Positions 1 through 64,000 of a stretch of DNA of 64,000 nucleotides are shown here, piece by piece. How positions within the stretch are numbered: position 1 is the first letter of the stretch; every line of letters begins with the position of its first letter. The translations under genes were made by a program, and so were the position numbers. Location of the stretch: assembly GCF_046105845.1 (NCBI RefSeq), contig NZ_CP151004.1, one strand, 5' to 3'. Source of the stretch: Escherichia coli. Lineage in GTDB: Bacteria; Pseudomonadota; Gammaproteobacteria; Enterobacterales; Enterobacteriaceae. The notes below the pieces were generated by a model that was given only the letters and a program-made list of their open reading frames with translations, was not told where the DNA came from and searched no databases.

Positions 1-538
1 GGCGCTGGAGATGGCCAATCGTGGTGAAGGAAAGCTGCTCGATCAGTTCAATAATCCTGATAATCCCTTCGCTCATTACACCACCACCGGGCCGGAAATC
101 TGGCAGCAAACTGGCGGGCGCATTACCCATTTTGTCTCCAGCATGGGAACAACCGGCACTATCACCGGCGTTTCACGCTTTATGCGCGAACAATCCAAAC
201 CGGTGACCATTGTTGGCCTGCAGCCGGAAGAGGGCAGTAGCATTCCCGGCATTCGCCGCTGGCCTGCGGAATATCTGCCGGGGATTTTCAACGCTTCGCT
301 GGTGGATGAGGTGCTGGATATTCATCAGCGAGAAGCGGAAAACACCATGCGCGAACTGGCAGTGCGGGAAGGAATATTCTGTGGCGTCAGCTCCGGCGGC
401 GCGGTTGCCGGAGCACTGCGCGTGGCAAAAGCTACCCCCGGCGCGGTGGTTGTGGCGATCATCTGCGATCGCGGCGATCGCTACCTTTCTACCGGGGTGT
501 TTGGGGAAGAGCATTTTAGTCAGGGGGCGGGGATTTAA
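1..538 (+). CDS. cysM: Cysteine synthase B (O-acetylserine sulfhydrylase B), C-terminal part; 5' end lies upstream of the window
   Basis: Open frame from window start; translation ...NPDNPFAHYTTTGPEIWQQTGGRITHFVSSMGTTGTITGV...GDRYLSTGVFGEEHFSQGAGI recognised as CysM C-terminus. Confidence 0.9.
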   Translation, partial: ALEMANRGEGKLLDQFNNPDNPFAHYTTTGPEIWQQTGGRITHFVSSMGTTGTITGVSRFMREQSKPVTIVGLQPEEGSSIPGIRRWPAEYLPGIFNASLVDEVLDIHQREAENTMRELAVREGIFCGVSSGGAVAGALRVAKATPGAVVVAIICDRGDRYLSTGVFGEEHFSQGAGI

Positions 539-540
539 GA

Positions 541-933
<393 letters not shown>

Positions 934-934
934 G

Positions 935-1000
<66 letters not shown>

Positions 1001-1013
1001 GAGAAAAAATTAA

Positions 1014-1865
1014 ATGAGTAGTTTGTTGTTGTTTAACGATAAGAGCAGGGCATTGCAGGCGGATATCGTCGCCGTGCAGTCGCAGGTAGTGTACGGCAGC
1101 GTAGGCAACAGCATTGCCGTGCCTGCTATCAAACAGAACGGCCTGAATGTCTTTGCCGTGCCGACGGTATTGCTGAGCAATACACCGCATTATGACACTT
1201 TCTACGGTGGTGCGATTCCGGACGAATGGTTTAGCGGCTATTTGCGTGCGCTTCAGGAGCGTGATGCGTTGCGCCAACTTCGTGCTGTAACCACGGGCTA
1301 TATGGGAACGGCATCGCAAATCAAAATCCTTGCCGAGTGGCTGACTGCGCTACGCAAAGACCATCCTGACCTATTGATCATGGTCGATCCGGTGATTGGC
1401 GATATTGATAGCGGAATTTATGTCAAACCTGACCTTCCCGAGGCGTATCGACAATATTTACTGCCGCTGGCGCAGGGAATTACCCCCAATATTTTTGAGC
1501 TGGAAATCCTGACCGGTAAAAATTGCCGCGATCTCGACAGTGCCATTGCTGCCGCAAAAAGTCTGCTTTCAGACACATTAAAATGGGTGGTGATTACCAG
1601 CGCCTCCGGTAATGAAGAAAATCAGGAGATGCAGGTGGTGGTGGTCAGTGCCGACAGCGTGAATGTCATTTCCCATTCACGGGTTAAAACTGACCTGAAA
1701 GGGACTGGCGACCTGTTTTGTGCTCAGCTTATCAGTGGCTTGTTGAAAGGTAAGGAATTAACTGACGCGGTACATAGCGCGGGATTACGTGTGCTGGAGG
1801 TGATGCGCTATACCCAGCAGCATGGTAGCGATGAATTGATTTTGCCGCCGCTGGCGGAAGCATAA
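1014..1865 (+). CDS. pdxK: Pyridoxal/pyridoxamine/pyridoxine kinase
   Basis: 283-aa ORF recognised as PdxK; synteny next to crr. Confidence 0.85.
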
Positions 1866-1893
1866 AAAATGGCGCCGATGGGCGCCATTTTTC
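1866..1893. terminator. Bidirectional rho-independent terminator between convergent pdxK and crr
   Basis: Hairpin atggcgcc-gatg-ggcgccat flanked by A-run and T-run. Confidence 0.7.
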
Positions 1894-1906
1894 ACTGCGG
1901 CAAGAA

Positions 1907-2416
1907 TTACTTCTTGATGCGGATAACCGGGGTTTCACCCACGGTTACGCTACCGGACAGTTTGATCAGTTCTTTGATTTCGTCCATGTTGGAGATAACA
2001 ACCGGAGTCAGGGTAGACTTGGCTTTCTCTTCCAGCAGCGGCAGATCAAATTCAATGACAGTATCGCCAACTTTCACGCGCTGACCTTCTTCAGCAATAC
2101 GCTTGAAGCCTTCGCCTTTCAGTTCAACGGTGTCGATACCGAAGTGGACGAACAGTTCAACGCCGCTATCAGATTCGATAGAGAACGCGTGGTTAGTTTC
2201 AAAGATTTTACCAATGGTGCCGTCTACAGGCGCGACCATTTTGTTTCCAGTTGGTTTGATAGCAATGCCATCACCAACGATTTTTTCCGCAAAAACGACA
2301 TCCGGCACGTCTTCGATATTGACGATCTCGCCAGAGAGCGGAGCAATGATCTCAATAGTTCCGGTATCCTTCTTGTCGTCGGAAACCAGAGATTTCAGTT
2401 TATCGAACAAACCCAT
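1907..2416 (-). CDS. crr: PTS glucose-specific enzyme IIA (EIIA-Glc)
   Basis: 169-aa [19 protein letters not shown]... recognised as Crr. Confidence 0.95.
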
Positions 2417-2456
2417 GATCTTCTCCTAAGCAGTAAATTGGGCCGCATCTCGTGGA

Positions 2457-4184
2457 TTAGCAGATTGTTTTTTCTTCAATGAACTTGTTAACCAGCGTCA
2501 TTAACTCGTCCGTTGTCGGTTGAGCAAGAGCCTGCTCTGCTAACACCTTCGCATCTTCGAAGTTCGTGTTACGGATAATCTTCTTAATGCGCGGGATAGA
2601 AATGGCGCTCATAGAGAATTCGTCCAGACCCATCCCCAGCAACAGAAGTGTAGCACGTTCATCGCCAGCAAGCTCACCACACATGCCAGTCCATTTGCCT
2701 TCAGCATGAGAAGCATCAATAACTTGCTTGATCAAGTTCAGCACGGACGGTGACATTGGCTGGTAAAGGTGTGAAATCATATCATTACCACGGTCAACTG
2801 CCAGAGTGTACTGCGTTAAATCATTGGTGCCGATACTAAAGAAATCAACTTCTTTGGCTAAATGACGTGCAATTGTTGCGGCAGCCGGTGTTTCCACCAT
2901 TACGCCGATTTCAATTGACTCGTCAAACGCTTTACCTTCGTCGCGCAGTTCCTGTTTGTAGATTTCGATCTCTTTGCGCAGTGCACGTACTTCTTCAACA
3001 GAGATGATCATCGGGAACATAATGCGCAATTTACCGAAAGCCGAGGCACGCAGGATAGCGCGGAGCTGATCGCGCAGGATCTCTTTACGATCCATCGCGA
3101 TACGGATAGCGCGCCAGCCGAGGAACGGGTTCTCTTCTTTCGGGAAGTTCATGTATGGCAGCTCTTTGTCGCCGCCGATGTCCATGGTACGAACGATAAC
3201 CGCCTGCGAGCCACACGCTTCAGCCACTGCTTTGTAAGCAGCAAACTGTTCTTCTTCAGTGGGCAGCGCGTCGCGGTCCATGAACAGGAACTCAGTACGA
3301 TACAGACCAACGCCTTCAGCGCCGTTACGCTCTGCACCTTCAACGTCACGAACCGTACCAATGTTAGCGCACACTTCTACCTGGTGACCGTCCAGCGTAA
3401 TAGCTGGCAGATCTTTCAGTTTAGCAAGCTCTGCTTTTTCAGAAGCCACTTGCTCCTGAACAGCGCGCATTTTATCAATAACTTCGTTGGTTGGATTGAC
3501 GTAAACCTGATTATTTACGGCATCCAGAATCAGATAGTCGTCATTTTTCACCTGAGAGGTGACGCTACCGGTACCCACGATAGCAGGCAGTTCCAGAGAA
3601 CGCGCCATGATAGAGGTGTGGGAAGTACGGCCACCCGCGTCGGTGATGAAACCCAGCACCTTCTTCAGGTTCAGCTGTGCGGTTTCGGACGGCGTCAGGT
3701 CAGCGGCAACCAGAATGACTTCATCCTGAATGGCGCTCAGGTCGATAATCTTCAGGCCCAGGATGTTGCGCAGCAGGCGCTTACCGATATCACGTACGTC
3801 AGCCGCACGTTCTTTCAGGTATTCATCATCCAGCTCTTCCAGGGCAGAAGCCTGACCTTCGATAACTTCATGAGCAGCTGCGTCAGCTGTCATGTGCTTA
3901 TCTTTAATCAGGGCTATGATTTCCTGCTCCAGCTCCTCATCTTCGAGCAGCATAATATGCCCTTCAAAGATGGCTTCTTTTTCTTCACCGAACGTTTCAC
4001 CAGCTTTCGTTTTGATCGTTTCCAGCTGGGCTGATGCCTTGGCACGACCGCTCAGAAAACGTTCAACTTCCTGATCAACCTGGTCGGCAGAAATTTTTTT
4101 CCGGTCAATGACAATTTCGTCTTCTTTCAGAAGCAGAGCTTTACCGAAAGCGATACCCGGGGATGCTAAAATGCCTGAAATCAT
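2457..4184 (-). CDS. ptsI: PTS enzyme I (phosphoenolpyruvate-protein phosphotransferase)
   Basis: 575-aa [22 protein letters not shown]... recognised as PtsI. Confidence 0.95.
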
Positions 4185-4228
4185 AACCCTACCTTACTTG
4201 TGACTGATTTTTAAAAGAACCCGGGAAA

Positions 4229-4486
4229 TTACTCGAGTTCCGCCATCAGTTTAACCAGATGTTCAACCGCTTTCTGCTCGTCTTCGCCTTCTGCGGAGAT
4301 AGTCACAACGGTACCTTGAGTCAGGCCCAGAGTCTGCAGTTTAAACAGGCTTTTCGCGCTGGCGCTTTTGCCGTTGGAAGTCACAGTAATTTCAGAAGTG
4401 AAGCCCTTAGCTTCTTTTACAAACTGGGCAGCAGGGCGGGTGTGCAGACCGTTCGGAGCGGTAATGGTAACTTCTTGCTGGAACAT
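4229..4486 (-). CDS. ptsH: Phosphocarrier protein HPr
   Basis: 85-aa [32 protein letters not shown]... recognised as HPr. Confidence 0.95.
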
Positions 4487-4818
4487 TGTATTTCCCCAAC
4501 TTATAGGTTTAGTGTTGTGGAACTAAAGTCTAGCCTGGCGGTTCGACTTTAGCCTGTATTGTTAGCGCCAGTTTTTAACAGACGCGATGCACGAAGAGCG
4601 CAATACAGTCCATTGCTGGCGGGTGTTGACCGCTGACGTTTCGTACGTCATTAAACATTATGCCGCTAAAGGAAGAATTGAACCAAATCATAAAATCGAT
4701 TCAGCTTTGGCTTTTCCTGTAACGATTAATTTCGCGCATCAAAATAATTAGTCTGGTTAAATACCAGTTCCGACAGGCTGAATCAATGCCAGGAGGGGCG
4801 AAAGTTTGAAGCAGGCCA

Positions 4819-4848
4819 CAAAAAAGCACCTGAAAAGGTGCTTTTTTA
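4819..4848. terminator. Rho-independent terminator downstream of cysK (minus strand)
   Basis: Hairpin agcacc-tgaaaa-ggtgct flanked by A-run and T-run. Confidence 0.6.
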
Positions 4849-4869
4849 CGCATTTTTAACAAGCTGGCA

Positions 4870-5841
4870 TTACTGTTGCAATTCTTTCTCAGTGAAGAGA
4901 TCGGCAAACAATGCGGTGCTTAAATAACGCTCACCCGATGACGGTAGAATAACCACAATATTCTTGTTGGTAAAGCTTTCATCTTCTTGTAGTTTCAACG
5001 CCGCAGCAACAGCTGCTCCAGAAGAGATACCTGCAAGAATACCTTCTTCTTCCATCAGACGACGCGCGGTAGAAATGGCTTCTTCATTGGTGATGCCAAT
5101 GACTTTATCGACCAGCTTGAGATCGAGGTTCGCCGGGATAAAACCAGCGCCAATACCCTGAATTTTATGCGGGCCAGGTTTAATCTCTTCACCTGCCAGC
5201 GCCTGGGCGATAACTGGAGAATCGGTTGGCTCAACGGCGACAGAGATAAGATCGGTCTTGCCTTTGGTGCCTTTAATGTAGCGGCTGACGCCGGTCAGCG
5301 TACCGCCAGTCCCAACGCCAGCAATAAATACATCAACCTGACCGTCGGTATCTTCCCAGATCTCCGGACCGGTGGTTTTTTCGTGAATTTCAGGGTTTGC
5401 CGGATTGCTGAATTGTTGCAGCAGCAGGTATTTCTCTGGATTGCTGGCGACAATTTCTTCTGCTTTTTGGATTGCGCCTTTCATGCCTTTAGCACCTTCG
5501 GTCAGCACCAGGTTTGCACCTAACGCTTTCAGCAGCTTGCGGCGTTCAATACTCATGGTTTCTGGCATGGTCAGGGTGAGTTTGTAACCGCGAGCGGCAG
5601 CGACATAGGCCAGTGCAATCCCGGTATTACCGCTGGTCGGTTCAACCAGTTCAACGCCTGGTTTCAGCACGCCGCGCTTTTCGGCATCCCAAATCATGTT
5701 GGCACCGATACGGCACTTAACGCTGAAGCTGGGGTTACGAGATTCCACCTTCGCCAGAATGCGTCCGTTACCGATGCGATTCAGGCGAACCAGCGGCGTG
5801 TGACCGATAGTCAGCGAGTTATCTTCAAAAATCTTACTCAT
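4870..5841 (-). CDS. cysK: Cysteine synthase A (O-acetylserine sulfhydrylase A)
   Basis: 323-aa [47 protein letters not shown]... recognised as CysK. Confidence 0.95.
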
Positions 5842-6025
5842 GGCCTGTCCTTAACTGTATGAAATTGGGATACAACAGGTAGCATACCCGCTCAGAGAAT
5901 ATGCGGAAGTAAGGATTTAGCATATCTATATGCAGAAGGGAAATAATGACATGCAAGATGGAATAAGGGGCGGCATAAGCCACCCCTGTTTCACACAAGC
6001 GGTTTACAAAATAACCGGTAGATTG

Positions 6026-6787
6026 TTACCGCCACATCGCGTGTTTATCGCGATAGCAATCGACCCACATCGCCGTCGCACCACAAACGGCAACGGGCAT
6101 GATGAACAGATTAAGCAGAGGGATCATCGTAAACAGGCTGGTTAAAGCACCAAACTGCATATTGGTGATTTTGCGTGTGCGCAGGGCGGTGCGCATCTCT
6201 TTAAACGGCACTTTGTGGTTATCGAAGGGGTAATCGCAATACTGGATGGCTAACATCCAGGCGCTAAACAGGAACCACAGTACCGGCGCGACGGTTTGCC
6301 CAATACCAGGGATGAAGTAAAGAATTAGCAATACAATTGCGCGCGGCAGATACCAGGCAAATTTTTGCCATTCGCGTTTCATGATTCGCGGCACATCTTT
6401 CATGATACCGAAAATCCCGGTATCTGGCGGTGTAGCGCCAGTCAATCGTGCTTCCAGTTGTTCAGCCAATAAACCATTGAACGGAGCGGCAATCCAGTTA
6501 GCAATCGTTGAGAAGAAATAGCCAAACACTAACAGCACAGAGATGACAGCCAGAGGCCACAACAGATAGCTCAGCCATTGTAACCAGTCCGGAACATAAC
6601 TCATGAGAGTCGGGATCCAGACATCGAGTTGCGTAAAGAGCCACCAGAATGCGCCCCCCATCAACAAAATATTGACCAGCAGCGGTAAAATAACGAAACG
6701 CCGAATCCCAGGTTGCGAGACGAGCTTCCAGCCTTGCGCAAAATAGTAAAAACCGCTGCGTGGGGCAGATGTGAATGATGAAACCAT
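6026..6787 (-). CDS. cysZ: Sulfate transporter CysZ
   Basis: 253-aa multi-pass membrane ORF recognised as CysZ; synteny next to cysK. Confidence 0.9.
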
Positions 6788-7016
6788 AATCAGGATGAGC
6801 TCCTTTTGACCAATCCCAGGAAAATTCTGCGTATTTTACCGGGTAATTGCGCAATGGACAGTTAGGATATGTTCGAAAAAACAGCAAAAAGCACGATTTC
6901 ATCTATCTTTGTGCTGTGAAAGTTAATAGTGCACTTGCACTTGAGGTAATCGGCAAATACTCTTAGTGAGTAAATGTTTGCCGTGGTGGCAAGGTGTTAG
7001 AACAACAGAGAATATA

Positions 7017-8015
7017 ATGATGCAGGATTTGCGTCTGATATTAATCATTGTTGGCGCGATCGCCATAATCGCTTTACTGGTACATGGTTTCTGGACCAGC
7101 CGTAAAGAACGATCTTCTATGTTCCGCGATCGGCCATTAAAACGAATGAAGTCAAAACGTGACGACGATTCTTATGACGAGGATGTCGAAGATGATGAGG
7201 GCGTTGGTGAGGTTCGTGTTCACCGCGTGAATCATGCCCCGGCTAACGCCCAGGAGCATGAGGCTGCTCGTCCGTCGCCGCAACACCAGTACCAACCGCC
7301 TTATGCGTCTGCGCAGCCGCGTCAACCGGTCCAGCAGCCGCCTGAAGCGCAAGTACCGCCGCAACATGCTCCGCGTCCAGCGCAGCCGGTGCAGCAACCC
7401 GTGCAGCAGCCTGCCTATCAGCCGCAGCCTGAACAGCCGTTGCAGCAGCCAGTTTCGCCACAGGTCGCATCAGCGCCACAGCCAGTGCATTCAGCACCGC
7501 AACCGGCACAACAGGCTTTCCAGCCTGCAGAGCCTGTAGCGGCACCACAGCCTGAGCCTGTAGCGGAACCGGCTCCAGTTATGGATAAACCGAAGCGCAA
7601 AGAAGCGGTGATTATCATGAACGTCGCGGCGCATCACGGTAGCGAGCTAAACGGTGAACTGCTTCTTAACAGCATTCAACAAGCGGGCTTCATTTTTGGC
7701 GATATGAATATTTACCATCGTCATCTTAGCCCGGATGGCAGCGGCCCGGCGTTATTCAGCCTGGCGAATATGGTGAAACCGGGAACCTTTGATCCTGAAA
7801 TGAAGGATTTCACTACTCCGGGTGTCACTATCTTTATGCAGGTACCGTCTTACGGTGACGAGCTGCAGAACTTCAAGCTGATGCTGCAATCTGCGCAGCA
7901 TATTGCCGATGAAGTGGGCGGTGTCGTGCTTGACGATCAGCGCCGTATGATGACTCCGCAGAAATTGCGCGAGTACCAGGACATCATCCGCGAAGTCAAA
8001 GACGCCAACGCCTGA
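7017..8015 (+). CDS. zipA: Cell division protein ZipA (start taken at ATG ATG CAG, 51 nt inside the track ORF)
   Basis: N-terminal TM helix [26 protein letters not shown], charged region, long P/Q-rich linker and C-terminal FtsZ-binding domain. Confidence 0.9.
7270..7590 (+). repeat. Low-complexity Pro/Gln-rich coding repeats (ZipA flexible linker)
   Basis: Repeated cag-ccg-gtg-cag-cag-cc motifs encoding PQPVQQP-type units. Confidence 0.5.
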
Positions 8016-8076
8016 TACACTTAAGGCAAATTAACTCCTCTTCGAACCCCCGCTTGTCGGGGGTTTTTAGCATTGA

Positions 8077-10101
<2,025 letters not shown>

Positions 10102-10102
10102 G

Positions 10103-10321
10103 ATGGAAAAAGAGCAGCTGATTGAAATAGCCAATACGATAATGCCGTTTGGCAAATACAAAGGGCGTCGCTTAATCGACCTGCCGGAGGAGTATCTTCT
10201 GTGGTTTGCCCGCAAAGATGAGTTCCCGGCAGGGAAGCTCGGTGAGCTAATGCAAATCACGCTGCTGATTAAAACTGAGGGGCTGACGCAACTGGTCCAG
10301 CCCCTGAAGCGTCCTCTTTAA
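10103..10321 (+). CDS. ypeB: Small protein YpeB (DUF3820); start taken at MEKEQLIEIANT, 2 nt after the ligA stop
   Basis: 72-aa ORF immediately downstream of ligA, as in K-12. Confidence 0.7.
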   Translation: MEKEQLIEIANTIMPFGKYKGRRLIDLPEEYLLWFARKDEFPAGKLGELMQITLLIKTEGLTQLVQPLKRPL

Positions 10322-11316
10322 GCTTTATTGGCGCGGCTTTCCTGCTGCGCCTGTAACTGTTCGGTCTGGTGTTTGTATCGACGCGCCAGCACCGCACAGA
10401 CCATCAATTGGATCTGATGGAAAATCATCAGAGGCAGCACCATCATACCGATCACCGATGTGGGGAAAAGAATGTTTGCCATCGGGATGCCATTTGCCAG
10501 ACTCTTTTTCGAACCACAAAAGACGATAGTAATTTCATCTGCCTTATTGAAGCCCAGTCGGCGTGCCATAAAGACGTTAACTACAATCACGATAGCCAGA
10601 AGAACGCAGCTGACCACCACGATAAACAGCAATGATCCCCAGCCAACTTTATGCCAGATACCATTAACAACGGCTTCGCTGAACGCTGTATAAACCACCA
10701 ATAGAATGGACGTCTGGTCAGTTTTCGCAATCCATTTTTTATTGCGCGACACCCAGTCACCAATCCACGGCCGGGAAAGATGCCCCAACACAAACGGCAG
10801 CAGCAGTTGCAGCATAATTTTACCGACCTGCTCAAGGCTGCCCCCTGCACCGTGAACATTCATCACCAGACCAACCAGCAATGGTGAAAGGAAAATCCCC
10901 AGCAGGCTGGATGCTGACGCAGAACAAACCGCCGCCGCGACGTTACCGCCCGCCATTGACGTGAAGGCGATTGCAGACTGCACGGTAGCGGGGAGAATGC
11001 ACAAGTAGAGAAAACCGGAGTAGAGCATCGGGTCGACATTTACCGGTTTCCACCAGGCAAACAGCACGCCCAGAATCGGAAACAGCACGAAGGTGCTGCA
11101 CATTACCCACAAATGCAGTCGCCAGTGCCCACCGCCAGCAATAATCGCCTCACGCGACAACTTCGCGCCGTGCATAAAAAACAGCAGGGCAATCGCTGCG
11201 GTGGTCAGATTTTCAAAGAAGGGGACGAAATCGCCTCTGGCCGGAAAGAAAGAGGCCAGCAACACCACCGTGATCAGGGTTAAGGTGAAAGGATCGAGGA
11301 TACGAAAAAGTTTCAT
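10318..11316 (-). CDS. yfeH: Bile acid:sodium symporter (BASS) family inner membrane transporter
   Basis: 332-aa polytopic membrane ORF recognised as YfeH; 3' end overlaps convergent ypeB by 4 nt. Confidence 0.8.
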   Translation of the reverse strand: MKLFRILDPFTLTLITVVLLASFFPARGDFVPFFENLTTAAIALLFFMHGAKLSREAIIAGGGHWRLHLWVMCSTFVLFPILGVLFAWWKPVNVDPMLYSGFLYLCILPATVQSAIAFTSMAGGNVAAAVCSASASSLLGIFLSPLLVGLVMNVHGAGGSLEQVGKIMLQLLLPFVLGHLSRPWIGDWVSRNKKWIAKTDQTSILLVVYTAFSEAVVNGIWHKVGWGSLLFIVVVSCVLLAIVIVVNVFMARRLGFNKADEITIVFCGSKKSLANGIPMANILFPTSVIGMMVLPLMIFHQIQLMVCAVLARRYKHQTEQLQAQQESRANKA

Positions 11317-11405
11317 AAAGACTCCAGATGATCGATGGTTCTATTGTGCTTCTTCCAGTTTGAGAAATAAAATTGATTTATTGCATCCATTCATGAAGAA
11401 AACAG

Positions 11406-12332
11406 ATGAATTATTCTTTAAAACAATTAAAGGTTTTCGTCACAGTAGCGCAGGAGAAAAGTTTTAGTCGTGCAGGAGAGCGTATCGGCCTGAGCCAGTC
11501 GGCAGTGAGTCACAGTGTGAAGGAGCTGGAAAATCATACTGGTGTTCGCCTGCTGGACAGAACCACGCGTGAAGTGGTGCTTACAGATGCAGGGCAGCAG
11601 TTGGCTTTGCGTCTTGAGCGACTGCTGGATGAACTTAACAGCACGTTGCGCGATACCGGGCGTATGGGGCAACAACTGAGCGGAAAAGTTCGGGTCGCTG
11701 CCAGCCAGACCATTTCCGCGCATCTTATTCCGCAATGCATTGCTGAAAGCCATCGCCGCTATCCAGATATTCAGTTTGTCCTGCACGATCGTCCGCAGCA
11801 GTGGGTGATGGAAAGTATTCGCCAGGGAGATGTCGATTTTGGCATCGTCATCGATCCAGGCCCAGTGAGCGATCTGCAATGTGAAGCGATTCTTTCCGAG
11901 CCTTTCTTCTTGCTTTGCCATCGCGATAGCGCTTTGGCCGAGGAAGATTATGTACCCTGGCAGGCATTACAGGGAGCGAAATTGGTGTTGCAGGATTACG
12001 CGTCAGGCAGCCGACCGCTGATTGACGCAGCTCTGGCGCGCAACGGTATTCAGGCGAATATTGTGCAGGAGATTGGTCATCCGGCGACGCTGTTCCCGAT
12101 GGTAGCCGCAGGCATCGGCATCAGTATTCTTCCCGCACTGGCGCTACCATTGCCTGAAGGTAGCCCACTGGTGATAAAGCGCATTACACCGGTGGTAGAA
12201 CGCCAGTTGATGCTGGTGCGCAGGAAGAACCGTTCACTTTCCACCGCCGCACAAGCGTTATGGGACGTGGTACGAGACCAGGGCCATGCGCTAATGGCTG
12301 GGCGGGAAGGGGATCCGTTGTATCAGATATAG
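11406..12332 (+). CDS. yfeR: LysR-family transcriptional regulator
   Basis: 308-aa ORF with N-terminal HTH ([38 protein letters not shown]) and LysR substrate-binding domain. Confidence 0.85.
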
Positions 12333-12664
12333 ATATCGATCTGAGTCGTTTTTTCAACAGGATTTGGAAGGGATGCATTCAGAGACAAACGCTGCTCTTT
12401 CTCCTGCGCTTTTTCTGCCTGCTGTCTTTGCAACTGCGCCAGTTGTGTTTCCAGTAGGGTGATTTGCTGCTGAATCAATTCGGCCTGTTTTTGCTTGTCT
12501 TCAGCACTGCCGCTAGTGTCTGCAATCTCTTTAATTTGTTGAGTGAGTTTGATGATTTGCTGACTTATCCGCGCAATTTGTGAAGCAACATCGCTACCTT
12601 CTGATGCCCTGTTACTACTCTGTGTTTGTATGGAAGGAATTGAAGTTGGAGAGATAGTGGCCAT
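12323..12664 (-). CDS. FlxA-like protein (Ser/Thr-rich N-terminus, Gln-rich coiled-coil); lies where K-12 carries xapABR-yfeN
   Basis: 113-aa [20 protein letters not shown]...[48 protein letters not shown]; GAGGA RBS 7 nt upstream; sigma-28-like promoter just upstream. Confidence 0.6.
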
Positions 12665-12692
12665 TGTTCAGTCCTCGTCACTGTACGAGGTA

Positions 12693-12719
12693 ATATCGGC
12701 AGAAGAACAAGGAACTTGA
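12693..12719 (-). promoter_or_regulatory. Putative sigma-28 (FliA) promoter for the FlxA-like gene
   Basis: Minus strand reads TCAAGTTC-N11-GCCGATAT versus consensus TAAAGTTT-N11-GCCGATAA, about 30 nt upstream of the start codon. Confidence 0.5.
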
Positions 12720-12751
12720 GAAGAAAAATCAATCTTACAAACCGCATATAG

Positions 12752-12778
12752 CAAAAAAGCGCCTTTAGGGCGCCTTTT
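12752..12778. terminator. Rho-independent terminator at the end of the valU-valX-valY-lysV tRNA operon
   Basis: Hairpin gcgcc-tttag-ggcgc flanked by A-run and T-run, immediately 3' of lysV on the minus strand. Confidence 0.7.
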
Positions 12779-12783
12779 TACAT

Positions 12784-12859
12784 TGGTGGGTCGTGCAGGA
12801 TTCGAACCTGCGACCAATTGATTAAAAGTCAACTGCTCTACCAACTGAGCTAACGACCC
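12784..12859 (-). tRNA. lysV: tRNA-Lys (anticodon UUU)
   Basis: Reverse complement matches canonical E. coli tRNA-Lys including CCA end. Confidence 0.95.
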
Positions 12860-12863
12860 GAAG

Positions 12864-12939
12864 TGGTGGGTGATGACGGGATCGAACCGCCGACCCCCTC
12901 CTTGTAAGGGAGGTGCTCTCCCAGCTGAGCTAATCACCC
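12864..12939 (-). tRNA. valY: tRNA-Val (anticodon UAC)
   Basis: Reverse complement matches canonical E. coli tRNA-Val(UAC) including CCA end. Confidence 0.95.
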
Positions 12940-12985
12940 ACTTCGGTACTTCACATTTTTACAAGAAATTTAGCTGGTGAGAAAG

Positions 12986-13061
12986 TGGTGGGTGATGACG
13001 GGATCGAACCGCCGACCCCCTCCTTGTAAGGGAGGTGCTCTCCCAGCTGAGCTAATCACCC
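12986..13061 (-). tRNA. valX: tRNA-Val (anticodon UAC)
   Basis: Second identical tRNA-Val copy, 46-bp spacer. Confidence 0.95.
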
Positions 13062-13105
13062 ACTTCTCAATTTCTTGCTACACGGCGGAGACTACATAAA
13101 GTAGT

Positions 13106-13181
13106 TGGTGGGTGATGACGGGATCGAACCGCCGACCCCCTCCTTGTAAGGGAGGTGCTCTCCCAGCTGAGCTAATCACCC
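13106..13181 (-). tRNA. valU: tRNA-Val (anticodon UAC)
   Basis: Third identical tRNA-Val copy; first gene of the operon. Confidence 0.95.
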
Positions 13182-13439
13182 CCGCTGTGTGGAGTCGCAT
13201 TATAGGGAGAGTTCAAAATGAGTCAACGCATTTTCTAAAGAAATTGTTCGTTCGTCGTAAATTTAAGCAAGATGATCGCAAAACAGACCGTGTTGCGCAA
13301 TTTGTCAACGAAAACAATAATGCGTAAGGTTGCAACCCGAACTACATTGAGGAATCAGGCGGGAGTGATAGAATATCGCCCACTCAATTTTTCCAGGATT
13401 TGCCGGTTGTCGGCATCTTTCTAAACGTAAGGCCATTTC

Positions 13440-14855
13440 ATGAAAATCAAAACTCGCTTCGCGCCAAGCCCAACAGGCTATCTGCACGTTGGCGGCGCGC
13501 GTACTGCTCTTTACTCCTGGCTTTTTGCACGTAACCACGGCGGTGAGTTCGTGCTGCGTATTGAAGACACCGATCTTGAGCGTTCCACGCCGGAAGCTAT
13601 CGAAGCCATTATGGATGGCATGAACTGGCTGAGCCTGGAGTGGGATGAAGGTCCGTACTACCAGACCAAACGTTTTGATCGCTACAACGCGGTGATCGAT
13701 CAGATGCTGGAAGAGGGCACAGCTTATAAATGCTATTGCTCTAAAGAGCGCCTGGAAGCGCTGCGCGAAGAGCAAATGGCGAAAGGTGAGAAACCGCGTT
13801 ATGACGGTCGCTGCCGCCACAGCCATGAGCATCATGCTGATGATGAACCGTGCGTTGTACGTTTTGCTAACCCGCAGGAAGGTTCTGTTGTTTTTGACGA
13901 TCAGATCCGTGGTCCGATCGAATTCAGCAACCAGGAGCTGGATGATCTGATTATCCGTCGTACCGATGGTTCTCCAACCTATAACTTCTGTGTGGTGGTT
14001 GACGACTGGGATATGGAAATCACCCACGTTATCCGTGGCGAAGACCATATCAACAACACGCCACGCCAGATCAACATTCTTAAAGCACTGAAAGCGCCGG
14101 TACCGGTTTACGCGCACGTTTCTATGATCAACGGCGATGACGGCAAAAAACTGTCCAAACGTCACGGGGCGGTCAGCGTAATGCAGTATCGTGATGACGG
14201 TTATCTGCCAGAAGCACTGCTGAACTATCTGGTGCGTCTGGGCTGGTCCCACGGCGATCAGGAAATCTTCACTCGTGAAGAGATGATCAAATACTTCACC
14301 CTGAATGCCGTCAGCAAATCTGCCAGTGCGTTCAACACCGACAAGCTGCTGTGGCTGAACCATCACTACATTAACGCGCTACCGCCGGAGTATGTTGCTA
14401 CTCACTTACAGTGGCACATTGAGCAGGAAAATATCGATACCCGTAACGGCCCGCAGCTGGCTGATCTGGTGAAACTGCTGGGCGAACGCTGCAAGACGCT
14501 GAAAGAGATGGCACAGAGCTGCCGTTATTTCTACGAAGATTTTGCTGAGTTCGATGCCGACGCCGCGAAAAAACATCTGCGTCCGGTAGCGCGTCAGCCG
14601 CTGGAAGTGGTTCGTGACAAACTGGCCGCGATTACTGACTGGACCGCTGAAAACGTTCATCACGCTATTCAGGCGACGGCGGATGAGCTGGAAGTGGGTA
14701 TGGGTAAAGTTGGTATGCCGCTGCGTGTCGCCGTAACTGGTGCGGGGCAGTCTCCGGCGCTGGATGTTACCGTTCACGCAATCGGTAAGACCCGCAGTAT
14801 CGAGCGTATCAACAAAGCGCTGGCTTTTATTGCTGAACGCGAAAATCAGCAGTAA
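13440..14855 (+). CDS. gltX: Glutamyl-tRNA synthetase
   Basis: 471-aa ORF with HVGG-type motif ([19 protein letters not shown]) and KLSKR motif; divergent from the tRNA operon. Confidence 0.95.
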
Positions 14856-14871
14856 TTAGCGCATAAAAGAT

Positions 14872-14905
14872 AAACGGCAGGAGAGATACCCCTGCCGTTT
14901 TTTAT
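14872..14905. terminator. Bidirectional rho-independent terminator between gltX and yfeD
   Basis: Hairpin aacggcagg-agagatacc-cctgccgtt followed by T-run. Confidence 0.7.
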
Positions 14906-15298
14906 TTATTCTGATTCATCTATGTCGAGACGAGCAAGGAAATTACGAATTCCTTCGCGTGACAAAAATTGCGCAACTTTTTCCTGCTCACTGTGAGTCA
15001 TGTTGTCTATTGCGCTGATGATTTGCCGATAAGCAGGAGTGCGAATCCCCGGTGCGTATTCGGCAAGGGGTTCTTCGGCTTCCAGAAGCATCGGCGTGTT
15101 ATGGAAGGCTGGCGTGTTCTGAATAAACTCGCAAACTTGCGTATCGACCAGAATAAGTCTGGCACGACCGCCTTTCACGCCAGGAAACTTTTCCGTTTTC
15201 CAGCCTTTTTCTCTGATCCAACGGTTAACAGTTTGTTTAGCCACACCGAGGCATTCAGCCAGTTCTTCGGTGGTCATTTTATTGCGTAATCTTTTCAT
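14906..15298 (-). CDS. yfeD: DUF1323 putative DNA-binding protein (HTH)
   Basis: 130-aa ORF with HTH-like segment TTEELAECLGVAKQTVNRWIREKGW; paralogous to adjacent yfeC. Confidence 0.75.
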   Translation of the reverse strand: MKRLRNKMTTEELAECLGVAKQTVNRWIREKGWKTEKFPGVKGGRARLILVDTQVCEFIQNTPAFHNTPMLLEAEEPLAEYAPGIRTPAYRQIISAIDNMTHSEQEKVAQFLSREGIRNFLARLDIDESE

Positions 15299-15299
15299 A

Positions 15300-15659
15300 T
15301 TATTTGCTATCGCGAATCCCTAAGCGTTGTAATAATCCGATAATCCCTTCCCGCAGAAGCAAGGATGTAAACTGTTTTTGTTCAACTGGCGTCATCTCTT
15401 TCGCCAGTGTCACCAGCAACACTTCAAGCGGCGCATCACCAGACAGGGCAGGCGCTTCTCCCTGACCTTCTGGACGTTCAGCATTGCGAATATATTCACG
15501 AACCTGTTCATTGACGTGAACCAGTCGGGCTTTGCCACCCTGGACGCCAGGTTTTGGTGACGTTGTCCAGCCTTCCTTGCGTACCCATTTATTAATGGTC
15601 TGGCGGCTATAGCCGGTCAGTCTGGCAAGTTCATCTGGCGTCATCCTCTCCTTGAACAT
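15300..15659 (-). CDS. yfeC: DUF1323 putative DNA-binding protein (HTH)
   Basis: 119-aa ORF with HTH-like segment TPDELARLTGYSRQTINKWVRKEGW. Confidence 0.75.
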   Translation of the reverse strand: MFKERMTPDELARLTGYSRQTINKWVRKEGWTTSPKPGVQGGKARLVHVNEQVREYIRNAERPEGQGEAPALSGDAPLEVLLVTLAKEMTPVEQKQFTSLLLREGIIGLLQRLGIRDSK

Positions 15660-15879
15660 AACAATTCCCTGAATGTATGTGGGTCTATTAGTCGTTCATT
15701 TTATAACACCACTTTACAGGAAACCGTGACATGAATAACTACTGAATGCGAGCGGTTTTCCAAAATTGTTCATTTGCCTGATTTTTCAGCGATTGAAACT
15801 ACACGTTGCAATTTGCCGTTGACACATTCGGGCGGAATTCATATGATGCCGCCCGTCAACTCGACAAGCTTTACGTGAC

Positions 15880-15955
<76 letters not shown>

Positions 15956-15994
15956 AATTTTGCACCCAGCAAATTTGGTACGTAAACGCATCGT

Positions 15995-16070
<76 letters not shown>

Positions 16071-16078
16071 AATTTCCA

Positions 16079-16105
16079 ACCCTCGCTGCAAAGCGGGGGT
16101 TTTTT
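16079..16105 (+). terminator. Rho-independent terminator after the alaX-alaW operon
   Basis: Imperfect GC hairpin ccctcgc-tgcaa-agcgggg followed by T-run. Confidence 0.6.
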
Positions 16106-16277
16106 GTCTCTGCTTTTTGCCGCTTTTGTAATACAGTCTACGTCCGGGTTAGCGCCGCCTGGTGAAAGCATCATTGGATGAAAAATCGGCAACAGGCTGG
16201 CCCCTGTTTGCTTCGCGATGCGAATAAACTTATTATTTGTGTGCCTGAAAACCCCGATCAGTGAGAGTAGTGTACTC

Positions 16278-18467
16278 ATGTTTGTGGAGCATAACCTGAT
16301 AAAAAATATCAAGATATTCACACTAGCGTTTACGCTCACCGTGGTACTTATTCAGCTATCCCGTTTTATTTCGCCACTTGCCATTATCCATTCCAGTTAT
16401 ATCTTTCTGGCGTGGATGCCACTGTGCGTAATGCTGTCAATCTTGTTTATCTTTGGCTGGCGCGGTGTCGTTCCCGTTTTATGCGGGATGTTTTGCACCA
16501 ATCTGTGGAACTTTCATCTCTCTTTTTTACAGACCGCGGTCATGCTCGGCAGCCAGACGTTTGTGGTGTTGTGTGCCTGCGCAATATTACGCTGGCAGCT
16601 GGGGACGCGTTGGCGTTATGGATTGACCAGCCGATATGTCTGGCAACGTCTTTTCTGGCTTGGTTTGGTGACGCCGATCGGCATCAAATGCAGCATGTAT
16701 CTTGTGGGGAGCTTTTTTGATTTCCCGCTAAAGATATCCACCTTTTTCGGCGATGCGGATGCCATTTTCACAGTCGTTGATTTACTAAGCCTTTTCACCG
16801 CTGTGCTGATTTACAACATGCTTTTCTACTATCTCACTCGCATGATTGTAAGTCCCCACTTTGCGCAGATATTGTGGTGCAGGGATATCGCTCCGTCGTT
16901 GGGCAAAGAGAAACGCGCATTTACCTTAAGCTGGCTGGCAGCGTTAAGCGTGCTGCTACTTCTGCTGTGCACACCGTATGAAAATGACTTTATTGCCGGT
17001 TACCTGGTGCCCGTTTTCTTCATTATCTTTACCCTCGGGGTCGGTAAGCTCCGCTATCCGTTTTTAAATCTCACCTGGGCTGTTTCAACGCTTTGCCTTC
17101 TGAATTACAACCAGAACTTTTTGCAAGGGGTGGAAACCGAATATTCGCTGGCATTTATTCTCGCGGTGCTGATTTCCTTTAGCGTTTGCCTGCTCTATAT
17201 GGTGCGCATTTATCATCGCAGTGAATGGCTTAATCGCCGCTGGCATTTGCAGGCGCTGACCGATCCGTTAACGCTCCTACCCAACTTTCGTGCGTTAGAA
17301 CAAGCGCCGGAGCAAGAGGCGGGCAAGAGTTTTTGCTGCCTGCGCATTGATAATCTTGAGTTTATGAGTCGTCATTACGGCTTAATGATGCGCGTTCACT
17401 GTATCCGATCAATTTACCGTACGCTGCTGCCGTTGATGCAGGAAAACGAAAAGTTGTATCAATTGCCGGGTAGTGAACTGCTGTTAGTGCTGAGCGGGCC
17501 GGAAACGGAAGGGCGACTCCAGCATATGGTTAACATCCTGAATAGTCGGCAAATTCACTGGAACAATACCGGGCTGGATATGGGCTATGGTGCTGCCTGG
17601 GGGCGTTTTGATGGAAATCAGGAAACCCTGCAACCCTTGTTGGGGCAGTTAAGCTGGCTGGCGGAGCAATCCTGCGCACATCATCATGTGCTGGCGCTGG
17701 ATAGCAGAGAGGAGATGGTTTCCGGGCAGACCACTAAACAGGTGCTATTGCTGAATACCATTCGTACGGCGTTAGATCAGGGTGATTTGCTGCTCTACGC
17801 CCAGCCAATTCGCAACAAAGAGGGTGAAGGTTATGATGAGATCCTCGCGCGACTGAAATATGACGGCGGCATTATGACCCCGGATAAGTTTCTGCCCCTT
17901 ATTGCTCAGTTTAACCTTAGCGCGCGTTTTGATTTGCAAGTGCTGGAATCCTTGTTGAAGTGGCTGGCAACACACCCTTGCGACAAAAAAGGTCCGCGCT
18001 TTTCAGTCAATTTAATGCCGCTCACGCTGCTGCAAAAGAATATTGCCGGGCGGATTATTCGTCTGTTTAAGCGTTATCACATCTCCCCGCAGGCGGTCAT
18101 TCTTGAGATCACCGAGGAGCAGGCGTTTTCTAACGCAGAAAGCAGCATGTACAACATCGAGCAACTGCATAAGTTTGGCTTCCGGATTGCGATTGATGAC
18201 TTTGGCACCGGCTATGCCAACTACGAACGGTTAAAGCGTTTGCAGGCTGATATCATCAAAATTGATGGTGTCTTTGTGAAAGATATCGTCACGAATACGC
18301 TGGATGCGATGATTGTGAGATCAATTACCGATCTGGCGAAAGCGAAGTCATTGAGTGTGGTCGCGGAGTTTGTCGAGACGCAACAGCAGCAGGCGCTATT
18401 GCATAAGCTCGGGGTGCAATATCTGCAAGGGTATTTGATTGGTCGCCCGCAGCCATTAGCTGATTAA
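16278..18467 (+). CDS. pdeA: Membrane-anchored c-di-GMP phosphodiesterase (MASE1 membrane domain, degenerate GGDEF, EAL); start taken at MFVEHNL
   Basis: N-terminal polytopic membrane region; C-terminal EAL-domain motifs (EITE..., DDFGTGYAN); position as K-12 yfeA. Confidence 0.8.
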   Translation: MFVEHNLIKNIKIFTLAFTLTVVLIQLSRFISPLAIIHSSYIFLAWMPLCVMLSILFIFGWRGVVPVLCGMFCTNLWNFHLSFLQTAVMLGSQTFVVLCACAILRWQLGTRWRYGLTSRYVWQRLFWLGLVTPIGIKCSMYLVGSFFDFPLKISTFFGDADAIFTVVDLLSLFTAVLIYNMLFYYLTRMIVSPHFAQILWCRDIAPSLGKEKRAFTLSWLAALSVLLLLLCTPYENDFIAGYLVPVFFIIFTLGVGKLRYPFLNLTWAVSTLCLLNYNQNFLQGVETEYSLAFILAVLISFSVCLLYMVRIYHRSEWLNRRWHLQALTDPLTLLPNFRALEQAPEQEAGKSFCCLRIDNLEFMSRHYGLMMRVHCIRSIYRTLLPLMQENEKLYQLPGSELLLVLSGPETEGRLQHMVNILNSRQIHWNNTGLDMGYGAAWGRFDGNQETLQPLLGQLSWLAEQSCAHHHVLALDSREEMVSGQTTKQVLLLNTIRTALDQGDLLLYAQPIRNKEGEGYDEILARLKYDGGIMTPDKFLPLIAQFNLSARFDLQVLESLLKWLATHPCDKKGPRFSVNLMPLTLLQKNIAGRIIRLFKRYHISPQAVILEITEEQAFSNAESSMYNIEQLHKFGFRIAIDDFGTGYANYERLKRLQADIIKIDGVFVKDIVTNTLDAMIVRSITDLAKAKSLSVVAEFVETQQQQALLHKLGVQYLQGYLIGRPQPLAD

Positions 18468-18474
18468 CAGGCGT

Positions 18475-18506
18475 AAAAAAGCCGGGGAATGATCCCCGGC
18501 TTTTTT
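18475..18506. terminator. Bidirectional rho-independent terminator between yfeA/pdeA and nupC
   Basis: Hairpin gccgggg-aatgat-ccccggc flanked by A-run and T-run. Confidence 0.75.
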
Positions 18507-18516
18507 ATGTATGGTT

Positions 18517-19719
18517 TTACAGCACCAGTGCTGCGATTGACGCAGACAGCACACTCACCAGGGTAGAGCCGTAAACCAGTTTCAGACCGAAGCGAGAAAC
18601 CACGTTACCTTGCTCTTCATTCAGGCCTTTAACCGCACCAGCGATAATCCCGATAGAAGAGAAGTTAGCGAAGGAAACCAGGAACACAGAGATGATGCCT
18701 TCAGCACGCGGAGAGAGCGTGGAAGCAATTTTCTGCAGATCCATCATCGCAACGAACTCGTTGGAAACCAGTTTGGTCGCCATGATACTGCCCACTTGCA
18801 GTGCTTCACTGGAAGGAACACCCATCACCCATGCAATCGGATAGAAGATGTAGCCCAGGATGCCCTGGAAGGAGATGCTGTAGCCAAACCAGCCAGTCAC
18901 GGTGGCAAACAGTGCGTTCAGCGCGGCGATCAGGGCGATAAAGCCGATCAGCATCGCGGCAACGATAATGGCAACTTTGAAACCTGCCAGAATGTATTCA
19001 CCCAGCATTTCGAAGAAGCTCTGACCTTCGTGCAGGTTGGACATCTGGATGTTTTCTTCACTGGCATCAACACGGTAAGGGTTGATCAGCGACAGCACGA
19101 TAAAGGTGCTGAACATGTTCAGTACCAGCGCCGCAACGACGTATTTCGGTTCCAGCATGGTCATGTATGCACCAACGATGGACATCGACACGGTGGACAT
19201 CGCCGTGGCAGCCATGGTGTACATGCGATTGCGGGAGATTTTGCCGAGGATATCTTTATAGGCAATAAAGTTTTCAGACTGACCCAGAATCAGGGAGCTG
19301 ACGGCGTTAAAGGATTCCAGTTTGCCCATACCGTTGACTTTGGAGAGCAGGAAACCAATTGCGCGGATAATTACCGGCAACACGCGAATGTGCTGGAGAA
19401 TACCGATCAGTGCAGAGATAAAGACGATTGGGCACAGCACTTTCAGGAAGAAGAATGCCAGGCCTTGATCATTCATGCTACCAAAGACGAAGTTAGTCCC
19501 TTCGTTGGCAAATCCGAGCAGTTTTTCGAACATTTCGGAGAAGCCTTTCACGAAGCCTAAACCAACGTCGGAGTTCAGGAAGAACCACGCCAGTAACACT
19601 TCGATAACAAGCAGTTGAATAACATAACGGATACGAATTTTTTTGCGGTCGCTGCTTACCAGCAGTGCGAGAATCGCAACAACGGCAAGTGCCAGTACAA
19701 AATGAAGGACGCGGTCCAT
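18517..19719 (-). CDS. nupC: Nucleoside:H+ symporter NupC (start taken at [14 protein letters not shown])
   Basis: Polytopic membrane ORF recognised as concentrative nucleoside transporter. Confidence 0.9.
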
Positions 19720-19984
19720 ATTTGCTCCAAATATGAGGCAGGTTAAATTTCCGTGCACATTCTATGTAACATGGTTAAGGAAAACGAGATCTGACACACA
19801 CTATAATGACGTCCTGTGACCAGCTTCAAAAATAGTGAGCTGTCATACATTTCTGCTATGTTGTGTATGGAAGCTGAAAGTTATGTAAATGTGCTAACAT
19901 TAAACATAACCATAACATTCAAGTCATCAATCTTTTCGTAGTCATAATCCTGGTCTATCAGAGAAATCACCACAACCCATTTAA

Positions 19985-20005
19985 ATGAATTTGATAATCA
20001 TTCTC
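19985..20005 (+). promoter_or_regulatory. Fur box-like site in the mntH promoter
   Basis: tgaatttgataatcattctcg resembles the GATAATGATAATCATTATC Fur consensus. Confidence 0.55.
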
Positions 20006-20020
20006 GTTTGGCATAGCATG

Positions 20021-20042
20021 AAACATAGCAAAGGCTATGTTT
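20021..20042 (+). promoter_or_regulatory. MntR operator palindrome in the mntH promoter
   Basis: Perfect inverted repeat AAACATAGC-AAAG-GCTATGTTT 13 nt upstream of the mntH start. Confidence 0.7.
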
Positions 20043-20045
20043 TAG

Positions 20046-21293
<1,248 letters not shown>

Positions 21294-21318
21294 TTCAACT
21301 GGCGTCGTACCAGGCATC

Positions 21319-21412
21319 ACTGGCGGATGCGGCGTAAAACGCCTTATCCGCCCTATGCGTTAAAGAGACGGTTTGTAGGTCTGATAAGACGCGCTAGCGT
21401 CGCATCAGGCAT
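21319..21412. repeat. REP/BIME element (two inverted REP units) downstream of mntH
   Basis: ggcggatgcggcgtaaaacgccttatccgccctat and tgtaggtctgataagacgcgctagcgtcgcatcaggc match the E. coli REP palindrome family. Confidence 0.8.
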
Positions 21413-21434
21413 TGTGCTCCATTGGCGAATGTGT

Positions 21435-21761
21435 TTAATGGCGGTGTCCATGTCCGCGGCCTTTTCCACGATGATCGTCACGATCGCGCCAGCCTTCACG
21501 ATAGCCACGCTCATACGCTTTACGCTTATCCCAGCCACGATGGTAGCCATTATCATGACGCCACCAGCGGTTCTTACGCCATTCATAATTGCGATGCCAG
21601 TAGTCACGGTCGCGCCAGTGACCACCGTCCCAGTAATTACCGTAATGATCGCGATCGCCAATTTGTAATTTGATTGATGGCAGTAGGGTGATTTCACCTG
21701 CGTTTGCCGCAAGCGGGGTAAATGCCATCAGGGCGGCCGCCAGAAACAGTGACCTGAACAT
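21435..21761 (-). CDS. ypeC: Secreted His/Arg/Trp/Asp-rich protein YpeC (DUF2502)
   Basis: 108-aa ORF with signal peptide and repetitive charged/aromatic composition. Confidence 0.75.
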
Positions 21762-21875
21762 TGTTATTCTCCTTCACGATCGAAGCCGTCAGCGGCCTGT
21801 TAACGCAATATTACGGGGAGGTAAAGCCCCGTATCATCGCCATAACTCTTAAATCATAAAGGAGAGCATTTTTTG

Positions 21876-23132
21876 CTAAACGTTATCGTGGGGGGGCTGT
21901 TGCTTCGGACGATTGACCATCATCATCGGCTTACCTGCTAATAACAGCCATGCCGGAAGCATGACGATACAGAGCAGCGGTAGCAATGTGGTATTGGGTA
22001 CAACGACTGCCGCCATAAAAAGACTTAACCAGCCATCGCGTGTTACCACCAGCACGATGCCGAGAATAGCGCAGGAAACGGTTATTGCCGCTGGAACGGC
22101 GGGAACGTGCTCATGCAGCATCAACCCTAATGCCACCCCGACAAACACTGCCGGGAAGATTCGCCCACCGCGAAAGCCACTGGCGGCAGCAACGACCAGG
22201 GCGGCAAGTTTAATTACCGCCAGCAAAAAGTAATCGCTGGTGCTGAAAGCCTGATTTGCCACCATCTGCTGCATCTCATCCAGCCCTTTAAACAGCGAAA
22301 CTGGTCCACCCATAACCCCCAGAATACCGAGAATAAATCCGCCAATACCCAGCACGAGCACCGGATTTTTCATTTGATGCATCATCGCGTGCAACCGTGG
22401 TAAGCACCATACGGCGACCATCCCTGCTGCGATGGCAATCGCCGCGACAATTGCACCGCTGAGAATATCGGTCATTTCCATTTTTCCGTAATGCGCAATG
22501 GGCAGTGAAAAATGGGGATGGAAAAATAATCCGGTAGTAAGTGCACCAGCTGCTGCCGCCATTAACGGCGCAAAAAGACGATCCCATAGCGGAACTTCAC
22601 TACTACCATTTAAGGTTTGCGAAAATATCAACGCCGCCGCAACAGGTGTGCCAAACAGTGCGCCGATGGTGCCGGCAGAGGCTAAAATAGTCCACTCCAT
22701 TCGGTTGACGCGCGGTAACAGACGAGCGCCAATGGCAACCGCAAGGGCGATATTGACGGTCATGATCGGATGTTCCGGCCCCAGGCTGACGCCGCCAGCA
22801 AGACCGAGAATTAATGCTACGATAAGTCCAGGTAGCGCAGAGGGCGGAACCGGTGCGCCGATCAGCGGTTCACAGGCGGGGTCTGGTCCAGCATGCCCCT
22901 GGCTGAAACGGATAACCAACCCCACCGCAATACCTGTTAGCGTTAATATGGCGATGATCCAGAAAGGTGAATCCTGAGCTATCCCCAGAGTTCCCGGCAG
23001 TCGTTGCCAGAGCAAATTCTGTAATACCGAGGCGATTTTCATCACCACAATCAGAATAAGACTGGACGCAATCCCAATTGCCACGGCGGGGAGCGATAAT
23101 AACAACATGGTTCTGGCTCGCGGATGGAGCAT
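21876..23132 (-). CDS. yfeO: ClC-like voltage-gated chloride channel family membrane protein
   Basis: 418-aa polytopic membrane ORF; synteny between ypeC and glk. Confidence 0.75.
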
Positions 23133-23335
23133 GTTCTATTCCTTATGCGGGGTCAGATACTTAGTTTGCCCAGCTTGCAAAAAGGCATCGCTGCAATTGG
23201 TGCTGAAACGATAAAGTAATTGTGTGACCCAGATCGATATTTACAGGGAGCCTGCCTTTCCGGCGTTGTTGTTATGCCCCCAGGTATTTACAGTGTGAGA
23301 AAGAATTATTTTGACTTTAGCGGAGCAGTTGAAGA

Positions 23336-24301
23336 ATGACAAAGTATGCATTAGTCGGTGATGTGGGCGGCACCAACGCACGTCTTGCTCTGTGTGATAT
23401 TGCCAGTGGTGAAATCTCGCAGGCTAAGACCTATTCAGGGCTTGATTACCCCAGCCTCGAAGCGGTCATTCGCGTTTATCTTGAAGAACATAAGGTCGAG
23501 GTGAAAGACGGCTGTATTGCCATCGCTTGCCCAATTACCGGTGACTGGGTGGCAATGACCAACCATACCTGGGCGTTCTCAATTGCCGAAATGAAAAAGA
23601 ATCTCGGTTTTAGCCATCTGGAAATTATTAACGATTTTACCGCTGTATCGATGGCGATCCCGATGCTGAAAAAAGAGCATCTGATTCAGTTTGGTGGCGC
23701 AGAACCGGTCGAAGGTAAGCCTATTGCGGTTTACGGTGCCGGAACGGGGCTTGGGGTTGCGCATCTGGTCCATGTCGATAAGCGTTGGGTAAGCTTGCCA
23801 GGCGAAGGCGGTCACGTTGATTTTGCGCCGAATAGTGAAGAAGAGGCCATTATCCTCGAAATACTGCGTGCAGAAATTGGTCATGTTTCGGCGGAACGCG
23901 TGCTTTCTGGCCCAGGACTGGTGAATTTGTATCGCGCAATTGTTAAAGCCGACAACCGCCTGCCAGAAAATCTCAAGCCAAAAGATATTACCGAACGCGC
24001 GCTGGCTGACAGCTGCACCGATTGCCGCCGTGCGTTGTCGCTGTTTTGCGTCATTATGGGCCGTTTTGGCGGCAATCTGGCGCTCAATCTCGGGACATTT
24101 GGCGGCGTGTTTATTGCGGGTGGTATCGTGCCGCGCTTCCTTGAGTTCTTCAAAGCCTCTGGTTTCCGTGCCGCATTTGAAGATAAAGGGCGCTTTAAAG
24201 AATATGTCCATGATATTCCGGTGTATCTCATCGTCCATGACAATCCGGGTCTTCTCGGTTCCGGTGCACATTTACGCCAGACCTTAGGCCACATTCTGTA
24301 A
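23336..24301 (+). CDS. glk: Glucokinase
   Basis: 321-aa [24 protein letters not shown]... recognised as Glk. Confidence 0.95.
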
Positions 24302-24519
24302 CTCCTTCCTGTTATATCGGGAGGTAACTCTCCCGATAATCTTTTAAATCATACAGTTAATTCAATTTTCCTTTGTGTCCCCTCACAAGGCCGACCTGCG
24401 TCACACTTCCGTACAGCGGGATTAATTCTCCAGTAAATGCATTATTTGTCTGGTAACGGCGATTTGTTTTGCACGTTCATAATTTCACTCGTCAACTATC
24501 ACTGAACGAGGAATTAACG

Positions 24520-24846
24520 ATGAGTAAGAAACTGATTGCCTTATGTGCCTGCCCGATGGGCCTGGCTCACACCTTTATGGCCGCTCAGGCGCTGGAAGAA
24601 GCGGCGGTAGAAGCCGGTTATGAAGTGAAAATTGAAACCCAGGGTGCGGACGGCATCCAGAACCGCCTGACGGCGCAGGATATCGCCGAAGCGACCATCA
24701 TCATCCACTCCGTGGCGGTTACCCCGGAAGATAACGAACGTTTCGAATCACGCGACGTTTATGAAATCACTTTGCAGGACGCAATTAAAAATGCTGCGGG
24801 CATCATCAAAGAAATCGAAGAGATGATTGCCTCTGAACAACAGTAA
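24520..24846 (+). CDS. fryB: PTS fructose-like enzyme IIB component (start taken at MSKKLIALCACPMG)
   Basis: Small ORF with Cys phosphorylation-site motif (LCACPMGLAHT) typical of fructose-family EIIB. Confidence 0.85.
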   Translation: MSKKLIALCACPMGLAHTFMAAQALEEAAVEAGYEVKIETQGADGIQNRLTAQDIAEATIIIHSVAVTPEDNERFESRDVYEITLQDAIKNAAGIIKEIEEMIASEQQ

Positions 24847-24867
24847 TATTCGACAGGGATAATTGTT

Positions 24868-26115
24868 ATGGCCATTAAAAAACGCAGTGCAACCGTTGTG
24901 CCTGGCGCATCCGGTGCGGCAGCGGCAGTTAAGAATCCGCAGGCCTCTAAAACCAGCTTCTGGGGTGAACTCCCGCAGCATGTGATGTCAGGGATTTCAC
25001 GCATGGTGCCGACCTTAATTATGGGCGGTGTGATCCTCGCTTTCAGCCAGCTGATTGCTTATAGCTGGCTTAAAATTCCTGCTGAGATCGGCATCATGGA
25101 TGCTCTTAATAGCGGGAAATTCTCCGGTTTCGACCTCTCCTTACTTAAATTTGCCTGGCTGTCGCAGTCCTTCGGCGGCGTGTTGTTTGGTTTCGCCATT
25201 CCGATGTTTGCTGCATTTGTGGCGAACTCTATAGGTGGCAAACTGGCGTTTCCGGCTGGTTTTATCGGCGGCTTGATGTCTACCCAGCCGACGCAACTGC
25301 TGAACTTCGATCCCAGCACTATGCAATGGGCGACCTCTTCGCCGGTGCCGTCCACCTTCATTGGTGCGCTGATTATTTCTATCGTTGCCGGTTACCTTGT
25401 GAAATGGATGAACCAGAAAATCCAGTTACCGGATTTCCTGTTAGCGTTCAAAACCACATTTTTGCTACCGATTCTTTCCGCCATTTTTGTCATGCTGGCG
25501 ATGTACTACGTCATCACCCCCTTTGGCGGCTGGATCAACGGCGGTATTCGTACCGTGCTGACTGCCGCAGGTGAGAAGGGCGCGCTGATGTACGCGATGG
25601 GGATCGCCGCGGCGACAGCAATCGACCTTGGTGGCCCGATCAACAAAGCCGCAGGTTTCGTTGCCTTCAGCTTTACCACGGACCACGTATTACCGGTCAC
25701 CGCACGTTCTATCGCTATCGTTATTCCGCCGATTGGTCTGGGTCTGGCGACCATTATTGACCGTCGTTTAACCGGCAAACGCCTGTTCAGTGCTCAGCTT
25801 TATCCGCAGGGTAAAACCGCCATGTTCCTGGCCTTTATGGGGATCAGTGAAGGTGCGATTCCGTTTGCACTGGAAAGCCCCATCACCGCCATTCCGTCGT
25901 ATATGGTCGGCGCGATTGTCGGCTCAACCGCCGCTGTCTGGCTGGGCGCAGTGCAATGGTTCCCGGAATCCGCTATCTGGGCATGGCCACTGGTCACTAA
26001 CCTCGGCGTCTACATGGCGGGGATCGCGCTGGGGGCAGTCATAACTGCGCTGATGGTGGTGTTCCTGCGTCTGATGATGTTCCACAAAGGTAAATTGTTA
26101 ATCGATAGCCTGTAA
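24868..26115 (+). CDS. fryC: PTS fructose-like enzyme IIC permease component
   Basis: 415-aa polytopic membrane ORF downstream of fryB. Confidence 0.85.
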
Positions 26116-26129
26116 GAAGGACAATCCTG

Positions 26130-27215
26130 ATGACATTACTCGCTTCGCTGCGCGACTGGCTTAAGGAGCAACAACTGGATGCGGTGCTTCTCTCCTCACG
26201 GCAGAACAAACAGCCGCATCTGGGGATCTCCACCGGATCAGGCTATGTGGTGATTAGCCGTGTAAGTGCGCACATTCTGGTGGATTCGCGCTACTACGCG
26301 GATGTCGAAGCCCGCACGCAAGGCTACCAGCTGCATTTGCTTGACGCGACGAACACGCTTACCACTATCGTCAATCAAATCATTGCCGATGAGCAGTTGC
26401 AAGCGCTCGGTTTTGAAGGCCAGCAGGTATGTTGGGAAACCGCGCACCGCTGGCAGTCTGAACTCAATGCGAAACTGGTTAGCGCCACGCCGGATGTGCT
26501 GCGGCAAATCAAAACGCCAGAGGAGGTGGAGAAAATCCGCCTCGCCTGTGGGATTGCCGATCGCGGTGCTGAGCATATTCGCCGCTTTATTCAGGCGGGG
26601 ATGAGCGAGCGCGAGATAGCCGCTGAACTGGAGTGGTTTATGCGCCAGCAGGGCGCAGAAAAAGCCTCTTTCGATACCATTGTCGCCAGCGGCTGGCGTG
26701 GGGCGCTGCCGCACGGCAAAGCCAGCGACAAGATTGTTACAGCGGGCGAGTTTGTCACTCTCGATTTCGGTGCGCTGTATCAGGGCTACTGCTCTGATAT
26801 GACGCGCACCTTGCTGGTGAATGGCGAAGGGGTGAGCGCCGAATCTCACCCGCTGTTTAACGTCTATCAAATTGTCCTGCAGGCACAGCTCGCAGCAATC
26901 TCCGCGATTCGCCCCGGCGTGCGCTGCCAGCAGGTTGACGACGCCGCGCGCCGGGTCATTACAGAAGCAGGTTATGGCGACTATTTCGGTCATAACACCG
27001 GTCATGCTATCGGCATTGAAGTCCATGAAGAGCCGCGTTTTTCACCGCGGGATACCACGACGCTACAGCCAGGCATGTTACTGACCGTGGAGCCGGGGAT
27101 TTATTTGCCAGGGCAAGGGGGCGTGCGCATCGAAGATGTTGTGCTGGTCACCCCGCAAGGCGCAGAAGTGCTCTACGCCATGCCGAAAACAGTGTTGCTC
27201 ACGGGAGAGGCATAA
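26130..27215 (+). CDS. ypdF: Xaa-Pro aminopeptidase (M24 family)
   Basis: 361-aa ORF with pita-bread-fold metal-binding motifs ([20 protein letters not shown]). Confidence 0.85.
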
Positions 27216-28252
27216 TGGATTTATCGTTATTAAAAGCGTTGAGCGAGGCAGATGCGATAGCCTCCTCGGAACAGGAAGTACGGCAGATCCTGCTGGAAGA
27301 AGCGGATCGCCTGCAAAAAGAAGTGCGATTTGATGGGCTGGGATCGGTGCTGATCCGCCTCAATGAATCGACAGGTCCGAAGGTGATGATCTGTGCGCAT
27401 ATGGACGAAGTGGGATTTATGGTGCGCAGCATCTCCCGCGAAGGGGCGATCGATGTGTTGCCGGTTGGCAATGTACGCATGGCTGCCCGCCAGCTTCAGT
27501 CGGTGCGTATCACTACCCGTGAAGAGTGCAAAATTCCAGGCCTACTTGACGGCGACCGGCAGGGGAATGATGTCAGCGCCATGCGCGTGGACATTGGTGC
27601 GCGCTCGTATGACGAAGTGATGCAGGCGGGAATTCGTCCAGGCGATCGCGTCACCTTTGATACAACTTTTCAGGTTCTCCCTCACCAGCGGGTGATGGGG
27701 AAAGCCTTTGATGATCGCCTCGGTTGCTATCTGCTGGTGACGTTACTACGTGAGCTGCACGACGCCGAACTGCCTGCGGAGGTGTGGCTGGTGGCAAGTT
27801 CCAGCGAAGAGGTGGGATTACGCGGCGGGCAAACTGCCACCCGCGCGGTGTCGCCGGACGTCGCCATTGTGCTTGATACCGCCTGCTGGGCGAAAAACTT
27901 TGATTATGGCGCGGCTAACCATCGTCAGATTGGTAACGGGCCGATGCTGGTGTTAAGCGATAAATCGCTGATTGCGCCGCCAAAACTTACCGCGTGGATT
28001 GAAACCGTGGCGGCAGAAATTGGCGTGCCGTTGCAGGCGGATATGTTCAGCAACGGTGGCACGGACGGTGGGGCGGTGCACTTAACCGGCACTGGCGTAC
28101 CCACAGTGGTGATGGGGCCTGCCACCCGCCACGGACATTGCGCGGCATCGATTGCCGATTGTCGCGACATTTTGCAGATGCAGCAACTTTTATCTGCCCT
28201 TATTCAACGTCTTACGCGTGAGACGGTTGTTCAACTGACGGATTTCAGATGA
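27215..28252 (+). CDS. ypdE: M42-family aminopeptidase
   Basis: 345-aa ORF; start overlaps the ypdF stop. Confidence 0.85.
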
Positions 28253-28276
28253 TCTCCTGATTAACCCGGAGCGGTT

Positions 28277-30772
28277 ATGCTAACGATTCAATTTCTCTGT
28301 CCTTTGCCTAACGGTCTGCATGCTCGTCCGGCGTGGGAACTTAAAGAACAGTGCAGCCAGTGGCAAAGCGAAATCACCTTCATCAACCATCGCCAGAACG
28401 CAAAGGCAGATGCCAAAAGCTCGCTGGCGCTGATTGGCACTGGCACTTTATTTAATGACAGTTGCAGCCTGAACATTAGCGGCAGCGATGAAGAGCAGGC
28501 GCGGCGCGTGCTGGAAGAGTACATCCAGGTGCGCTTTATCGACAGCGACAGCATTCAGCCGACGCAGGCAGAACTGACGGCGCATCCGCTGCCGCGTTCA
28601 TTAAGCCGTCTGAATCCTGATTTACTGTACGGCAATGTGCTGGCAAGCGGCGTCGGCGTGGGTACGCTGACCCTGTTACAGAGCGACAGCCTCGACAGTT
28701 ATCGGGCCATCCCGGCCAGTGCGCAAGACTCCACCCGGCTGGAGCACAGCCTGGCAACGCTTGCCGAGCAACTGAACCAGCAGCTGCGTGAGCGTGACGG
28801 CGAAAGCAAAACTATCCTCAGCGCCCATTTGTCGCTGATTCAGGATGATGAATTTGCAGGCAATATCCGTCGCCTTATGGCAGAACAGCATCAGGGGCTG
28901 GGGGCGGCGATCATCAGCAATATGGAGCAGGTTTGCGCCAAACTATCTGCTTCTGCCAGCGATTATCTGCGCGAGCGGGTCAGCGACATTCGCGATATCA
29001 GCGAACAGTTGCTGCATATCACCTGGCCGGAACTGAAGCCGCGCAACAATCTGGTGCTGGAAAAACCGACTATTCTGGTGGCCGAGGATTTAACCCCAAG
29101 CCAGTTTTTGAGCCTCGATTTAAAAAATCTTGCGGGCATGATTCTGGAGAAAACCGGGCGCACCTCGCATACCCTGATTCTGGCCCGTGCCTCGGCGATC
29201 CCGGTACTGAGTGGCTTGCCGCTGGATGCGATCGCGCGCTATGCCGGGCAACCGGCAGTGCTTGACGCCCAGTGCGGCGTGCTGGCGATTAACCCTGATG
29301 ACGCGGTGAGCGGTTATTATCAGGTCGCGCAGACGCTGGCGGATAAACGCCAAAAACAACAGGCGCAGGCCGCCGCGCAGCTGGCCTATTCCCGTGATAA
29401 CAAGCGTATTGATATTGCGGCGAATATCGGCACCGCTCTGGAAGCGCCAGGCGCGTTTGCCAACGGCGCGGAAGGTGTTGGGCTGTTCCGTACTGAAATG
29501 CTCTATATGGATCGCGACAGCGCGCCGGACGAGCAGGAGCAATTTGAAGCCTACCAGCAGGTGCTACTGGCGGCGGGCGACAAGCCGATTATCTTCCGCA
29601 CGATGGACATCGGCGGCGATAAAAGCATTCCTTATCTGAATATTCCCCAGGAAGAGAACCCGTTCCTCGGCTATCGCGCGGTACGTATTTACCCGGAATT
29701 TGCGGGCCTGTTCCGCACTCAACTGCGGGCCATTTTGCGCGCCGCCAGTTTCGGCAACGCCCAGTTGATGATCCCAATGGTTCACAGCCTCGATCAGATC
29801 TTATGGGTGAAGGGCGAGATCCAAAAAGCGATCGTTGAGCTTAAGCGCGATGGCCTGCGTCATGCAGAGACGATTACGCTGGGTATCATGGTGGAAGTGC
29901 CGTCGGTGTGCTACATCATCGATCACTTCTGCGATGAGGTAGATTTCTTCAGTATCGGCTCCAACGATATGACCCAGTATCTGTATGCGGTCGATCGTAA
30001 TAACCCGCGCGTATCGCCGCTGTATAACCCGATTACGCCATCGTTCCTGCGCATGTTGCAGCAGATTATTACCACTGCGCATCAGCGGGGTAAATGGGTA
30101 GGCATTTGCGGTGAACTGGGCGGTGAAAGCCGTTATCTGCCGCTACTGCTTGGGCTGGGCCTGGACGAGTTAAGTATGAGTAGCCCGCGCATTCCGGCGG
30201 TGAAAAGCCAGCTTCGTCAACTGGATAGCGAGGCGTGTCGGGAACTGGCGCGTCAGGCATGTGAATGCCGCAGCGCGCAGGAAATTGAAGCGTTACTCAC
30301 CGCCTTTACGCCGGAAGAAGACGTTCGCCCACTGCTGGCGCTGGAGAATATCTTTGTTGATCAGTCCTTTAGCAATAAAGAGCAGGCGATCCAGTTCCTG
30401 TGCGGTAACCTCGGCGTTAACGGGCGCACTGAACATCCGTTCGAGCTGGAAGAGGATGTCTGGCAGCGGGAAGAGATTGTTACCACCGGCGTTGGTTTTG
30501 GCGTAGCGATCCCGCACACCAAATCTCAGTGGATCCGTCATTCCAGTATCAGCATTGCCCGGCTGGTGAAACCGGTTGACTGGCAGTCAGAAATGGGCGA
30601 AGTCGAACTGGTGATCATGCTGACACTGGGCGCTAACGAAGGGATGAATCATGTGAAAGTCTTCTCGCAGCTGGCGCGTAAACTGGTGAATAAAAACTTC
30701 CGCCAGTCGCTGTTCGCCGCGCAAGATGCGCAAAGCATCCTGACGCTGCTGGAAACGGAATTAACCTTCTGA
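28277..30772 (+). CDS. fryA: Multiphosphoryl transfer protein (HPr-like, enzyme I-like and EIIA-like domains fused)
   Basis: 831 aa; N-terminal HPr-like segment (LPNGLHARPA), central EI-homology sharing motifs with ptsI in this window, C-terminal EIIA-Fru-like domain. Confidence 0.9.
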   Translation: MLTIQFLCPLPNGLHARPAWELKEQCSQWQSEITFINHRQNAKADAKSSLALIGTGTLFNDSCSLNISGSDEEQARRVLEEYIQVRFIDSDSIQPTQAELTAHPLPRSLSRLNPDLLYGNVLASGVGVGTLTLLQSDSLDSYRAIPASAQDSTRLEHSLATLAEQLNQQLRERDGESKTILSAHLSLIQDDEFAGNIRRLMAEQHQGLGAAIISNMEQVCAKLSASASDYLRERVSDIRDISEQLLHITWPELKPRNNLVLEKPTILVAEDLTPSQFLSLDLKNLAGMILEKTGRTSHTLILARASAIPVLSGLPLDAIARYAGQPAVLDAQCGVLAINPDDAVSGYYQVAQTLADKRQKQQAQAAAQLAYSRDNKRIDIAANIGTALEAPGAFANGAEGVGLFRTEMLYMDRDSAPDEQEQFEAYQQVLLAAGDKPIIFRTMDIGGDKSIPYLNIPQEENPFLGYRAVRIYPEFAGLFRTQLRAILRAASFGNAQLMIPMVHSLDQILWVKGEIQKAIVELKRDGLRHAETITLGIMVEVPSVCYIIDHFCDEVDFFSIGSNDMTQYLYAVDRNNPRVSPLYNPITPSFLRMLQQIITTAHQRGKWVGICGELGGESRYLPLLLGLGLDELSMSSPRIPAVKSQLRQLDSEACRELARQACECRSAQEIEALLTAFTPEEDVRPLLALENIFVDQSFSNKEQAIQFLCGNLGVNGRTEHPFELEEDVWQREEIVTTGVGFGVAIPHTKSQWIRHSSISIARLVKPVDWQSEMGEVELVIMLTLGANEGMNHVKVFSQLARKLVNKNFRQSLFAAQDAQSILTLLETELTF

Positions 30773-30774
30773 CG

Positions 30775-31632
30775 TTAGCCCTGAAAACGGGCGCTGTACT
30801 CTCCCGGCGTCAGGCCAAACTGACGCCGGAAAACGCGACAAAAATAGTCGCTGTCCGGAAAACCGCAACGCTGTGCCACTTCATGAATCGACAGATGATA
30901 TTTCTGCAAAATCATCCTCGCCTTCGCCATTCGCACCCAACGCACATATTCGATAAAACGCATTGTTCCATGCTGCGCAAACAGTTTTGACAGATGATTG
31001 GGCGTGATATTAAAAAACTGCGCCACGCTCTCACGGGTGAGCGGCTGGGCATAATTATCCTGAACCCAGTTACAAATGCTGTGATAGAGAAAATCGCCGC
31101 GCGGCTGCGAATTGCCCGGCGGCATATTCACCACGTTACGGCAAAGATGCAGCAAACTTAACACCAGCGGCTGAATGATATTCTGCTCCAGCGGCGAACG
31201 GCTAAGATGGGTGAGGGCAGTAAGCATTGCTTCACCTTCGCCGCGTTGCAGGCTGGGAAGTTGGATCTGGCGAGCAGGATGTAACAACGACGTGGTGCGG
31301 CTATCGTAAAATGATAAGCCAAGCCAGGTCGGTGCGAACACCAGGCTTAACAGCATCACCGGTTTGTTGTTGACCGGTAAATTAGCCGCGCGTGCCGGAA
31401 TAAACAGCATTTCTCCTTCCACCATACGTTGCTGCTTTGCTTCCAGCAGATTGCCGTATTCGCCGCGTAGCACGATATCCAGACGGGGAAAATCAATACA
31501 TAAACTGCCCACTGGCAATGAGGCAGGCTGGCTGGCAAACCAGACGCGCCCCAGTAGTTGCGGGTTAAGCACCAGGCCGCTGAACAGATCGGCGAAAAAT
31601 TGTTGATCGGCGGGCAAGCCTGGTGCTTTCAT
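30775..31632 (-). CDS. ypdC: AraC-family transcriptional regulator
   Basis: 285-aa ORF with C-terminal AraC-type HTH. Confidence 0.8.
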   Translation of the reverse strand: MKAPGLPADQQFFADLFSGLVLNPQLLGRVWFASQPASLPVGSLCIDFPRLDIVLRGEYGNLLEAKQQRMVEGEMLFIPARAANLPVNNKPVMLLSLVFAPTWLGLSFYDSRTTSLLHPARQIQLPSLQRGEGEAMLTALTHLSRSPLEQNIIQPLVLSLLHLCRNVVNMPPGNSQPRGDFLYHSICNWVQDNYAQPLTRESVAQFFNITPNHLSKLFAQHGTMRFIEYVRWVRMAKARMILQKYHLSIHEVAQRCGFPDSDYFCRVFRRQFGLTPGEYSARFQG

Positions 31633-31644
31633 GAAAGTTCCCGA

Positions 31645-32379
31645 TTAAAGATGCATTAACTGGCGGAATTCTTTAACTTTGCTGCGGCTGACCGGCACTT
31701 CAAAATCCAGATCTTTCAGCCGCAGAATATAGGTGTTATTAAACCACGGTTCGATCTCGCGGATTTTGTTCAGATTGACACAAAATGAGCGATGGCAGCG
31801 GAAAAAATGCGACGGCGGCAGCTTGCTGCAAAACTCGGTAATGTTCATCGGCATTACGTAGGATTCACGCCGCGTATAGACAAAGGTCATTTTCTCGTGC
31901 GCTTCGGCGTAATAGATATCGTTAATTGGCGTGACAATGATTCGCTCATCTTTCACCAGATTAATGGTGTCATTCTCACGCGTTACCGTCGCGGCAGGCG
32001 TACTGCTGGTCTGCTGTTGTTGCCAGGCTGCTTCCAGTTTTTGCAGCATCCCGGTAATGCGTGACTCCTGATACGGTTTGAGAATGTAGTCAAACGCTTC
32101 CAGTTCAAATGCTTCTACCGCATGTTCTTTCCACGCGGTGATGAACACAATAAACGGTTTATGGGCGAACTGGCTGATGTTTTGCGCCAGCAACACACCG
32201 TCCAGCGACGGAATATTGATATCCAGAAAAATGGCGTCGACGCGGTTATGCTGCAAAAACTTCAACACGTCCAGACCGTCGTCAAAGGTGCCGACAATCT
32301 CCATCTGGCTGTGCTCTTTAATTAGCCAGCTCAGTTCCTGTTGTGCCAGGAATTCGTCTTCAACAATGATGACTTTCAC
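31645..32379 (-). CDS. ypdB: LytTR-family response regulator of the YpdA/YpdB two-component system (start taken at GTG, VKVIIVEDEF)
   Basis: CheY-like receiver plus C-terminal LytTR domain. Confidence 0.85.
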   Translation of the reverse strand: MKVIIVEDEFLAQQELSWLIKEHSQMEIVGTFDDGLDVLKFLQHNRVDAIFLDINIPSLDGVLLAQNISQFAHKPFIVFITAWKEHAVEAFELEAFDYILKPYQESRITGMLQKLEAAWQQQQTSSTPAATVTRENDTINLVKDERIIVTPINDIYYAEAHEKMTFVYTRRESYVMPMNITEFCSKLPPSHFFRCHRSFCVNLNKIREIEPWFNNTYILRLKDLDFEVPVSRSKVKEFRQLMHL

Positions 32380-32393
32380 AATATCACTCCGGC

Positions 32394-34091
32394 TCAAAGC
32401 AATAACGTAGCCTGTGAGGCGACTGGGGTGCGTTGGTTAGGAATGTAAAACGCAATTTCCGTCCCCGGTTCCAGGCGGCGGATATGCAGCCCCTCGCCAT
32501 ACAATAACTTCACGCGATGATGGACATTCAGCAGGCCAATTTTATTGCCCGGCATTTCGTTCGCTTCGACCCGCTCAATCACCTTTGGATCGATGCCGTG
32601 CCCGGTATCCCGCACCGCAATGCGTACCCGATTACCGCACTCTGCAACGCTGATGGTGACAACGCCTTTACCTTTGCAAGGCTGAATACCGTGGACAATG
32701 GCGTTCTCCACCAGCGGCTGGATCAGCAGGCTGGGAATGCAGCAATTCACCTCTTCATCAATATCATAGATAACCGTCAGCTTGTCGCCAAAGCGGGCCT
32801 GCTCAATGGCAATATAGTCTTTAATTTGATACAGCTCTTTTTTGATATCGATTTGCTCATCATCTTTTAATTCAATGTTATAGCGCAGATAACGCGACAG
32901 ATTAAAGATCAGCTGGCGAGCGGTATCCGGATTCAGACGGATTGACGATGAAATAGCGTTCAAAGCGTTAAACAGGAAATGGGGATTAATTTTGCTTTGC
33001 AGGGCGCGAAGCTCTGCCTTATTTGCCATTTCACGTAGCTGCTCGGCGCGTGAAACCTCCAGTTGCGTGGAGATGATTTGCGACAGACCGACCGCCATTT
33101 CCTGTAATGATGACGTAATCTGATGCGCGTGGCAGTAGTAAATTTTCAGTGTTCCGGTCACAACGCCTTTCTCCCACAATGGGATCACCAGCATGGAATG
33201 AATCTCTGGTGTGCGGTGGGCTTCATCATTGTTTTTAATGATGATTTTTCCGTAATTCATCGCCTGTCGGGTAGTCGGGCTAATGAAGTCATCGCCATTC
33301 TGATAGTTGTGTTCACCCACGCCAACATAGGCCAGCACATGATCGGTATTGGTAATCGCCACCGCATCGGCGTGAATATCATCGCGGATAATTTCACAAA
33401 CTTTGCGTAATGACTCGCTATTGACATGGCGAAACAGCGGCAGCGTTTTGTTGGCGATATCCAGCGCCAGCTTGGCCTGCCGCGCGGCGCTGGCCTCTTT
33501 TTCGCCCTCAACGCTTTGTACCAGCAACACAATAAAGCCGATACAGACGCTGCCGAGGATCATTGGAATCCCGATTTTAGAGACGATATCGATCCCCAAC
33601 GCGGTAGTTGGTGCCCAGACAATCACCAGAATCATGGTCAACGTTTCACATAACATGCCGCCGAGAATACCGACGCGCCAGCGCTGTGCTTTAGGGATTT
33701 TCAGGTTGATCCAGCCCGATATACAACCCGCCAGAATGCTGGTGATAAAGCAGGGGATCGCCGTCACGCCGCCGATATCAATTAAATAACGGTGAATACC
33801 TGCGATCACGCCGGTAATAATGCCTACCCACGGGCCAAACAGAATTCCGCCTGACATCACCGCGATAATACGTACGTTCACCAGCGAGCCTTCTACGGGA
33901 ACGCCGGACCAGGTGCTGAACAGGGCGAACAGCGAGAAAATGGCGGTAACGGCGAGCAGCTCTTTCGGTGAGTGTGCCGACTTGTGCAACAGTTCGCGAA
34001 ACAGGCGGATACGGATGAGAAAGAACAGGCAGATAAGCATTAACGCTGCCCGATCGAAGACCGCCAGCAGCATGTTGAATATTTCGTGCAC
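32394..34091 (-). CDS. ypdA: LytS-type sensor histidine kinase of the YpdA/YpdB system
   Basis: 565-aa ORF with N-terminal multi-TM domain, GAF-like region and His-kinase region; operon with ypdB. Confidence 0.85.
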
Positions 34092-34467
34092 GGGTGACTC
34101 TGAATAAGGATTAAACCTCTATGATAGGTAACCTGAAGGCTGATGACCAGCAGGCCGTTTTTGAGGAAAAACCACAATTTTAAAAGGGGATTGAAAGATA
34201 AATGGTGTATTAGCAATGCATCTCTTGATAATGCACATCTGCTTGGTAAATTTATTGAAATTATAATGTTAATAAAATGAGTGGTAATTTTCTTGTTAGC
34301 GCAGATAAATTTCCTGTTTTTGAAGTGGAGTTCCTCATTTAAAGCCATTGATAAAAATGTTCTAAAACGCTGGACAGACAGAAATTAATCAGGCTATTTT
34401 CAAAACAGCCACCATCGTGGCAGCGTCGCTCGGACGGTCCGGGCGCTAACGTTAATCTGAGGAAATT

Positions 34468-35706
34468 ATGGCTGACACTCGCCCTGAACGTCGCTTTACG
34501 CGCATTGATCGTCTCCCGCCCTACGTTTTTAATATTACCGCTGAACTGAAAATGGCTGCGCGTCGGCGCGGCGAAGATATTATCGATTTCAGTATGGGTA
34601 ACCCGGACGGTGCGACTCCGCCGCACATCGTCGAAAAATTATGTACGGTGGCCCAGCGCCCGGACACGCATGGTTACTCCACTTCACGCGGCATTCCGCG
34701 GCTACGTCGCGCCATTTCACGCTGGTATCAGGATCGCTACGACGTTGAAATCGACCCGGAATCAGAAGCCATCGTCACTATTGGTTCGAAAGAGGGACTG
34801 GCACATCTGATGCTGGCGACGCTGGATCATGGTGACACGGTGCTGGTGCCGAATCCAAGCTACCCCATTCATATTTATGGCGCGGTGATTGCCGGGGCGC
34901 AGGTACGCTCAGTGCCGCTGGTGGAAGGTGTCGATTTCTTCAATGAACTGGAGCGCGCCATTCGCGAAAGTTATCCGAAACCGAAGATGATGATCCTCGG
35001 CTTCCCGTCGAATCCAACCGCGCAATGCGTGGAGCTGGAGTTCTTCGAAAAGGTTGTGGCGCTGGCGAAACGCTACGATGTGCTGGTGGTCCATGACCTG
35101 GCCTATGCCGATATCGTCTACGATGGCTGGAAAGCGCCGTCAATCATGCAGGTGCCGGGTGCACGCGATGTGGCGGTCGAGTTCTTTACGCTGTCGAAAA
35201 GCTACAACATGGCGGGCTGGCGTATCGGCTTTATGGTTGGCAACAAAACGCTGGTCAGCGCGCTGGCACGTATTAAAAGCTATCACGATTACGGCACCTT
35301 TACGCCGTTGCAGGTGGCAGCGATTGCGGCGCTGGAGGGCGATCAACAGTGCGTGCGCGACATTGCTGAACAGTACAAACGCCGCCGTGATGTACTGGTA
35401 AAAGGGCTGCATGAAGCGGGCTGGATGGTCGAAATGCCGAAGGCTTCGATGTATGTCTGGGCGAAAATCCCGGAACCGTATGCTGCCATGGGCTCGCTGG
35501 AATTTGCCAAGAAGCTGCTGAACGAAGCGAAGGTCTGTGTCTCTCCGGGGATTGGCTTTGGCGACTACGGCGACACGCATGTTCGCTTTGCACTGATTGA
35601 AAACCGCGACCGTATTCGTCAGGCGATTCGTGGAATTAAAGCGATGTTCCGTGCCGATGGTTTACTACCCGCCAGCAGCAAACATATTCACGAAAATGCG
35701 GAATAA
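34468..35706 (+). CDS. alaC: Glutamate-pyruvate aminotransferase (PLP-dependent)
   Basis: 412-aa ORF with aminotransferase class I features ([12 protein letters not shown]). Confidence 0.9.
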
Positions 35707-35770
35707 ACACCGACCTCAAAAATGCAAACAGGAGCCTGATGGCTCCTGTTTTTCATTGCACAGTTTGCTT

Positions 35771-35842
35771 TTAGATCATCAGGGCAAAAGTACCGGCCCA
35801 AACGATGACCATAAAAGAAATGCCCATAAAGAAATATTTCAC
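35771..35842 (-). CDS. ypdK: Small membrane protein YpdK (23 aa, GTG start)
   Basis: Minus-strand translation GTG AAA TAT TTC... gives (M)KYFFMGISFMVIVWAGTFALMI; below the ORF-track size cutoff. Confidence 0.7.
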   Translation of the reverse strand: MKYFFMGISFMVIVWAGTFALMI

Positions 35843-36197
35843 TTTACATCTCTCCGCGTAATTACTGTTACGCCTGAATGACTTCATTACACCTGATACA
35901 GTGAGTTGACACCGGGCAAAACGACCTTAAAAGTCCTGTATTTTACCGTGGGCATCACCCCAGAATTCTGAGCTAAACTGCTCCAGACGGCGCTAATGTA
36001 CGCCTAAAACTGAAACGAGACAAGAGGCATTTTCTTATTTACTTTTAGTAACTTACAGGTGTCTCATATCGGCGACAGTTTAATTTCTGGCGGTAATAAT
36101 TAGAGATTCAGCGAAGGAAAAAACCTTAAGAAAAAAGCCATAAAAACCATGAGGTTATTATGGCTGATTTGAGGAGGGAAAGAGTAAGAGCAGTTTG

Positions 36198-37118
36198 TTA
36201 AATGTATAGCGACGATTCTCCCACCGGGCGCGTTTTAAAGCGACGGTGGATCCAGAGGTACTGCTCCGGTGCGCGCATGATCTCTTTTTCGATAATCTTG
36301 TTCATATAGGCAGCGGCTTGATTTTCATCTGCCGGGTAGCCTTCCATCTCTGGGGTGATGTACAAACGATATCCGCTGTAATCCGCTTTTCTTACCATCG
36401 TTACGGTTAACATGGCTGCGCCAGAGAGACGTGAAAGGACATACGTACCATTGGTTGTGGCAACATTTTCCACCGCAAAGAACGGCGCGAAGGAGCTGCC
36501 TTTACGACCATAATCCTGATCGGGAGCAAACCATACCGCTTCACCTTTCTTCAGTGCACCGACAATGCCGCGCAGATTATTTCTGCCGATCATCGCTTTG
36601 TTAGAGCGCATGCGCCCACGGGTCTGCACCCATTCCATCAGCTGATTATTATGTGGACGATAGGTAGCCATCATTGGTTGGCACAGTCCCATCACGCGGC
36701 CGCCCAGTTCCAGCGACATAAAATGGACGCCGACAACCATTACGCCGCGATTTTGCATTTGTGCGCGTTTAAGGTTATCCAACCCTTCAACATCAAACCA
36801 TTTACGTACGCGACTGTCGGGCCAGAACCACGCCATGCCGGTTTCTACCAGCGCCATGCCGAGTGAACGAAAGTTTTCGGCAATCATCTTCTCGCGTTCT
36901 TCCGCAGAATGCTGTGGGAAACAAAGTTCCAGGTTTTTACGGGCGATAGATTCACGCCGTTTCAGGAATGGTCGCGCTATTGCGCCAATACGCGTGCCGA
37001 GAAAGCAGAGAACAGGATAAGGAAGCTGTACCCAAAGCCAGAGTACACCAAGCCCAAACCATGTGAGCCAGTAGCGAGGATGTAGAAACTCGCGGGAAAA
37101 TTTGCATTGTGGAAACAT
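36198..37118 (-). CDS. lpxP: Lipid A biosynthesis palmitoleoyl acyltransferase (start taken at MFPQCKFSREF)
   Basis: Recognised as LpxP/LpxL-family late acyltransferase. Confidence 0.9.
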   Translation of the reverse strand: MFPQCKFSREFLHPRYWLTWFGLGVLWLWVQLPYPVLCFLGTRIGAIARPFLKRRESIARKNLELCFPQHSAEEREKMIAENFRSLGMALVETGMAWFWPDSRVRKWFDVEGLDNLKRAQMQNRGVMVVGVHFMSLELGGRVMGLCQPMMATYRPHNNQLMEWVQTRGRMRSNKAMIGRNNLRGIVGALKKGEAVWFAPDQDYGRKGSSFAPFFAVENVATTNGTYVLSRLSGAAMLTVTMVRKADYSGYRLYITPEMEGYPADENQAAAYMNKIIEKEIMRAPEQYLWIHRRFKTRPVGESSLYI

Positions 37119-37470
37119 AGTTACCTTCTGTAGATACGAATTGTTGTATCGCAGAAGATTCCATGTCGACAGCGGTACACTCAATTGGTTGGGCCATCAT
37201 GTACGACAATGGTTCCTGTAAAGAGTGTAAAGACTAGTCAGGACATAACCACGAGGAGCATGAATGCGGTGGCTCTACTTTATCACTGGCTGACTGCTTT
37301 CAGCTACTGATTATTAATCGTGCAAAGTAAAAAGTTTTCCCCACGCAATAGTGTTGCATTTAAGGTGCTGTTTTCATTGATGCTTAGCAAAAATTGCCAG
37401 AGGTTAAGGATTGTCTTACTATTAAAGTGACTGAAGTTACAGGTTTTTTAGCGCGGCAGGAGGTTGAGCT

Positions 37471-37713
37471 ATGATTTATTTATGGATGTTTCTCGCCCTG
37501 TGTATTGTCTGCGTAAGCGGCTACATTGGTCAGGTCCTGAACGTGGTATCGGCGGTCTCTTCTTTCTTCGGCATGGTGATCCTCGCTGCACTCATTTATT
37601 ACTTCACCATGTGGTTAACTGGCGGTAATGAACTGGTGACGGGGATATTTATGTTTCTTGCCCCTGCTTGTGGCTTGATGATTCGCTTTATGGTGGGGTA
37701 TGGCAGGCGGTAG
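37471..37713 (+). CDS. yfdY: DUF2545 small inner-membrane protein
   Basis: 80-aa hydrophobic ORF at the K-12 yfdY position. Confidence 0.7.
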   Translation: MIYLWMFLALCIVCVSGYIGQVLNVVSAVSSFFGMVILAALIYYFTMWLTGGNELVTGIFMFLAPACGLMIRFMVGYGRR

Positions 37714-37789
37714 TGGGTCAGGATGGTTCATTTGGGCAGGTGTTCACATCAGCATCAGACATGATTGTTCACCTGCCATGTGACAGACG

Positions 37790-38065
37790 CTATCGCACAG
37801 GATGAATAAGATAATTCGCCTTTGTCGAAAAAGGGGGCGTAATGTCTTCTGTGAGATTTAATGGTGGCGCATCTTCTCTCATCTTAAACAAAATCGCCTG
37901 TGATGGCTGAAGTTTTGTAGAGTGTGTGGTCGTCATCGCTGACGTTTTTTCCGTCTCTTTATAGCTCGCCTCACTACCACCACCAGAAATAGAAAATGCA
38001 AAAACATTGCATGCCATAATAGAGACCAATAAAAATAAGCTAAAAAGCATTAAGTTTACTTTCAT
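37790..38065 (-). CDS. ypdI: Putative small secreted/lipoprotein YpdI
   Basis: 91-aa ORF with signal peptide and lipobox-like MAC motif. Confidence 0.7.
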   Translation of the reverse strand: MKVNLMLFSLFLLVSIMACNVFAFSISGGGSEASYKETEKTSAMTTTHSTKLQPSQAILFKMREDAPPLNLTEDITPPFSTKANYLIHPVR

Positions 38066-38207
38066 AGAAAGTTATCCTGAAAATGGTTCACTGAAAACCT
38101 ACGACGTTATTGCTGTATTTACATATAATTAATCAGTATTTACATCGATATAATAAATGACATCTCTTTTTGGTATATAAGAATAGTTCTCTGTGACAGG
38201 AAGCATA

Positions 38208-38225
38208 TTCCTACAATTGTAAGAC
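38208..38225. promoter_or_regulatory. EvgA box-like 18-bp inverted repeat upstream of yfdX
   Basis: TTCCTACAATTGTAAGAC; half-sites match TTCPyTACA 9/9 and 8/9. Confidence 0.55.
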
Positions 38226-38360
38226 TAAAATACTTCTTGCGATAATAACTACAACTGTAAGATAACCCTTTCAAAATGACCGTTGCTCTCTGATTTCTCA
38301 TTTCATACTCACCCAATATGATGGCGGCGTTTTCTAAAACTGTTAAAGAATGAGGTAAGT

Positions 38361-38993
38361 ATGAAACGTTTAATTATGGCTACGATGGTCACAGCAATTC
38401 TGGCATCTTCAACTGTATGGGCGGCTGATAATGCACCGGTAGCGGCACAACAGCAAACTCAGCAAGTTCAGCAAACCCAGAAAACGGCAGCAGCAGAGCG
38501 TATCTCTGAACAAGGTTTATATGCGATGCGTGACGTGCAGGTAGCGCGCCTGGCTCTGTTTCATGGCGATCCGGAAAAGGCAAAAGAACTGACCAATGAA
38601 GCTTCAGCTTTGTTGTCAGATGACAGTACCGAATGGGCAAAGTTCGCTAAGCCAGGTAAAAAAACCAATGTCAATGATGACCAATATATTGTCATTAATG
38701 CATCTATCGGAATTTCTGAGAGTTATGTAGCGACACCCGAAAAAGAAGCCGCGATAAAAATTGCCAACGAAAAAATGGCGAAAGGGGATAAAAAGGGCGC
38801 AATGGAAGAGCTTCGCCTGGCCGGTGTTGGCGTAATGGAAAACCAATATCTGATGCCGCTCAAACAGACTCGTAATGCACTTGCTGATGCGCAGAAACTG
38901 CTTGATAAAAAGCAATACTACGAGGCAAACCTGGCGCTTAAAGGTGCGGAAGATGGAATCATCGTCGATAGCGAAGCACTGTTTGTGAACTAA
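38361..38993 (+). CDS. yfdX: YfdX family periplasmic protein
   Basis: 210-aa ORF with signal peptide [21 protein letters not shown]. Confidence 0.85.
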
Positions 38994-39045
38994 TGCTGAC
39001 AGGCAGTATATTGAGGTAAAGGATTTAACTCCCTCCAGCCGACAA

Positions 39046-39086
39046 TTTTTTATGACCACAATACGACAGATTGTGGTCATAAAATT
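39046..39086. terminator. Bidirectional rho-independent terminator downstream of yfdX
   Basis: Perfect 11-bp stem atgaccacaat-acgacag-attgtggtcat flanked by T-run and A-run. Confidence 0.7.
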
Positions 39087-39236
39087 ATTTGGCGCTCGCG
39101 GTTCTATAAACTCGCATTTTATCTTCCTCAAAGTAAACCGCAATAATCCCGTGTCATCACAAATCATTTATTATGTTATGTTTTATGGTACGCTTTAAAA
39201 AGCGTAATCATACCCTTACTTGTAAATCACCGGCGC

Positions 39237-39254
39237 TTCTTACAGTTGTAAGAA
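39237..39254. promoter_or_regulatory. Near-perfect EvgA box upstream of frc
   Basis: TTCTTACAGTTGTAAGAA; 18-bp inverted repeat of two TTCPyTACA half-sites (8/9 and 9/9). Confidence 0.6.
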
Positions 39255-39505
39255 TAACATCACAAATGTCGCGGCTCTCTCTGATTACCGCGAACCAATA
39301 TTTATCATATTCTTCTTTTCGTCCTCACTACTTACCATGCAGAAAGGAATTGGAAGTGGCGATGAAATGATTTTCAGCACTTGATACAGGAATTTAAAAA
39401 TATCGAGTGCAGCTACGACGATATTTTGCGGATTATTTATAGAGGGCGTTATGCCTTAAATAAACGCTAAATTAACATATATTTAATTAACTAATAGGTA
39501 TTGCT

Positions 39506-40756
39506 ATGTCAACTCCACTTCAAGGAATTAAAGTTCTCGATTTCACCGGTGTGCAATCTGGCCCATCTTGTACTCAAATGCTGGCCTGGTTTGGCGCTGA
39601 CGTCATTAAAATTGAACGTCCCGGCGTTGGTGACGTAACGCGTCACCAGCTGCGAGATATTCCTGATATCGATGCGCTTTACTTCACCATGCTTAACAGT
39701 AACAAACGTTCTATTGAATTAAATACCAAAACAGCGGAAGGCAAAGAGGTAATGGAAAAGCTGATCCGCGAAGCTGATATCTTAGTCGAGAACTTTCATC
39801 CTGGGGCCATTGATCACATGGGCTTCACCTGGGAGCATATTCAAGAAATCAATCCACGTCTGATTTTTGGTTCGATCAAAGGGTTTGATGAGTGTTCGCC
39901 TTATGTGAATGTAAAAGCCTATGAAAACGTTGCTCAGGCAGCGGGTGGCGCGGCATCCACTACGGGTTTTTGGGACGGTCCGCCGCTGGTAAGCGCTGCA
40001 GCGTTGGGTGACAGCAACACCGGAATGCATTTACTGATCGGTTTACTTGCTGCTTTGCTGCATCGCGAAAAAACGGGGCGTGGGCAACGAGTCACCATGT
40101 CAATGCAGGATGCCGTATTGAACCTTTGCCGCGTGAAATTACGCGACCAGCAGCGTCTCGATAAATTGGGTTATCTGGAAGAATACCCGCAGTATCCGAA
40201 TGGCACATTTGGTGATGCAGTTCCCCGCGGAGGTAATGCGGGTGGTGGCGGTCAGCCTGGCTGGATCCTGAAATGTAAAGGCTGGGAAACCGATCCTAAC
40301 GCCTATATTTATTTCACTATTCAGGAGCAAAACTGGGAAAACACCTGTAAAGCCATCGGCAAACCAGATTGGATTACCGATCCGGCATACAGTACAGCCC
40401 ATGCCCGACAGCCACATATTTTCGATATTTTTGCTGAAATCGAAAAATACACTGTCACTATTGATAAACATGAAGCGGTGGCCTATTTGACTCAGTTTGA
40501 TATTCCTTGTGCACCGGTTTTAAGTATGAAAGAAATTTCACTTGATCCCTCTTTGCGCCAAAGTGGCAGTGTTGTTGAAGTGGAACAACCGTTGCGTGGA
40601 AAATATCTGACAGTTGGTTGTCCAATGAAATTCTCTGCCTTTACGCCGGATATTAAAGCTGCGCCGCTATTAGGTGAACATACCGCTGCTGTATTGCAGG
40701 AGCTGGGTTATAGCGACGATGAAATTGCTGCAATGAAGCAAAACCACGCCATCTGA
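39506..40756 (+). CDS. frc: Formyl-CoA:oxalate CoA-transferase (class III CoA transferase)
   Basis: 416-aa [49 protein letters not shown]... recognised as Frc. Confidence 0.9.
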
Positions 40757-40809
40757 TATTAACGGGGGCTTCTGGCTCCCAATTTATAAAAATTTCGAGG
40801 TTATTAATC

Positions 40810-42504
40810 ATGTCAGATCAACTTCAAATGACAGATGGTATGCATATCATCGTTGAAGCATTAAAACAGAATGATATTGACACTATTTATGGTGTTGTAG
40901 GTATTCCTGTGACGGATATGGCACGCCATGCCCAGGCGGAAGGCATTCGTTATATTGGTTTTCGTCATGAGCAGTCGGCAGGCTATGCCGCTGCGGCAAG
41001 CGGTTTTCTTACCCAAAAACCGGGGATCTGCCTGACAGTTTCTGCGCCAGGATTCCTCAATGGTTTGACCGCATTGGCCAATGCAACGGTAAATGGTTTT
41101 CCGATGATCATGATTAGCGGCTCCAGCGACCGCGCGATCGTCGACCTACAGCAAGGTGATTATGAAGAGCTGGACCAAATGAATGCGGCAAAACCGTATG
41201 CCAAAGCAGCATTCCGCGTTAATCAGCCGCAGGATCTTGGCATTGCATTGGCACGCGCTATCCGGGTCTCAGTATCGGGTCGCCCTGGCGGAGTTTATCT
41301 TGATTTACCAGCAAATGTCCTGGCCGCGACGATGGAAAAAGACGAAGCGTTAACCACGATTGTAAAAGTTGAAAATCCGTCGCCAGCATTATTGCCATGC
41401 CCGAAGTCAGTCACTAGCGCAATTTCGCTTTTAGCAAAAGCTGAACGTCCATTAGTTATCCTTGGCAAAGGCGCGGCGTATTCACAAGCGGATGAACAGC
41501 TTCGTGAATTTATTGAAAGTGCCCAGATTCCATTCCTGCCAATGTCTATGGCGAAAGGGATCCTCGAAGATACACATCCACTTTCTGCGGCAACTGCGCG
41601 TTCGTTTGCCCTGGCAAATGCTGACGTTGTCATGCTTGTTGGTGCACGACTGAATTGGTTACTGGCACACGGTAAAAAAGGATGGGCGGCAGATACACAG
41701 TTTATTCAACTGGATATTGAACCGCAGGAAATTGACAGCAACCGCCCCATTGCTGTGCCAGTCGTTGGCGATATTGCATCCAGTATGCAAGATATGCTGG
41801 CAGAACTGAAAAAAAACACATTTACGACTCCACTGGTATGGCGCGATATTTTAAATATCCACAAGCAGCAAAATGCACAAAAAATGCATGAAAAATTAAG
41901 TACAGATACTCAACCATTAAATTACTTTAATGCATTAAGTGCTGTGCGCGATGTATTGCGCGAGAACCAGGATATTTATTTAGTTAATGAAGGTGCAAAT
42001 ACCCTGGATAATGCACGAAATATTATTGATATGTATAAACCACGTCGCCGTCTGGATTGTGGTACCTGGGGTGTCATGGGCATCGGTATGGGCTATGCCA
42101 TCGGTGCTAGCGTGACCTCTGGTTCTCCGGTTGTCGCCATTGAAGGTGATAGTGCTTTTGGTTTCAGTGGGATGGAGATTGAAACGATTTGTCGATATAA
42201 CCTGCCGGTGACGGTCGTTATTTTTAATAATGGCGGCATCTACAGAGGAGACGGTGTTGATCTCAGTGGCGCTGGTGCACCATCACCAACAGATCTATTG
42301 CACCATGCAAGGTATGACAAATTAATGGATGCGTTTCGTGGCGTTGGCTATAACGTCACTACGACAGATGAACTTCGTCATGCTTTAACCACCGGTATTC
42401 AGTCGCGCAAACCGACCATTATTAATGTGGTCATCGACCCTGCAGCAGGAACTGAAAGTGGCCATATTACCAAACTTAACCCAAAACAAGTCGCTGGTAA
42501 TTAA
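40810..42504 (+). CDS. oxc: Oxalyl-CoA decarboxylase (ThDP-dependent)
   Basis: 564-aa ORF with ThDP-binding [14 protein letters not shown]...NNGG region. Confidence 0.9.
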
Positions 42505-42572
42505 ATACTGACATCGTCTCCTCTTGCCAACTCATTATCGATGGTGAGGGGACCCTTATCGGAAATACTATT

Positions 42573-43517
42573 ATGCTAACATTTTTTATTGGCGATTTAT
42601 TGCCTATTATCGTAATCATGCTGTTGGGTTATTTTAGCGGCAGACGAGAAACTTTTTCAGAAGATCAAGCCCGGGCATTTAATAAACTGGTATTAAACTA
42701 CGCTCTTCCTGCGGCCCTATTTGTTTCTATTACCCGGGCAAATAGGGAAATGATTTTTGCGGACACTCGCCTGACCCTTGTATCACTTGTGGTTATTGTC
42801 GGATGTTTCTTTTTCTCCTGGTTTGGTTGCTACAAATTTTTTAAACGTACTCATGCAGAAGCAGCAGTATGTGCATTAATTGCAGGTTCACCTACCATCG
42901 GATTCCTGGGATTTGCAGTTCTCGATCCTATTTATGGTGATTCCGTATCAACAGGTTTAGTTGTAGCAATTATTTCTATTATTGTTAACGCAATTACTAT
43001 TCCTATTGGTCTGTATTTGCTGAATCCTTCCTCAGGAGCAGATGGTAAGAAGAATAGTAATCTGAGCGCATTAATTTCTGCGGCAAAGGAGCCAGTAGTA
43101 TGGGCACCTGTTCTGGCAACGATCCTGGTGTTGGTTGGGGTAAAAATTCCGGCAGCATGGGACCCAACCTTTAATCTGATTGCGAAGGCTAACTCAGGGG
43201 TAGCGGTATTCGCTGCGGGGTTGACTCTGGCTGCACATAAATTCGAGTTCAGTGCTGAAATTGCTTATAACACCTTCCTGAAGCTGATTCTGATGCCACT
43301 GGTGCTGCTTCTCGTGGGTATGGCATGTCATTTGAACAGCGAACATTTGCAGATGATGGTACTGGCAGGCGCCTTACCGCCGGCATTCTCCGGAATCATT
43401 ATTGCCAGCCGGTTTAATGTCTACACCCGCACTGGTACAGCATCATTGGCTGTGAGCGTACTGGGCTTTGTCGTCACGGCTCCTTTGTGGATTTATGTCA
43501 GTCGACTGGTTTCATAA
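42573..43517 (+). CDS. yfdV: AEC (auxin efflux carrier) family membrane transporter
   Basis: 314-aa polytopic membrane ORF in the frc-oxc cluster. Confidence 0.8.
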
Positions 43518-43590
43518 TTAATCATGTTATTGATTTTACATAAATGCCGAAGTGTCTTTTCACCTTCGGCTTTTTTCAAGGCATAAGCAA

Positions 43591-44736
43591 ATGACAAATA
43601 ATGAATGCAAAGGGCCGTTTGAAGGCTTATTAGTTATCGATATGACACATGTCCTTAATGGACCTTTCGGAACTCAACTTCTTTGTAATATGGGCGCAAG
43701 GGTAATTAAAGTTGAGCCGCCGGGCCATGGTGATGATACCCGCACATTTGGTCCCTATGTGGATGGACAGTCACTCTATTACAGTTTTATTAATCATGGC
43801 AAAGAGAGTGTGGTTCTTGATTTAAAGAATGATCACGATAAAAGTATATTTATAAATATGCTTAAACAAGCTGATGTATTAGCTGAGAATTTTCGCCCTG
43901 GTACAATGGAAAAACTGGGGTTTTCATGGGAAACGCTACAAGAAATCAACCCGCGTCTCATATATGCTTCATCGTCAGGTTTTGGGCATACCGGCCCGCT
44001 AAAAGATGCTCCTGCCTACGATACCATCATTCAGGCAATGAGCGGGATAATGATGGAAACGGGATACCCTGATGCTCCGCCAGTTCGCGTGGGTACCTCT
44101 CTTGCGGATTTATGTGGCGGTGTCTATTTATTCAGTGGAATAGTGAGTGCACTTTATGGCCGCGAAAAGAGCCAACGAGGGGCGCATGTCGATATAGCGA
44201 TGTTTGATGCCACTCTGAGTTTTCTGGAGCACGGACTGATGGCATATATCGCGACTGGGAAGTCACCACAACGTCTGGGAAATCGTCACCCCTACATGGC
44301 ACCTTTTGATGTTTTCGATACTCAGGATAAGCCGATTACGATTTGTTGTGGTAATGACAAGCTTTTTTCTGCGTTATGTCAGGCACTGGATCTGACGGAG
44401 CTGGTTGATGATCCCCGATTTATCAGCAATATTTTACGCGTACAAAACCAGGCTATTCTTAAACAATATATTGAGCGGACGTTAAAAACACAGGCAGCTG
44501 AAGTTTGGTTAGCCAGAATACATGAAGTTGGTGTACCCGTAGCGCCGTTATTAAGTGTGGCTGAGGCCATTAATTTGCCACAAACTCAGGCGAGAAATAT
44601 GTTGATTGAAGCCGGGGGAATAATGATGCCGGGTAATCCGATAAAAATCAGCGGCTGCGCGGACCCGCATGTTATGCCGGGAGCGGCAACGCTCGACCAG
44701 CATGGGGAACAAATTCGCCAGGAATTCTCATCGTAA
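43591..44736 (+). CDS. yfdE: Acetyl-CoA:oxalate CoA-transferase (class III CoA transferase, Frc paralog); start taken at MTNNECKG
   Basis: Paralogous to frc in this window (LVIDMTHVLNGPFGTQLL...). Confidence 0.85.
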   Translation: MTNNECKGPFEGLLVIDMTHVLNGPFGTQLLCNMGARVIKVEPPGHGDDTRTFGPYVDGQSLYYSFINHGKESVVLDLKNDHDKSIFINMLKQADVLAENFRPGTMEKLGFSWETLQEINPRLIYASSSGFGHTGPLKDAPAYDTIIQAMSGIMMETGYPDAPPVRVGTSLADLCGGVYLFSGIVSALYGREKSQRGAHVDIAMFDATLSFLEHGLMAYIATGKSPQRLGNRHPYMAPFDVFDTQDKPITICCGNDKLFSALCQALDLTELVDDPRFISNILRVQNQAILKQYIERTLKTQAAEVWLARIHEVGVPVAPLLSVAEAINLPQTQARNMLIEAGGIMMPGNPIKISGCADPHVMPGAATLDQHGEQIRQEFSS

Positions 44737-44790
44737 ATTAAGATGTGCTGGTAAATAGCTCCCACATTTGAACATTGTGGGAGCCGCTAT

Positions 44791-47700
44791 TTAGTCATTT
44801 TGTTGACAGAAAACAGCAATCTCCTGGTCTAACTCTGCAATGTGTTCTTTAACAGAGTTCAGCAACTTAAGAATTTCAGGCTTGCTGTCATCTGAAACGG
44901 GCGTTATTTCTAACTGATGGCTAAGATTAATCAACTTTTGCAAATTCAGGATGTTAGCCGCACCGTGGATGCGATGAATACACTGATGGAAAATTCTGTT
45001 GTCGCCAGCTTCTAGTGCATGAAACGCAGCGGGTAGATCTTTATGCGTTTCATGCTGGAAAGTCATGAGAATCTCCTGCATCAGTTGTAGATCGTTCGCC
45101 GTATTATTTTTCAGGGCCTCGATATCAAGGTGGCGATACTGAGGTGCAATATGCGCAACCTGGTGTAACTGACTTAAATGTGTTTTCAGTACATCCAGGG
45201 TCAACGGTTTGAACAAACATAAGTTCATGCCGCAATTTAACCCTTTTTCACGTTCGTTAGCCTGTGCGTTGGCTGTAAGCCCCCAGATAGGTAAGGAAGA
45301 ATTTTGCTCACGGAGTTTGCGAGTCAACTCAAAACCATCCATATTCGGCATATTAACGTCAGTAATAAGCAGATCATAATGTTGCATACTGACTTTGTGT
45401 AGCGCTTGCACACCATCAGTGGCTTCATCAACATCATATCCTAATAGGTTTAGCTGGCGTTTGAGTAATAGCCTGTTGGTCGGATGATCATCCGCGATTA
45501 ATATACTCAACTTTTCAGGGAGTGTCATAGGTTGTTCTGCTTTTGCCTCGACAGTCGCCACTTGTTGGGTAATTTCTACCGGGATTGTGATCGTAAATGT
45601 CGTTCCTATGCCTGGATGACTTTCTAATGACAAATCGCCCTGCATGTTTTTAATTAATTCTTTGCAGATCATTAAGCCTAAACCAGAACCTGTTTGCTGA
45701 CGACCTGCACTTGTTTGGCTATAGCGTTTAAACAGTTGTTGTTGTTCTTCCTGCGATAATCCACTTCCAGAATCCATAATCGTCATTTTGATAACAGCGT
45801 GGTTGTCATCAATGTCACCCAGGGAGGTCGTAATTTTTACTGCCCCCTCGGTGGTAAATTTGAGAGCATTGCTCAGTAAATTAGATAAGACCTGCTTAAA
45901 CGCCTGAGGGTCGATCTTAACCTGGTAATGTTCAGGAAACGTACTGCTGCAACTTAATGCGATGGATTTGCTTGCAGCAATCGCACCGAAAGAGTGACAA
46001 GTGTTCTGGACTAAAGTAGGGATATCGACCCATTGTGGTTGAAGTTGATAGTTACCCGACTCAATTTTGTCGACATCAAGGATTTCACCAATTAAGCCGA
46101 GGAGTGATTGTCCGGTGGCGTAGGCAAGTGAAATCGCCTCCACCCGTTGCTCCTTGCTAAGACCAGAACCCGACAAAAGTTCCAGGAAGCCCATAATGGA
46201 GCTTATTGGTGTTCTTATTTCGTGACTCATTGTTGCCAGAAACTGGCTTTTTGCGACAGTTGCATTGATCGCTTTATTTCTCTCTACTTCGAGTGCATGA
46301 ATTAAATCACGCGTCTCGGTAATATCTTGCCAACCACAAATATAAACAGCATGATCGCTGGCTGGCAGATTGCATAATGTATGCCAGTGATTAATGCATC
46401 TTTTCTCGATGCCATTATCAATTTCAAATACCTGTGTGTATATTGTTCGATTTTCTTTCGTTTCTGCTGTGACTTCATGCGCATTAGAAAAAACATCTTT
46501 AAAGGGTGAGTCACTGTTTTCTAATGGTAACATTGCATTTTTGTAGTAATCCGCAGTGAAATAATGTTCAAAAGCACTATTATGACTAATGACATTACCT
46601 TGCCAGTTTACAACATAAGTTGGATTCGGTAAGGAATCCGAGAGTGCTTTTCGGAATGATATTTGGTTTTCTAAATCACCCTGAATGACTTTACGACGAC
46701 GAACTGAGCGTAACAGGTAGAATCCCCATAAAAGGCTACTGCCAACTAATAAAACGGATAATGTCGTGACAATATAAAATTGCTCGCTATAGAGGTCCCA
46801 TGTGTCAATGGTCACATTGGGCATTTTAATCCATTTTTCCGTCAGGCGCAGAACTTCGCTTGGGGGAATTGCATTCAGTGCTTTATTAATAATATCCTTA
46901 AGTTCCGGTTCTCCGCGAGGAAAAGCGAACGAAAGCGATGCATTCTGAACGCCGGGAATAAGAAAATGATAAAGTTCATTAGGATAGTAATGGTCGATCA
47001 TGTAACGCGAATTTAGCTGTGTCGCGACCAGAGCATCAAGTTCACCTTCTTTAACCTTGTGAAATGCAGCGCTGGCATTATCGACTTTTATCCACTCTAC
47101 CTCCGGATACATCTCTTTTAATTGCGAATGAAGCTCATAATAATATGGAATGGCAACTTTCATTCCTTTTTTTAATGTTTGTTCACTGTCAGGCGCTTTT
47201 TGCATGACAAAAACGTAAGGCGTTGTTATGAAGGCTTCAGCAAATGAAACATTATTTTCTCGATCTTCACTATAAATAGCGGCGGGCAATATATCCCATC
47301 CACCGGGATTAAGCTGTGTCCCCGCATGAATATTGTGTGAAACGGTGATCGGAGAAAAATTTAAACCTGTTTGCAAGGTAATAATATTAAGAATATCACC
47401 CATCACGCCCCGAACTGAGCCAGTTTCATCTGTCATAGAATAGGGTGGCGAGTAAGGATTTTCCAGCACCTTTAAATCGGGATGCTGCTTAATCCACTGT
47501 TTTTCATGTTCAGTGAGTTCTAATGGTTTGTTCAGAAAGGCCAGGTTTCCTGTATCAAGCCAATTTTGTGATACTTCATAGCGAACTTCATTTGTTAAAG
47601 CATCAACAAATCGATTGAGTACTTCATTAAGAACGACTGAATCTTTTCTGGTTAAGAAAAAGTTATATTGACGCGGCGAGTTATAATATTTCACTACATT

Positions 47701-48384
47701 TAAGGAGTGAGTGAAATAGCGGGAAATCATACTGCTGGTAATAATGTTACTACCAATAAAGTAATCATTCTGTCCGGCTGAGACGGATGCTAATGCCTGA
47801 TATAAATTTGTAAAAGAGATAATTGTTGCTTTTGGAAATGATTGATGAATTACCTCATCTGGAGGGTAATTTGCTACCCGAGCAATATTTACTGGTTTTG
47901 ATGAGGTAAGCGGTCTCATTGAATCGTGAAGGGTGGTGACCAGCGCCGGAAAGGTAATTATCAGCGGTTTGGTTGCAGCAATGTCATCATTAAGAGGCGG
48001 CGAAGCAACTAAATGTGATAACACTATATCGACTTCCCCTTCTGTAAGCGCGTCCATTGCTTTTTGATGATCTGCGTATTCCCGGAGTGTTAATTTGATA
48101 TTTAACGCTCTTTTTAAAAGATTTAAATAATCAGCATTAATACCACGAACCCGTTGCTGCGAATCGGTATGCAACAAAGTAGCCGTTTGGGACTTGTGTA
48201 CTGCAATCACAAGATTTTTTTTGCTCGCTAACCAACGTAATTCCTTGTTGCTCAGACGTAGTGGATCAAGCGTGACACGGTTGTTACTACTGATGCCACG
48301 ATATTCGATGTAATCTTCGTCTGCGAAAATTATGGTCGACCAAAGACCACAACAGAGAAGAATAATATAGGGTAAAAACTTCAT
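44791..48384 (-). CDS. evgS: Hybrid sensor histidine kinase EvgS (two periplasmic solute-binding-like domains, HisKA/ATPase, receiver, HPt)
   Basis: 1197-aa ORF with H-box (ATMSHEIRTPISSIMGFLELL), receiver (LIADDHPTNR) and C-terminal HPt. Confidence 0.95.
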   Translation of the reverse strand: MKFLPYIILLCCGLWSTIIFADEDYIEYRGISSNNRVTLDPLRLSNKELRWLASKKNLVIAVHKSQTATLLHTDSQQRVRGINADYLNLLKRALNIKLTLREYADHQKAMDALTEGEVDIVLSHLVASPPLNDDIAATKPLIITFPALVTTLHDSMRPLTSSKPVNIARVANYPPDEVIHQSFPKATIISFTNLYQALASVSAGQNDYFIGSNIITSSMISRYFTHSLNVVKYYNSPRQYNFFLTRKDSVVLNEVLNRFVDALTNEVRYEVSQNWLDTGNLAFLNKPLELTEHEKQWIKQHPDLKVLENPYSPPYSMTDETGSVRGVMGDILNIITLQTGLNFSPITVSHNIHAGTQLNPGGWDILPAAIYSEDRENNVSFAEAFITTPYVFVMQKAPDSEQTLKKGMKVAIPYYYELHSQLKEMYPEVEWIKVDNASAAFHKVKEGELDALVATQLNSRYMIDHYYPNELYHFLIPGVQNASLSFAFPRGEPELKDIINKALNAIPPSEVLRLTEKWIKMPNVTIDTWDLYSEQFYIVTTLSVLLVGSSLLWGFYLLRSVRRRKVIQGDLENQISFRKALSDSLPNPTYVVNWQGNVISHNSAFEHYFTADYYKNAMLPLENSDSPFKDVFSNAHEVTAETKENRTIYTQVFEIDNGIEKRCINHWHTLCNLPASDHAVYICGWQDITETRDLIHALEVERNKAINATVAKSQFLATMSHEIRTPISSIMGFLELLSGSGLSKEQRVEAISLAYATGQSLLGLIGEILDVDKIESGNYQLQPQWVDIPTLVQNTCHSFGAIAASKSIALSCSSTFPEHYQVKIDPQAFKQVLSNLLSNALKFTTEGAVKITTSLGDIDDNHAVIKMTIMDSGSGLSQEEQQQLFKRYSQTSAGRQQTGSGLGLMICKELIKNMQGDLSLESHPGIGTTFTITIPVEITQQVATVEAKAEQPMTLPEKLSILIADDHPTNRLLLKRQLNLLGYDVDEATDGVQALHKVSMQHYDLLITDVNMPNMDGFELTRKLREQNSSLPIWGLTANAQANEREKGLNCGMNLCLFKPLTLDVLKTHLSQLHQVAHIAPQYRHLDIEALKNNTANDLQLMQEILMTFQHETHKDLPAAFHALEAGDNRIFHQCIHRIHGAANILNLQKLINLSHQLEITPVSDDSKPEILKLLNSVKEHIAELDQEIAVFCQQND

Positions 48385-48388
48385 GTGG

Positions 48389-49003
48389 TTAGCCGATTTT
48401 GTTACGTTGTGCGAATGTGTAAAGATCCATCAGTGATTTACATTCTAATTTTTCCATCAGGCGACTTTTATAAGTGCTGACAGTTTTGTTGCTGATGAAC
48501 ATTTTTTCCGCAATATCATTATTATCCTTGCCATCAAGAATATATCGCATGACACTAATTTCTTGTTTCGATAAGGAGTCGAGTTTTTGCTGGTCGGACG
48601 TTAAACTTCCAACAAACCGGTTGAGAGAGAAGGGGAAATAGCAGTAGCCATTTTTTGCAGCTTCAATAGCCGCAATGATATTGTTCATGCCTTCTTTTTT
48701 ACTCACGAATCCATTAGCGCCAGCATCAGCACAATGTTTCCCGTAAAAATGGTCATTTTTAGCGGAGACGATAATAATAATTCCGCTATATTGGCGCTTC
48801 CTCAGCGTTTCTAACACCTGGATACCGTTAACTCCGGGGATATCGACATCAATGATGACGATATCAGGTTTAAGTGTTTCCACCCGCTGAACGGCACTTC
48901 CCCCTTCAGTCAACTCCGCTAAGATTTCAATATCGTTTTTGATCAATAAATTACGAATTGCTGCGATAGCAAGAGGATGGTCATCAATAATTATTGCGTT
49001 CAT
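48389..49003 (-). CDS. evgA: Response regulator EvgA (receiver + LuxR-type HTH)
   Basis: 204-aa ORF MNAIIIDDHPLAIAAIRNLL...; operon with evgS. Confidence 0.95.
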   Translation of the reverse strand: MNAIIIDDHPLAIAAIRNLLIKNDIEILAELTEGGSAVQRVETLKPDIVIIDVDIPGVNGIQVLETLRKRQYSGIIIIVSAKNDHFYGKHCADAGANGFVSKKEGMNNIIAAIEAAKNGYCYFPFSLNRFVGSLTSDQQKLDSLSKQEISVMRYILDGKDNNDIAEKMFISNKTVSTYKSRLMEKLECKSLMDLYTFAQRNKIG

Positions 49004-49227
49004 AGATTATTCCCTTTGCAATGAAGCATCTCCCTTCTCCCTGTAGTAATACAGACATAAGGCATCATCTCATTTTCTCAATAAAAATAAGAAAATTTGA
49101 GCTTCCTTTAAGATAATTCGACAAGTATACCATATAAATAGTCGGCATATATGAAATGTCAACAATAAAATCAGGGATTGTACCGATTATTTATAGTTTC
49201 ACATTAGTACTATAAGTCTTCTCACTA

Positions 49228-49245
49228 ATCCTACATGCGTAAGAA
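49228..49245. promoter_or_regulatory. EvgA box-like inverted repeat in the evgA-emrK divergent promoter region
   Basis: ATCCTACATGCGTAAGAA; half-sites match TTCPyTACA 7/9 each. Confidence 0.45.
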
Positions 49246-49418
49246 TTGTATTGCAAAAGCCACGGTTTAGTCCTCTGTTGTTTTTTTTGCACCTCATTTA
49301 AATTAGGCCTCCAACGTTCCTGGGATAATGTGCAACACATGCACTGTGTTTGATATGAAGAATGAATAATCATTTCATTCAATTCATAAATTTCATCTAT
49401 GCGAAATGAGAGATAATA

Positions 49419-50582
49419 GTGGAACAGATTAATTCAAATAAAAAACAATCTAACAGAAGAAAATACTTTTCTTTATTGGCGGTAGTTTTATTTATTGCGT
49501 TTTCAGGTGCCTATGCCTATTGGTCAATGGAATTAGAAGACATGATTAGTACAGATGACGCCTATGTCACGGGGAATGCAGATCCAATTTCTGCACAAGT
49601 CTCAGGTAGTGTCACTGTCGTTAATCATAAAGATACGAACTACGTTCGACAAGGTGACATTTTAGTCTCACTGGATAAGACTGATGCCACTATCGCACTC
49701 AATAAAGCTAAAAATAATCTGGCCAATATTGTTCGGCAAACGAATAAACTGTACTTACAGGATAAACAATACAGTGCCGAAGTCGCTTCAGCTCGTATTC
49801 AGTATCAACAATCTTTAGAAGATTATAACCGTCGTGTACCTTTAGCGAAGCAGGGGGTTATTTCAAAAGAAACGCTGGAGCATACCAAAGATACGTTAAT
49901 AAGTAGCAAAGCGGCATTGAATGCTGCTATTCAGGCTTATAAAGCGAATAAAGCTTTAGTAATGAACACACCATTAAACCGTCAGCCACAAGTCGTTGAA
50001 GCGGCGGATGCAACCAAAGAAGCCTGGTTAGCGCTTAAACGTACGGATATTAAGAGTCCGGTTACCGGCTATATTGCCCAGCGAAGTGTTCAGGTCGGCG
50101 AAACAGTGAGTCCCGGACAATCGTTAATGGCTGTCGTACCGGCACGTCAAATGTGGGTTAATGCCAACTTTAAAGAAACACAACTCACGGATGTACGGAT
50201 TGGTCAATCGGTCAATATTATCAGCGATCTTTATGGTGAAAATGTTGTGTTTCATGGTCGGGTGACAGGGATCAATATGGGAACCGGCAATGCGTTCTCC
50301 TTATTACCTGCACAAAATGCGACAGGGAACTGGATCAAAATCGTTCAGCGTGTACCGGTTGAAGTTTCTCTTGATCCAAAAGAACTCATGGAACATCCCT
50401 TACGTATTGGTTTATCGATGACAGCAACTATTGATACGAAGAACGAAGACATTGCCGAGATGCCTGAGCTGGCTTCAACCGTGACGTCCATGCCTGCTTA
50501 TACCAGTAAGGCTTTAGTTATCGATACCAGCCCGATAGAAAAAGAAATTAGCAACATTATTTCGCATAATGGACAACTTTAA
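49419..50582 (+). CDS. emrK: Multidrug efflux membrane fusion protein (EmrA paralog)
   Basis: 387-aa ORF with single N-terminal TM and HlyD-family periplasmic adaptor features. Confidence 0.9.
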   Translation: MEQINSNKKQSNRRKYFSLLAVVLFIAFSGAYAYWSMELEDMISTDDAYVTGNADPISAQVSGSVTVVNHKDTNYVRQGDILVSLDKTDATIALNKAKNNLANIVRQTNKLYLQDKQYSAEVASARIQYQQSLEDYNRRVPLAKQGVISKETLEHTKDTLISSKAALNAAIQAYKANKALVMNTPLNRQPQVVEAADATKEAWLALKRTDIKSPVTGYIAQRSVQVGETVSPGQSLMAVVPARQMWVNANFKETQLTDVRIGQSVNIISDLYGENVVFHGRVTGINMGTGNAFSLLPAQNATGNWIKIVQRVPVEVSLDPKELMEHPLRIGLSMTATIDTKNEDIAEMPELASTVTSMPAYTSKALVIDTSPIEKEISNIISHNGQL

Positions 50583-52120
50583 TGGCAATCACTAAATCAA
50601 CTCCGGCACCATTAACCGGTGGGACGTTATGGTGCGTCACTATTGCATTGTCATTAGCGACGTTTATGCAAATGTTGGATTCCACTATTTCTAACGTCGC
50701 AATACCGACAATATCTGGCTTTCTGGGAGCATCAACAGACGAAGGCACCTGGGTTATCACTTCGTTTGGCGTAGCAAATGCCATTGCGATCCCTGTTACC
50801 GGCAGGCTGGCACAAAGAATAGGCGAATTAAGATTATTTTTACTTTCAGTCACTTTTTTTTCGCTGTCTTCATTAATGTGTAGCCTATCGACCAATCTTG
50901 ATGTGCTGATATTTTTTAGAGTCGTTCAGGGGTTAATGGCGGGGCCGTTAATTCCACTGTCACAGAGTTTATTATTAAGGAATTATCCGCCAGAAAAAAG
51001 AACATTTGCTTTGGCATTATGGTCAATGACCGTAATTATCGCTCCGATATGTGGGCCGATATTGGGCGGCTATATTTGCGATAACTTTAGCTGGGGTTGG
51101 ATATTTTTAATCAATGTCCCTATGGGGATTATCGTTCTGACATTATGCTTAACCTTACTTAAAGGAAGAGAAACTGAGACTTCACCGGTCAAAATGAATC
51201 TACCAGGACTAACCCTGTTAGTGCTCGGTGTTGGTGGCTTGCAGATAATGCTTGATAAAGGGCGCGACCTGGATTGGTTCAACTCGAGTACAATAATAAT
51301 ACTAACAGTAGTGTCAGTTATTTCTCTGATTTCTTTAGTCATTTGGGAGTCGACCTCAGAGAACCCGATTCTTGATCTCAGTTTGTTTAAGTCCCGTAAT
51401 TTCACCATTGGTATTGTGAGTATCACATGCGCGTATTTATTTTACTCTGGAGCGATCGTCCTTATGCCGCAGTTACTCCAGGAAACTTTGGGGTATAATG
51501 CGATATGGGCCGGACTTGCTTATGCGCCCATCGGCATCATGCCACTATTAATTTCACCTTTGATAGGACGTTATGGCAACAAAATAGACATGCGGGTGTT
51601 AGTGACATTTAGTTTTTTGATGTATGCGGTTTGCTATTACTGGCGTTCTGTGACATTTATGCCAACGATTGATTTTACAGGCATTATTTTGCCACAGTTT
51701 TTCCAGGGATTCGCCGTTGCCTGTTTCTTTTTACCCTTAACAACGATTTCGTTTTCAGGGTTGCCAGATAATAAATTTGCCAATGCCTCGAGTATGAGTA
51801 ATTTTTTTCGTACCTTGTCAGGATCAGTTGGTACGTCGTTGACAATGACGCTGTGGGGACGACGCGAATCGTTACACCATAGTCAGTTGACAGCAACCAT
51901 CGATCAATTTAACCCCGTGTTTAATTCATCGTCACAAATTATGGATAAATACTATGGTTCGCTTTCAGGAGTTCTTAATGAGATTAATAATGAAATAACC
52001 CAGCAGTCACTTTCTATTTCTGCAAATGAGATTTTCCGTATGGCGGCTATTGCTTTTATCTTACTTACGGTTTTGGTTTGGTTTGCGAAACCGCCCTTTA
52101 CAGCGAAAGGCGTTGGGTGA
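50582..52120 (+). CDS. emrY: MFS multidrug efflux pump (EmrB paralog, 14-TM type)
   Basis: 512-aa polytopic ORF; start overlaps the emrK stop. Confidence 0.9.
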   Translation: MAITKSTPAPLTGGTLWCVTIALSLATFMQMLDSTISNVAIPTISGFLGASTDEGTWVITSFGVANAIAIPVTGRLAQRIGELRLFLLSVTFFSLSSLMCSLSTNLDVLIFFRVVQGLMAGPLIPLSQSLLLRNYPPEKRTFALALWSMTVIIAPICGPILGGYICDNFSWGWIFLINVPMGIIVLTLCLTLLKGRETETSPVKMNLPGLTLLVLGVGGLQIMLDKGRDLDWFNSSTIIILTVVSVISLISLVIWESTSENPILDLSLFKSRNFTIGIVSITCAYLFYSGAIVLMPQLLQETLGYNAIWAGLAYAPIGIMPLLISPLIGRYGNKIDMRVLVTFSFLMYAVCYYWRSVTFMPTIDFTGIILPQFFQGFAVACFFLPLTTISFSGLPDNKFANASSMSNFFRTLSGSVGTSLTMTLWGRRESLHHSQLTATIDQFNPVFNSSSQIMDKYYGSLSGVLNEINNEITQQSLSISANEIFRMAAIAFILLTVLVWFAKPPFTAKGVG

Positions 52121-52227
52121 TGGTAAAAGCAAGGGGTTATAGCGGGTAAGACCGGGGATCTTAAGTCTGCGCCATCGGCAGCATCGCTCACCCAGGGAAA
52201 GGATGGCGATGCTGCATTGAAAATTAA

Positions 52228-53556
52228 TTAGCGGCCTTTTGCCAGATATTGCTCCATCTCTTCTTCCGGCACCATTCCACCTCCCGTCGCCCACACCAGA
52301 TGAGTGGCATTACGCAGTTGTTCTGCGCTGAAACCGTGCATCTGTTGGTAACTTACTGATGCACACACGCGCTGAGGTCCGGCCATACCCGCCAGTGCCG
52401 AAGGTTCAAGACGAATACCTTCTTCCTGCGCCAGCCAGCCAAGCATGTCATACATGGATTGATCGCTAAGGGTATAGAAGCCATCCAGTAGACGCTCCAT
52501 TGCCCGCCCGACAAAGCCTGATGCGCGACCAACTGCAAGGCCATCCGCTGCGGTAAGGTTGTCGATACCAATATCCTGAACAGAAATCTGATCGTGTAAT
52601 CCTGTATGGACGCCTAACAGCATACAAGGGGAGTGCGTTGGTTCGGCAAAAAAGCAGTGAACATGATCGCCAAATGCCAGTTTAAGCCCGAATGCGACGC
52701 CACCAGGACCACCGCCAACACCACACGGCAGATAGACAAACAGAGGGTTATCAGCATCGACAATACGACCTTGCTCGGCAAATTGCGCTTTAAGACGCTG
52801 GCCTGCGACGGAATACCCAAGGAACAACGTGCGGGAATTTTCGTCATCAATAAAGAAACAGTTCGGGTCAGACTGCGCTGCTTTACGTCCTTCCTCGACG
52901 GCAACACCATAATCTTGCTCATATTCCACGACCGTAACGCCATGGCTGCGCAGTTTCGCTTTTTTCCATGCCCGGGCATCAGCAGACATATGCACTGTCA
53001 CCTTAAAGCCAATGCGGGCGCTCATTATGCCGATTGATAACCCCAGATTTCCGGTTGAGCCCACAGCAATGCTGTATTGACTAAAGAACTGTTTAAACTC
53101 CGGAGACAGTAGTTTGCTGTAGTCATCTTCAGGCGTCAGCAACCCCGCTTCCAGAGCCAGTTTTTCTGCGTGTGCCAGGACTTCATAAATCCCGCCGCGT
53201 GCTTTTATGGAGCCGGAAATGGGCAAATGGCTATCTTTTTTCAGTAACAGTTGTCCGCTGATCGGTTGTTGATATTCCTTTTCCAGCCGTTTTTGCATAG
53301 CCGGAATGGCAACCAGTTCTGATTCAATAATCCCCCCAGTGGCAGCAGTTTCAGGAAATGCTTTTGCCAGATAGGGTGCAAAACGAGATAAGCGCGCATG
53401 GGCGTCCTGAACATCCTGTTCGGTCAGGCCAACATAAGGTAAACCTTCAGCCAATGAGGTCGTGCCAGGATTAAACCAGGTGGTTTCTTTAAGAGCAACC
53501 AGATCCTTTACCAACGGATACTGGGCGATGAGCGAGTTCATTTTAGCGTTTTCCAT
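52228..53556 (-). CDS. dsdA: D-serine dehydratase (D-serine ammonia-lyase, PLP-dependent)
   Basis: 442-aa [34 protein letters not shown]... with PLP-lysine region (SGSIKARGG). Confidence 0.95.
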
Positions 53557-53573
53557 AGTACGTCTCTTTGCGC

Positions 53574-53792
53574 TTAGATGATAAATGACAGCAGGAATGT
53601 GCCCGCCAGAGCGACGACTGAAGCGATAAATGTCGCTGTCGTATAGTATTTAAATGTTTCATTGAGCGTAGCGCCGCAATATTGCTTCACCAGCCAGAAA
53701 AGCGAGTCTGTAACGATCGTGCAGCCAATCGCACCTGAACCGATAGCAATCGCAATAATTTCCGGGCTGATGTCGGGATACAGCGGCAGCAC
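53574..53792 (-). pseudogene. dsdX: 3'-terminal remnant of the D-serine permease gene dsdX (GntP family); 5' portion and dsdC replaced by the csc island
   Basis: 72-aa ORF of purely membrane-like sequence 18 bp upstream of dsdA, where intact dsdX sits in K-12; far too short for a GntP permease. Confidence 0.7.
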
Positions 53793-54034
53793 AATGATCC
53801 ATATTTATATTTTCTTCTCCAGGTTGGCGATGCCAGTTGGCATGTTTTACCTACTTGCCTATATGGTTACTCGTTGGCGAGAACAGAGGCGGAATTGGGC
53901 ACAATTGTCCGGGAATTATTGTTATTTTTTATTGTATTGCCGTGTCGGGTGATAGGGCGTTGAGAATATCGTTGGATCTCGCCAGTGACGTCTGTTTCTG
54001 CTACAGTGCCCGTTTTACGGCAAACGGCTTGGGT

Positions 54035-55030
54035 ATGGCTTCATTAAAGGATGTCGCACGCCTGGCGGGAGTGTCGATGATGACAGTCTCCCGGGTGATG
54101 CATAATGCAGAATCTGTGCGTCCTGCAACGCGTGACCGCGTATTGCAGGCAATCCAGACCCTGAATTATGTTCCTGATCTTTCCGCCCGTAAGATGCGCG
54201 CTCAAGGACGTAAGCCGTCGACTCTCGCCGTGCTGGCGCAGGACACTGCTACCACTCCTTTCTCTGTTGATATTCTGCTTGCCATTGAGCAAACCGCCAG
54301 CGAGTTCGGCTGGAATAGTTTTTTAATCAATATTTTTTCTGAAGATGACGCTGCCCGCGCGGCACGTCAGCTGCTTGCCCACCGTCCGGATGGCATTATC
54401 TATACTACAATGGGGCTGCGACATATCACGCTGCCTGAGTCTCTGTATGGTGAAAATATTGTATTGGCGAACTGTGTGGCGGATGACCCAGCGTTACCCA
54501 GTTATATCCCTGATGATTACACTGCACAATATGAATCAACACAGCATTTGCTCGCGGCGGGCTATCGTCAACCGTTATGCTTCTGGCTACCGGAAAGTGC
54601 GTTGGCAACAGGGTATCGTCGGCAGGGATTTGAGCAGGCCTGGCGTGATGCTGGACGAGATCTGGCTGAGGTGAAACAATTTCACATGGCAACAGGTGAT
54701 GATCACTACACCGATCTCGCAAGTTTACTCAATGACCACTTCAAATCTGGCAAACCAGATTTTGATGTTCTGATATGTGGTAACGATCGCGCAGCCTTTG
54801 TCGCTTATCAGGTTCTCCTGGCGAAGGGGGTACGTATCCCGCAGGATGTCGCCGTAATGGGCTTTGATAATCTGGTTGGCGTCGGGCATCTGTTTTTACC
54901 GCCGCTGACCACAATTCAGCTTCCACATGACATTATCGGGCGGGAAGCTGCATTGCATATTATTGAAGGTCGTGAAGGGGGAAGAGTGACGCGGATCCCT
55001 TGCCCGCTGTTGATCCGTTGTTCCACCTGA
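54035..55030 (+). CDS. cscR: LacI-family sucrose operon repressor (start taken at MASLKDVARLAGVS)
   Basis: N-terminal LacI-type HTH (LKDVARLAGVSMMTVSRVMHN) plus periplasmic-binding-like sugar domain; convergent with cscA. Confidence 0.85.
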   Translation: MASLKDVARLAGVSMMTVSRVMHNAESVRPATRDRVLQAIQTLNYVPDLSARKMRAQGRKPSTLAVLAQDTATTPFSVDILLAIEQTASEFGWNSFLINIFSEDDAARAARQLLAHRPDGIIYTTMGLRHITLPESLYGENIVLANCVADDPALPSYIPDDYTAQYESTQHLLAAGYRQPLCFWLPESALATGYRRQGFEQAWRDAGRDLAEVKQFHMATGDDHYTDLASLLNDHFKSGKPDFDVLICGNDRAAFVAYQVLLAKGVRIPQDVAVMGFDNLVGVGHLFLPPLTTIQLPHDIIGREAALHIIEGREGGRVTRIPCPLLIRCST

Positions 55031-55037
55031 TATTATG

Positions 55038-56471
55038 TTAACCCAGTTGCCAGAGTGCTCCATGTTGCAGCACAGCCACTCCGTGGGAGGCATAGAGCGA
55101 CAGTTCCCGTTCTTCTGGCTGCGGATAGATTCGGCTACTCATCACCGTTTCCCCGTCGTTAATAAATACTTCCACGGATGATGTATCGATAAATATCCTT
55201 AGGGCGAGCGTGTCACCCTGCGGGAGGGGAATACTACGGTAGCCGTCTAAATTCTCGTGTGGGTAATATCGCCACAAAACAAGTCGCTCAGATTGGTTAT
55301 CAATATACAGCCGCATTCCAGTGCCGAGCTGTAATCCGTAATGTTCGGCATCACTGTTCTTCAGCGCCCACTGCAACTGAATCTCAACTGCTTGCGCGTT
55401 TTCCTGCAAAACATATTTATTGCTGATTGTGCGGGGAGAGATAGATTGATGCTGCTGGCGTAACGACTCAGCTTCGTGTACCGGGCGTTGTAGGAGTTTG
55501 CCATTGCTCTCTGATAGCTCGCGCGCCAGCGTCATGCAGCCTGCCCAGCCTTCACGTTTTGAGGGCATTGGCGATTCCCACATATCCATCCAGCCGATAA
55601 CAATACGCCGACCATCCTTCGCTACAAAGCTTTGTGGTGCATAAAAGTCATGCCCGTTATCAAGTTCAGTAAAATGCCCGGATTGTGCAAAAAGTCGTCC
55701 AGGCGACCAAATTCCGGGTATTACGCCACTTTGAAAGCGATTTCGATAACTGTATCCCTCGGCATTCATTCCCTGCGGGGAAAACATCAGATAATGCTGA
55801 TCGCCAAGGCTGAAAAAGTCCGGACATTCCCACATATAGCTTTCACCCGCATCAGCGTGGGCCAGTACGCGATCGAAAGTCCATTCACGCAATGAACTGC
55901 CGCGATAAAGCAGGATCTGCCCCGTGTTGCCTGGGTCTTTCGCCCCGACTACCATCCACCATGTGTCGGCTTCACGCCACACTTTAGGATCGCGGAAGTG
56001 CATGATGCCTTCTGGTGGAGTGAGGATCACACCCTGTTTCTCGAAATGAATACCATCCCGACTGGTAGCCAGACATTGTACTTCGCGAATTGCATCGTCA
56101 TTACCTGCACCATCGAGCCAGACGTGTCCGGTGTAGATAAGTGAGAGGACACCATTGTCATCGACAGCACTACCTGAAAAACACCCGTCTTTGTCATTCT
56201 CGTCTCCTGGCGCTAGCGCAATAGGCTCATGCTGCCAGTGGATCATATCGTCGCTGGTGGCATGTCCCCAGTGCATTGGCCCCCAGTGTTCGCTCATCGG
56301 GTGATGTTGATAAAACGCGTGATAACGATCGTTAAACCAGATCAGGCCGTTTGGATCGTTCATCCACCCGGCAGGAGGCGCGAGGTGAAAATGGGGATAG
56401 AAAGTGTTACCTCGGCGCTCGTGAAGTTTTGCTAGTGCGTTTTGCGCCGCATGTAATCGAGATTGCGTCAT
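55038..56471 (-). CDS. cscA: Sucrose-6-phosphate hydrolase / invertase (glycoside hydrolase family 32)
   Basis: GH32 motifs WMNDPNGL, FRDP and WECPD in the translation. Confidence 0.9.
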   Translation of the reverse strand: MTQSRLHAAQNALAKLHERRGNTFYPHFHLAPPAGWMNDPNGLIWFNDRYHAFYQHHPMSEHWGPMHWGHATSDDMIHWQHEPIALAPGDENDKDGCFSGSAVDDNGVLSLIYTGHVWLDGAGNDDAIREVQCLATSRDGIHFEKQGVILTPPEGIMHFRDPKVWREADTWWMVVGAKDPGNTGQILLYRGSSLREWTFDRVLAHADAGESYMWECPDFFSLGDQHYLMFSPQGMNAEGYSYRNRFQSGVIPGIWSPGRLFAQSGHFTELDNGHDFYAPQSFVAKDGRRIVIGWMDMWESPMPSKREGWAGCMTLARELSESNGKLLQRPVHEAESLRQQHQSISPRTISNKYVLQENAQAVEIQLQWALKNSDAEHYGLQLGTGMRLYIDNQSERLVLWRYYPHENLDGYRSIPLPQGDTLALRIFIDTSSVEVFINDGETVMSSRIYPQPEERELSLYASHGVAVLQHGALWQLG

Positions 56472-56504
56472 TTTTATCATCCTGGTTAAGCAAACTTGGT
56501 GAAT

Positions 56505-56517
56505 TGTTAACGTTAAC
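56505..56517. promoter_or_regulatory. Candidate CscR operator O1 (palindrome TGTTAACGTTAAC) upstream of cscA
   Basis: Self-complementary GTTAACGTTAAC core with central CG, typical of LacI-family operators. Confidence 0.5.
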
Positions 56518-56568
56518 CTTTATAAAAATAAAGTCCCTTGCTTTCATAAATGCGATGAATATCACAAA

Positions 56569-56581
56569 TGTTAACGTTAAC
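56569..56581. promoter_or_regulatory. Candidate CscR operator O2 (second exact copy of TGTTAACGTTAAC) upstream of cscK
   Basis: Identical 13-mer 64 bp from O1 within the divergent cscA/cscK control region. Confidence 0.5.
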
Positions 56582-56686
56582 TATGACGTTTTGTGATCGA
56601 ATATGCATGTTTTAGTAAATCCATGACGATTTTGCGAAAAAGAGGTTTATCACTATGCGTAAGTCAGATGAATTTAAGGGAAAAAA

Positions 56687-57610
56687 ATGTCAGCCAAAGT
56701 ATGGGTTTTAGGGGATGCGGTCGTAGATCTCTTGCCAGAATCAGACGGGCGGCTACTGCCTTGTCCTGGCGGTGCGCCAGCTAACGTTGCGGTGGGAATC
56801 GCCAGATTAGGCGGAATAAGTGGGTTTATAGGTCGGGTGGGGGATGATCCTTTTGGTGCGTTAATGCAAAGAACGCTGCTAACTGAGGGTGTCGATATCA
56901 CGTATCTGAAGCAAGATGAATGGCACCGGACATCCACGGTGCTTGTCGATCTGAACGATCAAGGAGAACGTTCATTTACGTTTATGGTCCGCCCCAGTGC
57001 CGATCTTTTTTTAGAGACGACAGACTTGCCCTGCTGGCGACATGGCGAATGGTTACATCTCTGTTCAATTGCGTTGTCTGCCGAGCCTTCGCGTACCAGC
57101 GCATTTACAGCGATGACGGCGATCCGGCATGCCGGAGGTTTTGTCAGCTTCGATCCCAATATTCGTGAAGATCTATGGCAAGACGAGCATTTGCTCCGCT
57201 TGTGTTTGCGGCAGGCGCTACAACTGGCGGATGTCGTCAAGCTCTCGGAAGAAGAATGGCGACTTATCAGTGGAAAAACACAGAACGATCGGGATATATG
57301 CGCCCTGGCAAAAGAGTATGAGATCGCCATGCTGTTGGTGACTAAAGGTGCAGAAGGGGTGGTGGTCTGTTATCGAGGACAAGTTCACCATTTTGCTGGA
57401 ATGTCTGTGAATTGTGTCGATAGCACGGGGGCGGGAGATGCGTTCGTTGCCGGGTTACTCACAGGTCTGTCCTCTACGGGATTATCTACAGATGAAAGAG
57501 AAATGCGACAAATTATCGATCTCGCTCAACGTTGCGGAGCGCTTGCAGTAACAGCGAAAGGGGCAATGACAGCGCTGCCATGTCGACAAGAACTGGAAAG
57601 TGAGAAGTAA
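56687..57610 (+). CDS. cscK: Fructokinase (PfkB/ribokinase family)
   Basis: 307-aa ORF with PfkB signatures (GGAPANVAVGIARLGG and DSTGAGDAFVAGLL). Confidence 0.9.
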   Translation: MSAKVWVLGDAVVDLLPESDGRLLPCPGGAPANVAVGIARLGGISGFIGRVGDDPFGALMQRTLLTEGVDITYLKQDEWHRTSTVLVDLNDQGERSFTFMVRPSADLFLETTDLPCWRHGEWLHLCSIALSAEPSRTSAFTAMTAIRHAGGFVSFDPNIREDLWQDEHLLRLCLRQALQLADVVKLSEEEWRLISGKTQNDRDICALAKEYEIAMLLVTKGAEGVVVCYRGQVHHFAGMSVNCVDSTGAGDAFVAGLLTGLSSTGLSTDEREMRQIIDLAQRCGALAVTAKGAMTALPCRQELESEK

Positions 57611-57671
57611 ACGGCGAGGCCGCTCTTATCTCTAAATAGGACATGAATTTTTTAACGACAGGCAGGTAATT

Positions 57672-58919
57672 ATGGCACTGAATATTCCATTCAGAAATGC
57701 GTACTATCGTTTTGCATCCAGTTACTCATTTCTCTTTTTTATTTCCTGGTCGCTGTGGTGGTCGTTATACGCTATTTGGCTGAAAGGACATCTAGGATTA
57801 ACAGGGACTGAATTAGGTACACTTTATTCGGTCAACCAGTTTACCAGCATTCTATTTATGATGTTCTACGGCATCGTTCAGGATAAACTCGGTCTGAAGA
57901 AACCGCTCATCTGGTGTATGAGTTTCATTCTGGTCTTGACCGGACCGTTTATGATTTACGTTTATGAACCGTTACTGCAAAGCAATTTTTCTGTAGGTCT
58001 AATTCTGGGGGCGCTCTTTTTTGGCCTGGGGTATCTGGCGGGATGCGGTTTGCTTGACAGCTTCACTGAAAAAATGGCGCGAAATTTTCATTTCGAATAT
58101 GGAACAGCGCGCGCCTGGGGATCTTTTGGCTATGCTATTGGCGCGTTCTTTGCCGGTATATTTTTTAGTATCAGTCCCCATATCAACTTCTGGTTGGTCT
58201 CGCTATTTGGCGCTGTATTTATGATGATCAACATGCGTTTTAAAGATAAGGATCACCAGTGCATAGCGGCGGATGCGGGAGGGGTAAAAAAAGAGGATTT
58301 TATCGCAGTTTTCAAGGATCGAAACTTCTGGGTTTTTGTCATATTTATTGTGGGGACGTGGTCTTTCTATAACATTTTTGATCAACAACTCTTTCCTGTC
58401 TTTTATGCAGGTTTATTCGAATCACACGATGTAGGAACGCGCCTGTATGGTTATCTCAACTCATTCCAGGTGGTACTCGAAGCGCTGTGCATGGCGATTA
58501 TTCCTTTCTTTGTGAATCGGGTAGGGCCAAAAAATGCATTACTTATCGGTGTTGTGATTATGGCGTTGCGTATCCTTTCCTGCGCGCTGTTCGTTAACCC
58601 CTGGATTATTTCATTAGTGAAGCTGTTACATGCCATTGAGGTTCCACTTTGTGTCATATCCGTCTTCAAATACAGCGTGGCAAACTTTGATAAGCGCCTG
58701 TCGTCGACGATCTTTCTGATTGGTTTTCAAATTGCCAGTTCGCTTGGGATTGTGCTGCTTTCAACGCCGACTGGGATACTCTTTGACCACGCAGGCTACC
58801 AGACAGTTTTCTTCGCAATTTCGGGTATTGTCTGCCTGATGTTGCTATTTGGCATTTTCTTCTTGAGTAAAAAACGCGAGCAAATAGTTATGGAAACGCC
58901 TGTACCTTCAGCAATATAG
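57672..58919 (+). CDS. cscB: Sucrose:H+ symporter (LacY-like oligosaccharide:H+ symporter, MFS)
   Basis: 415-aa 12-TM MFS ORF downstream of cscK. Confidence 0.85.
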   Translation: MALNIPFRNAYYRFASSYSFLFFISWSLWWSLYAIWLKGHLGLTGTELGTLYSVNQFTSILFMMFYGIVQDKLGLKKPLIWCMSFILVLTGPFMIYVYEPLLQSNFSVGLILGALFFGLGYLAGCGLLDSFTEKMARNFHFEYGTARAWGSFGYAIGAFFAGIFFSISPHINFWLVSLFGAVFMMINMRFKDKDHQCIAADAGGVKKEDFIAVFKDRNFWVFVIFIVGTWSFYNIFDQQLFPVFYAGLFESHDVGTRLYGYLNSFQVVLEALCMAIIPFFVNRVGPKNALLIGVVIMALRILSCALFVNPWIISLVKLLHAIEVPLCVISVFKYSVANFDKRLSSTIFLIGFQIASSLGIVLLSTPTGILFDHAGYQTVFFAISGIVCLMLLFGIFFLSKKREQIVMETPVPSAI

Positions 58920-59360
58920 ACGTAAACTTTTTCCGGTTGTTGTCGATATCTCCATATCCCTCAACCGGAAAATAGTAATACAAAAATGCTTAGCCCAACT
59001 AATAATCACCTAATCCAAACGCCTCATTCATGTTCTGGTACAGTCGCTCAAATGTACTCCGGATACGCGGTTCGCTGATTTCCAGGACATTGTCGTCATT
59101 CAGCGACCTGTCCCGAGTATCACGGGCCTGCGAATTCATCAAGGAATGCATTGCAGAGTGAAGTATCGAGTCACGCCATATTTCGCTATCAGGATTCTGT
59201 ATGATGGTTACATCGCCCGGCCCAGGGCTGTTTAGTCATCAGCGCTTTCTGACAGTGCTGAGATTTCAACCTGTTGCAGTAAAAATGAGTAGATATAGGG
59301 CAAGTGTGCTGCCAAACCCATCTTTTACGGGGTGAAGGTAGATATTGTTAGAAGGGTATC

Positions 59361-59375
59361 TGGTGTCCCCTGCAG
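59361..59375 (-). other. Prophage attachment-site core (attR): 15-nt copy of the 3' end of tRNA-Arg argW
   Basis: Minus strand reads CTGCAGGGGACACCA, identical to the 3' terminus of argW as I recall it; directly flanks torI as at the K-12 KplE1 attR. Confidence 0.6.
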
Positions 59376-59448
59376 ACATCTACTTGACGCGGCAGGGGAT
59401 TGATTGGAATGGTGTTTTTTGGATGTGAGAAATATTTTACCCGCTATT

Positions 59449-59649
59449 TTACCCATTGGCGCGGCTTAAGAGCTTATTTTTGAATTCACAATGGTCACGA
59501 TATAACCATCTTGCTCGCCCGTGGATAACTTTAGCTTTTGGCAGGTCGCCGGACTTAATCCGGTCATAGATGAAGGTTTTACCGAAGCCAGTATCGGCCA
59601 TGATGAATTTCAAATCAACCAGTGAATCAGGTTGTAGTTCGTGTTGCAT
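59449..59649 (-). CDS. torI: Excisionase / recombination directionality factor TorI (start taken at MQHELQPDSL)
   Basis: 66-aa translation MQHELQPDSLVDLKFIMADTGFGKTFIYDRIKSGDLPKAKVIHGRARWLYRDHCEFKNKLLSRANG recognised as TorI; winged-helix Xis-like. Confidence 0.8.
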   Translation of the reverse strand: MQHELQPDSLVDLKFIMADTGFGKTFIYDRIKSGDLPKAKVIHGRARWLYRDHCEFKNKLLSRANG

Positions 59650-59668
59650 GAGTGCTATCTCCAAATAG

Positions 59669-59684
59669 GGAATCGAACCTGCAA
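59669..59684 (-). other. 16-nt sequence identical to the argW T-arm segment immediately preceding the att core, separated from the core by torI
   Basis: Minus strand TTGCAGGTTCGATTCC; with the 59361-59375 core it reconstitutes the last 30 nt of argW. Confidence 0.45.
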
Positions 59685-59706
59685 ATCAGGCAATAAAAAA
59701 CCGCCA

Positions 59707-59874
59707 TCAGGCGGCTTGATGTTCTTTCAGTTCTTCAATTCGAATATTGGTTACGTCTGCATGTGCTATCTGCGCCCATATCATCCAGTGGTCATAGCAG
59801 TCGTTGATGTTCTCTGCTTCGATAACTCTGTTGAATGGTTCTCCATTCCATTCACCTGTGACTCGGAAGTGCAT
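59707..59874 (-). CDS. Small prophage ORF (55 aa), hypothetical
   Basis: ATG-initiated ORF MHFRVTGEWNGEPFNRVIEAENINDCYDHWMIWAQIAHADVTNIRIEELKEHQAA followed on the minus strand by a GC hairpin and T-run. Confidence 0.35.
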   Translation of the reverse strand: MHFRVTGEWNGEPFNRVIEAENINDCYDHWMIWAQIAHADVTNIRIEELKEHQAA

Positions 59875-59962
59875 TTATCATCTCCATAAAACAAAACCCT
59901 CCGTAGCGAGTTCAGATAAAAGAAATCCCCGCGAATGCGAGGATTGTTATGTAATATTTGGT

Positions 59963-60244
59963 TTAATCATCTATATGTTTTGTACAGAGAGGGCAAGTAT
60001 CGTTTCCACCGTACTCGTGATAATAATTTTGCACGGTAGCAGTCATTTCTCGCACATTGCAGAATGGGGATTTGTCTTCATTAGACTTATAAACCTTCAT
60101 GGAATATTTGTATGCCGACTCTATATCTATACCTTCATCTACATAAACACCTTCGTGATGTCTGCATGGAGACAAGACACCGGATCTGCACAACATTGAT
60201 AACGCCCAATCTTTTTGCTCAGACTCTAACTCATTGATACTCAT
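59963..60244 (-). CDS. Cys/His-rich hypothetical prophage protein (93 aa)
   Basis: ORF containing CRSGVLSPCRHH and CPLCTKH motifs; ea-region position. Confidence 0.45.
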   Translation of the reverse strand: MSINELESEQKDWALSMLCRSGVLSPCRHHEGVYVDEGIDIESAYKYSMKVYKSNEDKSPFCNVREMTATVQNYYHEYGGNDTCPLCTKHIDD

Positions 60245-60446
60245 TTATAAACTCCTTGCAATGTATGTCGTTTCAGCTAAACGGTATCAGCAATGTTTAT
60301 GTAAAGAAACAGTAAGATAATACTCAACCCGATGTTTGAGTACGGTCATCATCTGACACTACAGACTCTGGCATCGCTGTGAAGACGACGCGAAATTCAG
60401 CATTTTCACAAGCGTTATTTTTTACAAACCCGTATTCCTGCTCATA

Positions 60447-61070
60447 TCACTCTCCTTTGATGCGAATACCAGCAGTGCGCTCGGCTTCACTTTGTTCCCA
60501 AAACCACTTGTGAAGCTCCATAAGCTTTTCGTCAATCGGTGCATATTTGCGATTAAAGTAGGCCTGAGCATCTTTCTCAGATTCGTCCGGCAATTCGCCT
60601 GGGCCAAACAGTGTGTTATAAATCCATGCCAGTCCGCTTTTAGCGTCGCCAGTTGCCTGCCATTCGATAATCGCAGCCTGCATGACCAGAATGTTTTTCC
60701 CGATTAACAGGTCCAGTTCTTTGAACCGGTTGCGGATGTATGCATTCTCGCTTTGTAATTTTGCGTTGCGCTTCTCTGCGGCTTCCAGCTCAACACGCAG
60801 TTTCCCTACCGCTAGCGCAATTTCCTCGTTCTCCTGGTCGCGGCGTTTGATGTATTGCTGGTTTCTTTCCCGTTCATCCAGTAGTGCCAGCACGGTTTCT
60901 GGTCCGGCCAGAAATTTGAAGGCGTTGAGCGCATCAATATCCACACCGTAATCTTTAAGTTCCTGTTCACTTAACAAATCATCATCAGCTGGCAACATTA
61001 ACAGGCGTTCCATTGCTGGAATTGCACGTTCCGCCACCTCACGCAGTGCCTGGTAATTAATTTCGCTCAC
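60447..61070 (-). CDS. Lambdoid prophage ea-region protein, possibly Ea22-like (coiled-coil)
   Basis: 207-aa [27 protein letters not shown]... with central heptad-rich segment; start overlaps the upstream ORF stop (ATGA). Confidence 0.5.
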   Translation of the reverse strand: MSEINYQALREVAERAIPAMERLLMLPADDDLLSEQELKDYGVDIDALNAFKFLAGPETVLALLDERERNQQYIKRRDQENEEIALAVGKLRVELEAAEKRNAKLQSENAYIRNRFKELDLLIGKNILVMQAAIIEWQATGDAKSGLAWIYNTLFGPGELPDESEKDAQAYFNRKYAPIDEKLMELHKWFWEQSEAERTAGIRIKGE

Positions 61071-61516
61071 TGGTTGCCTCCTTTGCGAAGCTGGGCAGCA
61101 AAGTCACGGATAGTGTCATCAAGGTCTGGGCACAACAGATGGTCAGCAAACATCTCTACCCCCTGCGCCCGTACTTCAGCCAGGAAAGCATCGGTGGTTG
61201 GGGTTTCAGTAACATCATCTTCCCATTCGCCAAACTCCTCACGACAAAAGTCATTAAATTCCTTCTCAGATTGCTTAAGCGAGGTATTTTCTGCAGCCAT
61301 CTTCGCGCATTTAGCCTCAAGGTTATCAATCGTGATTCCAGCAGAACGACACTCCCGCAACGCCGTTTCCAGTTTTGATTCAAGCTCACCGAACTTACGC
61401 ACCAGATATTCAGCGTTTGTTTCGTTAACCTTTAAATCTCGTGGAAAGCATTTACCTTTCAGAAAACCATCCATCTCAATTAGTGACATTAGTTTCATTT
61501 CTTCCCACTCCGCCAC
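61067..61516 (-). CDS. Lambdoid prophage ea-region protein (coiled-coil, acidic), hypothetical
   Basis: 149-aa ORF translationally coupled to the downstream 207-aa ORF. Confidence 0.45.
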
Positions 61517-61655
61517 ATAGCATTCAGATATTTGTTGTCATTAACAGAACCGAAACTATTTCTCTTAAGTAATTCCTCTCTCGATGGCATTGGCTTTACG
61601 CGTTGGCGAATAATCATTTCTGCCGGAAGAATGCCGGGATTGTATGCAAGTCCTC

Positions 61656-61946
61656 TCATGATTTACTCTCCACGAACTGGTCAACAGCCATGCTAAGTGA
61701 CACACCTAAAGTCTCGATATGTTGCTGAATATCCTGTAGCGTCTGCGCCTGAGATAACAGGATTTCACGGTTGCATAACTCTTTAGCCAGATGCTCAAAC
61801 TTGCTGTAATAACCGATACGACTTAGTGTTTCTTTGCCTGCATTCTCGCCTTCTTTGATAATTCCTCTTTCGCTAAGAATCAGATCGTGTTTGGTTCCGG
61901 TAATAACGTATTTTCCGAGGTCGATGTTTAGCTTCATTGTTTTCAT
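61656..61946 (-). CDS. Hypothetical prophage protein (96 aa; start moved to [13 protein letters not shown], which has a GAGGA RBS)
   Basis: The track ORF N-terminus overlaps the upstream gene and looks out-of-frame; internal ATG has a strong RBS. Confidence 0.4.
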
Positions 61947-61956
61947 TGTTAATTCC

Positions 61957-62253
61957 TCAGTCATTACTGATAGCGCCATAGCGTGAGCGGTAATTACGCA
62001 GGCGCGGGTCGATATATTCAGGGAAGTGGGTATATGTGGCTTTGCGGAATGGTCGGATTGATGTCTGGTAAATTCGCTCGCGTTCTTCTTTCTCTGCAAG
62101 CCATATACAATGGCGAAATTCCTTTTCCTCTTTCGTTTCCTGCGGTAGCGACATTATCCGGTCGTAGTTTTTCCTGAATTTATCCAGCACCTCCGATACG
62201 GAATTGCCGGAACAGCGGCGCGGGTCATCCGCACCATACAGAGGCGCTGGCAT
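61957..62253 (-). CDS. Hypothetical prophage protein (98 aa) just downstream of the Erf/SSB-like pair; Abc-like anti-RecBCD role is speculative
   Basis: Charged 98-aa ORF MPAPLYGADDPRRCSGNSVSEVLDKFRKNYDRIM...; occupies the position where P22-type operons carry abc genes. Confidence 0.35.
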   Translation of the reverse strand: MPAPLYGADDPRRCSGNSVSEVLDKFRKNYDRIMSLPQETKEEKEFRHCIWLAEKEERERIYQTSIRPFRKATYTHFPEYIDPRLRNYRSRYGAISND

Positions 62254-62276
62254 AATGGAATCCTTATGTTGCTAAT

Positions 62277-62660
62277 TTAGAAGGGAATTGAATCGTCGTA
62301 TTCAGGATGATTTTGATGATTGCTACTTTGTTGCTGTTGGCTGTTTCCTGAAGTTGCAAATCCAATCTTTGCATTCAGTAATTCAAGAGTGATTGATTGA
62401 CCATTTTGCCCCTGATAAACATCAACCCTGATGTTTTCTCCGGTAATTTCTACAATGCCACCTTCAACAAGAACACTACGGTAGTAATCCGCTTGCGCTC
62501 CCGGCTTGGCAAATACAACGGCGCTGTAGTTTGTCCATTCTTTCTTTTTTGTCTGGCGATCGTAATACTGAACGCCAGCACGGATGTTGAATCCGATATT
62601 TTCCCCGGCCTGAAACTCTCTTGCGGGCTTGTTTAGTCTTACAGTAATCGAATGTGCCAT
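62277..62660 (-). CDS. SSB-like single-strand DNA-binding protein with SSB-type acidic C-terminal tip (start taken at MAHSITVRLNK)
   Basis: 127-aa ORF ending ...QQQQSSNHQNHPEYDDSIPF (compare SSB C-terminus DDDIPF); ATG overlaps the erf stop (TAATG). Confidence 0.55.
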   Translation of the reverse strand: MAHSITVRLNKPAREFQAGENIGFNIRAGVQYYDRQTKKKEWTNYSAVVFAKPGAQADYYRSVLVEGGIVEITGENIRVDVYQGQNGQSITLELLNAKIGFATSGNSQQQQSSNHQNHPEYDDSIPF

Positions 62661-63265
62661 TAAGCAGCCGCTCCTTCTAATTCGTCTCGTCTGATGTTGT
62701 AAACGTCCTGCGCTTTGTGCTGCTCCGGTGTGCCTTCGAGCATCTTCCACGCTTTGGCGAACGCCTGTTTAAGCTCTTCTACGGTGTTTTTCTGCAATGC
62801 TGCGTCAGTGAATGCTTTTAGAACCTGTTCAGATGTAGGTGATGGTTTTGATTGCTTTGCTGCTGCGTTCTGCTGATGTTTATGCTCGTCGGTATCTGCA
62901 TCTTTCGCATCATCAATGCCGAACAAACCATTGAGGCAATACTTGCGTGCATAAGAGCTTGTAGCTCCAGTAACTTGTGCAGAATCCATTCCTTTCTTGC
63001 TTTCTTCCTCTCGTGCAAGGGCGGTTGCTGTATGACTGTTTTCGCCATCAGTAATAGTTGCTGTTGCTTTCACGTAATACCGATCACCAATCAACACAAC
63101 TTCATCGCTGATTGATAAAAACAGGCCATTCAGTAACGGCTTAACGCCTTCAAGAATGTCTTCGCAGCTTCTGTATTTATATTTACCGAATGAGTTGTAC
63201 TGATTCTTTGGCGCGTTCAGATTCTCCTGAATGGCTGCCAGTCTTGCGTAAAATTCTTTGCTCAT
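62660..63265 (-). CDS. erf: Erf-family single-strand annealing recombinase (start taken at MSKEFYARLAAIQ)
   Basis: Translation MSKEFYARLAAIQENLNAPKNQYNSFGKYKYRSCEDILEGVKPLL... recognised as phage P22 Erf-like. Confidence 0.8.
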   Translation of the reverse strand: MSKEFYARLAAIQENLNAPKNQYNSFGKYKYRSCEDILEGVKPLLNGLFLSISDEVVLIGDRYYVKATATITDGENSHTATALAREEESKKGMDSAQVTGATSSYARKYCLNGLFGIDDAKDADTDEHKHQQNAAAKQSKPSPTSEQVLKAFTDAALQKNTVEELKQAFAKAWKMLEGTPEQHKAQDVYNIRRDELEGAAA

Positions 63266-63275
63266 ATGTTTGTTC

Positions 63276-63446
63276 TCAGAATGGACACGGCCCAAGGAAA
63301 TAACGCTGATTTAATACTTCGACTCGGGACAAATTAAGGCATACCCGCATTCCTTCGCGGTCACCATTATGGCGATACCAGAGAGCTTTCTGCGTGTACA
63401 TGCGTCTCTGTAACTTGCTCTCCTTCACTGTGGTTGCAAGTGACAT
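63276..63446 (-). CDS. Small prophage ORF (56 aa) immediately upstream of erf (Arf-position), hypothetical
   Basis: ATG with AGGAG RBS 6 nt upstream; MSLATTVKESKLQRRMYTQKALWYRHNGDREGMRVCLNLSRVEVLNQRYFLGPCPF; stop 10 nt before the erf start. Confidence 0.4.
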   Translation of the reverse strand: MSLATTVKESKLQRRMYTQKALWYRHNGDREGMRVCLNLSRVEVLNQRYFLGPCPF

Positions 63447-63525
63447 GAATATCTCCTTCGTTACCGATTAAATCTTTCATCTGACGAATGAATTCTTCGT
63501 CTGACCAGTTATCTGTAAAACTCAT
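63367..63525 (-). CDS. Small prophage ORF (52 aa, acidic; kil-position), overlaps the 56-aa ORF in another frame
   Basis: MSFTDNWSDEEFIRQMKDLIGNEGDIHVTCNHSEGEQVTETHVHAESSLVSP; weak RBS spacing; at most one of the two overlapping frames is likely expressed. Confidence 0.25.
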   Translation of the reverse strand: MSFTDNWSDEEFIRQMKDLIGNEGDIHVTCNHSEGEQVTETHVHAESSLVSP

Positions 63526-63658
63526 TTCCTGCGATACCACGGAAGGTTGATAGCTGATTTCATCGCTTTATTTGCTTCAAGCCACATTTTGGAATCACCA
63601 ATAAATCTGGCTATTACTGCTTTGTTTTGTGCCGCACGAAGCATCTGGTGATTAATGG

Positions 63659-63793
63659 CTATTTCATTTCGCATAACGCCTCCAGTTGTTTCTTTGCTGC
63701 TCTGATTAATTGTTTAACTCGGCGTGATAATTCAGATTCGTGCGGGTAGAAAGCGGACATGACGCCGCTACCCGCGAGCTGAAAGTGCATCAT
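63659..63793 (-). CDS. Small cIII-like protein (43 aa; candidate FtsH-inhibitor type)
   Basis: ATG ATG with AAGGAG RBS; MMHFQLAGSGVMSAFYPHESELSRRVKQLIRAAKKQLEALCEMK, with an amphipathic helix resembling the lambda CIII core. Confidence 0.4.
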   Translation of the reverse strand: MMHFQLAGSGVMSAFYPHESELSRRVKQLIRAAKKQLEALCEMK

Positions 63794-63857
63794 GGGTAAC
63801 TCCTTATATTTGATTGCATAACGAAAACGCCTCAAGTGAAGCGTTATTGGTATGCAT

Positions 63858-63883
63858 ATAAAAAAGCCCTCACACTGGAGGGC
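63858..63883 (-). terminator. Rho-independent terminator in the prophage leftward operon (tL1-like position upstream of the cIII-like gene)
   Basis: Hairpin gccctc-acactg-gagggc followed on the minus strand by a T-run. Confidence 0.5.
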
Positions 63884-64000
63884 AAAGAAGATTTCCAATA
63901 ATCAGAACAAGTCGTCTCCTGTTTAGTTACGAGCGACATTGCTCCGTGTATTCACTCGTTGTAATGAATACACAGTGCAGTGTTTATTCTGTTGTTTATG

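Follow-up and report, generated by a model that had tools for sequence, protein, structure and literature searches.

Whether the oxalate genes frc-oxc-yfdV-yfdE of Escherichia coli are read only from a transcript initiated at yfdX, or can also be driven by the response regulator EvgA from a promoter of their own, is the question raised by this locus. That EvgA governs both yfdX and frc-oxc-yfdVE through 18-bp inverted repeats was published as early as 2003. The operators of the EvgA regulon were reportedly defined as such repeats by Masuda and Church in 2003, and by Itou, Eguchi and Utsumi in 2009.

Expression of yfdX, frc, oxc, yfdV, yfdE and emrKY rises when EvgA is overproduced, when EvgS is constitutively active and at low pH. 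In evgS-constitutive mutants, frc and oxc were among the most induced genes, and EvgA sites were found at already known targets only (Johnson et al. 2014). Papers that cite Kato et al. (2000) credit that study with showing that EvgA binds the emrKY promoter directly. In the literature frc is also called yfdW, and some papers write of a 'yfdXWUVE operon'. In contrast, the legend of Fig. 2 in Mullins et al. describes two EvgA-bound repeats, one for yfdX and one for yfdWUVE, with separate induction. Published accounts differ as to which is induced more strongly, yfdX or frc/oxc. According to the summary of earlier qRT-PCR in Saha et al. (2016), induction of yfdX greatly exceeded that of yfdWUVE, whereas yfdX, frc, oxc and yfdV were induced similarly at low pH in Schumacher et al. 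(2023).

Since it is already published that EvgA controls yfdX and frc-oxc-yfdV-yfdE separately, we regard the regulation as textbook knowledge and claim no discovery. The additions made here are modest: a second yfdX box, a population footprint, a common promoter architecture and a 38-bp duplication. Two details are also corrected: the number of yfdX boxes, which is two, and the nature of the hairpin behind yfdX, which is not bidirectional.

Organization of the yfd-evg region

The window (the whole 64-kb stretch of DNA analysed here) is part of the E. coli chromosome and runs in the opposite direction to K-12 MG1655. It comes from a strain other than K-12, with 56 differences counted over about 2 kb; the locus of the boxes is about 97% identical. 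yfdX (38361-38993, + strand) encodes 210 aa and was identified by NCBIfam PRK10316 and Pfam YfdX. Upstream of it lies ypdI (37790-38065, − strand). Downstream, all on the + strand, are frc (39506-40756, formyl-CoA transferase) and oxc (40810-42504, oxalyl-CoA decarboxylase), both assigned by NCBIfam and Pfam, then yfdV (42573-43517) and yfdE (ORF 43552-44736, with a start near 43591 going by the K-12 length).

The sensor kinase gene evgS (44791-48384, − strand) adjoins evgA (48389-49003, − strand), whose product is the response regulator acting on the boxes. This product matched the NCBIfam equivalog EvgA with 437.9 bits (cut-off 251) and contains the Pfam domains Response_reg and GerE/LuxR helix-turn-helix. 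emrK/emrY start from 49419 on the + strand. The cognate EvgS/EvgA pair is therefore encoded in the same window as the boxes. The GC content is 32-36% in the spacers and about 40-47% in the cluster, which suggests an acquired, H-NS-prone island.

The yfdX coding sequence of the window is one GCG codon shorter than that of K-12 (at 38489, within a codon repeat; K-12 has 3 nt more). Its length varies in other strains too, from 624 to 636 nt.

Four EvgA boxes lie in the window

The whole 64-kb window was scanned with the motif TTCYTACA-NN-TGTARGAA, written as TTCYTACANNTGTARGAA, with up to 3 mismatches allowed. Four matches were obtained against 0.78 expected, and four were reached in none of 100 shuffles. 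All four fell in EvgA-relevant spacers.

Three of these matches had been proposed in an earlier note made on this DNA, and all three were recovered at exactly the positions given there. The inverted repeat upstream of yfdX, TTCCTACAATTGTAAGAC (38208-38225), has 1 mismatch and a predicted centre at about −87.5. The repeat in the yfdX-frc spacer, TTCTTACAGTTGTAAGAA (39237-39254), had been called near-perfect and is in fact a perfect palindrome with 0 mismatches. The third, weaker repeat, ATCCTACATGCGTAAGAA (49228-49245, 2 mismatches), lies in the divergent evgA-emrK spacer, 173 nt ahead of the emrK start codon. The fourth match, TAACTACAACTGTAAGAT (38246-38263), was absent from that list. It is located 38 bp downstream of the first yfdX box and carries 3 mismatches, all at outer bases. 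We refer to these two as the distal and proximal yfdX boxes. Both boxes listed for the oxalate cluster thus stand, but their number rises from two to three. The frc box had also been described as the stronger one. It is indeed the best match to the motif, but a perfect palindrome does not prove a stronger output, and the reports on induction conflict.

The three yfd boxes (two for yfdX, one for frc) are identical in K-12, and the emrK box of the window differs from that of K-12 by one central base. In K-12 the motif was also found upstream of safA (1 mismatch), ydeP (2), yegR (1) and emrK (2). Compared with the operators of the K-12 EvgA regulon, locus and motif are the same and nothing essential differs; the window simply comes from a non-K-12 strain.

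The emrK-evgA box is polymorphic. In K-12 it reads ATCCTACAGGCGTAAGAA (L001 5514-5531), with 2 mismatches as in the window, and in strain SCPM-O-B-8794 it reads TTCCTACAGGTGTAAGAA (L005 19729-19746), with 0 mismatches. A further K-12 match with 2 mismatches, TTCTTACGCATGAAAGAA, lies inside mdtE (L004 5887-5904); it is intragenic and was judged to be probably a chance match. mdtEF belongs to the acid-resistance island.

The boxes are conserved within E. coli

Among the 80 frc loci listed from a scan of 100,044 species, one was from Escherichia, and further Escherichia loci may exist. With up to 2 mismatches, the motif occurred at 3 sites in this one E. coli locus and at none in the other 1.47 Mb of the 1.49 Mb covered by the listed loci. 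The closest non-Escherichia Frc proteins among those listed were from Moellerella and Providencia (86% amino acid identity). Cross-species footprinting was therefore impossible, and diversity within E. coli was used instead.

In Moellerella wisconsensis (L006) and Providencia stuartii (L007), frc is followed by an oxc-sized ORF and EvgA boxes were absent. By ORF layout, the neighbours of these frc genes are unlike yfdX and evgAS, both in their sizes and in how they are arranged.

Fifteen E. coli sequences were compared: 12 RefSeq genomes with identities of 96-99%, plus the window, K-12 and the divergent strain L005. None of the 36 core half-site columns (CTACA and TGTAAGA in the three yfd boxes) was variable, against 22.4% of the non-coding columns (P = 8.5e-5, a value that treats alignment columns as independent despite the relatedness of the strains). 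At the same time, 4 of the 6 central NN columns were variable. Variation in the distal yfdX box was limited to a central N and the last base. In the proximal box the core CTACA..TGTAAGA was invariant and both central bases varied, and the interval between the two yfdX boxes was highly variable. Fixed half-sites around a free centre are what the EvgA consensus predicts, and this is true of the proximal yfdX box as well.

Conservation extends beyond the boxes on their gene-proximal side. The stretch 39247-39267 was invariant in the 15 sequences, and so were 38285-38306 and 38308-38325 in the yfdX promoter region. In the larger set of complete genomes, the 33-mer 39236-39268, which consists of the frc box with 14 nt, was identical in 5403 of 5426, and the 33-mers adjoining it on either side were identical in 2610 and 1520 of them. 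This population-level footprint indicates sites under strong selection. Taken with the motif matches, the boxes look like genuine, strongly conserved and functional EvgA sites.

A hairpin separates yfdX from the frc box

The spacer between yfdX and frc measures 512 nt (38994-39505); the earlier note had recognized the spacer and counted 513 bp. It contains a conserved hairpin of 15 pairs (39048-39084, + strand; −25.8 kcal/mol, z = −6.9), which is the probable intrinsic terminator of yfdX. The hairpin lies 55 nt past the yfdX stop codon and about 150 nt ahead of the frc box. Its tail on the + strand is TTATTTGG, with 5 U in 8 (UUAUUUGG). A stable stem-loop followed by a U-run, as in an intrinsic terminator, was thus found on the + strand, with a tail of only 5 U in 8.

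The hairpin had been described as a strong bidirectional terminator at 39046-39086. The hairpin itself is there, with its stem at 39048-39084, but it was called as a terminator on the + strand only. The terminator scan of the − strand did not call it, the − strand tail after the stem is AAUUGUCGG without a U-run, and both flanking genes lie on the + strand, so that none converges on it. For these reasons 'bidirectional' is unsupported, and because only 5 of 8 tail positions are U, 'strong' is generous for a terminator.

A compensatory change is seen in the stem. In strains L090 and L092 an A>G change in the 5' arm is matched by a T>C change in the 3' arm, and the arms ATGGCCAC...GTGGCCAT replace ATGACCAC...GTGGTCAT. 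An Rfam scan of the 512-nt spacer gave no family at gathering score, and the lone match, a microRNA family far below threshold, was the hairpin itself. With the A at 39070, the stem in the window is one pair longer than in K-12, where this position is G.

This order of terminator, conserved operator and promoter is consistent with yfdX and frc-oxc-yfdVE being separate units. The arrangement resembles that of internal promoters in nominal operons, where a hairpin with a U-rich tail, here after yfdX, precedes a downstream promoter of its own.

Genomic SELEX has placed a peak of RNA polymerase holoenzyme in the H-NS-flagged yfdX-frc spacer, and assigned to frc a 'constitutive' promoter, TTTATA-18-AATAAT, located upstream of the EvgA box (Shimada et al. 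2014). This K-12 hexamer pair corresponds to 39118-39147 of the window. Its first hexamer reads TTTATC here, because position 39123 is C where K-12 has A.

EvgA-box promoters share elements at fixed distances

Six promoters were anchored at the gene-proximal end of the box, namely frc, yfdX (proximal box), emrK, safA, ydeP and yegR. All six have CA at +9/+10 and TCYKATTW at +26 to +33. The latter element is TCTGATTA in frc, TCTGATTT at the proximal yfdX box, TCCTATTT in safA, TCTTATTT in ydeP, TCCTATTC in yegR and TCCTCTGT in emrK. The information content of these fixed-distance elements was matched by none of 2000 random-offset controls. The TCYKATTW 8-mer was not enriched across the window as a whole.

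The frc and proximal yfdX promoters are especially alike. They carry an identical 10-mer, CTCTCTGATT, at equal offset, and both have TCTGATT at +26. A free local alignment of the two promoters gave a marginal result, its score being reached by 65 of 2000 shuffles; the fixed-distance comparison, not the free local alignment, is the meaningful test of their likeness. The distal yfdX box lacks the fixed-distance elements, as expected of an upstream auxiliary site. By the placement of these elements, it is the proximal yfdX box, and not the distal one, that corresponds in position to the frc box.

From these elements we predicted a −35 at +5 to +10, a −10 at +29 to +34 and a transcription start near +41 after the box. 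The box would then span about −58 to −41, with its centre near −49.5, and would abut a weak −35; we give this exact geometry roughly even odds. The predicted yfdX core promoter (38268-38297, + strand) consists of a −35-like CTTTCA (38268-38273) and a −10-like GATTTC (38292-38297), which overlaps the shared element TCTGATTT (38289-38296), with a predicted start near 38304. A consensus scan offered TTCTCA-16-TATGAT (38295-38322, TATGAT at 38317-38322) as an alternative. For frc, the predicted core promoter (39259-39288, + strand) combines a −35-like ATCACA (39259-39264) and a −10-like GATTAC (39283-39288), the latter overlapping the shared element TCTGATTA (39280-39287). Its start is predicted near 39295, with a leader of about 211 nt, and the alternative −10 is TATCAT (39303-39308). 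The emrK start is predicted near 49286.

GATTAC and GATTTC match TATAAT poorly, and better hexamers lie 15-25 nt downstream. The start sites of frc and yfdX and the −49.5 geometry are uncertain for this reason; geometry and start sites form a testable prediction.

LuxR at the lux box, a palindrome centred at −42.5, is one example of LuxR/NarL-type activators that abut or overlap the −35. EvgA resembles these activators in its dimeric GerE/LuxR helix-turn-helix, its inverted repeat in the range of 18-20 bp and its predicted place beside a weak −35. Unlike the lux box, the centre at −49.5 is a prediction from sequence, and yfdX has an extra box 38 bp upstream.

The presumed frc leader also contains a block, 39307-39370, that is highly conserved even in the divergent L005, with invariant runs at 39307-39323 and 39334-39357. 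It holds a 15-codon ORF (39337-39384, MQKGIGSGDEMIFST) without an obvious ribosome-binding site. The fold of the leader (39295-39520) was weakly better than that of shuffles (z = −2.2). A 65-aa ORF (39173-39370) running over the frc box was ruled out as coding, since a 1-nt indel falls within it in L005.

A probable independent frc promoter and its alternatives

We consider functional EvgA sites together with an independent frc promoter as the best explanation of these data, with a probability of roughly 0.88. In this model, mildly acidic pH would lead EvgS to phosphorylate EvgA, a response regulator of the NarL/LuxR type. An EvgA dimer would bind each 18-bp inverted repeat and activate the weak promoter just downstream. 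The yfd cluster would contain at least two EvgA-dependent units. The first would be yfdX, served by the proximal (38246-38263) and distal (38208-38225) boxes and ending at the hairpin 39048-39084. The second would be frc-oxc-yfdV-yfdE, started from a separate promoter just downstream of the perfect box (39237-39254). emrKY would use the box in the divergent evgA-emrK spacer. A box position abutting the weak −35 would let EvgA act next to RNA polymerase, and the AT-rich spacers with their H-NS flags suggest that relief of silencing contributes.

The earlier note had argued that frc-oxc-yfdV-yfdE can be driven by EvgA apart from yfdX. This view is supported: it agrees with the legend of Fig. 2 in Mullins et al., and it fits the conservation of the frc box, the hairpin between yfdX and the box, the fixed-distance elements and the RNA polymerase peak (Shimada et al. 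2014). Independent initiation at frc is supported by that published statement together with what we infer here.

A single transcript initiated at yfdX, which would make yfdXWUVE a true operon and leave the frc box auxiliary or vestigial (for example as an anchor for looping or anti-silencing), is improbable. Several papers do use the operon name, low pH induces all the genes about equally, and the imperfect U-tract after the hairpin makes some read-through plausible. However, the frc box with the next 13 nt is the most conserved stretch of the spacer around the box, and it is followed by the same fixed-distance elements as in five other EvgA promoters. The conserved hairpin with its compensatory substitution stands between yfdX and the frc box, RNA polymerase binds the spacer in vitro (Shimada et al. 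2014), and the literature also has separate induction of yfdX and yfdWUVE, with differing induction ratios. Far less probable still, to the point of being negligible, is that the palindromes arose by chance or serve another LuxR/NarL-type regulator. EvgA shares its helix-turn-helix family with RcsB, NarL/NarP, UvrY and FimZ. Chance is excluded by the window scan (4 matches against 0.78, 0/100 shuffles). As for another regulator, the promoters that carry the 18-bp motif are exactly those for which direct control by EvgA has been reported, variation is confined to positions that are free in the EvgA consensus, and among the listed frc loci the motif is missing where this gene neighbourhood is missing.

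A more serious possibility, though still a minority view, is that EvgA acts mainly as an H-NS counter-silencer on an AT-rich acquired island and not through contact with RNA polymerase. In that case the fixed-distance elements would stem from common promoter ancestry, not from a fixed activation geometry, and the identical 10-mer of the frc and yfdX promoters could be paralogy. The low GC of spacers (32-36%) and cluster (about 40-47%) is in line with this, and so are the genomic-SELEX flags for H-NS at the frc and emrK/evgA spacers and the binding of the spacer by RNA polymerase alone (Shimada et al. 2014). On the other side, the spacing is kept within a base pair at six promoters from four separate chromosomal loci, which is what contact between protein and polymerase would select for. 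Counter-silencing is also a variant of the independent frc promoter driven by EvgA, and compatible with it.

The number of yfdX boxes varies between strains

Most strains have two yfdX boxes. In strain Res13-Lact-PEB01-20 (L088 246-335), a 38-bp tandem duplication has created a third, hybrid box, TAACTACAATTGTAAGAC; it corresponds to an insertion at about 38225/38246 of the window. The third box apparently arose by unequal recombination between the boxes. More tentatively, and with odds somewhat against it, the yfdX boxes may form an array with 38-bp spacing and strain-variable number, combined with one rigid EvgA-promoter geometry (centre about −49.5) in which the weaker proximal box is the activating one. 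If this is true, box number could tune the strength of the yfdX response to EvgA in each lineage, and the polymorphism could explain strain differences in YfdX expression. The duplication junction occurred in 414 of the 5426 complete E. coli genomes (7.6%), and a few of these had more than one copy of it.

Follow-up and report, generated by a model that had tools for sequence, protein, structure and literature searches.

Replacement of part of the D-serine locus of Escherichia coli by the csc sucrose genes has been described since 1979 (Alaeddinoglu & Charles 1979, Jahreis 2002 and Moritz & Welch 2006, as these are cited in PMC4366372). Connolly et al. 2015 described how csc takes the place of dsdC and part of dsdX at the argW recombination hotspot, and reported dsdA in 1561 of 1591 strains, with csc replacing dsdCX (PMC4366372). 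The csc replacement has also been described for E. coli W (PMC3032704) and in Stephens 2024, and in a 2026 paper the two locus configurations are typed by triplex PCR (PMC13054288). The choice between csc and dsdCXA is a recognised niche determinant in E. coli: D-serine is found in abundance in urine and brain, is toxic if DsdA cannot be induced, and represses EHEC's type III secretion system (PMC4366372, PMC7486766, PMC13012123). Whether a dsdA gene stranded by the replacement can be expressed bears on the adaptation of intestinal strains to extra-intestinal sites, a theme already developed in those three papers.

The csc allele in this genome

At the variable argW-dsdCXA island the window, by which we mean the whole 64-kb stretch of E. 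coli DNA analysed here, has the csc allele, which is common in E. coli; the junction, the gene order and the intact csc genes all agree with that allele. Aligned with the K-12 locus, the window is collinear from evgS through dsdA to position 53791, with 97.9% identity across the 6.1 kb up to this junction, and collinear again from 59361. Between these points 2368 bp of K-12, which hold dsdC, the divergent control region between it and dsdX, and dsdX codons 1-373, are swapped for 5569 bp (53792-59360) that contain cscR, cscA, cscK and cscB, all of which are free of internal stops. The left anchor of the locus is the conserved core gene emrY (50582-52120, plus strand), which is convergent with dsdA. 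At the right junction (59360/59361) homology to K-12 resumes upstream of torI, with K-12 locus positions 8511-8849 matching window positions 59361-59699 by blastn.

The left junction, at 53791/53792, reads ATGGATCATTG followed by TGCTGCCGCTG on the minus strand, and the BLAST alignments stop there. On the csc side lies an intergenic region 5' of cscR (53793-54034), in which our scans gave no convincing promoter directed at dsdA on the minus strand and which has 12-bp indels between strains. It is followed by cscR (54035-55030, plus strand), an intact open reading frame for the LacI-family sucrose repressor, divergent from dsdA and convergent with cscA; it matches LacI-family models with scores below their cutoffs and is annotated as cscR in H8 and H9. 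The other three proteins score above the cutoffs of their family HMMs: the invertase (sucrose hydrolase) CscA, encoded at 55038-56480 on the minus strand and thus on the same strand as dsdA (TIGR01322, 478 bits), the fructokinase CscK, at 56687-57610 on the plus strand (NF006957, 506 bits), and the sucrose:H+ symporter CscB, at 57672-58919 on the plus strand (TIGR00882, 594.6 bits). The cscK product is 3 amino acids longer than that of the O157 allele, with a 1-nt deletion at the usual stop codon; cscK of strain W46 is also 924 nt long.

On the other side of the left junction lies a 219-bp remnant of dsdX (53574-53792, minus strand), consisting of the C-terminal 72 codons and the stop. By tblastn it is 98.6% identical to DsdX residues 374-446, and it matches profile positions 374-445 of the 445 in NF007395 with 146 bits, where the cutoff is 618. 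RefSeq calls the equivalent stump a pseudogene with 'missing N-terminus', the O157:H7 stump is annotated likewise, and truncation of this kind is found in the dsdX stump only and not in dsdA. Measured against a functional dsdCXA operon, the csc genes occupy the position of the adjacent divergent dsdC, and the full-length dsdX (445 aa) and the DsdC-dependent promoter are absent. The placement of dsdA directly downstream of dsdX is retained, with a 17-nt spacer (53557-53573, minus strand) that carries the dsdA ribosome-binding region AAGAGA, is identical to that of K-12 and is invariant in our alignment.

We searched the 64-kb window by tblastn for components of the operon at other positions. 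No DsdC was found with the K-12 protein as query, the sole match being a 28%-identical LysR-family paralogue at 11412-11918, and no second DsdX was found; a relocated dsdC or a second dsdCXA copy within the window was rejected on these results. The sequence-only reading of this DNA had described dsdA as full length, DsdC and the dsdX promoter region as gone, and the dsdX remnant as the nearest upstream sequence on the same strand, abutting the csc island, and the searches and alignments bear out this description.

The dsdA gene itself occupies 52228-53556 on the minus strand as an intact 1329-nt open reading frame of 442 amino acids with no internal stop. Its product matches the D-serine ammonia-lyase equivalog TIGR02035 with 809.5 bits (cutoff 368.25), covering profile positions 1-431 of 431, as well as NF002823 (777.6 bits, cutoff 246) and PF00291 (160 bits). 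An end-to-end alignment with the E. coli enzyme of PDB entry 3SS7 shows 436 of 442 residues identical, the substitutions being L142P, D143E, Q261E, T367S, T417A and N435E. K118 in SGSIKARGG and the GGGPGG loop are unchanged in this alignment; we take the former to be the PLP-binding lysine and the latter the glycine-rich phosphate loop of E. coli DsdA. By these matches the window dsdA encodes a full-length, PLP-dependent D-serine ammonia-lyase of fold type II. Near-identity to the characterised enzyme, together with a reactivated EHEC allele that is only two residues away, suggests that the protein would convert D-serine to pyruvate and NH3.

The swap of csc for dsdCX with a stranded dsdA is already known as a polymorphism of E. 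coli, and the window is another example of it. A 301-bp probe spanning the junction was covered to at least 80% in 2683 of 5426 complete RefSeq E. coli genomes (49%), and in the genomes outside this set the probe matches on the dsdX side only. No complete E. coli genome exceeds 98.7% identity to the window. The small increment offered here is the same junction, together with an intact and selectively constrained dsdA, in a lineage at least 1.3% diverged from all complete RefSeq E. coli.

Constraint and allele sharing in dsdA

The sequence-only reading had raised the prospect that dsdA is a silent relic on its way to decay. In its neutral form this explanation holds that the gene is drifting toward a pseudogene and is intact only because little time has passed since dsdCX was lost. 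There are observations in its favour: EHEC and E. coli W lack D-serine use (PMC7486766, PMC3032704), dsdX and dsdA of W are labelled 'pseudogenes' in one paper, and in the same paper a deletion of 1403 bp that took out cscR, dsdX' and a portion of dsdA arose harmlessly during laboratory evolution on sucrose (PMC6599523).

We compared dsdA among csc-type and dsdCXA-type genomes picked at even steps down the similarity ranking, which after exclusions left 16 csc-type sequences (the window included) and 11 dsdCXA-type sequences. The csc-type gene was annotated intact in 18 of 18 sampled genomes (counting the genomes L010 and L030), with no frameshift or stop in any sampled csc-type copy. The only frameshifted dsdA came from a dsdCXA-type assembly in which dsdX is frameshifted too, and which may reflect assembly quality. 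An IS element in strain AQ15 (L030) was considered as a disruption of dsdA and rejected, as it sits between emrY and dsdA, beside the gene. The window copy likewise has no frameshift, premature stop or truncation, and genomes without at least 80% coverage of the 2.2-kb region number at most 34 of 5402.

Substitution patterns point the same way. Compared with two csc-type genomes, dsdA of the window has dN/dS values of 0.040 and 0.043, similar to those of the neighbouring emrK and emrY (0.02-0.04). Mean piN/piS in the initial sample (11 + 8 sequences) is 0.077 within the csc type versus 0.034 within the dsdCXA type. Variants private to csc-type dsdA comprise 21 synonymous and 13 non-synonymous changes, far below the 76% non-synonymous fraction expected under neutrality (binomial p = 3e-6), and the changes private to the window are 4 synonymous ones plus the conservative T367S. 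There is a trend that would favour decay, in that 13 of 34 csc-private variants are non-synonymous versus 1 of 10 (9 synonymous, 1 non-synonymous) in the dsdCXA type; however, it is not significant (Fisher p = 0.13, or p = 0.21 with variants on a single haplotype), and excess decay in csc-type genomes was rejected. Purifying selection on dsdA is evident in the csc-type sample as judged from these sequences, and the non-significant trend hints at relaxed constraint that would be mild at most.

The distribution of the junction also speaks against a recently abandoned gene. The junction is identical in six aligned csc-type sequences (the window and five others), which are phylogenetically diverse and include a B2-like allele as well as this divergent lineage, and this identity indicates that the replacement is either old or widely spread. 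Moreover, the published reactivation of the EHEC copy shows a working enzyme (PMC7486766). We therefore find a neutral relic quite improbable, and the suggestion that dsdA is on its way to decay is not sustained by the intact copies, the piN/piS value or the private variants.

Low dN/dS has to be read alongside the history of exchange at this locus, which the literature terms a recombination hotspot (PMC4366372; PMC13054288; Stephens 2024). Three csc-type and three dsdCXA-type genomes carry the K-12 dsdA haplotype (0 differences over 1329 nt), 5 nt separate the csc-type allele L012 from the dsdCXA-type allele of Nissle, and each of the protein alleles WP_000426427 and WP_000426426 is found in both types of locus. 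Alleles common to both types imply that the island state has moved by recombination, and because of this sharing a low dN/dS need not mean selection in the csc background. The identity profile of the window against strain 1190 is also mosaic, with cscR at 99.9% and the 301-bp junction stretch at 99.7%, but emrY at 97.9%, dsdA at 98.8%, and the flanking core genes at 97.9-98.9%.

From these data recombination by itself could help to keep dsdA intact: csc and dsdCXA alleles would be swapped back and forth, and copies of dsdA would be stranded only briefly before being re-tested in a functional operon. As the explanation for maintenance this is a serious possibility that we put somewhat short of even, because it leaves the phenotype of an EHEC dsdA knockout unexplained (PMC13012123), and because lineages like O157:H7 are almost uniformly csc-type yet keep dsdA intact. 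It is compatible with the explanation that we prefer below, the two not being exclusive.

Transcription of the stranded gene

The dsdX and dsdA genes are co-transcribed in K-12-type loci. In the window cscA lies on the same strand as dsdA, and we examined the interval between the two for promoters and terminators. The sequence-only reading had asked for promoter prediction across the junction, holding that a strong dedicated promoter would make dsdA a normally functioning gene rather than an orphan; when the prediction was run, no such promoter was found. A sigma-70 consensus scan of both strands from 52000 to 55200 gave no site, where shuffles give 4.0. When the minus strand between the cscA stop codon and dsdA was scanned with a PWM, the best score was 9.63, below the mean shuffle maximum of 10.24 (200 shuffles), although such scans are low in power, genuine csc promoter regions scoring only 8-10 in the same PWM. 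The best site, TTGACG-17-AATGCT, lies 987 nt upstream of the dsdA ATG and inside the antisense cscR. A strong dedicated dsdA promoter was rejected on the basis of both scans, as nothing on the minus strand between cscA and dsdA exceeds the shuffle maxima.

The junction itself deserves separate mention, as an A/T-rich stretch, ATATAAATAT, is found right there on the minus strand and could be taken as a sign that dsdA gained a strong DsdC-independent promoter of its own and functions normally. Close to the junction the PWM scores reach 5.97 at best, which falls far short of the shuffle maxima, and the junction sequence is the same as that of O157:H7, whose dsdA was measured to be near-silent (PMC7486766); we consider a junction promoter of this kind barely credible.

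An intrinsic terminator insulating dsdA from cscA was also sought and rejected. The sole terminator-like hairpin on the minus strand between the two genes is weak and sits within the dsdX 3' end, in a stretch common to K-12. The cscA-dsdA spacer is 1481 nt long, has stops in all frames, and reaches C/G ratios of up to about 2.5.

The sequence-only reading treated the expression of dsdA as an open question, but for EHEC, whose locus has the same junction, it had already been measured. O'Boyle et al. 2020 found that EHEC TUV93-0 does not grow on D-serine and is inhibited by it, and that the wild-type dsdA is near-silent or non-functional as judged from RNA-seq, gfp fusions and assays of growth and of D-serine consumption, the enzyme itself being competent (PMC7486766). 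Spontaneous D-serine-tolerant mutants carried either a 1120-bp deletion from the cscA 3' end to the cscR 5' end or a 5637-bp deletion upstream of dsdA; these deletions, which bring the cscA or the z3622 promoter near dsdA, activate the gene and confer tolerance, and the deletion mutants consumed D-serine. In the 1120-bp deletion mutant the dsdA transcript rose 33-fold together with the csc genes. In gfp fusions the wild-type context gave 63-134 RFU versus 2001 RFU for the deleted cscAp context, and the deleted z3622p context gave 257 RFU. A weak internal promoter, dsdAp, was reported about 115 bp upstream of the dsdA ATG, within the dsdX stump stretch. Thus the EHEC gene is near-silent but functional, and is reactivated by upstream deletions (PMC7486766).

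Taking these data with the structure of the locus, we think it highly probable that the csc allele holds an intact dsdA stranded by the loss of its DsdC-activated dsdX promoter, with basal transcription only, and kept by purifying selection. An ancestral event put the cscRAKB sucrose regulon in place of dsdC, the control region between dsdC and dsdX, and dsdX up to codon 373; dsdA retained its ribosome-binding site and, upstream of it, 219 bp from the 3' end of dsdX. That dsdA is stranded and poorly expressed is supported, and for this strain the conclusion is carried over by analogy from EHEC: basal transcription is published there and would be expected here, with the weak internal dsdAp in the dsdX stump and residual read-through as possible sources. 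With the promoter activated by DsdC and D-serine lost, the enzyme is not inducible, so that EHEC does not grow on D-serine and is inhibited by it; the strain studied here would probably behave in the same way.

Transcription from the same-strand cscA promoter would reach dsdA only inefficiently. Read-through would have to extend for 1.48 kb over RNA that is untranslated, richer in C than in G and antisense to cscR, and would run into convergent transcription of cscR; Rho-dependent termination, transcriptional interference or both may weaken it on the way. An attenuating interval of this kind would explain why dsdA is activated when the interval is deleted.

The same interval bears on a further explanation, in which dsdA has been rewired to sucrose, with read-through from cscA once sucrose lifts CscR repression providing a sucrose-conditional D-serine detoxification. 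The two genes share a strand with no predicted intrinsic terminator between them, and in EHEC loss of cscR raises cscA and dsdA jointly: an isogenic cscR deletion reproduces D-serine tolerance and cscR in trans reverses it, CscR showing no direct repression of the dsd genes (PMC7486766). Nevertheless, the low signal quoted above for the wild-type context was obtained with the fragment running from cscAp to dsdA, and O'Boyle et al. credit activation mainly to the altered chromosomal context (PMC7486766). Both the antisense stretch, which is untranslated, and the convergent cscR point to attenuation, sucrose use and D-serine use are reported to be mutually exclusive (PMC13054288; Stephens 2024), and in the collection of papers searched none but O'Boyle 2020 turned up that combines dsdA, cscA and RNA-seq. 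We judge this rewiring improbable.

Returning to a stranded gene with basal transcription, the maintenance of dsdA likely has non-exclusive causes, namely a low-level role independent of DsdC and the frequent recombinational exchange of csc and dsdCXA alleles. A 2026 PNAS paper reports that the EHEC dsdA allele is intact and tested a hypothesis of low constitutive expression; disruption of dsdA did not relieve the repression of type III secretion, but raised basal recA promoter activity, a reporter of basal SOS (PMC13012123). A knockout phenotype in EHEC implies that, even without DsdC, dsdA is weakly expressed or DsdA has some function. One example of such housekeeping would be the removal of D-serine that is endogenous or present in traces, by which basal SOS induction would be kept down. 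That the stranded gene is actively maintained through DsdC-independent low-level housekeeping, or is coupled to sucrose via cscA read-through, is an idea we put forward tentatively and regard as rather unlikely; if true, the csc swap would be a regulatory rewiring and not a loss of function. Basal function, sucrose-coupled read-through and recombinational turnover are thus the candidate reasons why half of the species keeps dsdA intact.

Comparison with known systems

The closest described locus is that of O157:H7 (EDL933/TUV93-0), where a truncated dsd locus beside cscRAKB was described by Jahreis et al. 2002 and Moritz & Welch 2006, as cited in PMC4366372. It has the same gene order as the window (emrY, dsdA, dsdX', cscR, cscA, cscK, cscB), the same 219-bp dsdX stump and the same junction sequence. 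The two DsdA proteins differ at two residues (L142P and T367S), and the genes diverge by about 1.3% in nucleotides, mostly synonymous. Otherwise the window differs in a cscK that ends 3 codons later, in small substitutions upstream of cscR, and in its prophage content to the right of cscB.

In E. coli W (ATCC 9637) and EC3132, a chromosomal csc regulon is inserted at the corresponding place, with the argW region on one side and dsdX on the other, and D-serine use is lost (PMC3032704). The comparison with W draws on publications; some authors call its dsdX and dsdA pseudogenes (PMC6599523), whereas the window dsdA is intact.

The intact dsdCXA loci of K-12 and UPEC CFT073 represent the alternative state. 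Collinearity of K-12 with the window takes in dsdA, its ribosome-binding site and the final 72 dsdX codons, and the two DsdA proteins differ at 6 of 442 residues. The window lacks three parts of the K-12 and CFT073 loci, namely the dsdC gene, the promoter region between the divergent dsdC and dsdX, and codons 1-373 of dsdX, and since dsdC and the dsdX promoter are absent, D-serine-inducible expression of dsdA is impossible in the window locus.

Among cryptic E. coli catabolic genes that rearrangements reactivate by creating a promoter, the bgl operon is the usual example. Its silencing is mentioned in the account of E. coli W (PMC3032704). By analogy with the O157:H7 copy two residues away, for which this was shown, the window dsdA would behave like a cryptic gene that can be reactivated by promoter-capturing deletions. 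Like the bgl-type genes, it has an intact coding sequence, is probably silent for lack of promoter activity and would be switched on by rearrangements upstream; it differs from them in that its silence would come from the physical loss of its activator and promoter through replacement of an island.

Divergence and mosaic identity of the window

Among 5426 complete RefSeq E. coli genomes, the best identity to the window over 18-23 kb (compared across window 16500-60000) was no higher than 98.6-98.7%, and that of dsdA (52228-53556, minus strand) no higher than 98.9%, with synonymous changes predominating among the differences. Judged by these identities, the lineage of the window lies outside that genome set, as would, for example, a rare E. 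coli lineage or a genome catalogued under a different name, such as Shigella. Identity to strain 1190, a comparison genome that likewise carries the csc island in place of dsdC and most of dsdX, is mosaic: cscR (54035-55030) is 99.9% identical and the junction stretch, where the dsdX remnant abuts the island (53791/53792), 99.7% identical (together window 53650-55030), against 98.8% for dsdA, 97.9% for emrY (50582-52120), the core gene convergent with dsdA, and 99.0% for cscA/cscB (55038-56480 and 57672-58919). This profile suggests a recombination tract spanning cscR and the junction.

Small differences within the csc island

Upstream of cscR, 12-13 bp indels distinguish strains at window 53961-53972 and 53829-53841. 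ACGATATTCTCA is missing from one locus fetched from another E. coli genome (L008), and a second (L012) is without a 13-bp stretch close to the junction; both indels fall within the cscR promoter/leader region. At the 3' end of cscK (56687-57610), one nucleotide present in O157:H7 and strain 1190 is deleted near position 57599, so that the usual TAG stop is lost and CscK is 3 residues longer (ending ELESEK). The gene is 924 nt in strain W46 as well, as it is in the window.

Right flank and tRNA cluster

The interval on the right side of the csc island (59361-64000) begins with a return of homology to K-12, upstream of torI. Beyond this homologous stretch come numerous short ORFs on the minus strand, which partially match prophage early-region genes of strain 1190, at 94-97% identity in patches. 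The interval represents the prophage content that varies among genomes in the argW region. The tRNA cluster at 12784-16070, with minus-strand genes for Lys-Val-Val-Val and plus-strand genes for Ala-Ala, is ordinary core-genome content.

dsdA context in other E. coli genomes

The sole frameshifted dsdA in the sample is that of strain AVS0153, which has the dsdCXA-type locus and whose dsdX is frameshifted as well; the dsdA frameshift may be an assembly error and not biology. In the csc-type strain AQ15, an IS4-like ISVsa5 (IS10-type) element has inserted into the stretch separating emrY from the dsdA 3' end (positions 282-1490 of that locus) and leaves dsdA undisrupted. In strain A30, dsdA has been stranded by a separate, independent route (positions 1725-3742 of its locus): dsdX is cut at a different point, leaving 1191 bp, and is followed by phage-like genes, not csc, while dsdA is intact and encodes the K-12 protein allele.

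Follow-up and report, generated by a model that had tools for sequence, protein, structure and literature searches.

Among described systems, the one closest to the locus analysed here is the csc regulon of Escherichia coli EC3132, W and O157:H7 EDL933, which occupies the argW-dsdA hot spot. Several studies have described the arrangement (Jahreis 2002; Moritz and Welch 2006; Connolly 2015; O'Boyle 2020), and O157:H7 (EDL933) is the prototype described for the csc/dsdCX substitution (PMC4366372, PMC7486766); further csc literature supporting the identification of the regulon is found in PMC3032704. Its counterpart is the dsdCXA D-serine tolerance locus of K-12 and CFT073, and csc versus dsdCX constitutes a textbook metabolic trade-off allele in E. 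coli, with sucrose use set against D-serine tolerance. According to PMC4366372, carriage of the LEE type III secretion island is strongly anti-correlated with carriage of dsdCXA, a link to niche and pathotype. Two further systems are comparable. The Cf_csc locus of Citrobacter freundii shares homologous proteins and conserved operator repeats with E. coli csc, but there cscA is inverted, as is cscR, and the sequence is too divergent for blastn with an E. coli query (PMC11251922). The PTS-type scr regulon, which has the same physiological purpose as csc, relies on a PTS transporter, a porin and a sucrose-6-phosphate hydrolase, and all three are absent here.

In the window, by which we mean the whole 64-kb stretch of DNA that was analysed, the gene order after emrKY is dsdA, a dsdX remnant, cscR, cscA, cscK and cscB. 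The gene set, order, orientations, junctions and both 12-bp operators are those of the EC3132/W/EDL933 regulon, and we put at about 95% the probability that this interval represents the chromosomal csc regulon of E. coli at its customary site, with argW on one side and dsdA on the other. Two features set it apart from those strains, namely three additional residues in CscK and a lambdoid prophage between the block and argW. The first-pass annotation had recognised a csc block in place of dsdC and most of dsdX beside an intact dsdA, with both junctions inside the window. That observation is real and its interpretation right; the arrangement is already known, and the locus raises no new biological question. 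All six genes that it named are in the ORF list, at the coordinates stated.

The whole-locus alignment with K-12 dsdCXA that it had proposed maps the breakpoints to the base. On the left the break is at 53791|53792, at dsdX codon 374; on the right it is at 59360|59361, exactly at the terminal CCA (3' end) of an argW copy, so that a block of 5569 bp (53792-59360) stands where K-12 has 2368 bp (window positions 53791 and 59361 are equivalent to positions 14968 and 12599 of the K-12 locus). Missing relative to K-12 and CFT073 are dsdC, the dsdC-dsdX intergenic control region and dsdX codons 1-373, whereas dsdA, the emrY-side neighbours, the last 72 dsdX codons and the dsdX-dsdA spacer are shared. 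In their place are cscR, cscA, a divergent promoter/operator region, cscK, cscB and a relic of a DUF4942 gene. The segment from the left junction to cscR (53792..54034) was delimited by alignment with K-12 and AST215. The interval originally proposed, 53574-58919, was thus correct in gene content and too short on the right, where the block continues for another 441 bp to 59360. A second alignment, of the csc locus against O157:H7, is colinear over window positions 48001-59375 with 98.3% identity and 2 gap openings; CscR, CscA, CscK and CscB differ from those of O157:H7 strain 380-94 at 1, 4, 4 and 2 residues, respectively. The base-exact junction coordinates are usable as a typing marker.

Given that a lambdoid prophage has inserted at argW, the argW gene itself lies outside the window, and only a 16-nt copy of its 3' end (TCTGCAGGGGACACCA; 59361..59376, minus strand) is present, as the prophage attR. 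Homology to K-12 (torI to pawZ) stops exactly at the CCA. The first gene of the prophage is a torI-like excisionase (59449..59649, minus strand), which aligns with K-12 torI and matches the excisionase family phrog_66. The prophage runs off the window, its downstream ORFs match phage families including the abc2 anti-RecBCD family, and it is separate from the csc block. Strain SW4848 lacks the prophage, and there this csc-side sequence directly adjoins an intact tRNA-Arg gene (argW). The boundary of the block thus lies exactly at a tRNA 3' end, as in tRNA-targeting islands. We considered an intact integrative element bounded by direct repeats and rejected it, because the att core (searched with up to 3 mismatches) has a single occurrence in the window.

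Between cscB and the right junction, 58999..59235 (minus strand) is a decayed internal fragment of a z3622-like gene, matching Pfam DUF4942 over positions 5-62 of 190 (E = 1.5e-9), with no match in PHROGs or NCBIfam. Full-length DUF4942 genes of 846 nt occur elsewhere in E. coli, and the fragment is approximately 73-75% identical to them at the nucleotide level over some 200 nt, corresponding to about nt 243-445. In the one full-length locus inspected, an antirestriction-yeeS-yeeT-cbeA-cbtA island ends with this gene, which adjoins a tRNA gene. The position of the relic beside the exact tRNA boundary suggests that the csc block may have arrived on or beside a CP4-type integrative island, the far end of which disappeared along with dsdC and the 5' portion of dsdX. 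The relic was also tried as the standard terminal gene of such an island and rejected in that role: the inspected full-length example reads toward its neighbouring tRNA gene, whereas the relic reads away from argW and is an internal fragment only. For these two reasons the island origin stays a suggestion.

The tRNA hot spot, the adjoining prophage attR and the remains of a gene characteristic of integrative islands could also be taken as marks of a recent horizontal gain by this strain, for example together with the argW prophage. We regard a recent gain as very improbable. Relative to attR, the block is on the side of the chromosome and not of the prophage, and in prophage-free genomes the same two junctions occur with the block abutting argW. 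Moreover, 53792-59360 contains no integrase and no ORFs besides the four csc genes and the relic of the DUF4942 gene, and the window holds no second att copy.

All four csc genes are complete. The cscR gene (54035..55030, plus strand, with its real start at 54035) encodes a 331-aa repressor with full-length LacI-family matches. It is identical in DNA to the AST215 gene, its exact protein occurs on at least 1000 contigs, and a single residue separates it from the O157:H7 protein named 'sucrose operon repressor CscR' in RefSeq; in the NCBIfam search no equivalog cut-off was reached, since no CscR model matched. The cscA gene (55038..56471, minus strand) encodes a GH32 sucrose hydrolase (invertase) of 477 aa, which scores 478 bits against scrB_fam (cut-off 356), carries NDPNG at residue 38, RDP at 160 and EC at 215, and is identical to the commonest E. 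coli variant at 474 of 477 residues (99%), the three substitutions being I254, T421 and T442. The product of cscK (56687..57610, plus strand) is a PfkB-family fructokinase of 307 aa (NF006957, 506 bits, cut-off 450) with GGAPANV at residue 28 and GAGDAF at 248. It equals the commonest 304-aa variant (304/304 identical) plus a C-terminal Ser-Glu-Lys, which arose because one base of the stop codon was lost: the gene ends GAA AGT GAG AAG TAA here and GAA TAG in O157:H7, one T of the stop codon missing. We judge the extension to be harmless, although it and the three CscA substitutions count as reservations to a functional reading. Finally, cscB (57672..58919, plus strand) encodes a 415-aa sucrose:H+ symporter of the LacY (oligosaccharide:H+ symporter) family (TIGR00882, 595 bits, cut-off 220), identical to the sequence carrying the UniRef name 'Sucrose permease ... 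RepID=CSCB_ECOLX'. Its residues Q353, L51, C327 and L363 are all wild type, so the up-mutations listed in PMC3938415 are absent. The motif positions and profile matches agree with the earlier description of cscA, cscK and cscB as GH32, PfkB and LacY-like. That description had been made conditional on the absence of inactivating mutations, and neither the ORFs nor the alignments of the four genes revealed a frameshift, premature stop or insertion.

A palindrome search identified two candidate CscR operators in the divergent promoter region, both with the 12-bp sequence GTTAACGTTAAC, one on the cscA side (56506..56517) and the other on the cscK side (56570..56581). These are the only two copies in 64 kb, against a chance expectation of 0.12, and in 100 shuffles no sequence contained two or more. 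PMC11251922, crediting Jahreis 2002, describes, in the cscA-cscK interval, 'two copies of a 12 bp inverted repeat'. At 56592, beyond the second candidate operator, stands a CRP-like half-site, TGTGA; judging from this motif and from the two cAMP-CRP sites that PMC3938415 places in the bidirectional csc promoter, it may be a CRP site. The consensus scan of 53400-59500 returned no promoter-like sigma-70 site, whereas shuffled sequences averaged 9.1, and it gave 16 terminator-like matches, mostly within genes. As the scan yielded no usable sites, we base the assignment of promoters, operators and CRP sites on the palindromes and on the literature.

By family assignment and by the work on EC3132, W and EDL933, CscB would import sucrose with a proton, CscA would hydrolyse it to glucose and fructose, and CscK would phosphorylate the fructose. 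Acting at the two GTTAACGTTAAC operators, CscR would repress cscA and the divergently transcribed cscKB unit, and transcription would additionally need cAMP-CRP. With no departure from wild type in CscR, either operator or CscB Q353, the strain is predicted to show the published 'slow' phenotype, in which growth on sucrose occurs only above approximately 1%.

Carriage of csc does not guarantee a Suc+ phenotype, however. In PMC11251922, five isolates that carry csc are reported not to grow on sucrose, and in four of these no obvious lesion was seen. The csc genes could likewise be present but silent here, leaving a cryptic locus in a strain that is Suc-negative in practice; the lack of a consensus promoter in the 53400-59500 scan would fit such silence, as would the repression below approximately 1% sucrose predicted by the wild-type CscR, operators and CscB Q353 (PMC3938415). 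We consider a silent locus unlikely, if not negligibly so. The four ORFs are full length and identical or nearly identical to variants on hundreds to thousands of contigs, their catalytic motifs are intact, and dN/dS for cscA, cscB and cscR is 0.05-0.28. A functional but slow csc regulon remains our preferred reading.

On the D-serine side, dsdA (52228..53556, minus strand) is intact and encodes a D-serine ammonia-lyase of 442 aa, which scores 809.5 bits against TIGR02035 (cut-off 368). The exact protein is present in public E. coli assemblies, and it differs from O157:H7 DsdA at 2 residues. Upstream of it lies the 3' remnant of dsdX (53574..53791, minus strand), comprising K-12 codons 374-445 and the stop codon, as placed both by the DsdX model (positions 374-445 of 445) and by tblastn with K-12 DsdX. 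The 72-aa ORF runs from 53574 to 53792, so the first base of its GTG 'start' (53792) is csc-side DNA. The RefSeq annotations of AST215 and O157:H7 list this piece as a partial pseudogene. A complete dsdX or dsdC nearby was the finding that the first-pass annotation had named as contradicting it; tblastn with K-12 DsdC and DsdX detected no dsdC and no further dsdX in the 64-kb window, the only DsdC match being the 28%-identical LysR paralogue yfeR at 11412-11918. Judged as a functional dsdCXA locus, the region has an intact dsdA, only a partial dsdX and no dsdC.

Because the replacement removed DsdC (the activator), the promoter of dsdX and the transporter, the intact dsdA would be expected to be poorly expressed and, given this, the strain to be D-serine sensitive and without D-serine catabolism, unless another dsdCXA copy lies outside the window. 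The value of the locus for annotation is that the strain is predicted to be a slow sucrose user and D-serine sensitive. On the other hand, the 235 bp of native DNA kept upstream of dsdA, namely the remnant and the 17-bp dsdX-dsdA spacer, include the internal promoter element that O'Boyle 2020 placed at -115 of dsdA, and deletions that re-activate dsdA were selected in that study. Across the three csc-carrying genomes compared, dN/dS of dsdA is 0.04-0.15. Because this indicates strong purifying selection and the retained DNA includes the promoter element, it is conceivable that the replacement is not a simple loss of D-serine catabolism and that dsdA is maintained by selection for a DsdC-independent role, which could be low-level detoxification or that of a re-activatable reserve. 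We offer this idea tentatively and do not favour it.

The distribution of the arrangement was examined in 5426 complete E. coli genomes with a 200-nt probe centred on the left breakpoint (coverage of at least 80%). The same left junction was present in 2662 of them, about half, O157:H7 included. The earlier attribution to some pathogenic and sucrose-positive E. coli was therefore sound as to the arrangement and understated its frequency. The partial matches among those listed end at the breakpoint, probe position 100. A csc-side probe was likewise covered in 2662 genomes, and since the two counts are equal, there is no sign in the collection of a variant left junction with csc beside an intact dsdC. 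The right junction was found in 2502 genomes and the whole 7.4-kb arrangement (query window 52100-59500) in 2646. The best complete-genome match over this query is 99.1%, hence the allele is not exactly represented in that collection.

The alternative segment, dsdC-dsdX 5', was found in 2698 genomes, which together with the 2662 carrying csc amounts to 5360 of 5426 and is compatible with little or no overlap. The two alleles had been called mutually exclusive; this holds as a strong tendency and not as a strict rule, as PMC11251922 reports a few strains with both loci entire. Such strains also bear on whether a second, complete dsdCXA elsewhere in the genome keeps D-serine catabolism, as in K1 strains. 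Two copies are common in K1 strains, as the 2006 paper of Moritz and Welch, referenced in PMC7486766 and PMC4366372, states in its title, and the dsdC-dsdX probe matched up to two places per genome (2972 places in 2772 records). Nevertheless, we think a second copy improbable in this strain, given that tblastn revealed none in the 64-kb window and that the two genome counts sum to less than 5426, so that co-occurrence is at most uncommon.

With the csc allele alone as the preferred reading, its age can be approached through synonymous divergence. Against O157:H7, dS is 0.043 for cscA, 0.040 for cscB and 0.017 for cscR, compared with 0.049 for dsdA and 0.088 for emrY. The csc values are on the order of those of the flanking core genes, which again argues against a recent gain. 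As the junctions are identical in about 2660 genomes as well, we infer from the genome counts and listed example rows, rather than from a per-genome phylogeny, a single old replacement event that now segregates as an allele of the locus and is not recent in this strain.

In this window the cscRAKB sucrose genes stand in place of dsdC and most of dsdX. The replacement is real, the first-pass annotation interpreted it rightly, and it is already known: PMC4366372, PMC7486766, PMC3032704 and PMC11251922 all describe this arrangement at the argW hot spot, with citations to Jahreis et al. 2002, Moritz and Welch 2006, or Alaeddinoglu and Charles 1979. Added here are base-exact coordinates, a 441-bp extension with a DUF4942 relic, and an apparently benign CscK stop-codon variant. 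We fetched K-12 MG1655 2464000-2486000, aligned both block ends, and compared window 48001-64000 with K-12 by blastn. Two colinear blocks were recovered, namely window 48001-53791 with positions 20758-14968 of the fetched K-12 locus (98.0% identity) and window 59361-59699 with positions 12599-12261 (97.1% identity), and the left breakpoint was therefore placed between 53791 and 53792. At this point K-12 reads ...CACCCA followed by TGCTGCCGCTG, and the window ...ATCATTG followed by TGCTGCCGCTG. The window and K-12 share sequence from the second base of DsdX codon 374 onward; the G of the apparent GTG start of the dsdX remnant is supplied by the csc side. At the right breakpoint, between 59360 and 59361, K-12 homology stops exactly after ...TCTGCAGGGGACACCA. 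That sequence is the tRNA-Arg (argW) 3' end, of which K-12 has a duplicate at the right-hand boundary of its CPS-53 prophage; part of this duplicate is annotated as pawZ. The csc block measures 5569 bp (53792-59360) versus 2368 bp in K-12 (NC_000913.3 2476599-2478966), and in the lost K-12 segment lie the entire dsdC gene, the control region between dsdC and dsdX, and codons 1-373 of dsdX. The breakpoints thus bear out the proposed replacement; the interval first assigned to it, 53574-58919, covered the csc genes but ended at the cscB stop and so left out 441 bp at the right-hand end of the block.

ORFs were listed over window 50000-62000 and their proteins scored against NCBIfam models. The genes emrK (49419-50582, + strand) and emrY (50582-52120, +) are followed by dsdA (52228-53556, -), whose 442-aa product scored 809 bits with the D-serine ammonia-lyase model (cut-off 368), and by the dsdX 3' remnant (53574-53792 as an ORF, -), whose 72 aa cover positions 374-445 of 445 in the DsdX model. 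Next come cscR (54035-55030, +; 331 aa, true start the ATG at 54035), a LacI-type gene whose product had only full-length LacI-family matches in NCBIfam, and cscA (55038-56471, -; 477 aa from the MTQSRLH start; scrB_fam 478 bits, cut-off 356). They are followed by cscK (56687-57610, +; 307 aa; fructokinase model 506 bits, cut-off 450) and cscB (57672-58919, +; 415 aa; oligosaccharide MFS model 595 bits, cut-off 220). The GH32 and PfkB motifs read by eye are present, with NDPNG at residue 38, RDP at 160 and EC at 215 of CscA, and GGAPANV at residue 28 and GAGDAF at 248 of CscK. Given this gene list, these scores and these motifs, the gene content first described is correct as written. All testable defining features of the csc regulon were found in the window, and the definition of a dsdCXA locus failed on dsdC and dsdX.

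Inactivating mutations in the csc genes, which would have counted against the initial reading, were not found: the proteins are identical or close to common variants, with three additional residues in CscK. CscB is the exact sequence named CSCB_ECOLX in UniRef and, like the exact CscR protein, occurs on at least 1000 contigs; the cscR DNA is 100% the same as the gene of AST215, another csc-carrying E. coli. CscA has 3 of 477 residues unlike the commonest variant, and its exact form occurs on 11 contigs. Compared with O157:H7 strain 380-94, CscR differs at 1 residue, CscA at 4, CscK at 4 and CscB at 2. CscK equals its commonest variant at 304/304 residues and then adds SEK; codon comparison with O157:H7 (GAA TAG TGA there, GAA AGT GAG AAG TAA here) indicates that one stop-codon T is missing in the window. 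Since the fructokinase model aligned through its final position, we infer that the 3-residue extension is harmless. The stop codon (window 57599) is polymorphic: CscK has 304 aa in O157:H7 and in the csc-carrying SW4848, and the 307-aa form ends SEK in the window and GEK in AST215. The CscB up-mutations catalogued in PMC3938415 (Q353H, L51F, C327G, L363F) are all absent here.

The palindrome GTTAACGTTAAC occurs twice in the cscA-cscK intergenic region, at 56506 and 56570; the 64 kb hold no other copy, and 0/100 shuffles gave two. Two 12-bp inverted repeats were proposed as CscR operators by Jahreis et al. 2002, as relayed by PMC11251922, and the two copies correspond to them. The mechanism described next was published for this locus in other strains and is transferred here by sequence identity. 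CscB would take up sucrose with a proton, CscA would split it into glucose and fructose, and CscK would phosphorylate the fructose; the divergent cscA and cscKB units would be repressed by CscR via the intergenic operators, and expression would need cAMP-CRP. Wild-type csc loci require cAMP-CRP and are induced only at > ~1% sucrose (PMC3938415). Upstream of cscR (window 53792-54400), some csc genomes, W2-5 and EC31 among them, match 597 nt, not 609, at 97.2% identity, suggesting a polymorphic 12-bp indel at or close to the promoter or 5' region of cscR.

Without DsdC the dsd system does not work and cells are sensitive to D-serine (PMC7486766; PMC3032704), and dsdA would stay a 'silent' gene here. 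In EHEC, dsdA can be switched on again by deletions placing cscAp or the z3622 promoter upstream (PMC7486766). Upstream of dsdA, 235 bp of the original sequence survive in the window, spanning the -115 position at which a dsdA promoter element was placed (PMC7486766). The dN/dS of dsdA, 0.04-0.15 among three csc-carrying genomes between which recombination is possible, may be compatible with continued selection.

Probes were counted across 5426 complete E. coli genomes when covered over at least 80%. The 7.4-kb arrangement (window 52100-59500) was found in 2646 of them, a 200-nt probe with the left junction at its midpoint in 2662, a csc-side-only probe likewise in 2662, the right junction in 2502, and the alternative K-12 segment, dsdC to the dsdX 5' part, in 2698. 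Because the csc-side and left-junction counts are equal, there is no sign in the 5426 genomes of csc with another dsdX-side junction; among the matches listed for the left-junction probe, partial ones end at the breakpoint base. The sum of 2662 and 2698, 5360, is below 5426, which fits near-exclusivity of csc and dsdC-dsdX, short of proof, and rare strains carry both loci (PMC11251922). Against O157:H7, dS is 0.04 for cscA, 0.04 for cscB and 0.017 for cscR, next to 0.049 for dsdA and 0.088 for emrY in the flanks. On this comparison of divergence, recent import was rejected, and the values indicate that the block is an old allele of the locus. The closest complete genome matches the window's arrangement at 99.1%, and differences from the closest genomes are also scattered across core genes; the figure reflects an under-sampled lineage and nothing csc-specific.

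A short ORF reading away from argW, which RefSeq labels 'DUF4942 domain-containing protein', lies in the 441-bp stretch that separates cscB from the argW 3' end. It aligns to positions 5-62 of 190 in the Pfam DUF4942 model, and over ~200 nt it shares ~73-75% DNA identity with complete DUF4942 genes (846 nt) at other E. coli loci. One full-length example inspected ends an antirestriction-yeeS-yeeT-cbeA-cbtA island and adjoins a tRNA gene. The piece is an internal fragment with stop codons on both flanks in all frames, evidently a decayed relic. The tRNA-exact boundary of the block is suggestive of an integrative island. As a candidate of that kind the block failed two of three defining tests, with no integrase among its ORFs and no second argW att copy in the 64-kb window.

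ARAGORN found no tRNA-Arg in the window. The prophage attR (59361-59376) is the 16-nt argW end, a torI-like excisionase gene lies at 59449-59649, and the rest of the window consists of prophage early genes, including abc2 anti-RecBCD. SW4848, which is without the prophage, has the order cscA-cscK-cscB-DUF4942 relic-argW-yfdC-mlaA. The prophage at argW is lambdoid/P22-like, occupies window 59361-64000 and continues past the window end; its early genes match phrog_676, phrog_6325, phrog_250, phrog_614, a replication-initiation family and abc2 anti-RecBCD, and past 59704 it resembles the AST215 same-site prophage in patches only.

Elsewhere, in the yfeD-gltX gap (~14909-14911), the window is without the 1.75-kb IS200/IS605 tnpA/tnpB pseudogene pair of AST215. 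Between yfeR and the tRNA-Lys/Val cluster (window 12333-12742) it has a 113-aa FlxA-like ORF (12323-12664, -), where AST215 and K-12-type genomes have ~4.6 kb with yfeN-xapA-xapB-xapR instead; the window's arrangement at this site is covered in 1306/5426 complete genomes.

Follow-up and report, generated by a model that had tools for sequence, protein, structure and literature searches.

The closest described system is the csc regulon of Escherichia coli EC3132 and W (Jahreis et al. 2002; Sabri et al. 2013), the same locus and the same element as those studied here. As related in PMC11251922, Jahreis et al. proposed in 2002 that a 12-bp inverted repeat, present in two copies at csc, forms the operators of the repressor CscR, and a derepressing (up-) mutation sits in one of the two repeats. 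The same account describes the repeats as flanking the −35/−10 region, with the downstream repeat over the start site and a CRP site adjoining the −35 element of cscA. Conservation of the csc repeats in five species was reported in 2024 (PMC11251922), and a second study describes a bidirectional csc promoter with two cAMP-CRP sites, together with a recurrent spontaneous mutation in a “cscKB operator binding site” that leads to growth on low sucrose (PMC3938415). CscR-dependent repression and derepressing mutations in one repeat are accordingly taken here from the literature. The E. coli W genome paper gives no promoter detail. In the searchable literature we found no EMSA or footprint report for CscR, the only CscR matches concerning Bifidobacterium, and a full-text search for the repeat as a string, GTTAACGTTAAC, returned unrelated cloning primers only.

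Four further systems offer points of comparison. At the scrY promoter of pUR400 and Klebsiella, ScrR acts through its own O1/O2 pair (Cowan 1991; Jahreis & Lengeler 1993, both as described in PMC11251922); in that description the downstream operator overlaps the start site and a CRP site lies upstream, as at csc. ScrR nevertheless belongs to a different, FruR-like orthologous group from CscR, the scrY repeats are 14 bp long and differ in sequence, the pathway is PTS based, and the scrY promoter is unidirectional whereas csc is divergent. The lac O1/O3 pair resembles csc in having its primary operator at the start site and an auxiliary one farther upstream, with CRP in between, but its spacing is 92 bp rather than 64 bp, LacI is a tetramer, and only the csc operators are identical in sequence. 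CytR/CRP promoters (deoP2, cdd, udp) likewise place a LacI-family repressor site between two CRP sites, although CytR binds its weak sites only with the help of CRP, whereas the csc site in question is a perfect palindrome overlapping the edge of a CRP site. Finally, GalR at OE and OI is a dimeric LacI-family repressor with two operators, and it demonstrates that looping without a tetramerization helix is possible; gal differs from csc in its 113-bp spacing, in the requirement of looping for HU, and in having one operator inside a gene.

The csc locus and its palindrome pair

We analyzed a 64,000-nucleotide stretch of E. coli DNA (“the window”) that carries a csc locus. The gene names proposed in an earlier note on this DNA (cscA, cscK, cscB, cscR) agree with NCBIfam scans and RefSeq annotation, and in NZ_OZ547136.1 the regulator is annotated “cscR: sucrose operon repressor CscR”. 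The genes concerned are the following.

52228-53556, minus strand: dsdA (ORF listing, NCBIfam scans and RefSeq annotation)
54035-55030, plus strand: cscR, LacI-family repressor of 331 aa, converging on cscA (LacI-family matches)
55038-56471, minus strand: cscA, sucrose hydrolase of the sucrose-6-phosphate hydrolase family (GH32), 477 aa (TIGR01322, 478 bits, above cut-off; RefSeq annotation)
56687-57610, plus strand: cscK, fructokinase, 307 aa (NF006957, 506 bits, above cut-off)
57672-58919, plus strand: cscB, sucrose/H+ symporter of the MFS oligosaccharide family, 415 aa (TIGR00882, 595 bits)

The start codons of cscA (56471, minus strand) and cscK (56687, plus strand) are separated by 215 bp with a G+C content of 31%. 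Of 5,426 complete E. coli genomes, 2,662 contain this interval; identity to the window is 95-99% in most of them (2,619 genomes), and the highest value among complete E. coli genomes in RefSeq is 99.1%. Between dsdA and cscR (53574-54034) only short ORFs occur, which fits the truncated dsdX reported for csc-positive strains. The locus shows no essential difference from csc of EC3132 and W, the nucleotide-level correspondence resting on secondary descriptions of those strains.

An exact-pattern search of the 64-kb window located two copies, and two only, of the plus-strand 13-mer TGTTAACGTTAAC, 64 bp apart both start to start and center to center and with 51 bp between them. Both lie inside the 215-bp interval, between the cscA and cscK-cscB start codons, and the LacI-family gene cscR adjoins the cluster. 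We refer to them as O1 and O2.

56505-56517 (core 56506-56517, center 56511.5): O1, putative cscA-proximal CscR operator (exact match, conservation, literature)
56569-56581 (core 56570-56581, center 56575.5): O2, putative cscK-proximal CscR operator (exact match, conservation, literature)

The earlier note had reported this pair, its spacing and its location correctly; the perfect self-complementarity that it noted is that of the 12-mer GTTAACGTTAAC (56506-56517 and 56570-56581), which is its own reverse complement and has the palindromic form of a LacI-family operator, centered on CG within an AACGTT core. The leading T lies outside the symmetry, since an A would be needed at the matching 3' position and the two copies have C and T there. 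We rejected the 13-mer as a meaningful unit: a T at position −7 is confined to the E. coli-like clade and has no counterpart on the 3' side. A repeat scan found that similarity between the copies reaches barely further, to AATTGTTAACGTTAAC versus AAATGTTAACGTTAAC.

Single perfect 12-bp palindromes are common in the 64-kb window, with 17 present against about 19 expected. Exact 13-mers repeated within 120 bp are rare in simulated sequence (mean of 0.27 per 64 kb), and a repeated 13-mer containing a 12-bp palindrome occurred in none of 200 first-order Markov simulations; the palindrome pair is therefore not a product of chance. Exact repeats with a 120-bp period do exist elsewhere in the window because of a minus-strand tandem tRNA cluster at 12784-13181, which comprises three tRNA-Val(UAC) followed by one tRNA-Lys(UUU). 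No third site of the GTTAACGTTAAC type with at most one mismatch was found upstream of cscR or across the 64-kb window, and none with at most three mismatches in the region upstream of cscR (53557-54034). Matches with two or three mismatches number 38 in the window against 22.4 expected, a count equal to the shuffle maximum of 38 and near chance.

The palindromes track CscR across about 20 genera

With CscR as the query and one genome per species, we assembled 73 loci whose CscR relatives are 96-48% identical and represent about 20 genera: Escherichia, Citrobacter, Pluralibacter, Tatumella, Pectobacterium, Samsonia, Rahnella, Rosenbergiella, Providencia, Proteus, Gilliamella and other Orbaceae, Enterobacter, Klebsiella, Raoultella, Serratia, Kosakonia, Erwinia, Yersinia, Silvania, Aeromonas and a few others. 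GTTAACGTTAAC, with at most one mismatch, stands beside GH32, MFS or fructokinase genes in 72 of the 73, and the one locus from which it is absent also lacks the other csc genes. Seven distant matches, Firmicute or other, have no motif or a single marginal match. The motif thus co-occurs with CscR orthologues, and its conservation across about 20 genera led us to reject chance or a recent duplication as the origin of the pair.

Two copies were present in 58 loci, and their start-to-start spacing is 64 bp in 38, 63 bp in 6 and 62 bp in 1; the others are spaced 57 bp (4 loci, Gilliamella) or 68-69 bp (9 loci, Proteus). The gene order around the pair varies, including cscR> <cscA / cscK> cscB>, <cscA <MFS / cscR>, <cscB <cscK <cscA / cscR> and others (the stroke marks the site region), and how far O1 or O2 stands from the neighboring start codons differs widely among loci. 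Within E. coli and Escherichia the operators are unchanged in the seven variants that keep both, with substitutions falling in the spacers; an eighth variant, E. coli O78 strain 3, has lost O1 by deletion. At window position 56518, just 3' of O1, the window has C and all seven compared E. coli/Escherichia sequences that keep O1 have T.

Two CRP-type sites accompany the operators.

56551-56566, center 56558.5: CRP1, predicted cAMP-CRP site TGCGAtgaataTCACA, one mismatch to TGTGA-N6-TCACA
56592-56607, center 56599.5: CRP2, weaker CRP-like site TGTGAtcgaatATGCA, left half perfect and right half poor

CRP1 ends 3 bp before the O2 core. In E. coli CRP2 is a poor site with three mismatches, 24 bp from the O2 center; the two CRP sites are 41 bp apart with O2 between them in a sandwich arrangement. 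In anchored alignments of 22 lineages, information content per column was 1.83 bits for O1, 1.91 for O2, 1.11 for CRP1 and 0.8 for CRP2, against a background of 0.2-0.4 bits in the spacers and flanks of the module, and the most conserved part of the operators is the central TAACGTTA core. The distances are equally constrained. Where CRP1 is recognizable (47 loci), the O1-CRP1 center distance is 46-47 bp in 43 and the CRP1-O2 center distance is 17 bp in 43; the O2-CRP2 center distance is 24 bp in 40 loci. The Proteus pairs lack a clear CRP site, and Proteus and Gilliamella together show that the geometry is not universal. Judged from these alignments, O1-CRP1-O2-CRP2 is a rigid, anciently conserved module of which O1 and O2 are the two strongest elements.

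We weighed whether the repeats might instead serve another factor, or be a neutral duplication or a tandem HpaI-site (GTTAAC) relic. Symmetry alone is ambiguous because (GTTAAC)x2 is a direct repeat as well as having three dyad axes, and the lack of a direct report of CscR binding in the searchable literature would agree with such a reading. Against it, the motif follows CscR relatives over about 20 genera and several gene orders, its variation spares the TAACGTTA core as a central-CG dyad would predict, no further copy with at most one mismatch exists in the window, and derepressing mutations are described inside one repeat (PMC11251922, PMC3938415). We therefore consider a role unrelated to CscR very improbable.

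On the protein side, the N-terminal DNA-binding region of CscR (encoded in window 54035-54214), including the presumed recognition helix, is nearly invariant in the family (LKDVA..VS.MTVSR / VS(M/L)MTVSR). LacI and PurR insert a Leu of the hinge helix (L56 and L54, respectively) into the central CpG step. The corresponding CscR residue is presumably Met in E. coli-type proteins and Ile in most relatives (SARKMR / SAKKIR), according to a manual alignment to PurR; on that alignment the position would be hydrophobic but not Leu. A central-CG dyad as the CscR-family site is supported because of the conservation of the motif, the fixed distances and the near-invariant CscR N terminus. The two palindromes are almost certainly CscR binding sites, as the earlier note had proposed; operator form, the published assignment, derepressing mutations and co-occurrence across about 20 genera support this reading. 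The pair is a correct rediscovery rather than a new element, since two 12-bp repeats here were already assigned to CscR in 2002.

CRP sites and predicted promoter geometry

A strict sigma-70 and terminator scan of 56400-56750 gave no match, and promoter elements were therefore placed from CRP geometry only. An empty sigma-70 scan at the cscA promoter (PcscA) is what would be expected of an activator-dependent promoter, and the candidate −10 elements are weak. The elements considered are listed below.

56525-56530, minus strand (cscA sense): TATTTT, candidate PcscA −10
56519-56524, minus strand: TATAAA, alternative candidate PcscA −10
56645-56654, plus strand: conserved block GTTTATCACT upstream of cscK, which may hold the −10 element of the cscKB promoter (PcscKB; TATCAC)

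If CRP1 occupies the class II position at −41.5, cscA transcription would start near 56517, TATTTT would span −13 to −8, O1 would cover +1 to +12, and the O2 center would fall near −58.5. This placement is self-consistent and agrees with the published description of csc.

The rightward promoter is less readily placed. The block at 56645-56654 is kept as GTTTATCA(A/C)T in E. coli, Citrobacter amalonaticus and Pluralibacter while neighboring sequence has diverged, and when loci that share the gene order of E. coli were aligned, no convincing −35/−10 pair emerged for PcscKB. Used as a class II site, CRP2 may set a cscKB start near 56641; alternatively, the 56645-56654 block may define the promoter, which would put CRP2 at about −61.5. 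With either placement O2 would lie upstream of CRP2 and off the core promoter. Because PcscKB could not be placed, the role of O2 at this promoter is conjecture.

The module would then run from the catabolic operon through O1, a core promoter of about 27 bp, CRP1, O2 and the CRP2-like site to the rightward gene. We propose that O1 and O2 are very probably the CscR operators that govern the divergent CRP-dependent cscA and cscKB promoters, most likely by occlusion and anti-activation. CscR bound at O1, over +1 to +12 of PcscA, would block RNA polymerase directly. The edge of O2 touches or slightly overlaps what would be a 22-bp CRP1 site, and as seen from PcscKB O2 would stand just upstream of CRP2. 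A CscR dimer at O2 could thus hinder CRP binding, or docking of alpha-CTD upstream of CRP, at both promoters, and we expect it to interfere with CRP-dependent activation in this way. CscR would be released by a sucrose-derived inducer, and the 64-bp spacing would be mainly a consequence of the fixed promoter and CRP geometry. From this arrangement we infer where transcription starts, that the operators act by occlusion and anti-activation, and that looping is dispensable.

A different use of O2 is suggested by the CytR-regulated promoters, where CscR at O2, between CRP dimers at CRP1 and CRP2, would contact or mask CRP rather than exclude it. The offsets of 17 and 24 bp in CRP1-O2-CRP2 are fixed in at least 40 loci, O2 would be clear of the cscKB core promoter under both placements considered, and CytR is the best-scoring named NCBIfam model for CscR, although at 137 bits against a cut-off of 436 this match is far below threshold and reflects general family similarity only. 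(On the ScrR model TIGR02417, CscR scores just 44 bits.) CytR operators, however, are weak and CRP dependent, whereas O2 is a perfect 12-bp palindrome identical to O1, and CRP2 in E. coli is the poor site described above. Competition is favored over such a complex because the 22-bp CRP1 site and a 16-18-bp operator overlap at a 17-bp center distance. We accordingly view a CytR-like complex as improbable, and prefer interference with CRP by a CscR dimer at O2.

Operator spacing and DNA looping

The earlier note also raised the idea that the paired operators could permit DNA looping. In its cooperative form, CscR molecules bound at O1 and O2 would interact, so that the 64-bp segment with CRP1 and the cscA core promoter is looped out, perhaps with the help of a CRP-induced bend, and the spacing would be kept for helical phase. 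Two equal, perfect operators are present, their spacing is 62-64 bp in 45 of the 58 paired loci although the sequence between them is unconserved, and 63-64 bp corresponds to 6.0-6.1 turns at 10.5 bp per turn. The operators also have a CRP site between them, an arrangement shared with lac O1 and O3.

Several observations weigh against looping. In an alignment with LacI, residues 3-318 of CscR correspond to LacI 5-313; CscR is complete at residue 331, whereas LacI continues to 360. The C-terminal tetramerization helix of LacI occupies approximately residues 340-357. CscR cannot contain a LacI-type tetramerization helix because it ends 13 residues past the position aligned to LacI 313, and we found no LacI-type heptad helix in it; the closest solved homologue, 6NDI, has two chains in its entry. 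The altered spacings of 57 and 68-69 bp (−7 and +4 to +5 bp) amount to 5.4 and 6.5-6.6 turns and are not whole-turn steps. For LacI itself in vivo, repression is maximal at spacings near 59.5 and 70.5 bp, and 64 bp would fall close to a minimum. The 64-bp spacing moreover resolves into an O1-CRP1 part (46-47 bp) and a CRP1-O2 part (17 bp), each fixed on its own, and promoter geometry is enough to account for both. Where paired sites of LacI-family proteins have been ascribed to cooperativity, their spacings peak at 13, 22 and 32 bp (PMC4052901).

Looping at csc is kept possible by a strongly conserved spacing of about six helical turns, and it is unsupported because the helix is absent and the variant spacings are not whole-turn steps; from the alignments, promoter geometry would explain the spacing equally well. 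We regard cooperative looping as unlikely, with or without CRP-assisted bending, and equally doubtful in our view is a more integrated arrangement, an obligate complex in which a pair of CscR dimers spans a CRP-bent 64-bp micro-loop, or in which O2 alone serves as a CscR/CRP exclusion switch. The O1-47 bp-CRP1-17 bp-O2-24 bp-CRP2 geometry does span Escherichia to Aeromonas and Orbaceae, a range over which the intervening sequence has been scrambled and the flanking gene order has changed. If it were true, such a complex would give a dimeric LacI-family protein a compact repression architecture of a kind not described so far. Occlusion at O1 combined with anti-activation at O2 is the reading that we retain.

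Natural variants and sister loci

Deletions between the operators occur in nature. In E. coli O78 strain 3 (NZ_CP084096.1; positions 1468-1618 of the locus), a precise 64-bp deletion equivalent to window positions 56505-56568 has fused O1 and O2 into one palindrome and shortened the cscA-cscK interval from 215 to 151 bp, removing CRP1 and the presumed cscA core promoter. It looks like the outcome of recombination or slippage between two direct repeats. Coverage of the interval falls below 80% in 5 of the 2,662 E. coli genomes. The Enterobacteriaceae MAG UBA3516 has a single GTTAACGTTAAC (around position 6859 of its locus) with an O1-type left flank and an O2-type right flank, and a CRP2-like TGAGATCAAGATCG lies 10 bp downstream; its flanks suggest that O1 and O2 were fused here by a separate deletion, in a different lineage.

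Site pairs in other arrangements were seen in two groups of relatives. Nine loci from Gilliamella and other Orbaceae carry an extra CscR-type pair (around positions 6700-6850) between cscB and cscR, with the sites 14 or 20 bp apart; these loci also hold the cscA/cscK sites, in most as a pair at 57 bp. The closer of the two spacings, 14 bp, is similar to that of the overlapping sites, 13 bp apart, noted for LacI-family regulators (PMC4052901). In a second group, from Enterobacter, Klebsiella, Raoultella, Serratia, Kosakonia, Erwinia and others, the pair lies between a <GH32 <MFS operon and a cscR-like gene, which implies autoregulation of the regulator. The MFS protein in this group is only about 39-41% identical to CscB, and the substrate is possibly one other than sucrose. 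By sequence, 6NDI falls in this subgroup.

Significance

As a finding the pair has little scientific value, its two operators having been proposed in 2002 and their conservation noted once more in 2024. The present analysis makes modest additions, namely how broadly the sites are conserved, the rigid module of four elements, the lack of a tetramerization helix in CscR and the natural fusion deletions. Practical interest comes from the csc regulon itself, which lets industrial E. coli (W and engineered K-12) grow on cheap sucrose and for which deletion of CscR and operator mutations are standard routes to derepression. Exact operators with a fixed relation to the CRP sites would help promoter engineering and the design of CscR-based sucrose biosensors. 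For the biology of csc repression, these additions mainly sharpen the choice of an experiment that separates looping from promoter geometry.

Follow-up and report, generated by a model that had tools for sequence, protein, structure and literature searches.

The argW-dsdCXA region of Escherichia coli is variable, and in its csc form cscRAKB reportedly replaces dsdC and part of dsdX (Jahreis et al. 2002; Moritz & Welch 2006, J Clin Microbiol 44:4038). On the prophage side, the closest described arrangement is the attR of CPS-53/KplE1 in K-12, which reads torI-pawZ-dsdC. Full-length DUF4942 genes (e.g. WP_044325567.1 and WP_001280481.1), which belong to the same Pfam family as the relic described below, are found in integrated islands; two paralogue genes of 281 codons are the last gene of CP4-44/CP4-57-type islands, in which the preceding order is antirestriction, RadC-like, DUF987, YeeU/CbeA, CbtA, DUF5983 and DUF957. 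Such paralogues, 72–75% identical in a distant blastn search of E. coli genomes, are annotated as full-length DUF4942 proteins. The csc/dsd polymorphism of the argW-dsdCXA region is well documented (PMC11251922, PMC3032704). The spacer between cscB and argW is not described in these two papers, and automatic annotation by RefSeq is the only source in which the DUF4942 relic is known.

The stretch of E. coli DNA analysed here (64 000 nt; the window) carries the csc form of the region, dsdA-dsdX'-cscR-cscA-cscK-cscB-...-argW. Between the cscB stop codon at 58919 and the argW/att core from 59361 lies a gap of ~440 bp (58920–59360), which an earlier note, made from the letters alone, had described as a noncoding junction holding a gene remnant. 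The gap very probably contains the decaying relic of a DUF4942 gene, from a mobile-element family, situated beside the csc cassette.

Reading frames of the cscB–argW interval

The csc genes nearest the interval are cscA (55038–56480, minus strand), cscK (56687–57610, plus strand) and cscB (57672–58919, plus strand), a 415-residue reading frame for sucrose permease and the last gene of the cassette. In two annotated loci (L001 and L002), cscB is labelled an MFS/oligosaccharide transporter beside cscA, cscK and cscR. The longest start-to-stop reading frames in 58920–59360 encode 50 (58999–59151, minus strand), 44 and 43 residues, in agreement with the earlier statement that none reaches 60. On the minus strand, one frame stays open over 78 codons (59232 to a TAG at 58999–59001); about 75 codons had been noted before, with exactly the translation found here. 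The first in-frame ATG yields only 50 residues, and the bases that precede it, TTCACTCTGCA, are not purine-rich and include no Shine–Dalgarno sequence, which bears out the remark that the frame has no good start. A consensus scan of 58700–59800 gave no promoter-like sites, and no Rfam family was found in the interval.

The DUF4942 relic

The 78-codon translation matches the Pfam family DUF4942 (PF13708) with an E value of 1.5e-9 and a score of 38.3 bits against a cutoff of 25; the minus-strand frame is therefore not open by chance. The match covers only positions 5–62 of the 190 in the profile. In tblastn searches with the 281-residue homologues, the frame aligned to residues 76–151 with 50–51% identity (E = 1e-19) and a second piece, in another frame, aligned to residues 38–70. 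Nucleotide alignment to two full-length DUF4942 genes (L005:6600–7445 and L006:6603–7445) gave 73% identity over 292 nt. The putative pseudogene delimited by these three comparisons occupies 59310–59008 on the minus strand and consists of codons 33–66 (59310–59208) and codons 85–151 (59207–59008; the nucleotide alignment itself covers codons 85–149, 59207–59016), with a frameshifting deletion of 55 nt between the two pieces (gene nt 199–253) and in-frame stops in the upstream piece. Both gene ends are missing. A complete DUF4942 domain in an intact frame is thus not present: only codons 33–151 of 281 remain, interrupted by the deletion and the stops. The 5' truncation and the 55 nt deletion account for the absent start. 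On the csc-facing side ~130 C-terminal codons are gone, and the 3' half of the gene was not found elsewhere in the window, including the left csc junction; argW is on the 5' side. Between 59311–59360 and the DUF4942 N-terminus, a possible `TIS' match was judged to be due to chance, as it does not appear in the tblastn output.

As judged from these alignments, the relic is the 5'-proximal and middle part of a DUF4942 gene, and the TAG at 58999–59001 is not its natural stop but a fortuitous one at the junction. Compared with the DUF4942 genes of CP4-type islands, it retains ~40% of the gene, frameshifted and with stops. It is an ordinary pseudogene, already present in the automatic RefSeq annotation, where it is mis-called as a CDS. 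Reading frames called at this position by RefSeq and other sources range from 44 to 85 residues across strains, with CDSs of 34–68 residues in L002, L007 and L008; the RefSeq entries named `DUF4942 domain-containing protein' of 34–85 residues, present in thousands of genomes, should be marked as pseudogenes.

The csc cassette and its right border

When one genome per species was scanned for CscB relatives, a csc cassette was found in Citrobacter amalonaticus (L012 4320–9319 and L016 4323–9318; CscB 90–92% identical), located between ytfR-ytfT-yjfF and an MCP gene with fbp-mpl, with no tRNA gene and no DUF4942 gene at the locus. CscB at ~62% identity also occurs in Rosenbergiella species. DNA homology between the window and the C. 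amalonaticus loci extends from 53994 to 58987 at 80–83% identity. The comparison defines the predicted csc cassette as 53994–58987 and fixes its right border at ~58990, so that the first 70–80 nt of the interval belong to the cassette. The relic lies outside the csc DNA common to both genera, and its truncated 3' end (59008) is ~10–20 nt from the border; the earlier proposal that the remnant marks the edge of the csc DNA thus holds, with the cassette homology ending at 58987 and ~20 nt (58988–59007) lying between it and the relic.

The cassette part of the cscB 3' flank spans 58920–58998 (plus strand), on the basis of the Citrobacter homology to 58987 and of the ETEC locus L003 described below, which retains it up to 58996/7. 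The L003 breakpoint was rejected as independent evidence for the csc border, since L003 is a deletion derivative of a lysogen. Just 3' of the cscB stop, a hairpin (58926–58975, plus strand) has a perfect 11 bp stem, TTTTCCGGTTG/CAACCGGAAAA, and a minimum free energy of -19.5 kcal/mol (z = -4.1). E. coli, a divergent Escherichia and C. amalonaticus all have an identical stem, whereas the loop varies. This hairpin is probably a 3' stabilizer or terminator of the cscB mRNA, although no T-run follows. At the other end of the cassette, a segment of ~200 nt (53793–53993), which runs from the truncated dsdX to the left border as defined by Citrobacter, is specific to the csc haplotype; the left junction (53780–54000) has no other homologue in E. 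coli genomes, and ~105 nt of this segment are missing from L011. The two cassette borders share only chance repeats of 8–9 nt.

The argW attachment site

The att core (59361–59376, minus strand, 15–16 nt; TGGTGTCCCCTGCAG) is the 3' end of the tRNA-Arg gene argW and the attR of the prophage, equivalent to pawZ of K-12. It matches nt 61–75 of argW at 15 of 15 positions and is the single occurrence of the core in the 64 kb window. Beyond it lies torI (59449–59649, minus strand), which encodes an excisionase/recombination directionality factor and ends a P22-like prophage with a KplE1 module; torI with its flanks is 97% identical in nucleotide sequence to K-12 CPS-53 and is annotated in L001. The prophage genes beyond torI are early genes of lambdoid/P22-like type, and this prophage DNA has also been deposited as a Lederbergvirus record. 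From 59361 onward, the succession of argW core and torI arm is that of the KplE1/CPS-53 attR, with 329 of 339 nt identical to K-12.

The likeness to K-12 is confined to the identical att core and the 97% identical torI arm. K-12 homology starts exactly at the core (59361 inward, 97%), and the two haplotypes diverge immediately after the CCA end of the tRNA. Towards the chromosome, dsdC follows in K-12 after ~95 bp of unrelated DNA, whereas the window has a 50 nt segment, the DUF4942 relic and csc. The 50 nt segment (59311–59360), which separates the relic from the argW 3' end, is highly variable and specific to the csc haplotype; it has no homology in K-12 and, beyond orthologous copies, none in other E. 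coli genomes.

Distribution of the relic

In prophage-free csc-positive strains, the order is dsdA-dsdX'-cscR-cscA-cscK-cscB-relic-argW-yfdC, with a complete argW starting at the core; even the most divergent copies (L007 and L008) share this arrangement. Among 5426 complete E. coli genomes, the cscB 3' end is present in 2646 (counts of cscB range from 2634 to 2646), the relic, at a coverage of at least 80%, in 2619–2624 and the K-12-type dsdC end in 2732. About 99% of the csc-positive complete genomes (~2620 of ~2640) therefore carry the relic, which shows how tightly it is linked to csc, as the earlier note had it, and essentially none of the csc-negative genomes among the 5426 does. Together, the csc and dsdC forms (2646 and 2732) cover almost all 5426 genomes, which is consistent with the reported near-exclusivity of the sucrose and D-serine loci.

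One csc-positive locus, L003 (ETEC, LR882990, 6078–8285), has no relic and reads cscB, 77 nt, ISEc46, intS', argW. Through ISEc46, an IS200/IS605 element with TnpB and TnpA, the cscB 3' flank (to 58996/7) is connected with a truncated intS that is 98% identical to that of K-12; this intS' indicates that an ISEc46-associated deletion in a lysogen gave rise to L003. The deletion removed a whole argW prophage together with the relic.

Sequence divergence of the relic

The divergence of the junction was compared with that of cscB. Relative to the window, L007 is 90.6% identical in the junction, 89.9% at third codon positions of cscB and 98.3% at first and second positions; the corresponding values for L008 are 93.4, 94.5 and 99.2%. 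In an alignment of seven strains, codon positions 1, 2 and 3 of the open frame account for 9, 12 and 10 substituted columns; an extra in-frame stop occurs in L007 and L019, and the upstream piece contains indels. The 128 nt nearest argW (59233–59360) vary in 23–24% of columns, against 13% in the open-frame part and remaining junction, and the 66 nt segment 59295–59360 varies in 23%. The high variability near argW may be due to recombination or to elements that entered and left the att site repeatedly, for which seven strains are a small sample. In L011, from a divergent Escherichia (cscB 91% identical in nucleotide sequence), the same dsdX'-csc-att locus is present with the relic shortened by further deletions. 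Divergence equal to that of cscB third positions, the even spread over codon positions and the stops and deletions all characterize the relic as evolving neutrally.

Readings of the interval

In the reading first put forward, the open frame was a 3' remnant, acquisition of csc having removed the 5' part of the gene. That it is a gene remnant stands, given the matches by Pfam, tblastn and nucleotide alignment, and its ending in a stop codon without a good start, next to csc DNA, would suit a 3' end. The fragment, however, corresponds to profile positions 5–62 of 190 and codons 33–151 of 281; the csc side is the 3' side of the gene, where its 130 C-terminal codons are gone, and the 5' side faces argW, not csc. 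The alignments to full-length genes by tblastn and at the nucleotide level refute this orientation, to which we attach next to no probability. Still less credible is that the interval is ordinary intergenic DNA conserved in K-12, which the earlier note had named as the outcome that would overturn it: K-12 homology stops at the att core, the ~95 bp before dsdC are unrelated, and in K-12-type genomes nothing but the torI/att part of the query is matched, so that the remnant is absent from K-12, as had been claimed. A functional product of the interval, be it the frame of 50–60 residues or an RNA, with a role as a micro-protein, a regulator of cscB or argW, or a part of the prophage attR, is highly improbable. 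The CDS called here by RefSeq in many genomes and the lower variability of the open-frame part would fit such a product, as would the lack of a terminator-like site on the minus strand between the relic and torI or argW, and read-through from argW or torI could produce RNA at the relic. Against it stand the even distribution of substitutions over codon positions, the extra stops in L007 and L019, the deletions in L011, an overall divergence equal to the synonymous-site proxy, and the lack of a Shine–Dalgarno sequence, promoter-like site or Rfam family; moreover, L003 lacks the whole relic yet retains csc and argW, and the attR function of KplE1 is known to map to the prophage arm and core. The interval is very probably a pseudogene relic without function. 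The relic provides no new mechanism or function and, apart from its use as a marker, matters little.

The DUF4942 gene belongs to a mobile-element family and not to the resident core genome. Its relic resembles the DUF4942 genes of CP4-type islands in its association with a tRNA gene and in its orientation, that of a final gene reading away from the tRNA/int end; 50 nt separate it from the 3' end of argW, where the haplotypes diverge. The neighbours seen in CP4-type islands (DUF957, DUF5983, cbtA/cbeA, radC-like, antirestriction and integrase genes) are all absent beside it. No integrase or CbtA/CbeA module survives in the window, and of the conserved CP4 module only the DUF4942 fragment is present there. 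In L002, L007 and L008, the DNA from argW to the relic holds no P4-type integrase, the int' of L003 being the prophage intS, and the 64 kb window has no second, directly repeated copy of the tRNA 3' end at a far border. The elements found at argW are KplE1/P22-like prophages, a recombinase-bearing element in O157:H7 and a P4-like satellite; neither of the two sampled elements beside dsdC (the P4-like satellite and the upaE-ipuAB form) ends in DUF4942. No full-length gene with more than ~55% protein identity to the relic was found in protein sets of 5.8e9 and 1.84e9 sequences, in plasmids, in phages or in the 5426 E. coli genomes: a word-indexed search of the 5.8e9 proteins returned fragments only, an exhaustive search of the 1.84e9 representatives gave a best full-length match of 53% identity on a 1.7 kb contig, and tblastn of plasmids and phages gave only orthologous copies or matches of ~50%. 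The lineage of the relic thus has no sampled intact member, which indicates that the parent element is unsampled.

On balance we lean towards derivation of the relic from an element integrated at argW, given the divergence of the K-12 and csc haplotypes at the CCA end, the codirectionality of relic and argW, which is how the final gene of a tRNA-int-...-DUF4942 island should be oriented, the acceptance of several integrative elements by argW and the gene family itself. A mobile element with a DUF4942 gene would have occupied the argW attachment site, and its argW-proximal part, up to about codon 33 of the gene, would then have been deleted. The 3' half of the gene and everything as far as mid-dsdX would have been lost where the 5 kb csc cassette (53994–~58990) begins. 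Whether the csc insertion itself caused the loss of the 3' end, immediately beside the cassette border, we hold to be evenly balanced, and a resident island struck by csc has about even chances too. Against an island already present before csc stands that the relic was seen in no csc-negative genome. The argW-relic-cscBKAR-dsdX' haplotype would have arisen once and then passed through csc-positive Escherichia by inheritance or homologous recombination, with prophages such as that of the window integrating later at the adjacent argW core. The relic would be useful as a neutral marker of a csc-at-argW haplotype that is single in origin and old. Joint arrival, with csc as cargo of a foreign DUF4942 element or fused to it and a single entry at argW, is the less likely course. 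It would explain why the relic occurs essentially only with csc, why no close full-length parent is found in E. coli or the other sequences searched and why divergence from the K-12 haplotype begins exactly at the tRNA end, as in integrase-mediated entry; the left csc junction (53780–54000) is likewise csc-specific DNA. The C. amalonaticus cassette, however, stands alone at another locus without DUF4942, so the two form no obligatory unit, DUF4942 is terminal in known CP4-type islands with nothing downstream, and the dsdX' side has no integrase or att repeat. We only tentatively entertain the related idea that the relic is all that remains of a CP4-type island which integrated at argW and either delivered the csc regulon or was its landing pad. 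If so, the well-known sucrose-versus-D-serine switch of E. coli would have originated when an integrase acted at the tRNA site, with deletions coming afterwards, and the relic would be a neutral clock dating this event before the split of E. coli and at least one cryptic Escherichia lineage.

Other observations at argW

A csc-negative strain, ZH063 (L024 1–9000), carries a P4-like satellite at the argW att site beside dsdC, with genes for a DUF927 primase, ogr/delta, an Icd-like protein and capsid size. Within the window's prophage, a perfect 16 nt copy of argW nt 46–61, TTGCAGGTTCGATTCC, lies at 59669–59684 (minus strand), flanked by a terminator hairpin (59698–59717) and the ribosome-binding site of torI. 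The copy, which K-12 CPS-53 also has, is separated from the true att core by 293 nt; it could have been left behind by a longer att site of earlier date or by torI having been acquired as a module. Outside the interval, a match to the Salmonella sRNA STnc130 in Rfam (59599–59726, plus strand) overlaps the torI start and the upstream terminator and is below threshold, at 28 bits against a gathering cutoff of 55 (E = 0.078).

Four GenBank `complete genome' records of Lederbergvirus phages (ON470594.1, L022; ON470589; ON470608; ON470622; vB_EcoP-683R2 and others) include cscR, cscA, cscK, cscB and the relic, in ON470594.1 at 6097–11201. This part of the records is ~5.7 kb of host chromosome beyond attR. 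Some of the CDSs there are labelled `A-kinase anchor protein 5'.

Follow-up and report, generated by a model that had tools for sequence, protein, structure and literature searches.

A short copy of the argW T-loop (GTTCGATTCCC) lies just upstream of torI, the recombination directionality factor (RDF) gene of an argW-integrated Escherichia coli prophage, and we are confident that it is a selected cis-element and not one part of a split attachment core. The best explanation overall, to which we assign a probability of about 0.45, is that the motif is a phage-borne copy of the left (B) half-site of attB, positioned at the edge of the torI module and bound by recombination proteins.

The window (the whole stretch of E. 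coli chromosome that was analysed, 64,000 nucleotides) carries the right end of the prophage at position 59361, from which the element runs on to the end of the window. K-12 relatives match the window only over 59699-59361 (97% identity), with a different flank and a different upstream gene, and the window is therefore not K-12. Next to attR, the chromosome has the sequence that naturally follows argW, as found in prophage-free strains; K-12 has dsdC there instead. The region 58999-59360 encodes a 50-aa DUF4942 remnant, followed by an oligosaccharide MFS transporter (57672-58919), and the DUF4942 fragment may be a trace of an island that once occupied argW. Coordinates of the features are collected in Table 1.

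Table 1. Features of the prophage end, the torI upstream region and the ordinary tRNA clusters of the window.
Feature	Position	Strand	Remarks
attR core CTGCAGGGGACACCA	59361-59375	-	The 15 nt that end argW (pawZ in the K-12 annotation)
Putative 7-bp overlap TGCAGGG	59368-59374	-	From the alignment of 20 att sites
Putative inverted half-sites GATGTC / GACACC	Either side of overlap	-	From the alignment of 20 att sites
Degenerate T-loop-like left core site AGTAGATGTC	59375-59384	-	Starts in the arm; last base common to the core
Arm, torI stop to core	59376-59448	-	73 bp; two GGGTAAAAT direct repeats and the inverted overlap copy
CCCCTGC, inverted copy of overlap	59392-59398	-	About 17-20 nt left of TGCAGGGG (59367-59374)
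GGGTAAAAT direct repeats	59446-59454, 59434-59442	-	Match the arm-type IntS motif, TAAA core
torI, 66-aa recombination directionality factor	59449-59649, stop included	-	100% identical to HK620 HkaC / Sf6 gp18 / K-12 TorI
torI Shine-Dalgarno GGAG	59659-59662	-	Within conserved GGAGATA
Motif GTTCGATTCCC	59668-59678	-	argW T-loop, the opening two bases of the 3' T-stem and a C; reaches 59682 when CAGG is included
Upstream 16-mer TTGCAGGTTCGATTCC	59669-59684	-	argW T-arm segment; same sequence is "attL core/attR core" in the CUS-3 GenBank record
TTGCCTGATTTGC, lambda pI CII box homologue	59681-59693	-	TTGC-N6-TTGC, here N5; cII site in the HK620 record
Intrinsic terminator hairpin, then T-run	59698-59717	-	Downstream of the orf55-like gene
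lambda orf55-like gene, 55 aa	59707-59874	-	Also in lambda and in O157 lambdoid prophages, in which lambda-type xis-int come next
tRNA cluster Lys-Val-Val-Val (valU-lysV)	12784-13181		Ordinary tRNA genes
tRNA cluster Ala-Ala (alaXW)	15880-16070		Ordinary tRNA genes

The preliminary description had reported two minus-strand pieces of argW on either side of torI. Both proved identical to the intact argW of the unoccupied (prophage-free) strain E. coli KE47 (L001 1441-1515), which served as reference. KE47 argW reads ...GGGCTAATTGCAGGTTCGATTCCTGCAGGGGACACCA, in which the 16-mer directly precedes the core with one C in common; the pieces thus adjoin in the true tRNA gene with a 1-nt overlap, and together they rebuild the last 30 nt of its 3' end (...CTAATTGCAGGTTCGATTCCTGCAGGGGACACCA). 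As had also been described, torI (59649-59449), its ribosome site and the 73-bp arm with its two GGGTAAAAT repeats stand between them. The 16-mer is unique in the window. With as many as 3 mismatches allowed, three sites were found where 0.54 are expected, and the closest other site is the lysV T-arm with 2 mismatches; for the core, no second site appears even when 2 mismatches are allowed. The presence of the two argW pieces is not due to chance. ARAGORN found no tRNA in the region. Alignment with KplE1 of K-12, proposed earlier as a check, recovered the same 16-mer there, and it also occurs in the virion genomes of Sf6 and HK620, which makes it phage-borne. No further copies of the motif were found in the Sf6 genome or the window, which argues against a multi-site regulator.

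The identity over 16 nt is true, and yet the description of the piece as a 16-nt segment of the argW T-arm needs to be narrowed. Its leftmost TTGC belongs to the homology with the lambda pI region, which ends at 59681, and the specifically tRNA-like part (AGGTTCGATTCC) comprises 12-14 nt; as a phage-borne element, the motif measures 11-14 nt. In the E. coli phages, as the alignment indicates, the 16-nt length is a matter of chance, the adjoining TTGC of the lambda-pI-like box having extended the match to argW.

The attP and attR sequences of relatives were surveyed by aligning the 20 nt left of TGCAGGG to argW in 20 att sites or lineages. TTCGAT at positions -9 to -4 left of the overlap was 80-90% identical to the tRNA, while positions -3/-2 were always GT where the tRNA has TC. 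In most lineages, attP/attR has its own degenerate T-loop right beside the overlap (ATTCGATGTA followed directly by TGCAGGG; in Chronis, CAGGTTAGATGTA followed by TGCAGGG), and this remnant is probably the left core-type site, to judge from the alignment. GATGTC or GGTGTC forms an inverted repeat of GACACC around the 7-bp TGCAGGG. An arm-type IntS motif with a TAAA core has been described for KplE1 (PMC2951348), and the arm-type motifs vary by lineage (GGGTAAAA vs GGGCATAA). The inverted copy of the overlap is found in most lineages and, in Edwardsiella-type elements (L018, L358), changes together with the core (TCCCTGCA with TGCAGGGA), which suggests a second core-type site or a hairpin. The intS-side arm repeats of Erwinia phage phiEt88 (L023 2300-2420) are CGATGTAAC/GCGTTAC, not GTTCG, and resemble that phage's own left core site TTCGATGTA; in the KplE1-type and phiEt88 lineages alike, the arm repeats look like pieces of the T-loop-derived core flank. 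Three predicted prophage contigs (L281, L282, L285) and about 35 other IMG/VR loci end exactly 3 nt past the torI stop, which means that automated boundary calls drop the 73-bp arm and the core.

To follow the motif across relatives, torI-homologue loci were taken from annotated phages, one genome per species, viral contigs and contigs encoding diverse family representatives. The motif GTTCGATTCCC, usually after CAGG, precedes the RDF gene in E. coli/Shigella, Citrobacter, Enterobacter, two Pantoea (including P. stewartii), Edwardsiella, a MAG locus (L013), Salmonella phage g341c, Erwinia phages phiEt88 and Midgardsormr38 and the metagenomic locus L357. In these elements, 4-7 nt separate it from GGAG(A/T)A, and the RDF start codon follows at a distance of 25-30 nt. 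Two tandem copies occur in Midgardsormr38 (period 16) and in L357 (period 13); Enterobacter has one copy and one degenerate copy, and one Edwardsiella-type phage a decayed copy. The sequence just left of the motif is unrelated between lineages (lambda-type pI, a 5' remnant of xis, or other genes), and the motif thus forms the left edge of a conserved torI-attP-intS module. It is lacking at the RDF loci of Chronis, EhrS_49, Tatumella L016, L020/L021 and L269, and at several loci with more distant RDFs; in Chronis, L272 and L274 the RDF gene adjoins or overlaps the upstream gene. Several close relatives therefore function without the motif, which makes it dispensable for recombination.

Compared with the window, the RDF of phiEt88 is 45% identical with a third-position identity of 0.30, and that of g341c 48% identical with a third-position identity of 0.38; the motif is 11/11 identical in both (binomial P ~1.6e-6 and ~2.7e-5, respectively, before correction for about 50 possible positions). 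Polymorphism among 80 E. coli loci was low (CCC>CCA in 5/80, TTCC>TTAC in 2/80 and GTTCG>GTTTG in 1/80), and the variants seen in torI-family modules were GATTTCC, GATTCCT, CAAG... and the decayed GTTAGACTCCC. Such comparisons of sequence indicate that the motif is conserved far above the neutral level and is under selection. The bases of the 5' stem differ (AGG/AAG/ATG/ACG/CGG) and the 3' CCC is constant, a pattern that suits a linear motif better than a hairpin.

In KplE1, PtorI is non-characterised and expression of the RDF constitutes the excision switch (PMC2951348). In the window, the lambda alignment pairs lambda TTGCGTGTAATTGC with TTGCCTG-ATTTGC and ends past the second TTGC. The HK620 record labels the 13-mer TTGCCTGATTTGC a cII site and the next 26 nt a "phage integration" promoter, and the Sf6 record names the region pI and places it in boundary sequence bsq2. 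In K-12 and roughly a quarter of 80 E. coli loci, TTAC takes the place of the first CII half-site, and the box homologue has probably ceased to be a working CII site. In other loci (K-12 ypdJ, L267 600-635; L022 1900-1960; L357 1241-1295; L011), the first ~18 codons of a xis gene (MESHSLTLDEAC...) lie left of the module. We take this remnant, which is ypdJ in K-12, to be P22-type xis, and the torI module appears to have replaced an older xis-int module via a joint inside xis.

Several alternatives concern the attachment site itself. That the 16-mer is the true crossover site would agree with the CUS-3 record (CP000711; L003 2577-2592, L004 1-16), which begins and ends there and labels the repeat attL/attR core, and the repeat was thus noticed earlier, yet it is not the crossover site; we give this reading a negligible probability. 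The 1,193 bp that form the right end of the CUS-3 record match UTI89 with 100% identity, and UTI89 has torI and the real core just beyond, so that the comparison corrects the annotation of the CUS-3 end. In UTI89, torI occupies L268 1913-2113 and is followed by dsdC, and the CUS-3 record stops 20 bp short of torI; the RDF gene is probably missing from it. The 16-mer also lies 293 bp inside the element of the window and upstream of torI in virion genomes, and a synthetic query for the argW::torI junction matched 0/5,426 complete E. coli genomes. The core in the literature is a different one, a duplicated att core of 16-17 bp: CTGCAGGGGACACCAT in KplE1 (PMC2951348) and, in Kapi1, the KplE1 core plus one base, which its authors state to match Sf6 and HK620 (PMC8787464). 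At 59361-59375, by comparison, KE47 matches from the core into the flank, and the attP of Sf6 and HK620 share the core. The preliminary description had favoured an ancestral attP with at least 30 nt of contiguous argW identity, into which torI and its promoter were inserted between the T-arm part and the core. The exact adjoining of the two pieces in argW speaks for this history, which is nevertheless very improbable and, as an insertion of torI, wrong. In most of the 20 lineages, attP/attR keeps its own TTCGAT remnant beside the overlap; the tRNA-derived segment has therefore stayed joined to the core in diverged form, and the comparison of related attPs shows the upstream piece to be an additional copy, closer than the remnant to the attB version of the half-site, and not a displaced half. 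The TTGC moreover comes from the lambda-like flank, the motif elsewhere begins CAGG, AGG or GTTCG and finishes CCC rather than CCT, and the supposed insert holds arm-type repeats. No relative of the form orf-terminator-TTGCAGGTTCGATTCCTGCAGGGGACACCA-P arm-intS, without torI, was found among phage, genome and viral-contig loci. What looks like an elegant split core can arise artefactually where two unrelated segments abut. An extra copy could, on the other hand, be a non-functional relic of an old att junction, formed by tandem accretion of two argW elements and a later deletion, with GGAGATA as the decayed GGGGACA of the acceptor arm and the relic carried along passively at the module edge. 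Such an origin of the copy would be speculative; a relic agrees with the spacing from motif to GGAGATA in Midgardsormr38 (equal to that of the tRNA, with 7/14 identities after CC), with the CCTG kept in Pantoea L015 and with junctions to lambda-type and P22-type xis regions that fall directly left of the motif. A neutral relic would not, however, stay 11/11 in comparisons whose synonymous sites are saturated, there is little similarity past the motif, and a GGAG can be expected upstream of any gene, all of which renders absence of function improbable. On paper, a single site-specific att recombination does not yield the arrangement, and every origin scenario requires illegitimate joints.

Two further alternatives leave the motif functional without a recombination protein. 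As an RNA element of the torI leader, it would act as an anti-Shine-Dalgarno (4-bp UUCC/GGAG pairing), a processing site or a standby site that tunes the translation of TorI from read-through transcripts. This accords with the distance to the Shine-Dalgarno, which is fixed at 4-7 nt with a variable spacer sequence, with the constant orientation, with the TTTC/TTTCC variants of L012 and L014, which pair better with GGAGAT, and with a predicted hairpin that includes UUCC/GGAG. We nevertheless regard it as unlikely, as the RNAalifold consensus reached only -2.16 kcal/mol with 0 compensatory pairs, the single-sequence fold (z-score -1.8) was dominated by the terminator, no AACCTG/CGAAC partner for long-range pairing is conserved within the torI coding sequence, Rfam gave nothing above threshold and the GTTCGA half of the motif is left unexplained. 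A sub-threshold Rfam match to the sRNA STnc130 (59599-59726, plus strand; 28 bits, gathering score 55), which covers the torI start, motif and terminator in antisense, is probably driven by the terminator hairpin. A tRNA gene or tRNA-like RNA was also considered and rejected (no ARAGORN hit, no Rfam hit above threshold, unconserved 5' stem, RNAalifold -2.2 kcal/mol without covariation). The motif could instead be the spacer of a CII-dependent, pI-like promoter and be conserved with it, given the HK620 and Sf6 annotations, the real pI box TTGCGTGTAATTGC at the homologous position in lambda and the exact 13 nt that the motif fills from the second TTGC to TATTTG/TATTCG. The odds of this are low, for the box has N5 and not N6, its first TTGC is TTAC in K-12 and many E. 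coli, a sigma-70 scan found no promoter, the box is missing from most lineages outside E. coli, and Midgardsormr38, L015, L017/18, g341c and phiEt88 have the motif without a TTGC box or a -10-like hexamer.

A site for recombination proteins kept near the RDF gene, which the preliminary description had offered as its other option, is the best current reading of the motif. It agrees with the GTTCG pentamer, the identity to the attB left half-site and the conservation; the binding that it assumes is predicted. Tentatively, on the grounds of its sequence, we propose that the motif may be bound by IntS and/or TorI and may thereby control torI. The motif would stand as a copy of the attB left half-site (the argW T-loop) at the 5' edge of the mobile torI-attP-intS module. 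There are two candidate binders: IntS, whose core-binding part has to read this sequence in the attB of each lineage, and TorI, since its recognition pentamer GTTCG is part of the motif. Protein over the translation/promoter region of torI would tie expression of the RDF to occupancy by recombination proteins, possibly through IntS that spans from the motif to the GGGTAAAAT arm sites, some 225 bp downstream, with torI looped out.

On the side of the integrase, GTTCGATTCC in the motif is identical to positions -11 to -2 of argW relative to TGCAGGG, i.e. to the attB left half-site. On the side of TorI, the sites have been defined by GTTCG/GATCG/GTCCG, and GTTCG is the pentamer that was mutated to abolish them (PMC2951348); TorI represses PintS through such pentamer sites. 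The motif CAGGTTCGA holds the pentamer in a CAGTTCGC-like octamer, it resembles TorI sites I1-I5 (CAGTTCGC, TGGTTCGC and others), and its GGTTCG is that of site I4 (TGGTTCGC, derived with the coordinates of PMC2951348 and L004). None of the published TorI and IntS sites falls at the motif. The arm repeats of phiEt88 (CGATGTAAC/GCGTTAC) differ while its motif is the same, and g341c is consistent with co-variation; constancy of the motif while arm-type motifs and the phiEt88 arm repeats, which occupy the TorI-site positions, change favours a specificity fixed by the tRNA (attB), and the phiEt88 case argues against TorI specifically. The tandem periods of 13 and 16 nt, compared with 10-11 nt between TorI sites I3-I5, likewise count against a TorI-type array. 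An integrase would for its part bind only weakly to an isolated core-type half-site without an overlap region.

It is doubtful, although conceivable, that the module mimics its own chromosomal target so that the integrase and/or RDF that read attB also gate TorI synthesis. In a metagenome scan, tRNA-Arg(CCU) genes with the Edwardsiella-type 3' end TGCAGGGAACGCCA were found at L360 260-334 (an attL with a g341c/phiEt88-type arm), L361 1039-1113, L362 386-461 and L364 605-675, with the T-arms GCAGGTTCGATCCCTGC, GCAAGTTCGATTCTTGC, GCAGGTTCGAATCCTGC and GCAGGTTCGATTCCTGC. The T-loops of such genes read GATTCC, GATCCC, GATTCT and GAATCC in hosts unmatched to the prophages. Within viral contigs, the Edwardsiella-type core TGCAGGGAACGCCA occurred only in attP/attR forms and in an unrelated phage tRNA-Arg(UCU). 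A search of viral contigs for modules mimicking other tRNAs (GGTTCGAATCC..GGAG..ATG) returned ordinary tRNA genes in 120/120 matches, none of them before a TorI-like ORF. In a distant AlpA (P0064), an "SSIP" within the N-terminal extension turned out to be a false lead.

The argW-integrating family (KplE1, HK620, Sf6, CUS-3, Kapi1 and relatives) is present in a large share of E. coli genomes, and its integrase is constitutive; excision is decided through expression of the RDF gene. A conserved tRNA-mimicking element at the control region of that gene is a concrete handle on excision control. If the gating by attB-reading proteins were true, it would amount to a feedback on the excision switch so far undescribed for any phage, and the resemblance of RDF sites to the core flank (GTTCG in the KplE1 type, CGATGTA in phiEt88) would follow from an RDF that also acts at the core/attB.

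The recombination module as such is well known; we found no description of the T-loop motif in the literature searched, and the conserved copy at the module edge appears to be undescribed. The window shares with KplE1 (CPS-53), HK620, Sf6 and CUS-3 a 100% identical TorI protein, the same core and arm repeats and a module with attP between torI and intS (PMC2951348, PMC3509656), and K-12, Sf6 and HK620 carry the 16-mer. The location of int and xis at opposite prophage ends, noted in the preliminary description, is stated in the literature (PMC2951348, PMC8787464) and agrees with the order torI-attP-int in Sf6 and HK620. Relative to KplE1 as published, the differences are the upstream gene, the flank and the T-loop motif, which is absent from the described TorI, IntS and IHF sites.

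Upstream of lambda xis, pI with its CII box offers a parallel in the homologous orf55, the terminator, the TTGC...TTGC box and its position relative to the RDF gene. The module departs from lambda at 59681, where the homology ends, in the N5 spacing and polymorphic first half-site, and in having a P4-type Int and an AlpA-type RDF instead of lambda Int/Xis. The direct repeats of tRNA fragments that integration creates (pawZ in K-12) match the 3' part of the target tRNA, as the 16-mer does; unlike them, it is internal to the phage, is there before integration, does not include the crossover region and forms no junction. Among dual-function RDFs, P4 Vis, P2 Cox and 186 Apl also bind promoters. 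The motif likewise puts an RDF pentamer, GTTCG, by a gene of the recombination module, as in the repression of PintS by TorI; unlike the targets of such RDFs, it is one site (two in some lineages) with an unusual, conserved tail, ATTCCC, and binding here is predicted. Lastly, the motif recalls the boundary sequences of lambdoid mosaics, since it lies inside bsq2 of Sf6, at a mosaic junction, but it reaches beyond the boundary linkers of close relatives in being kept in Erwinia, Pantoea, Edwardsiella and Salmonella modules whose RDFs are 45-48% identical.
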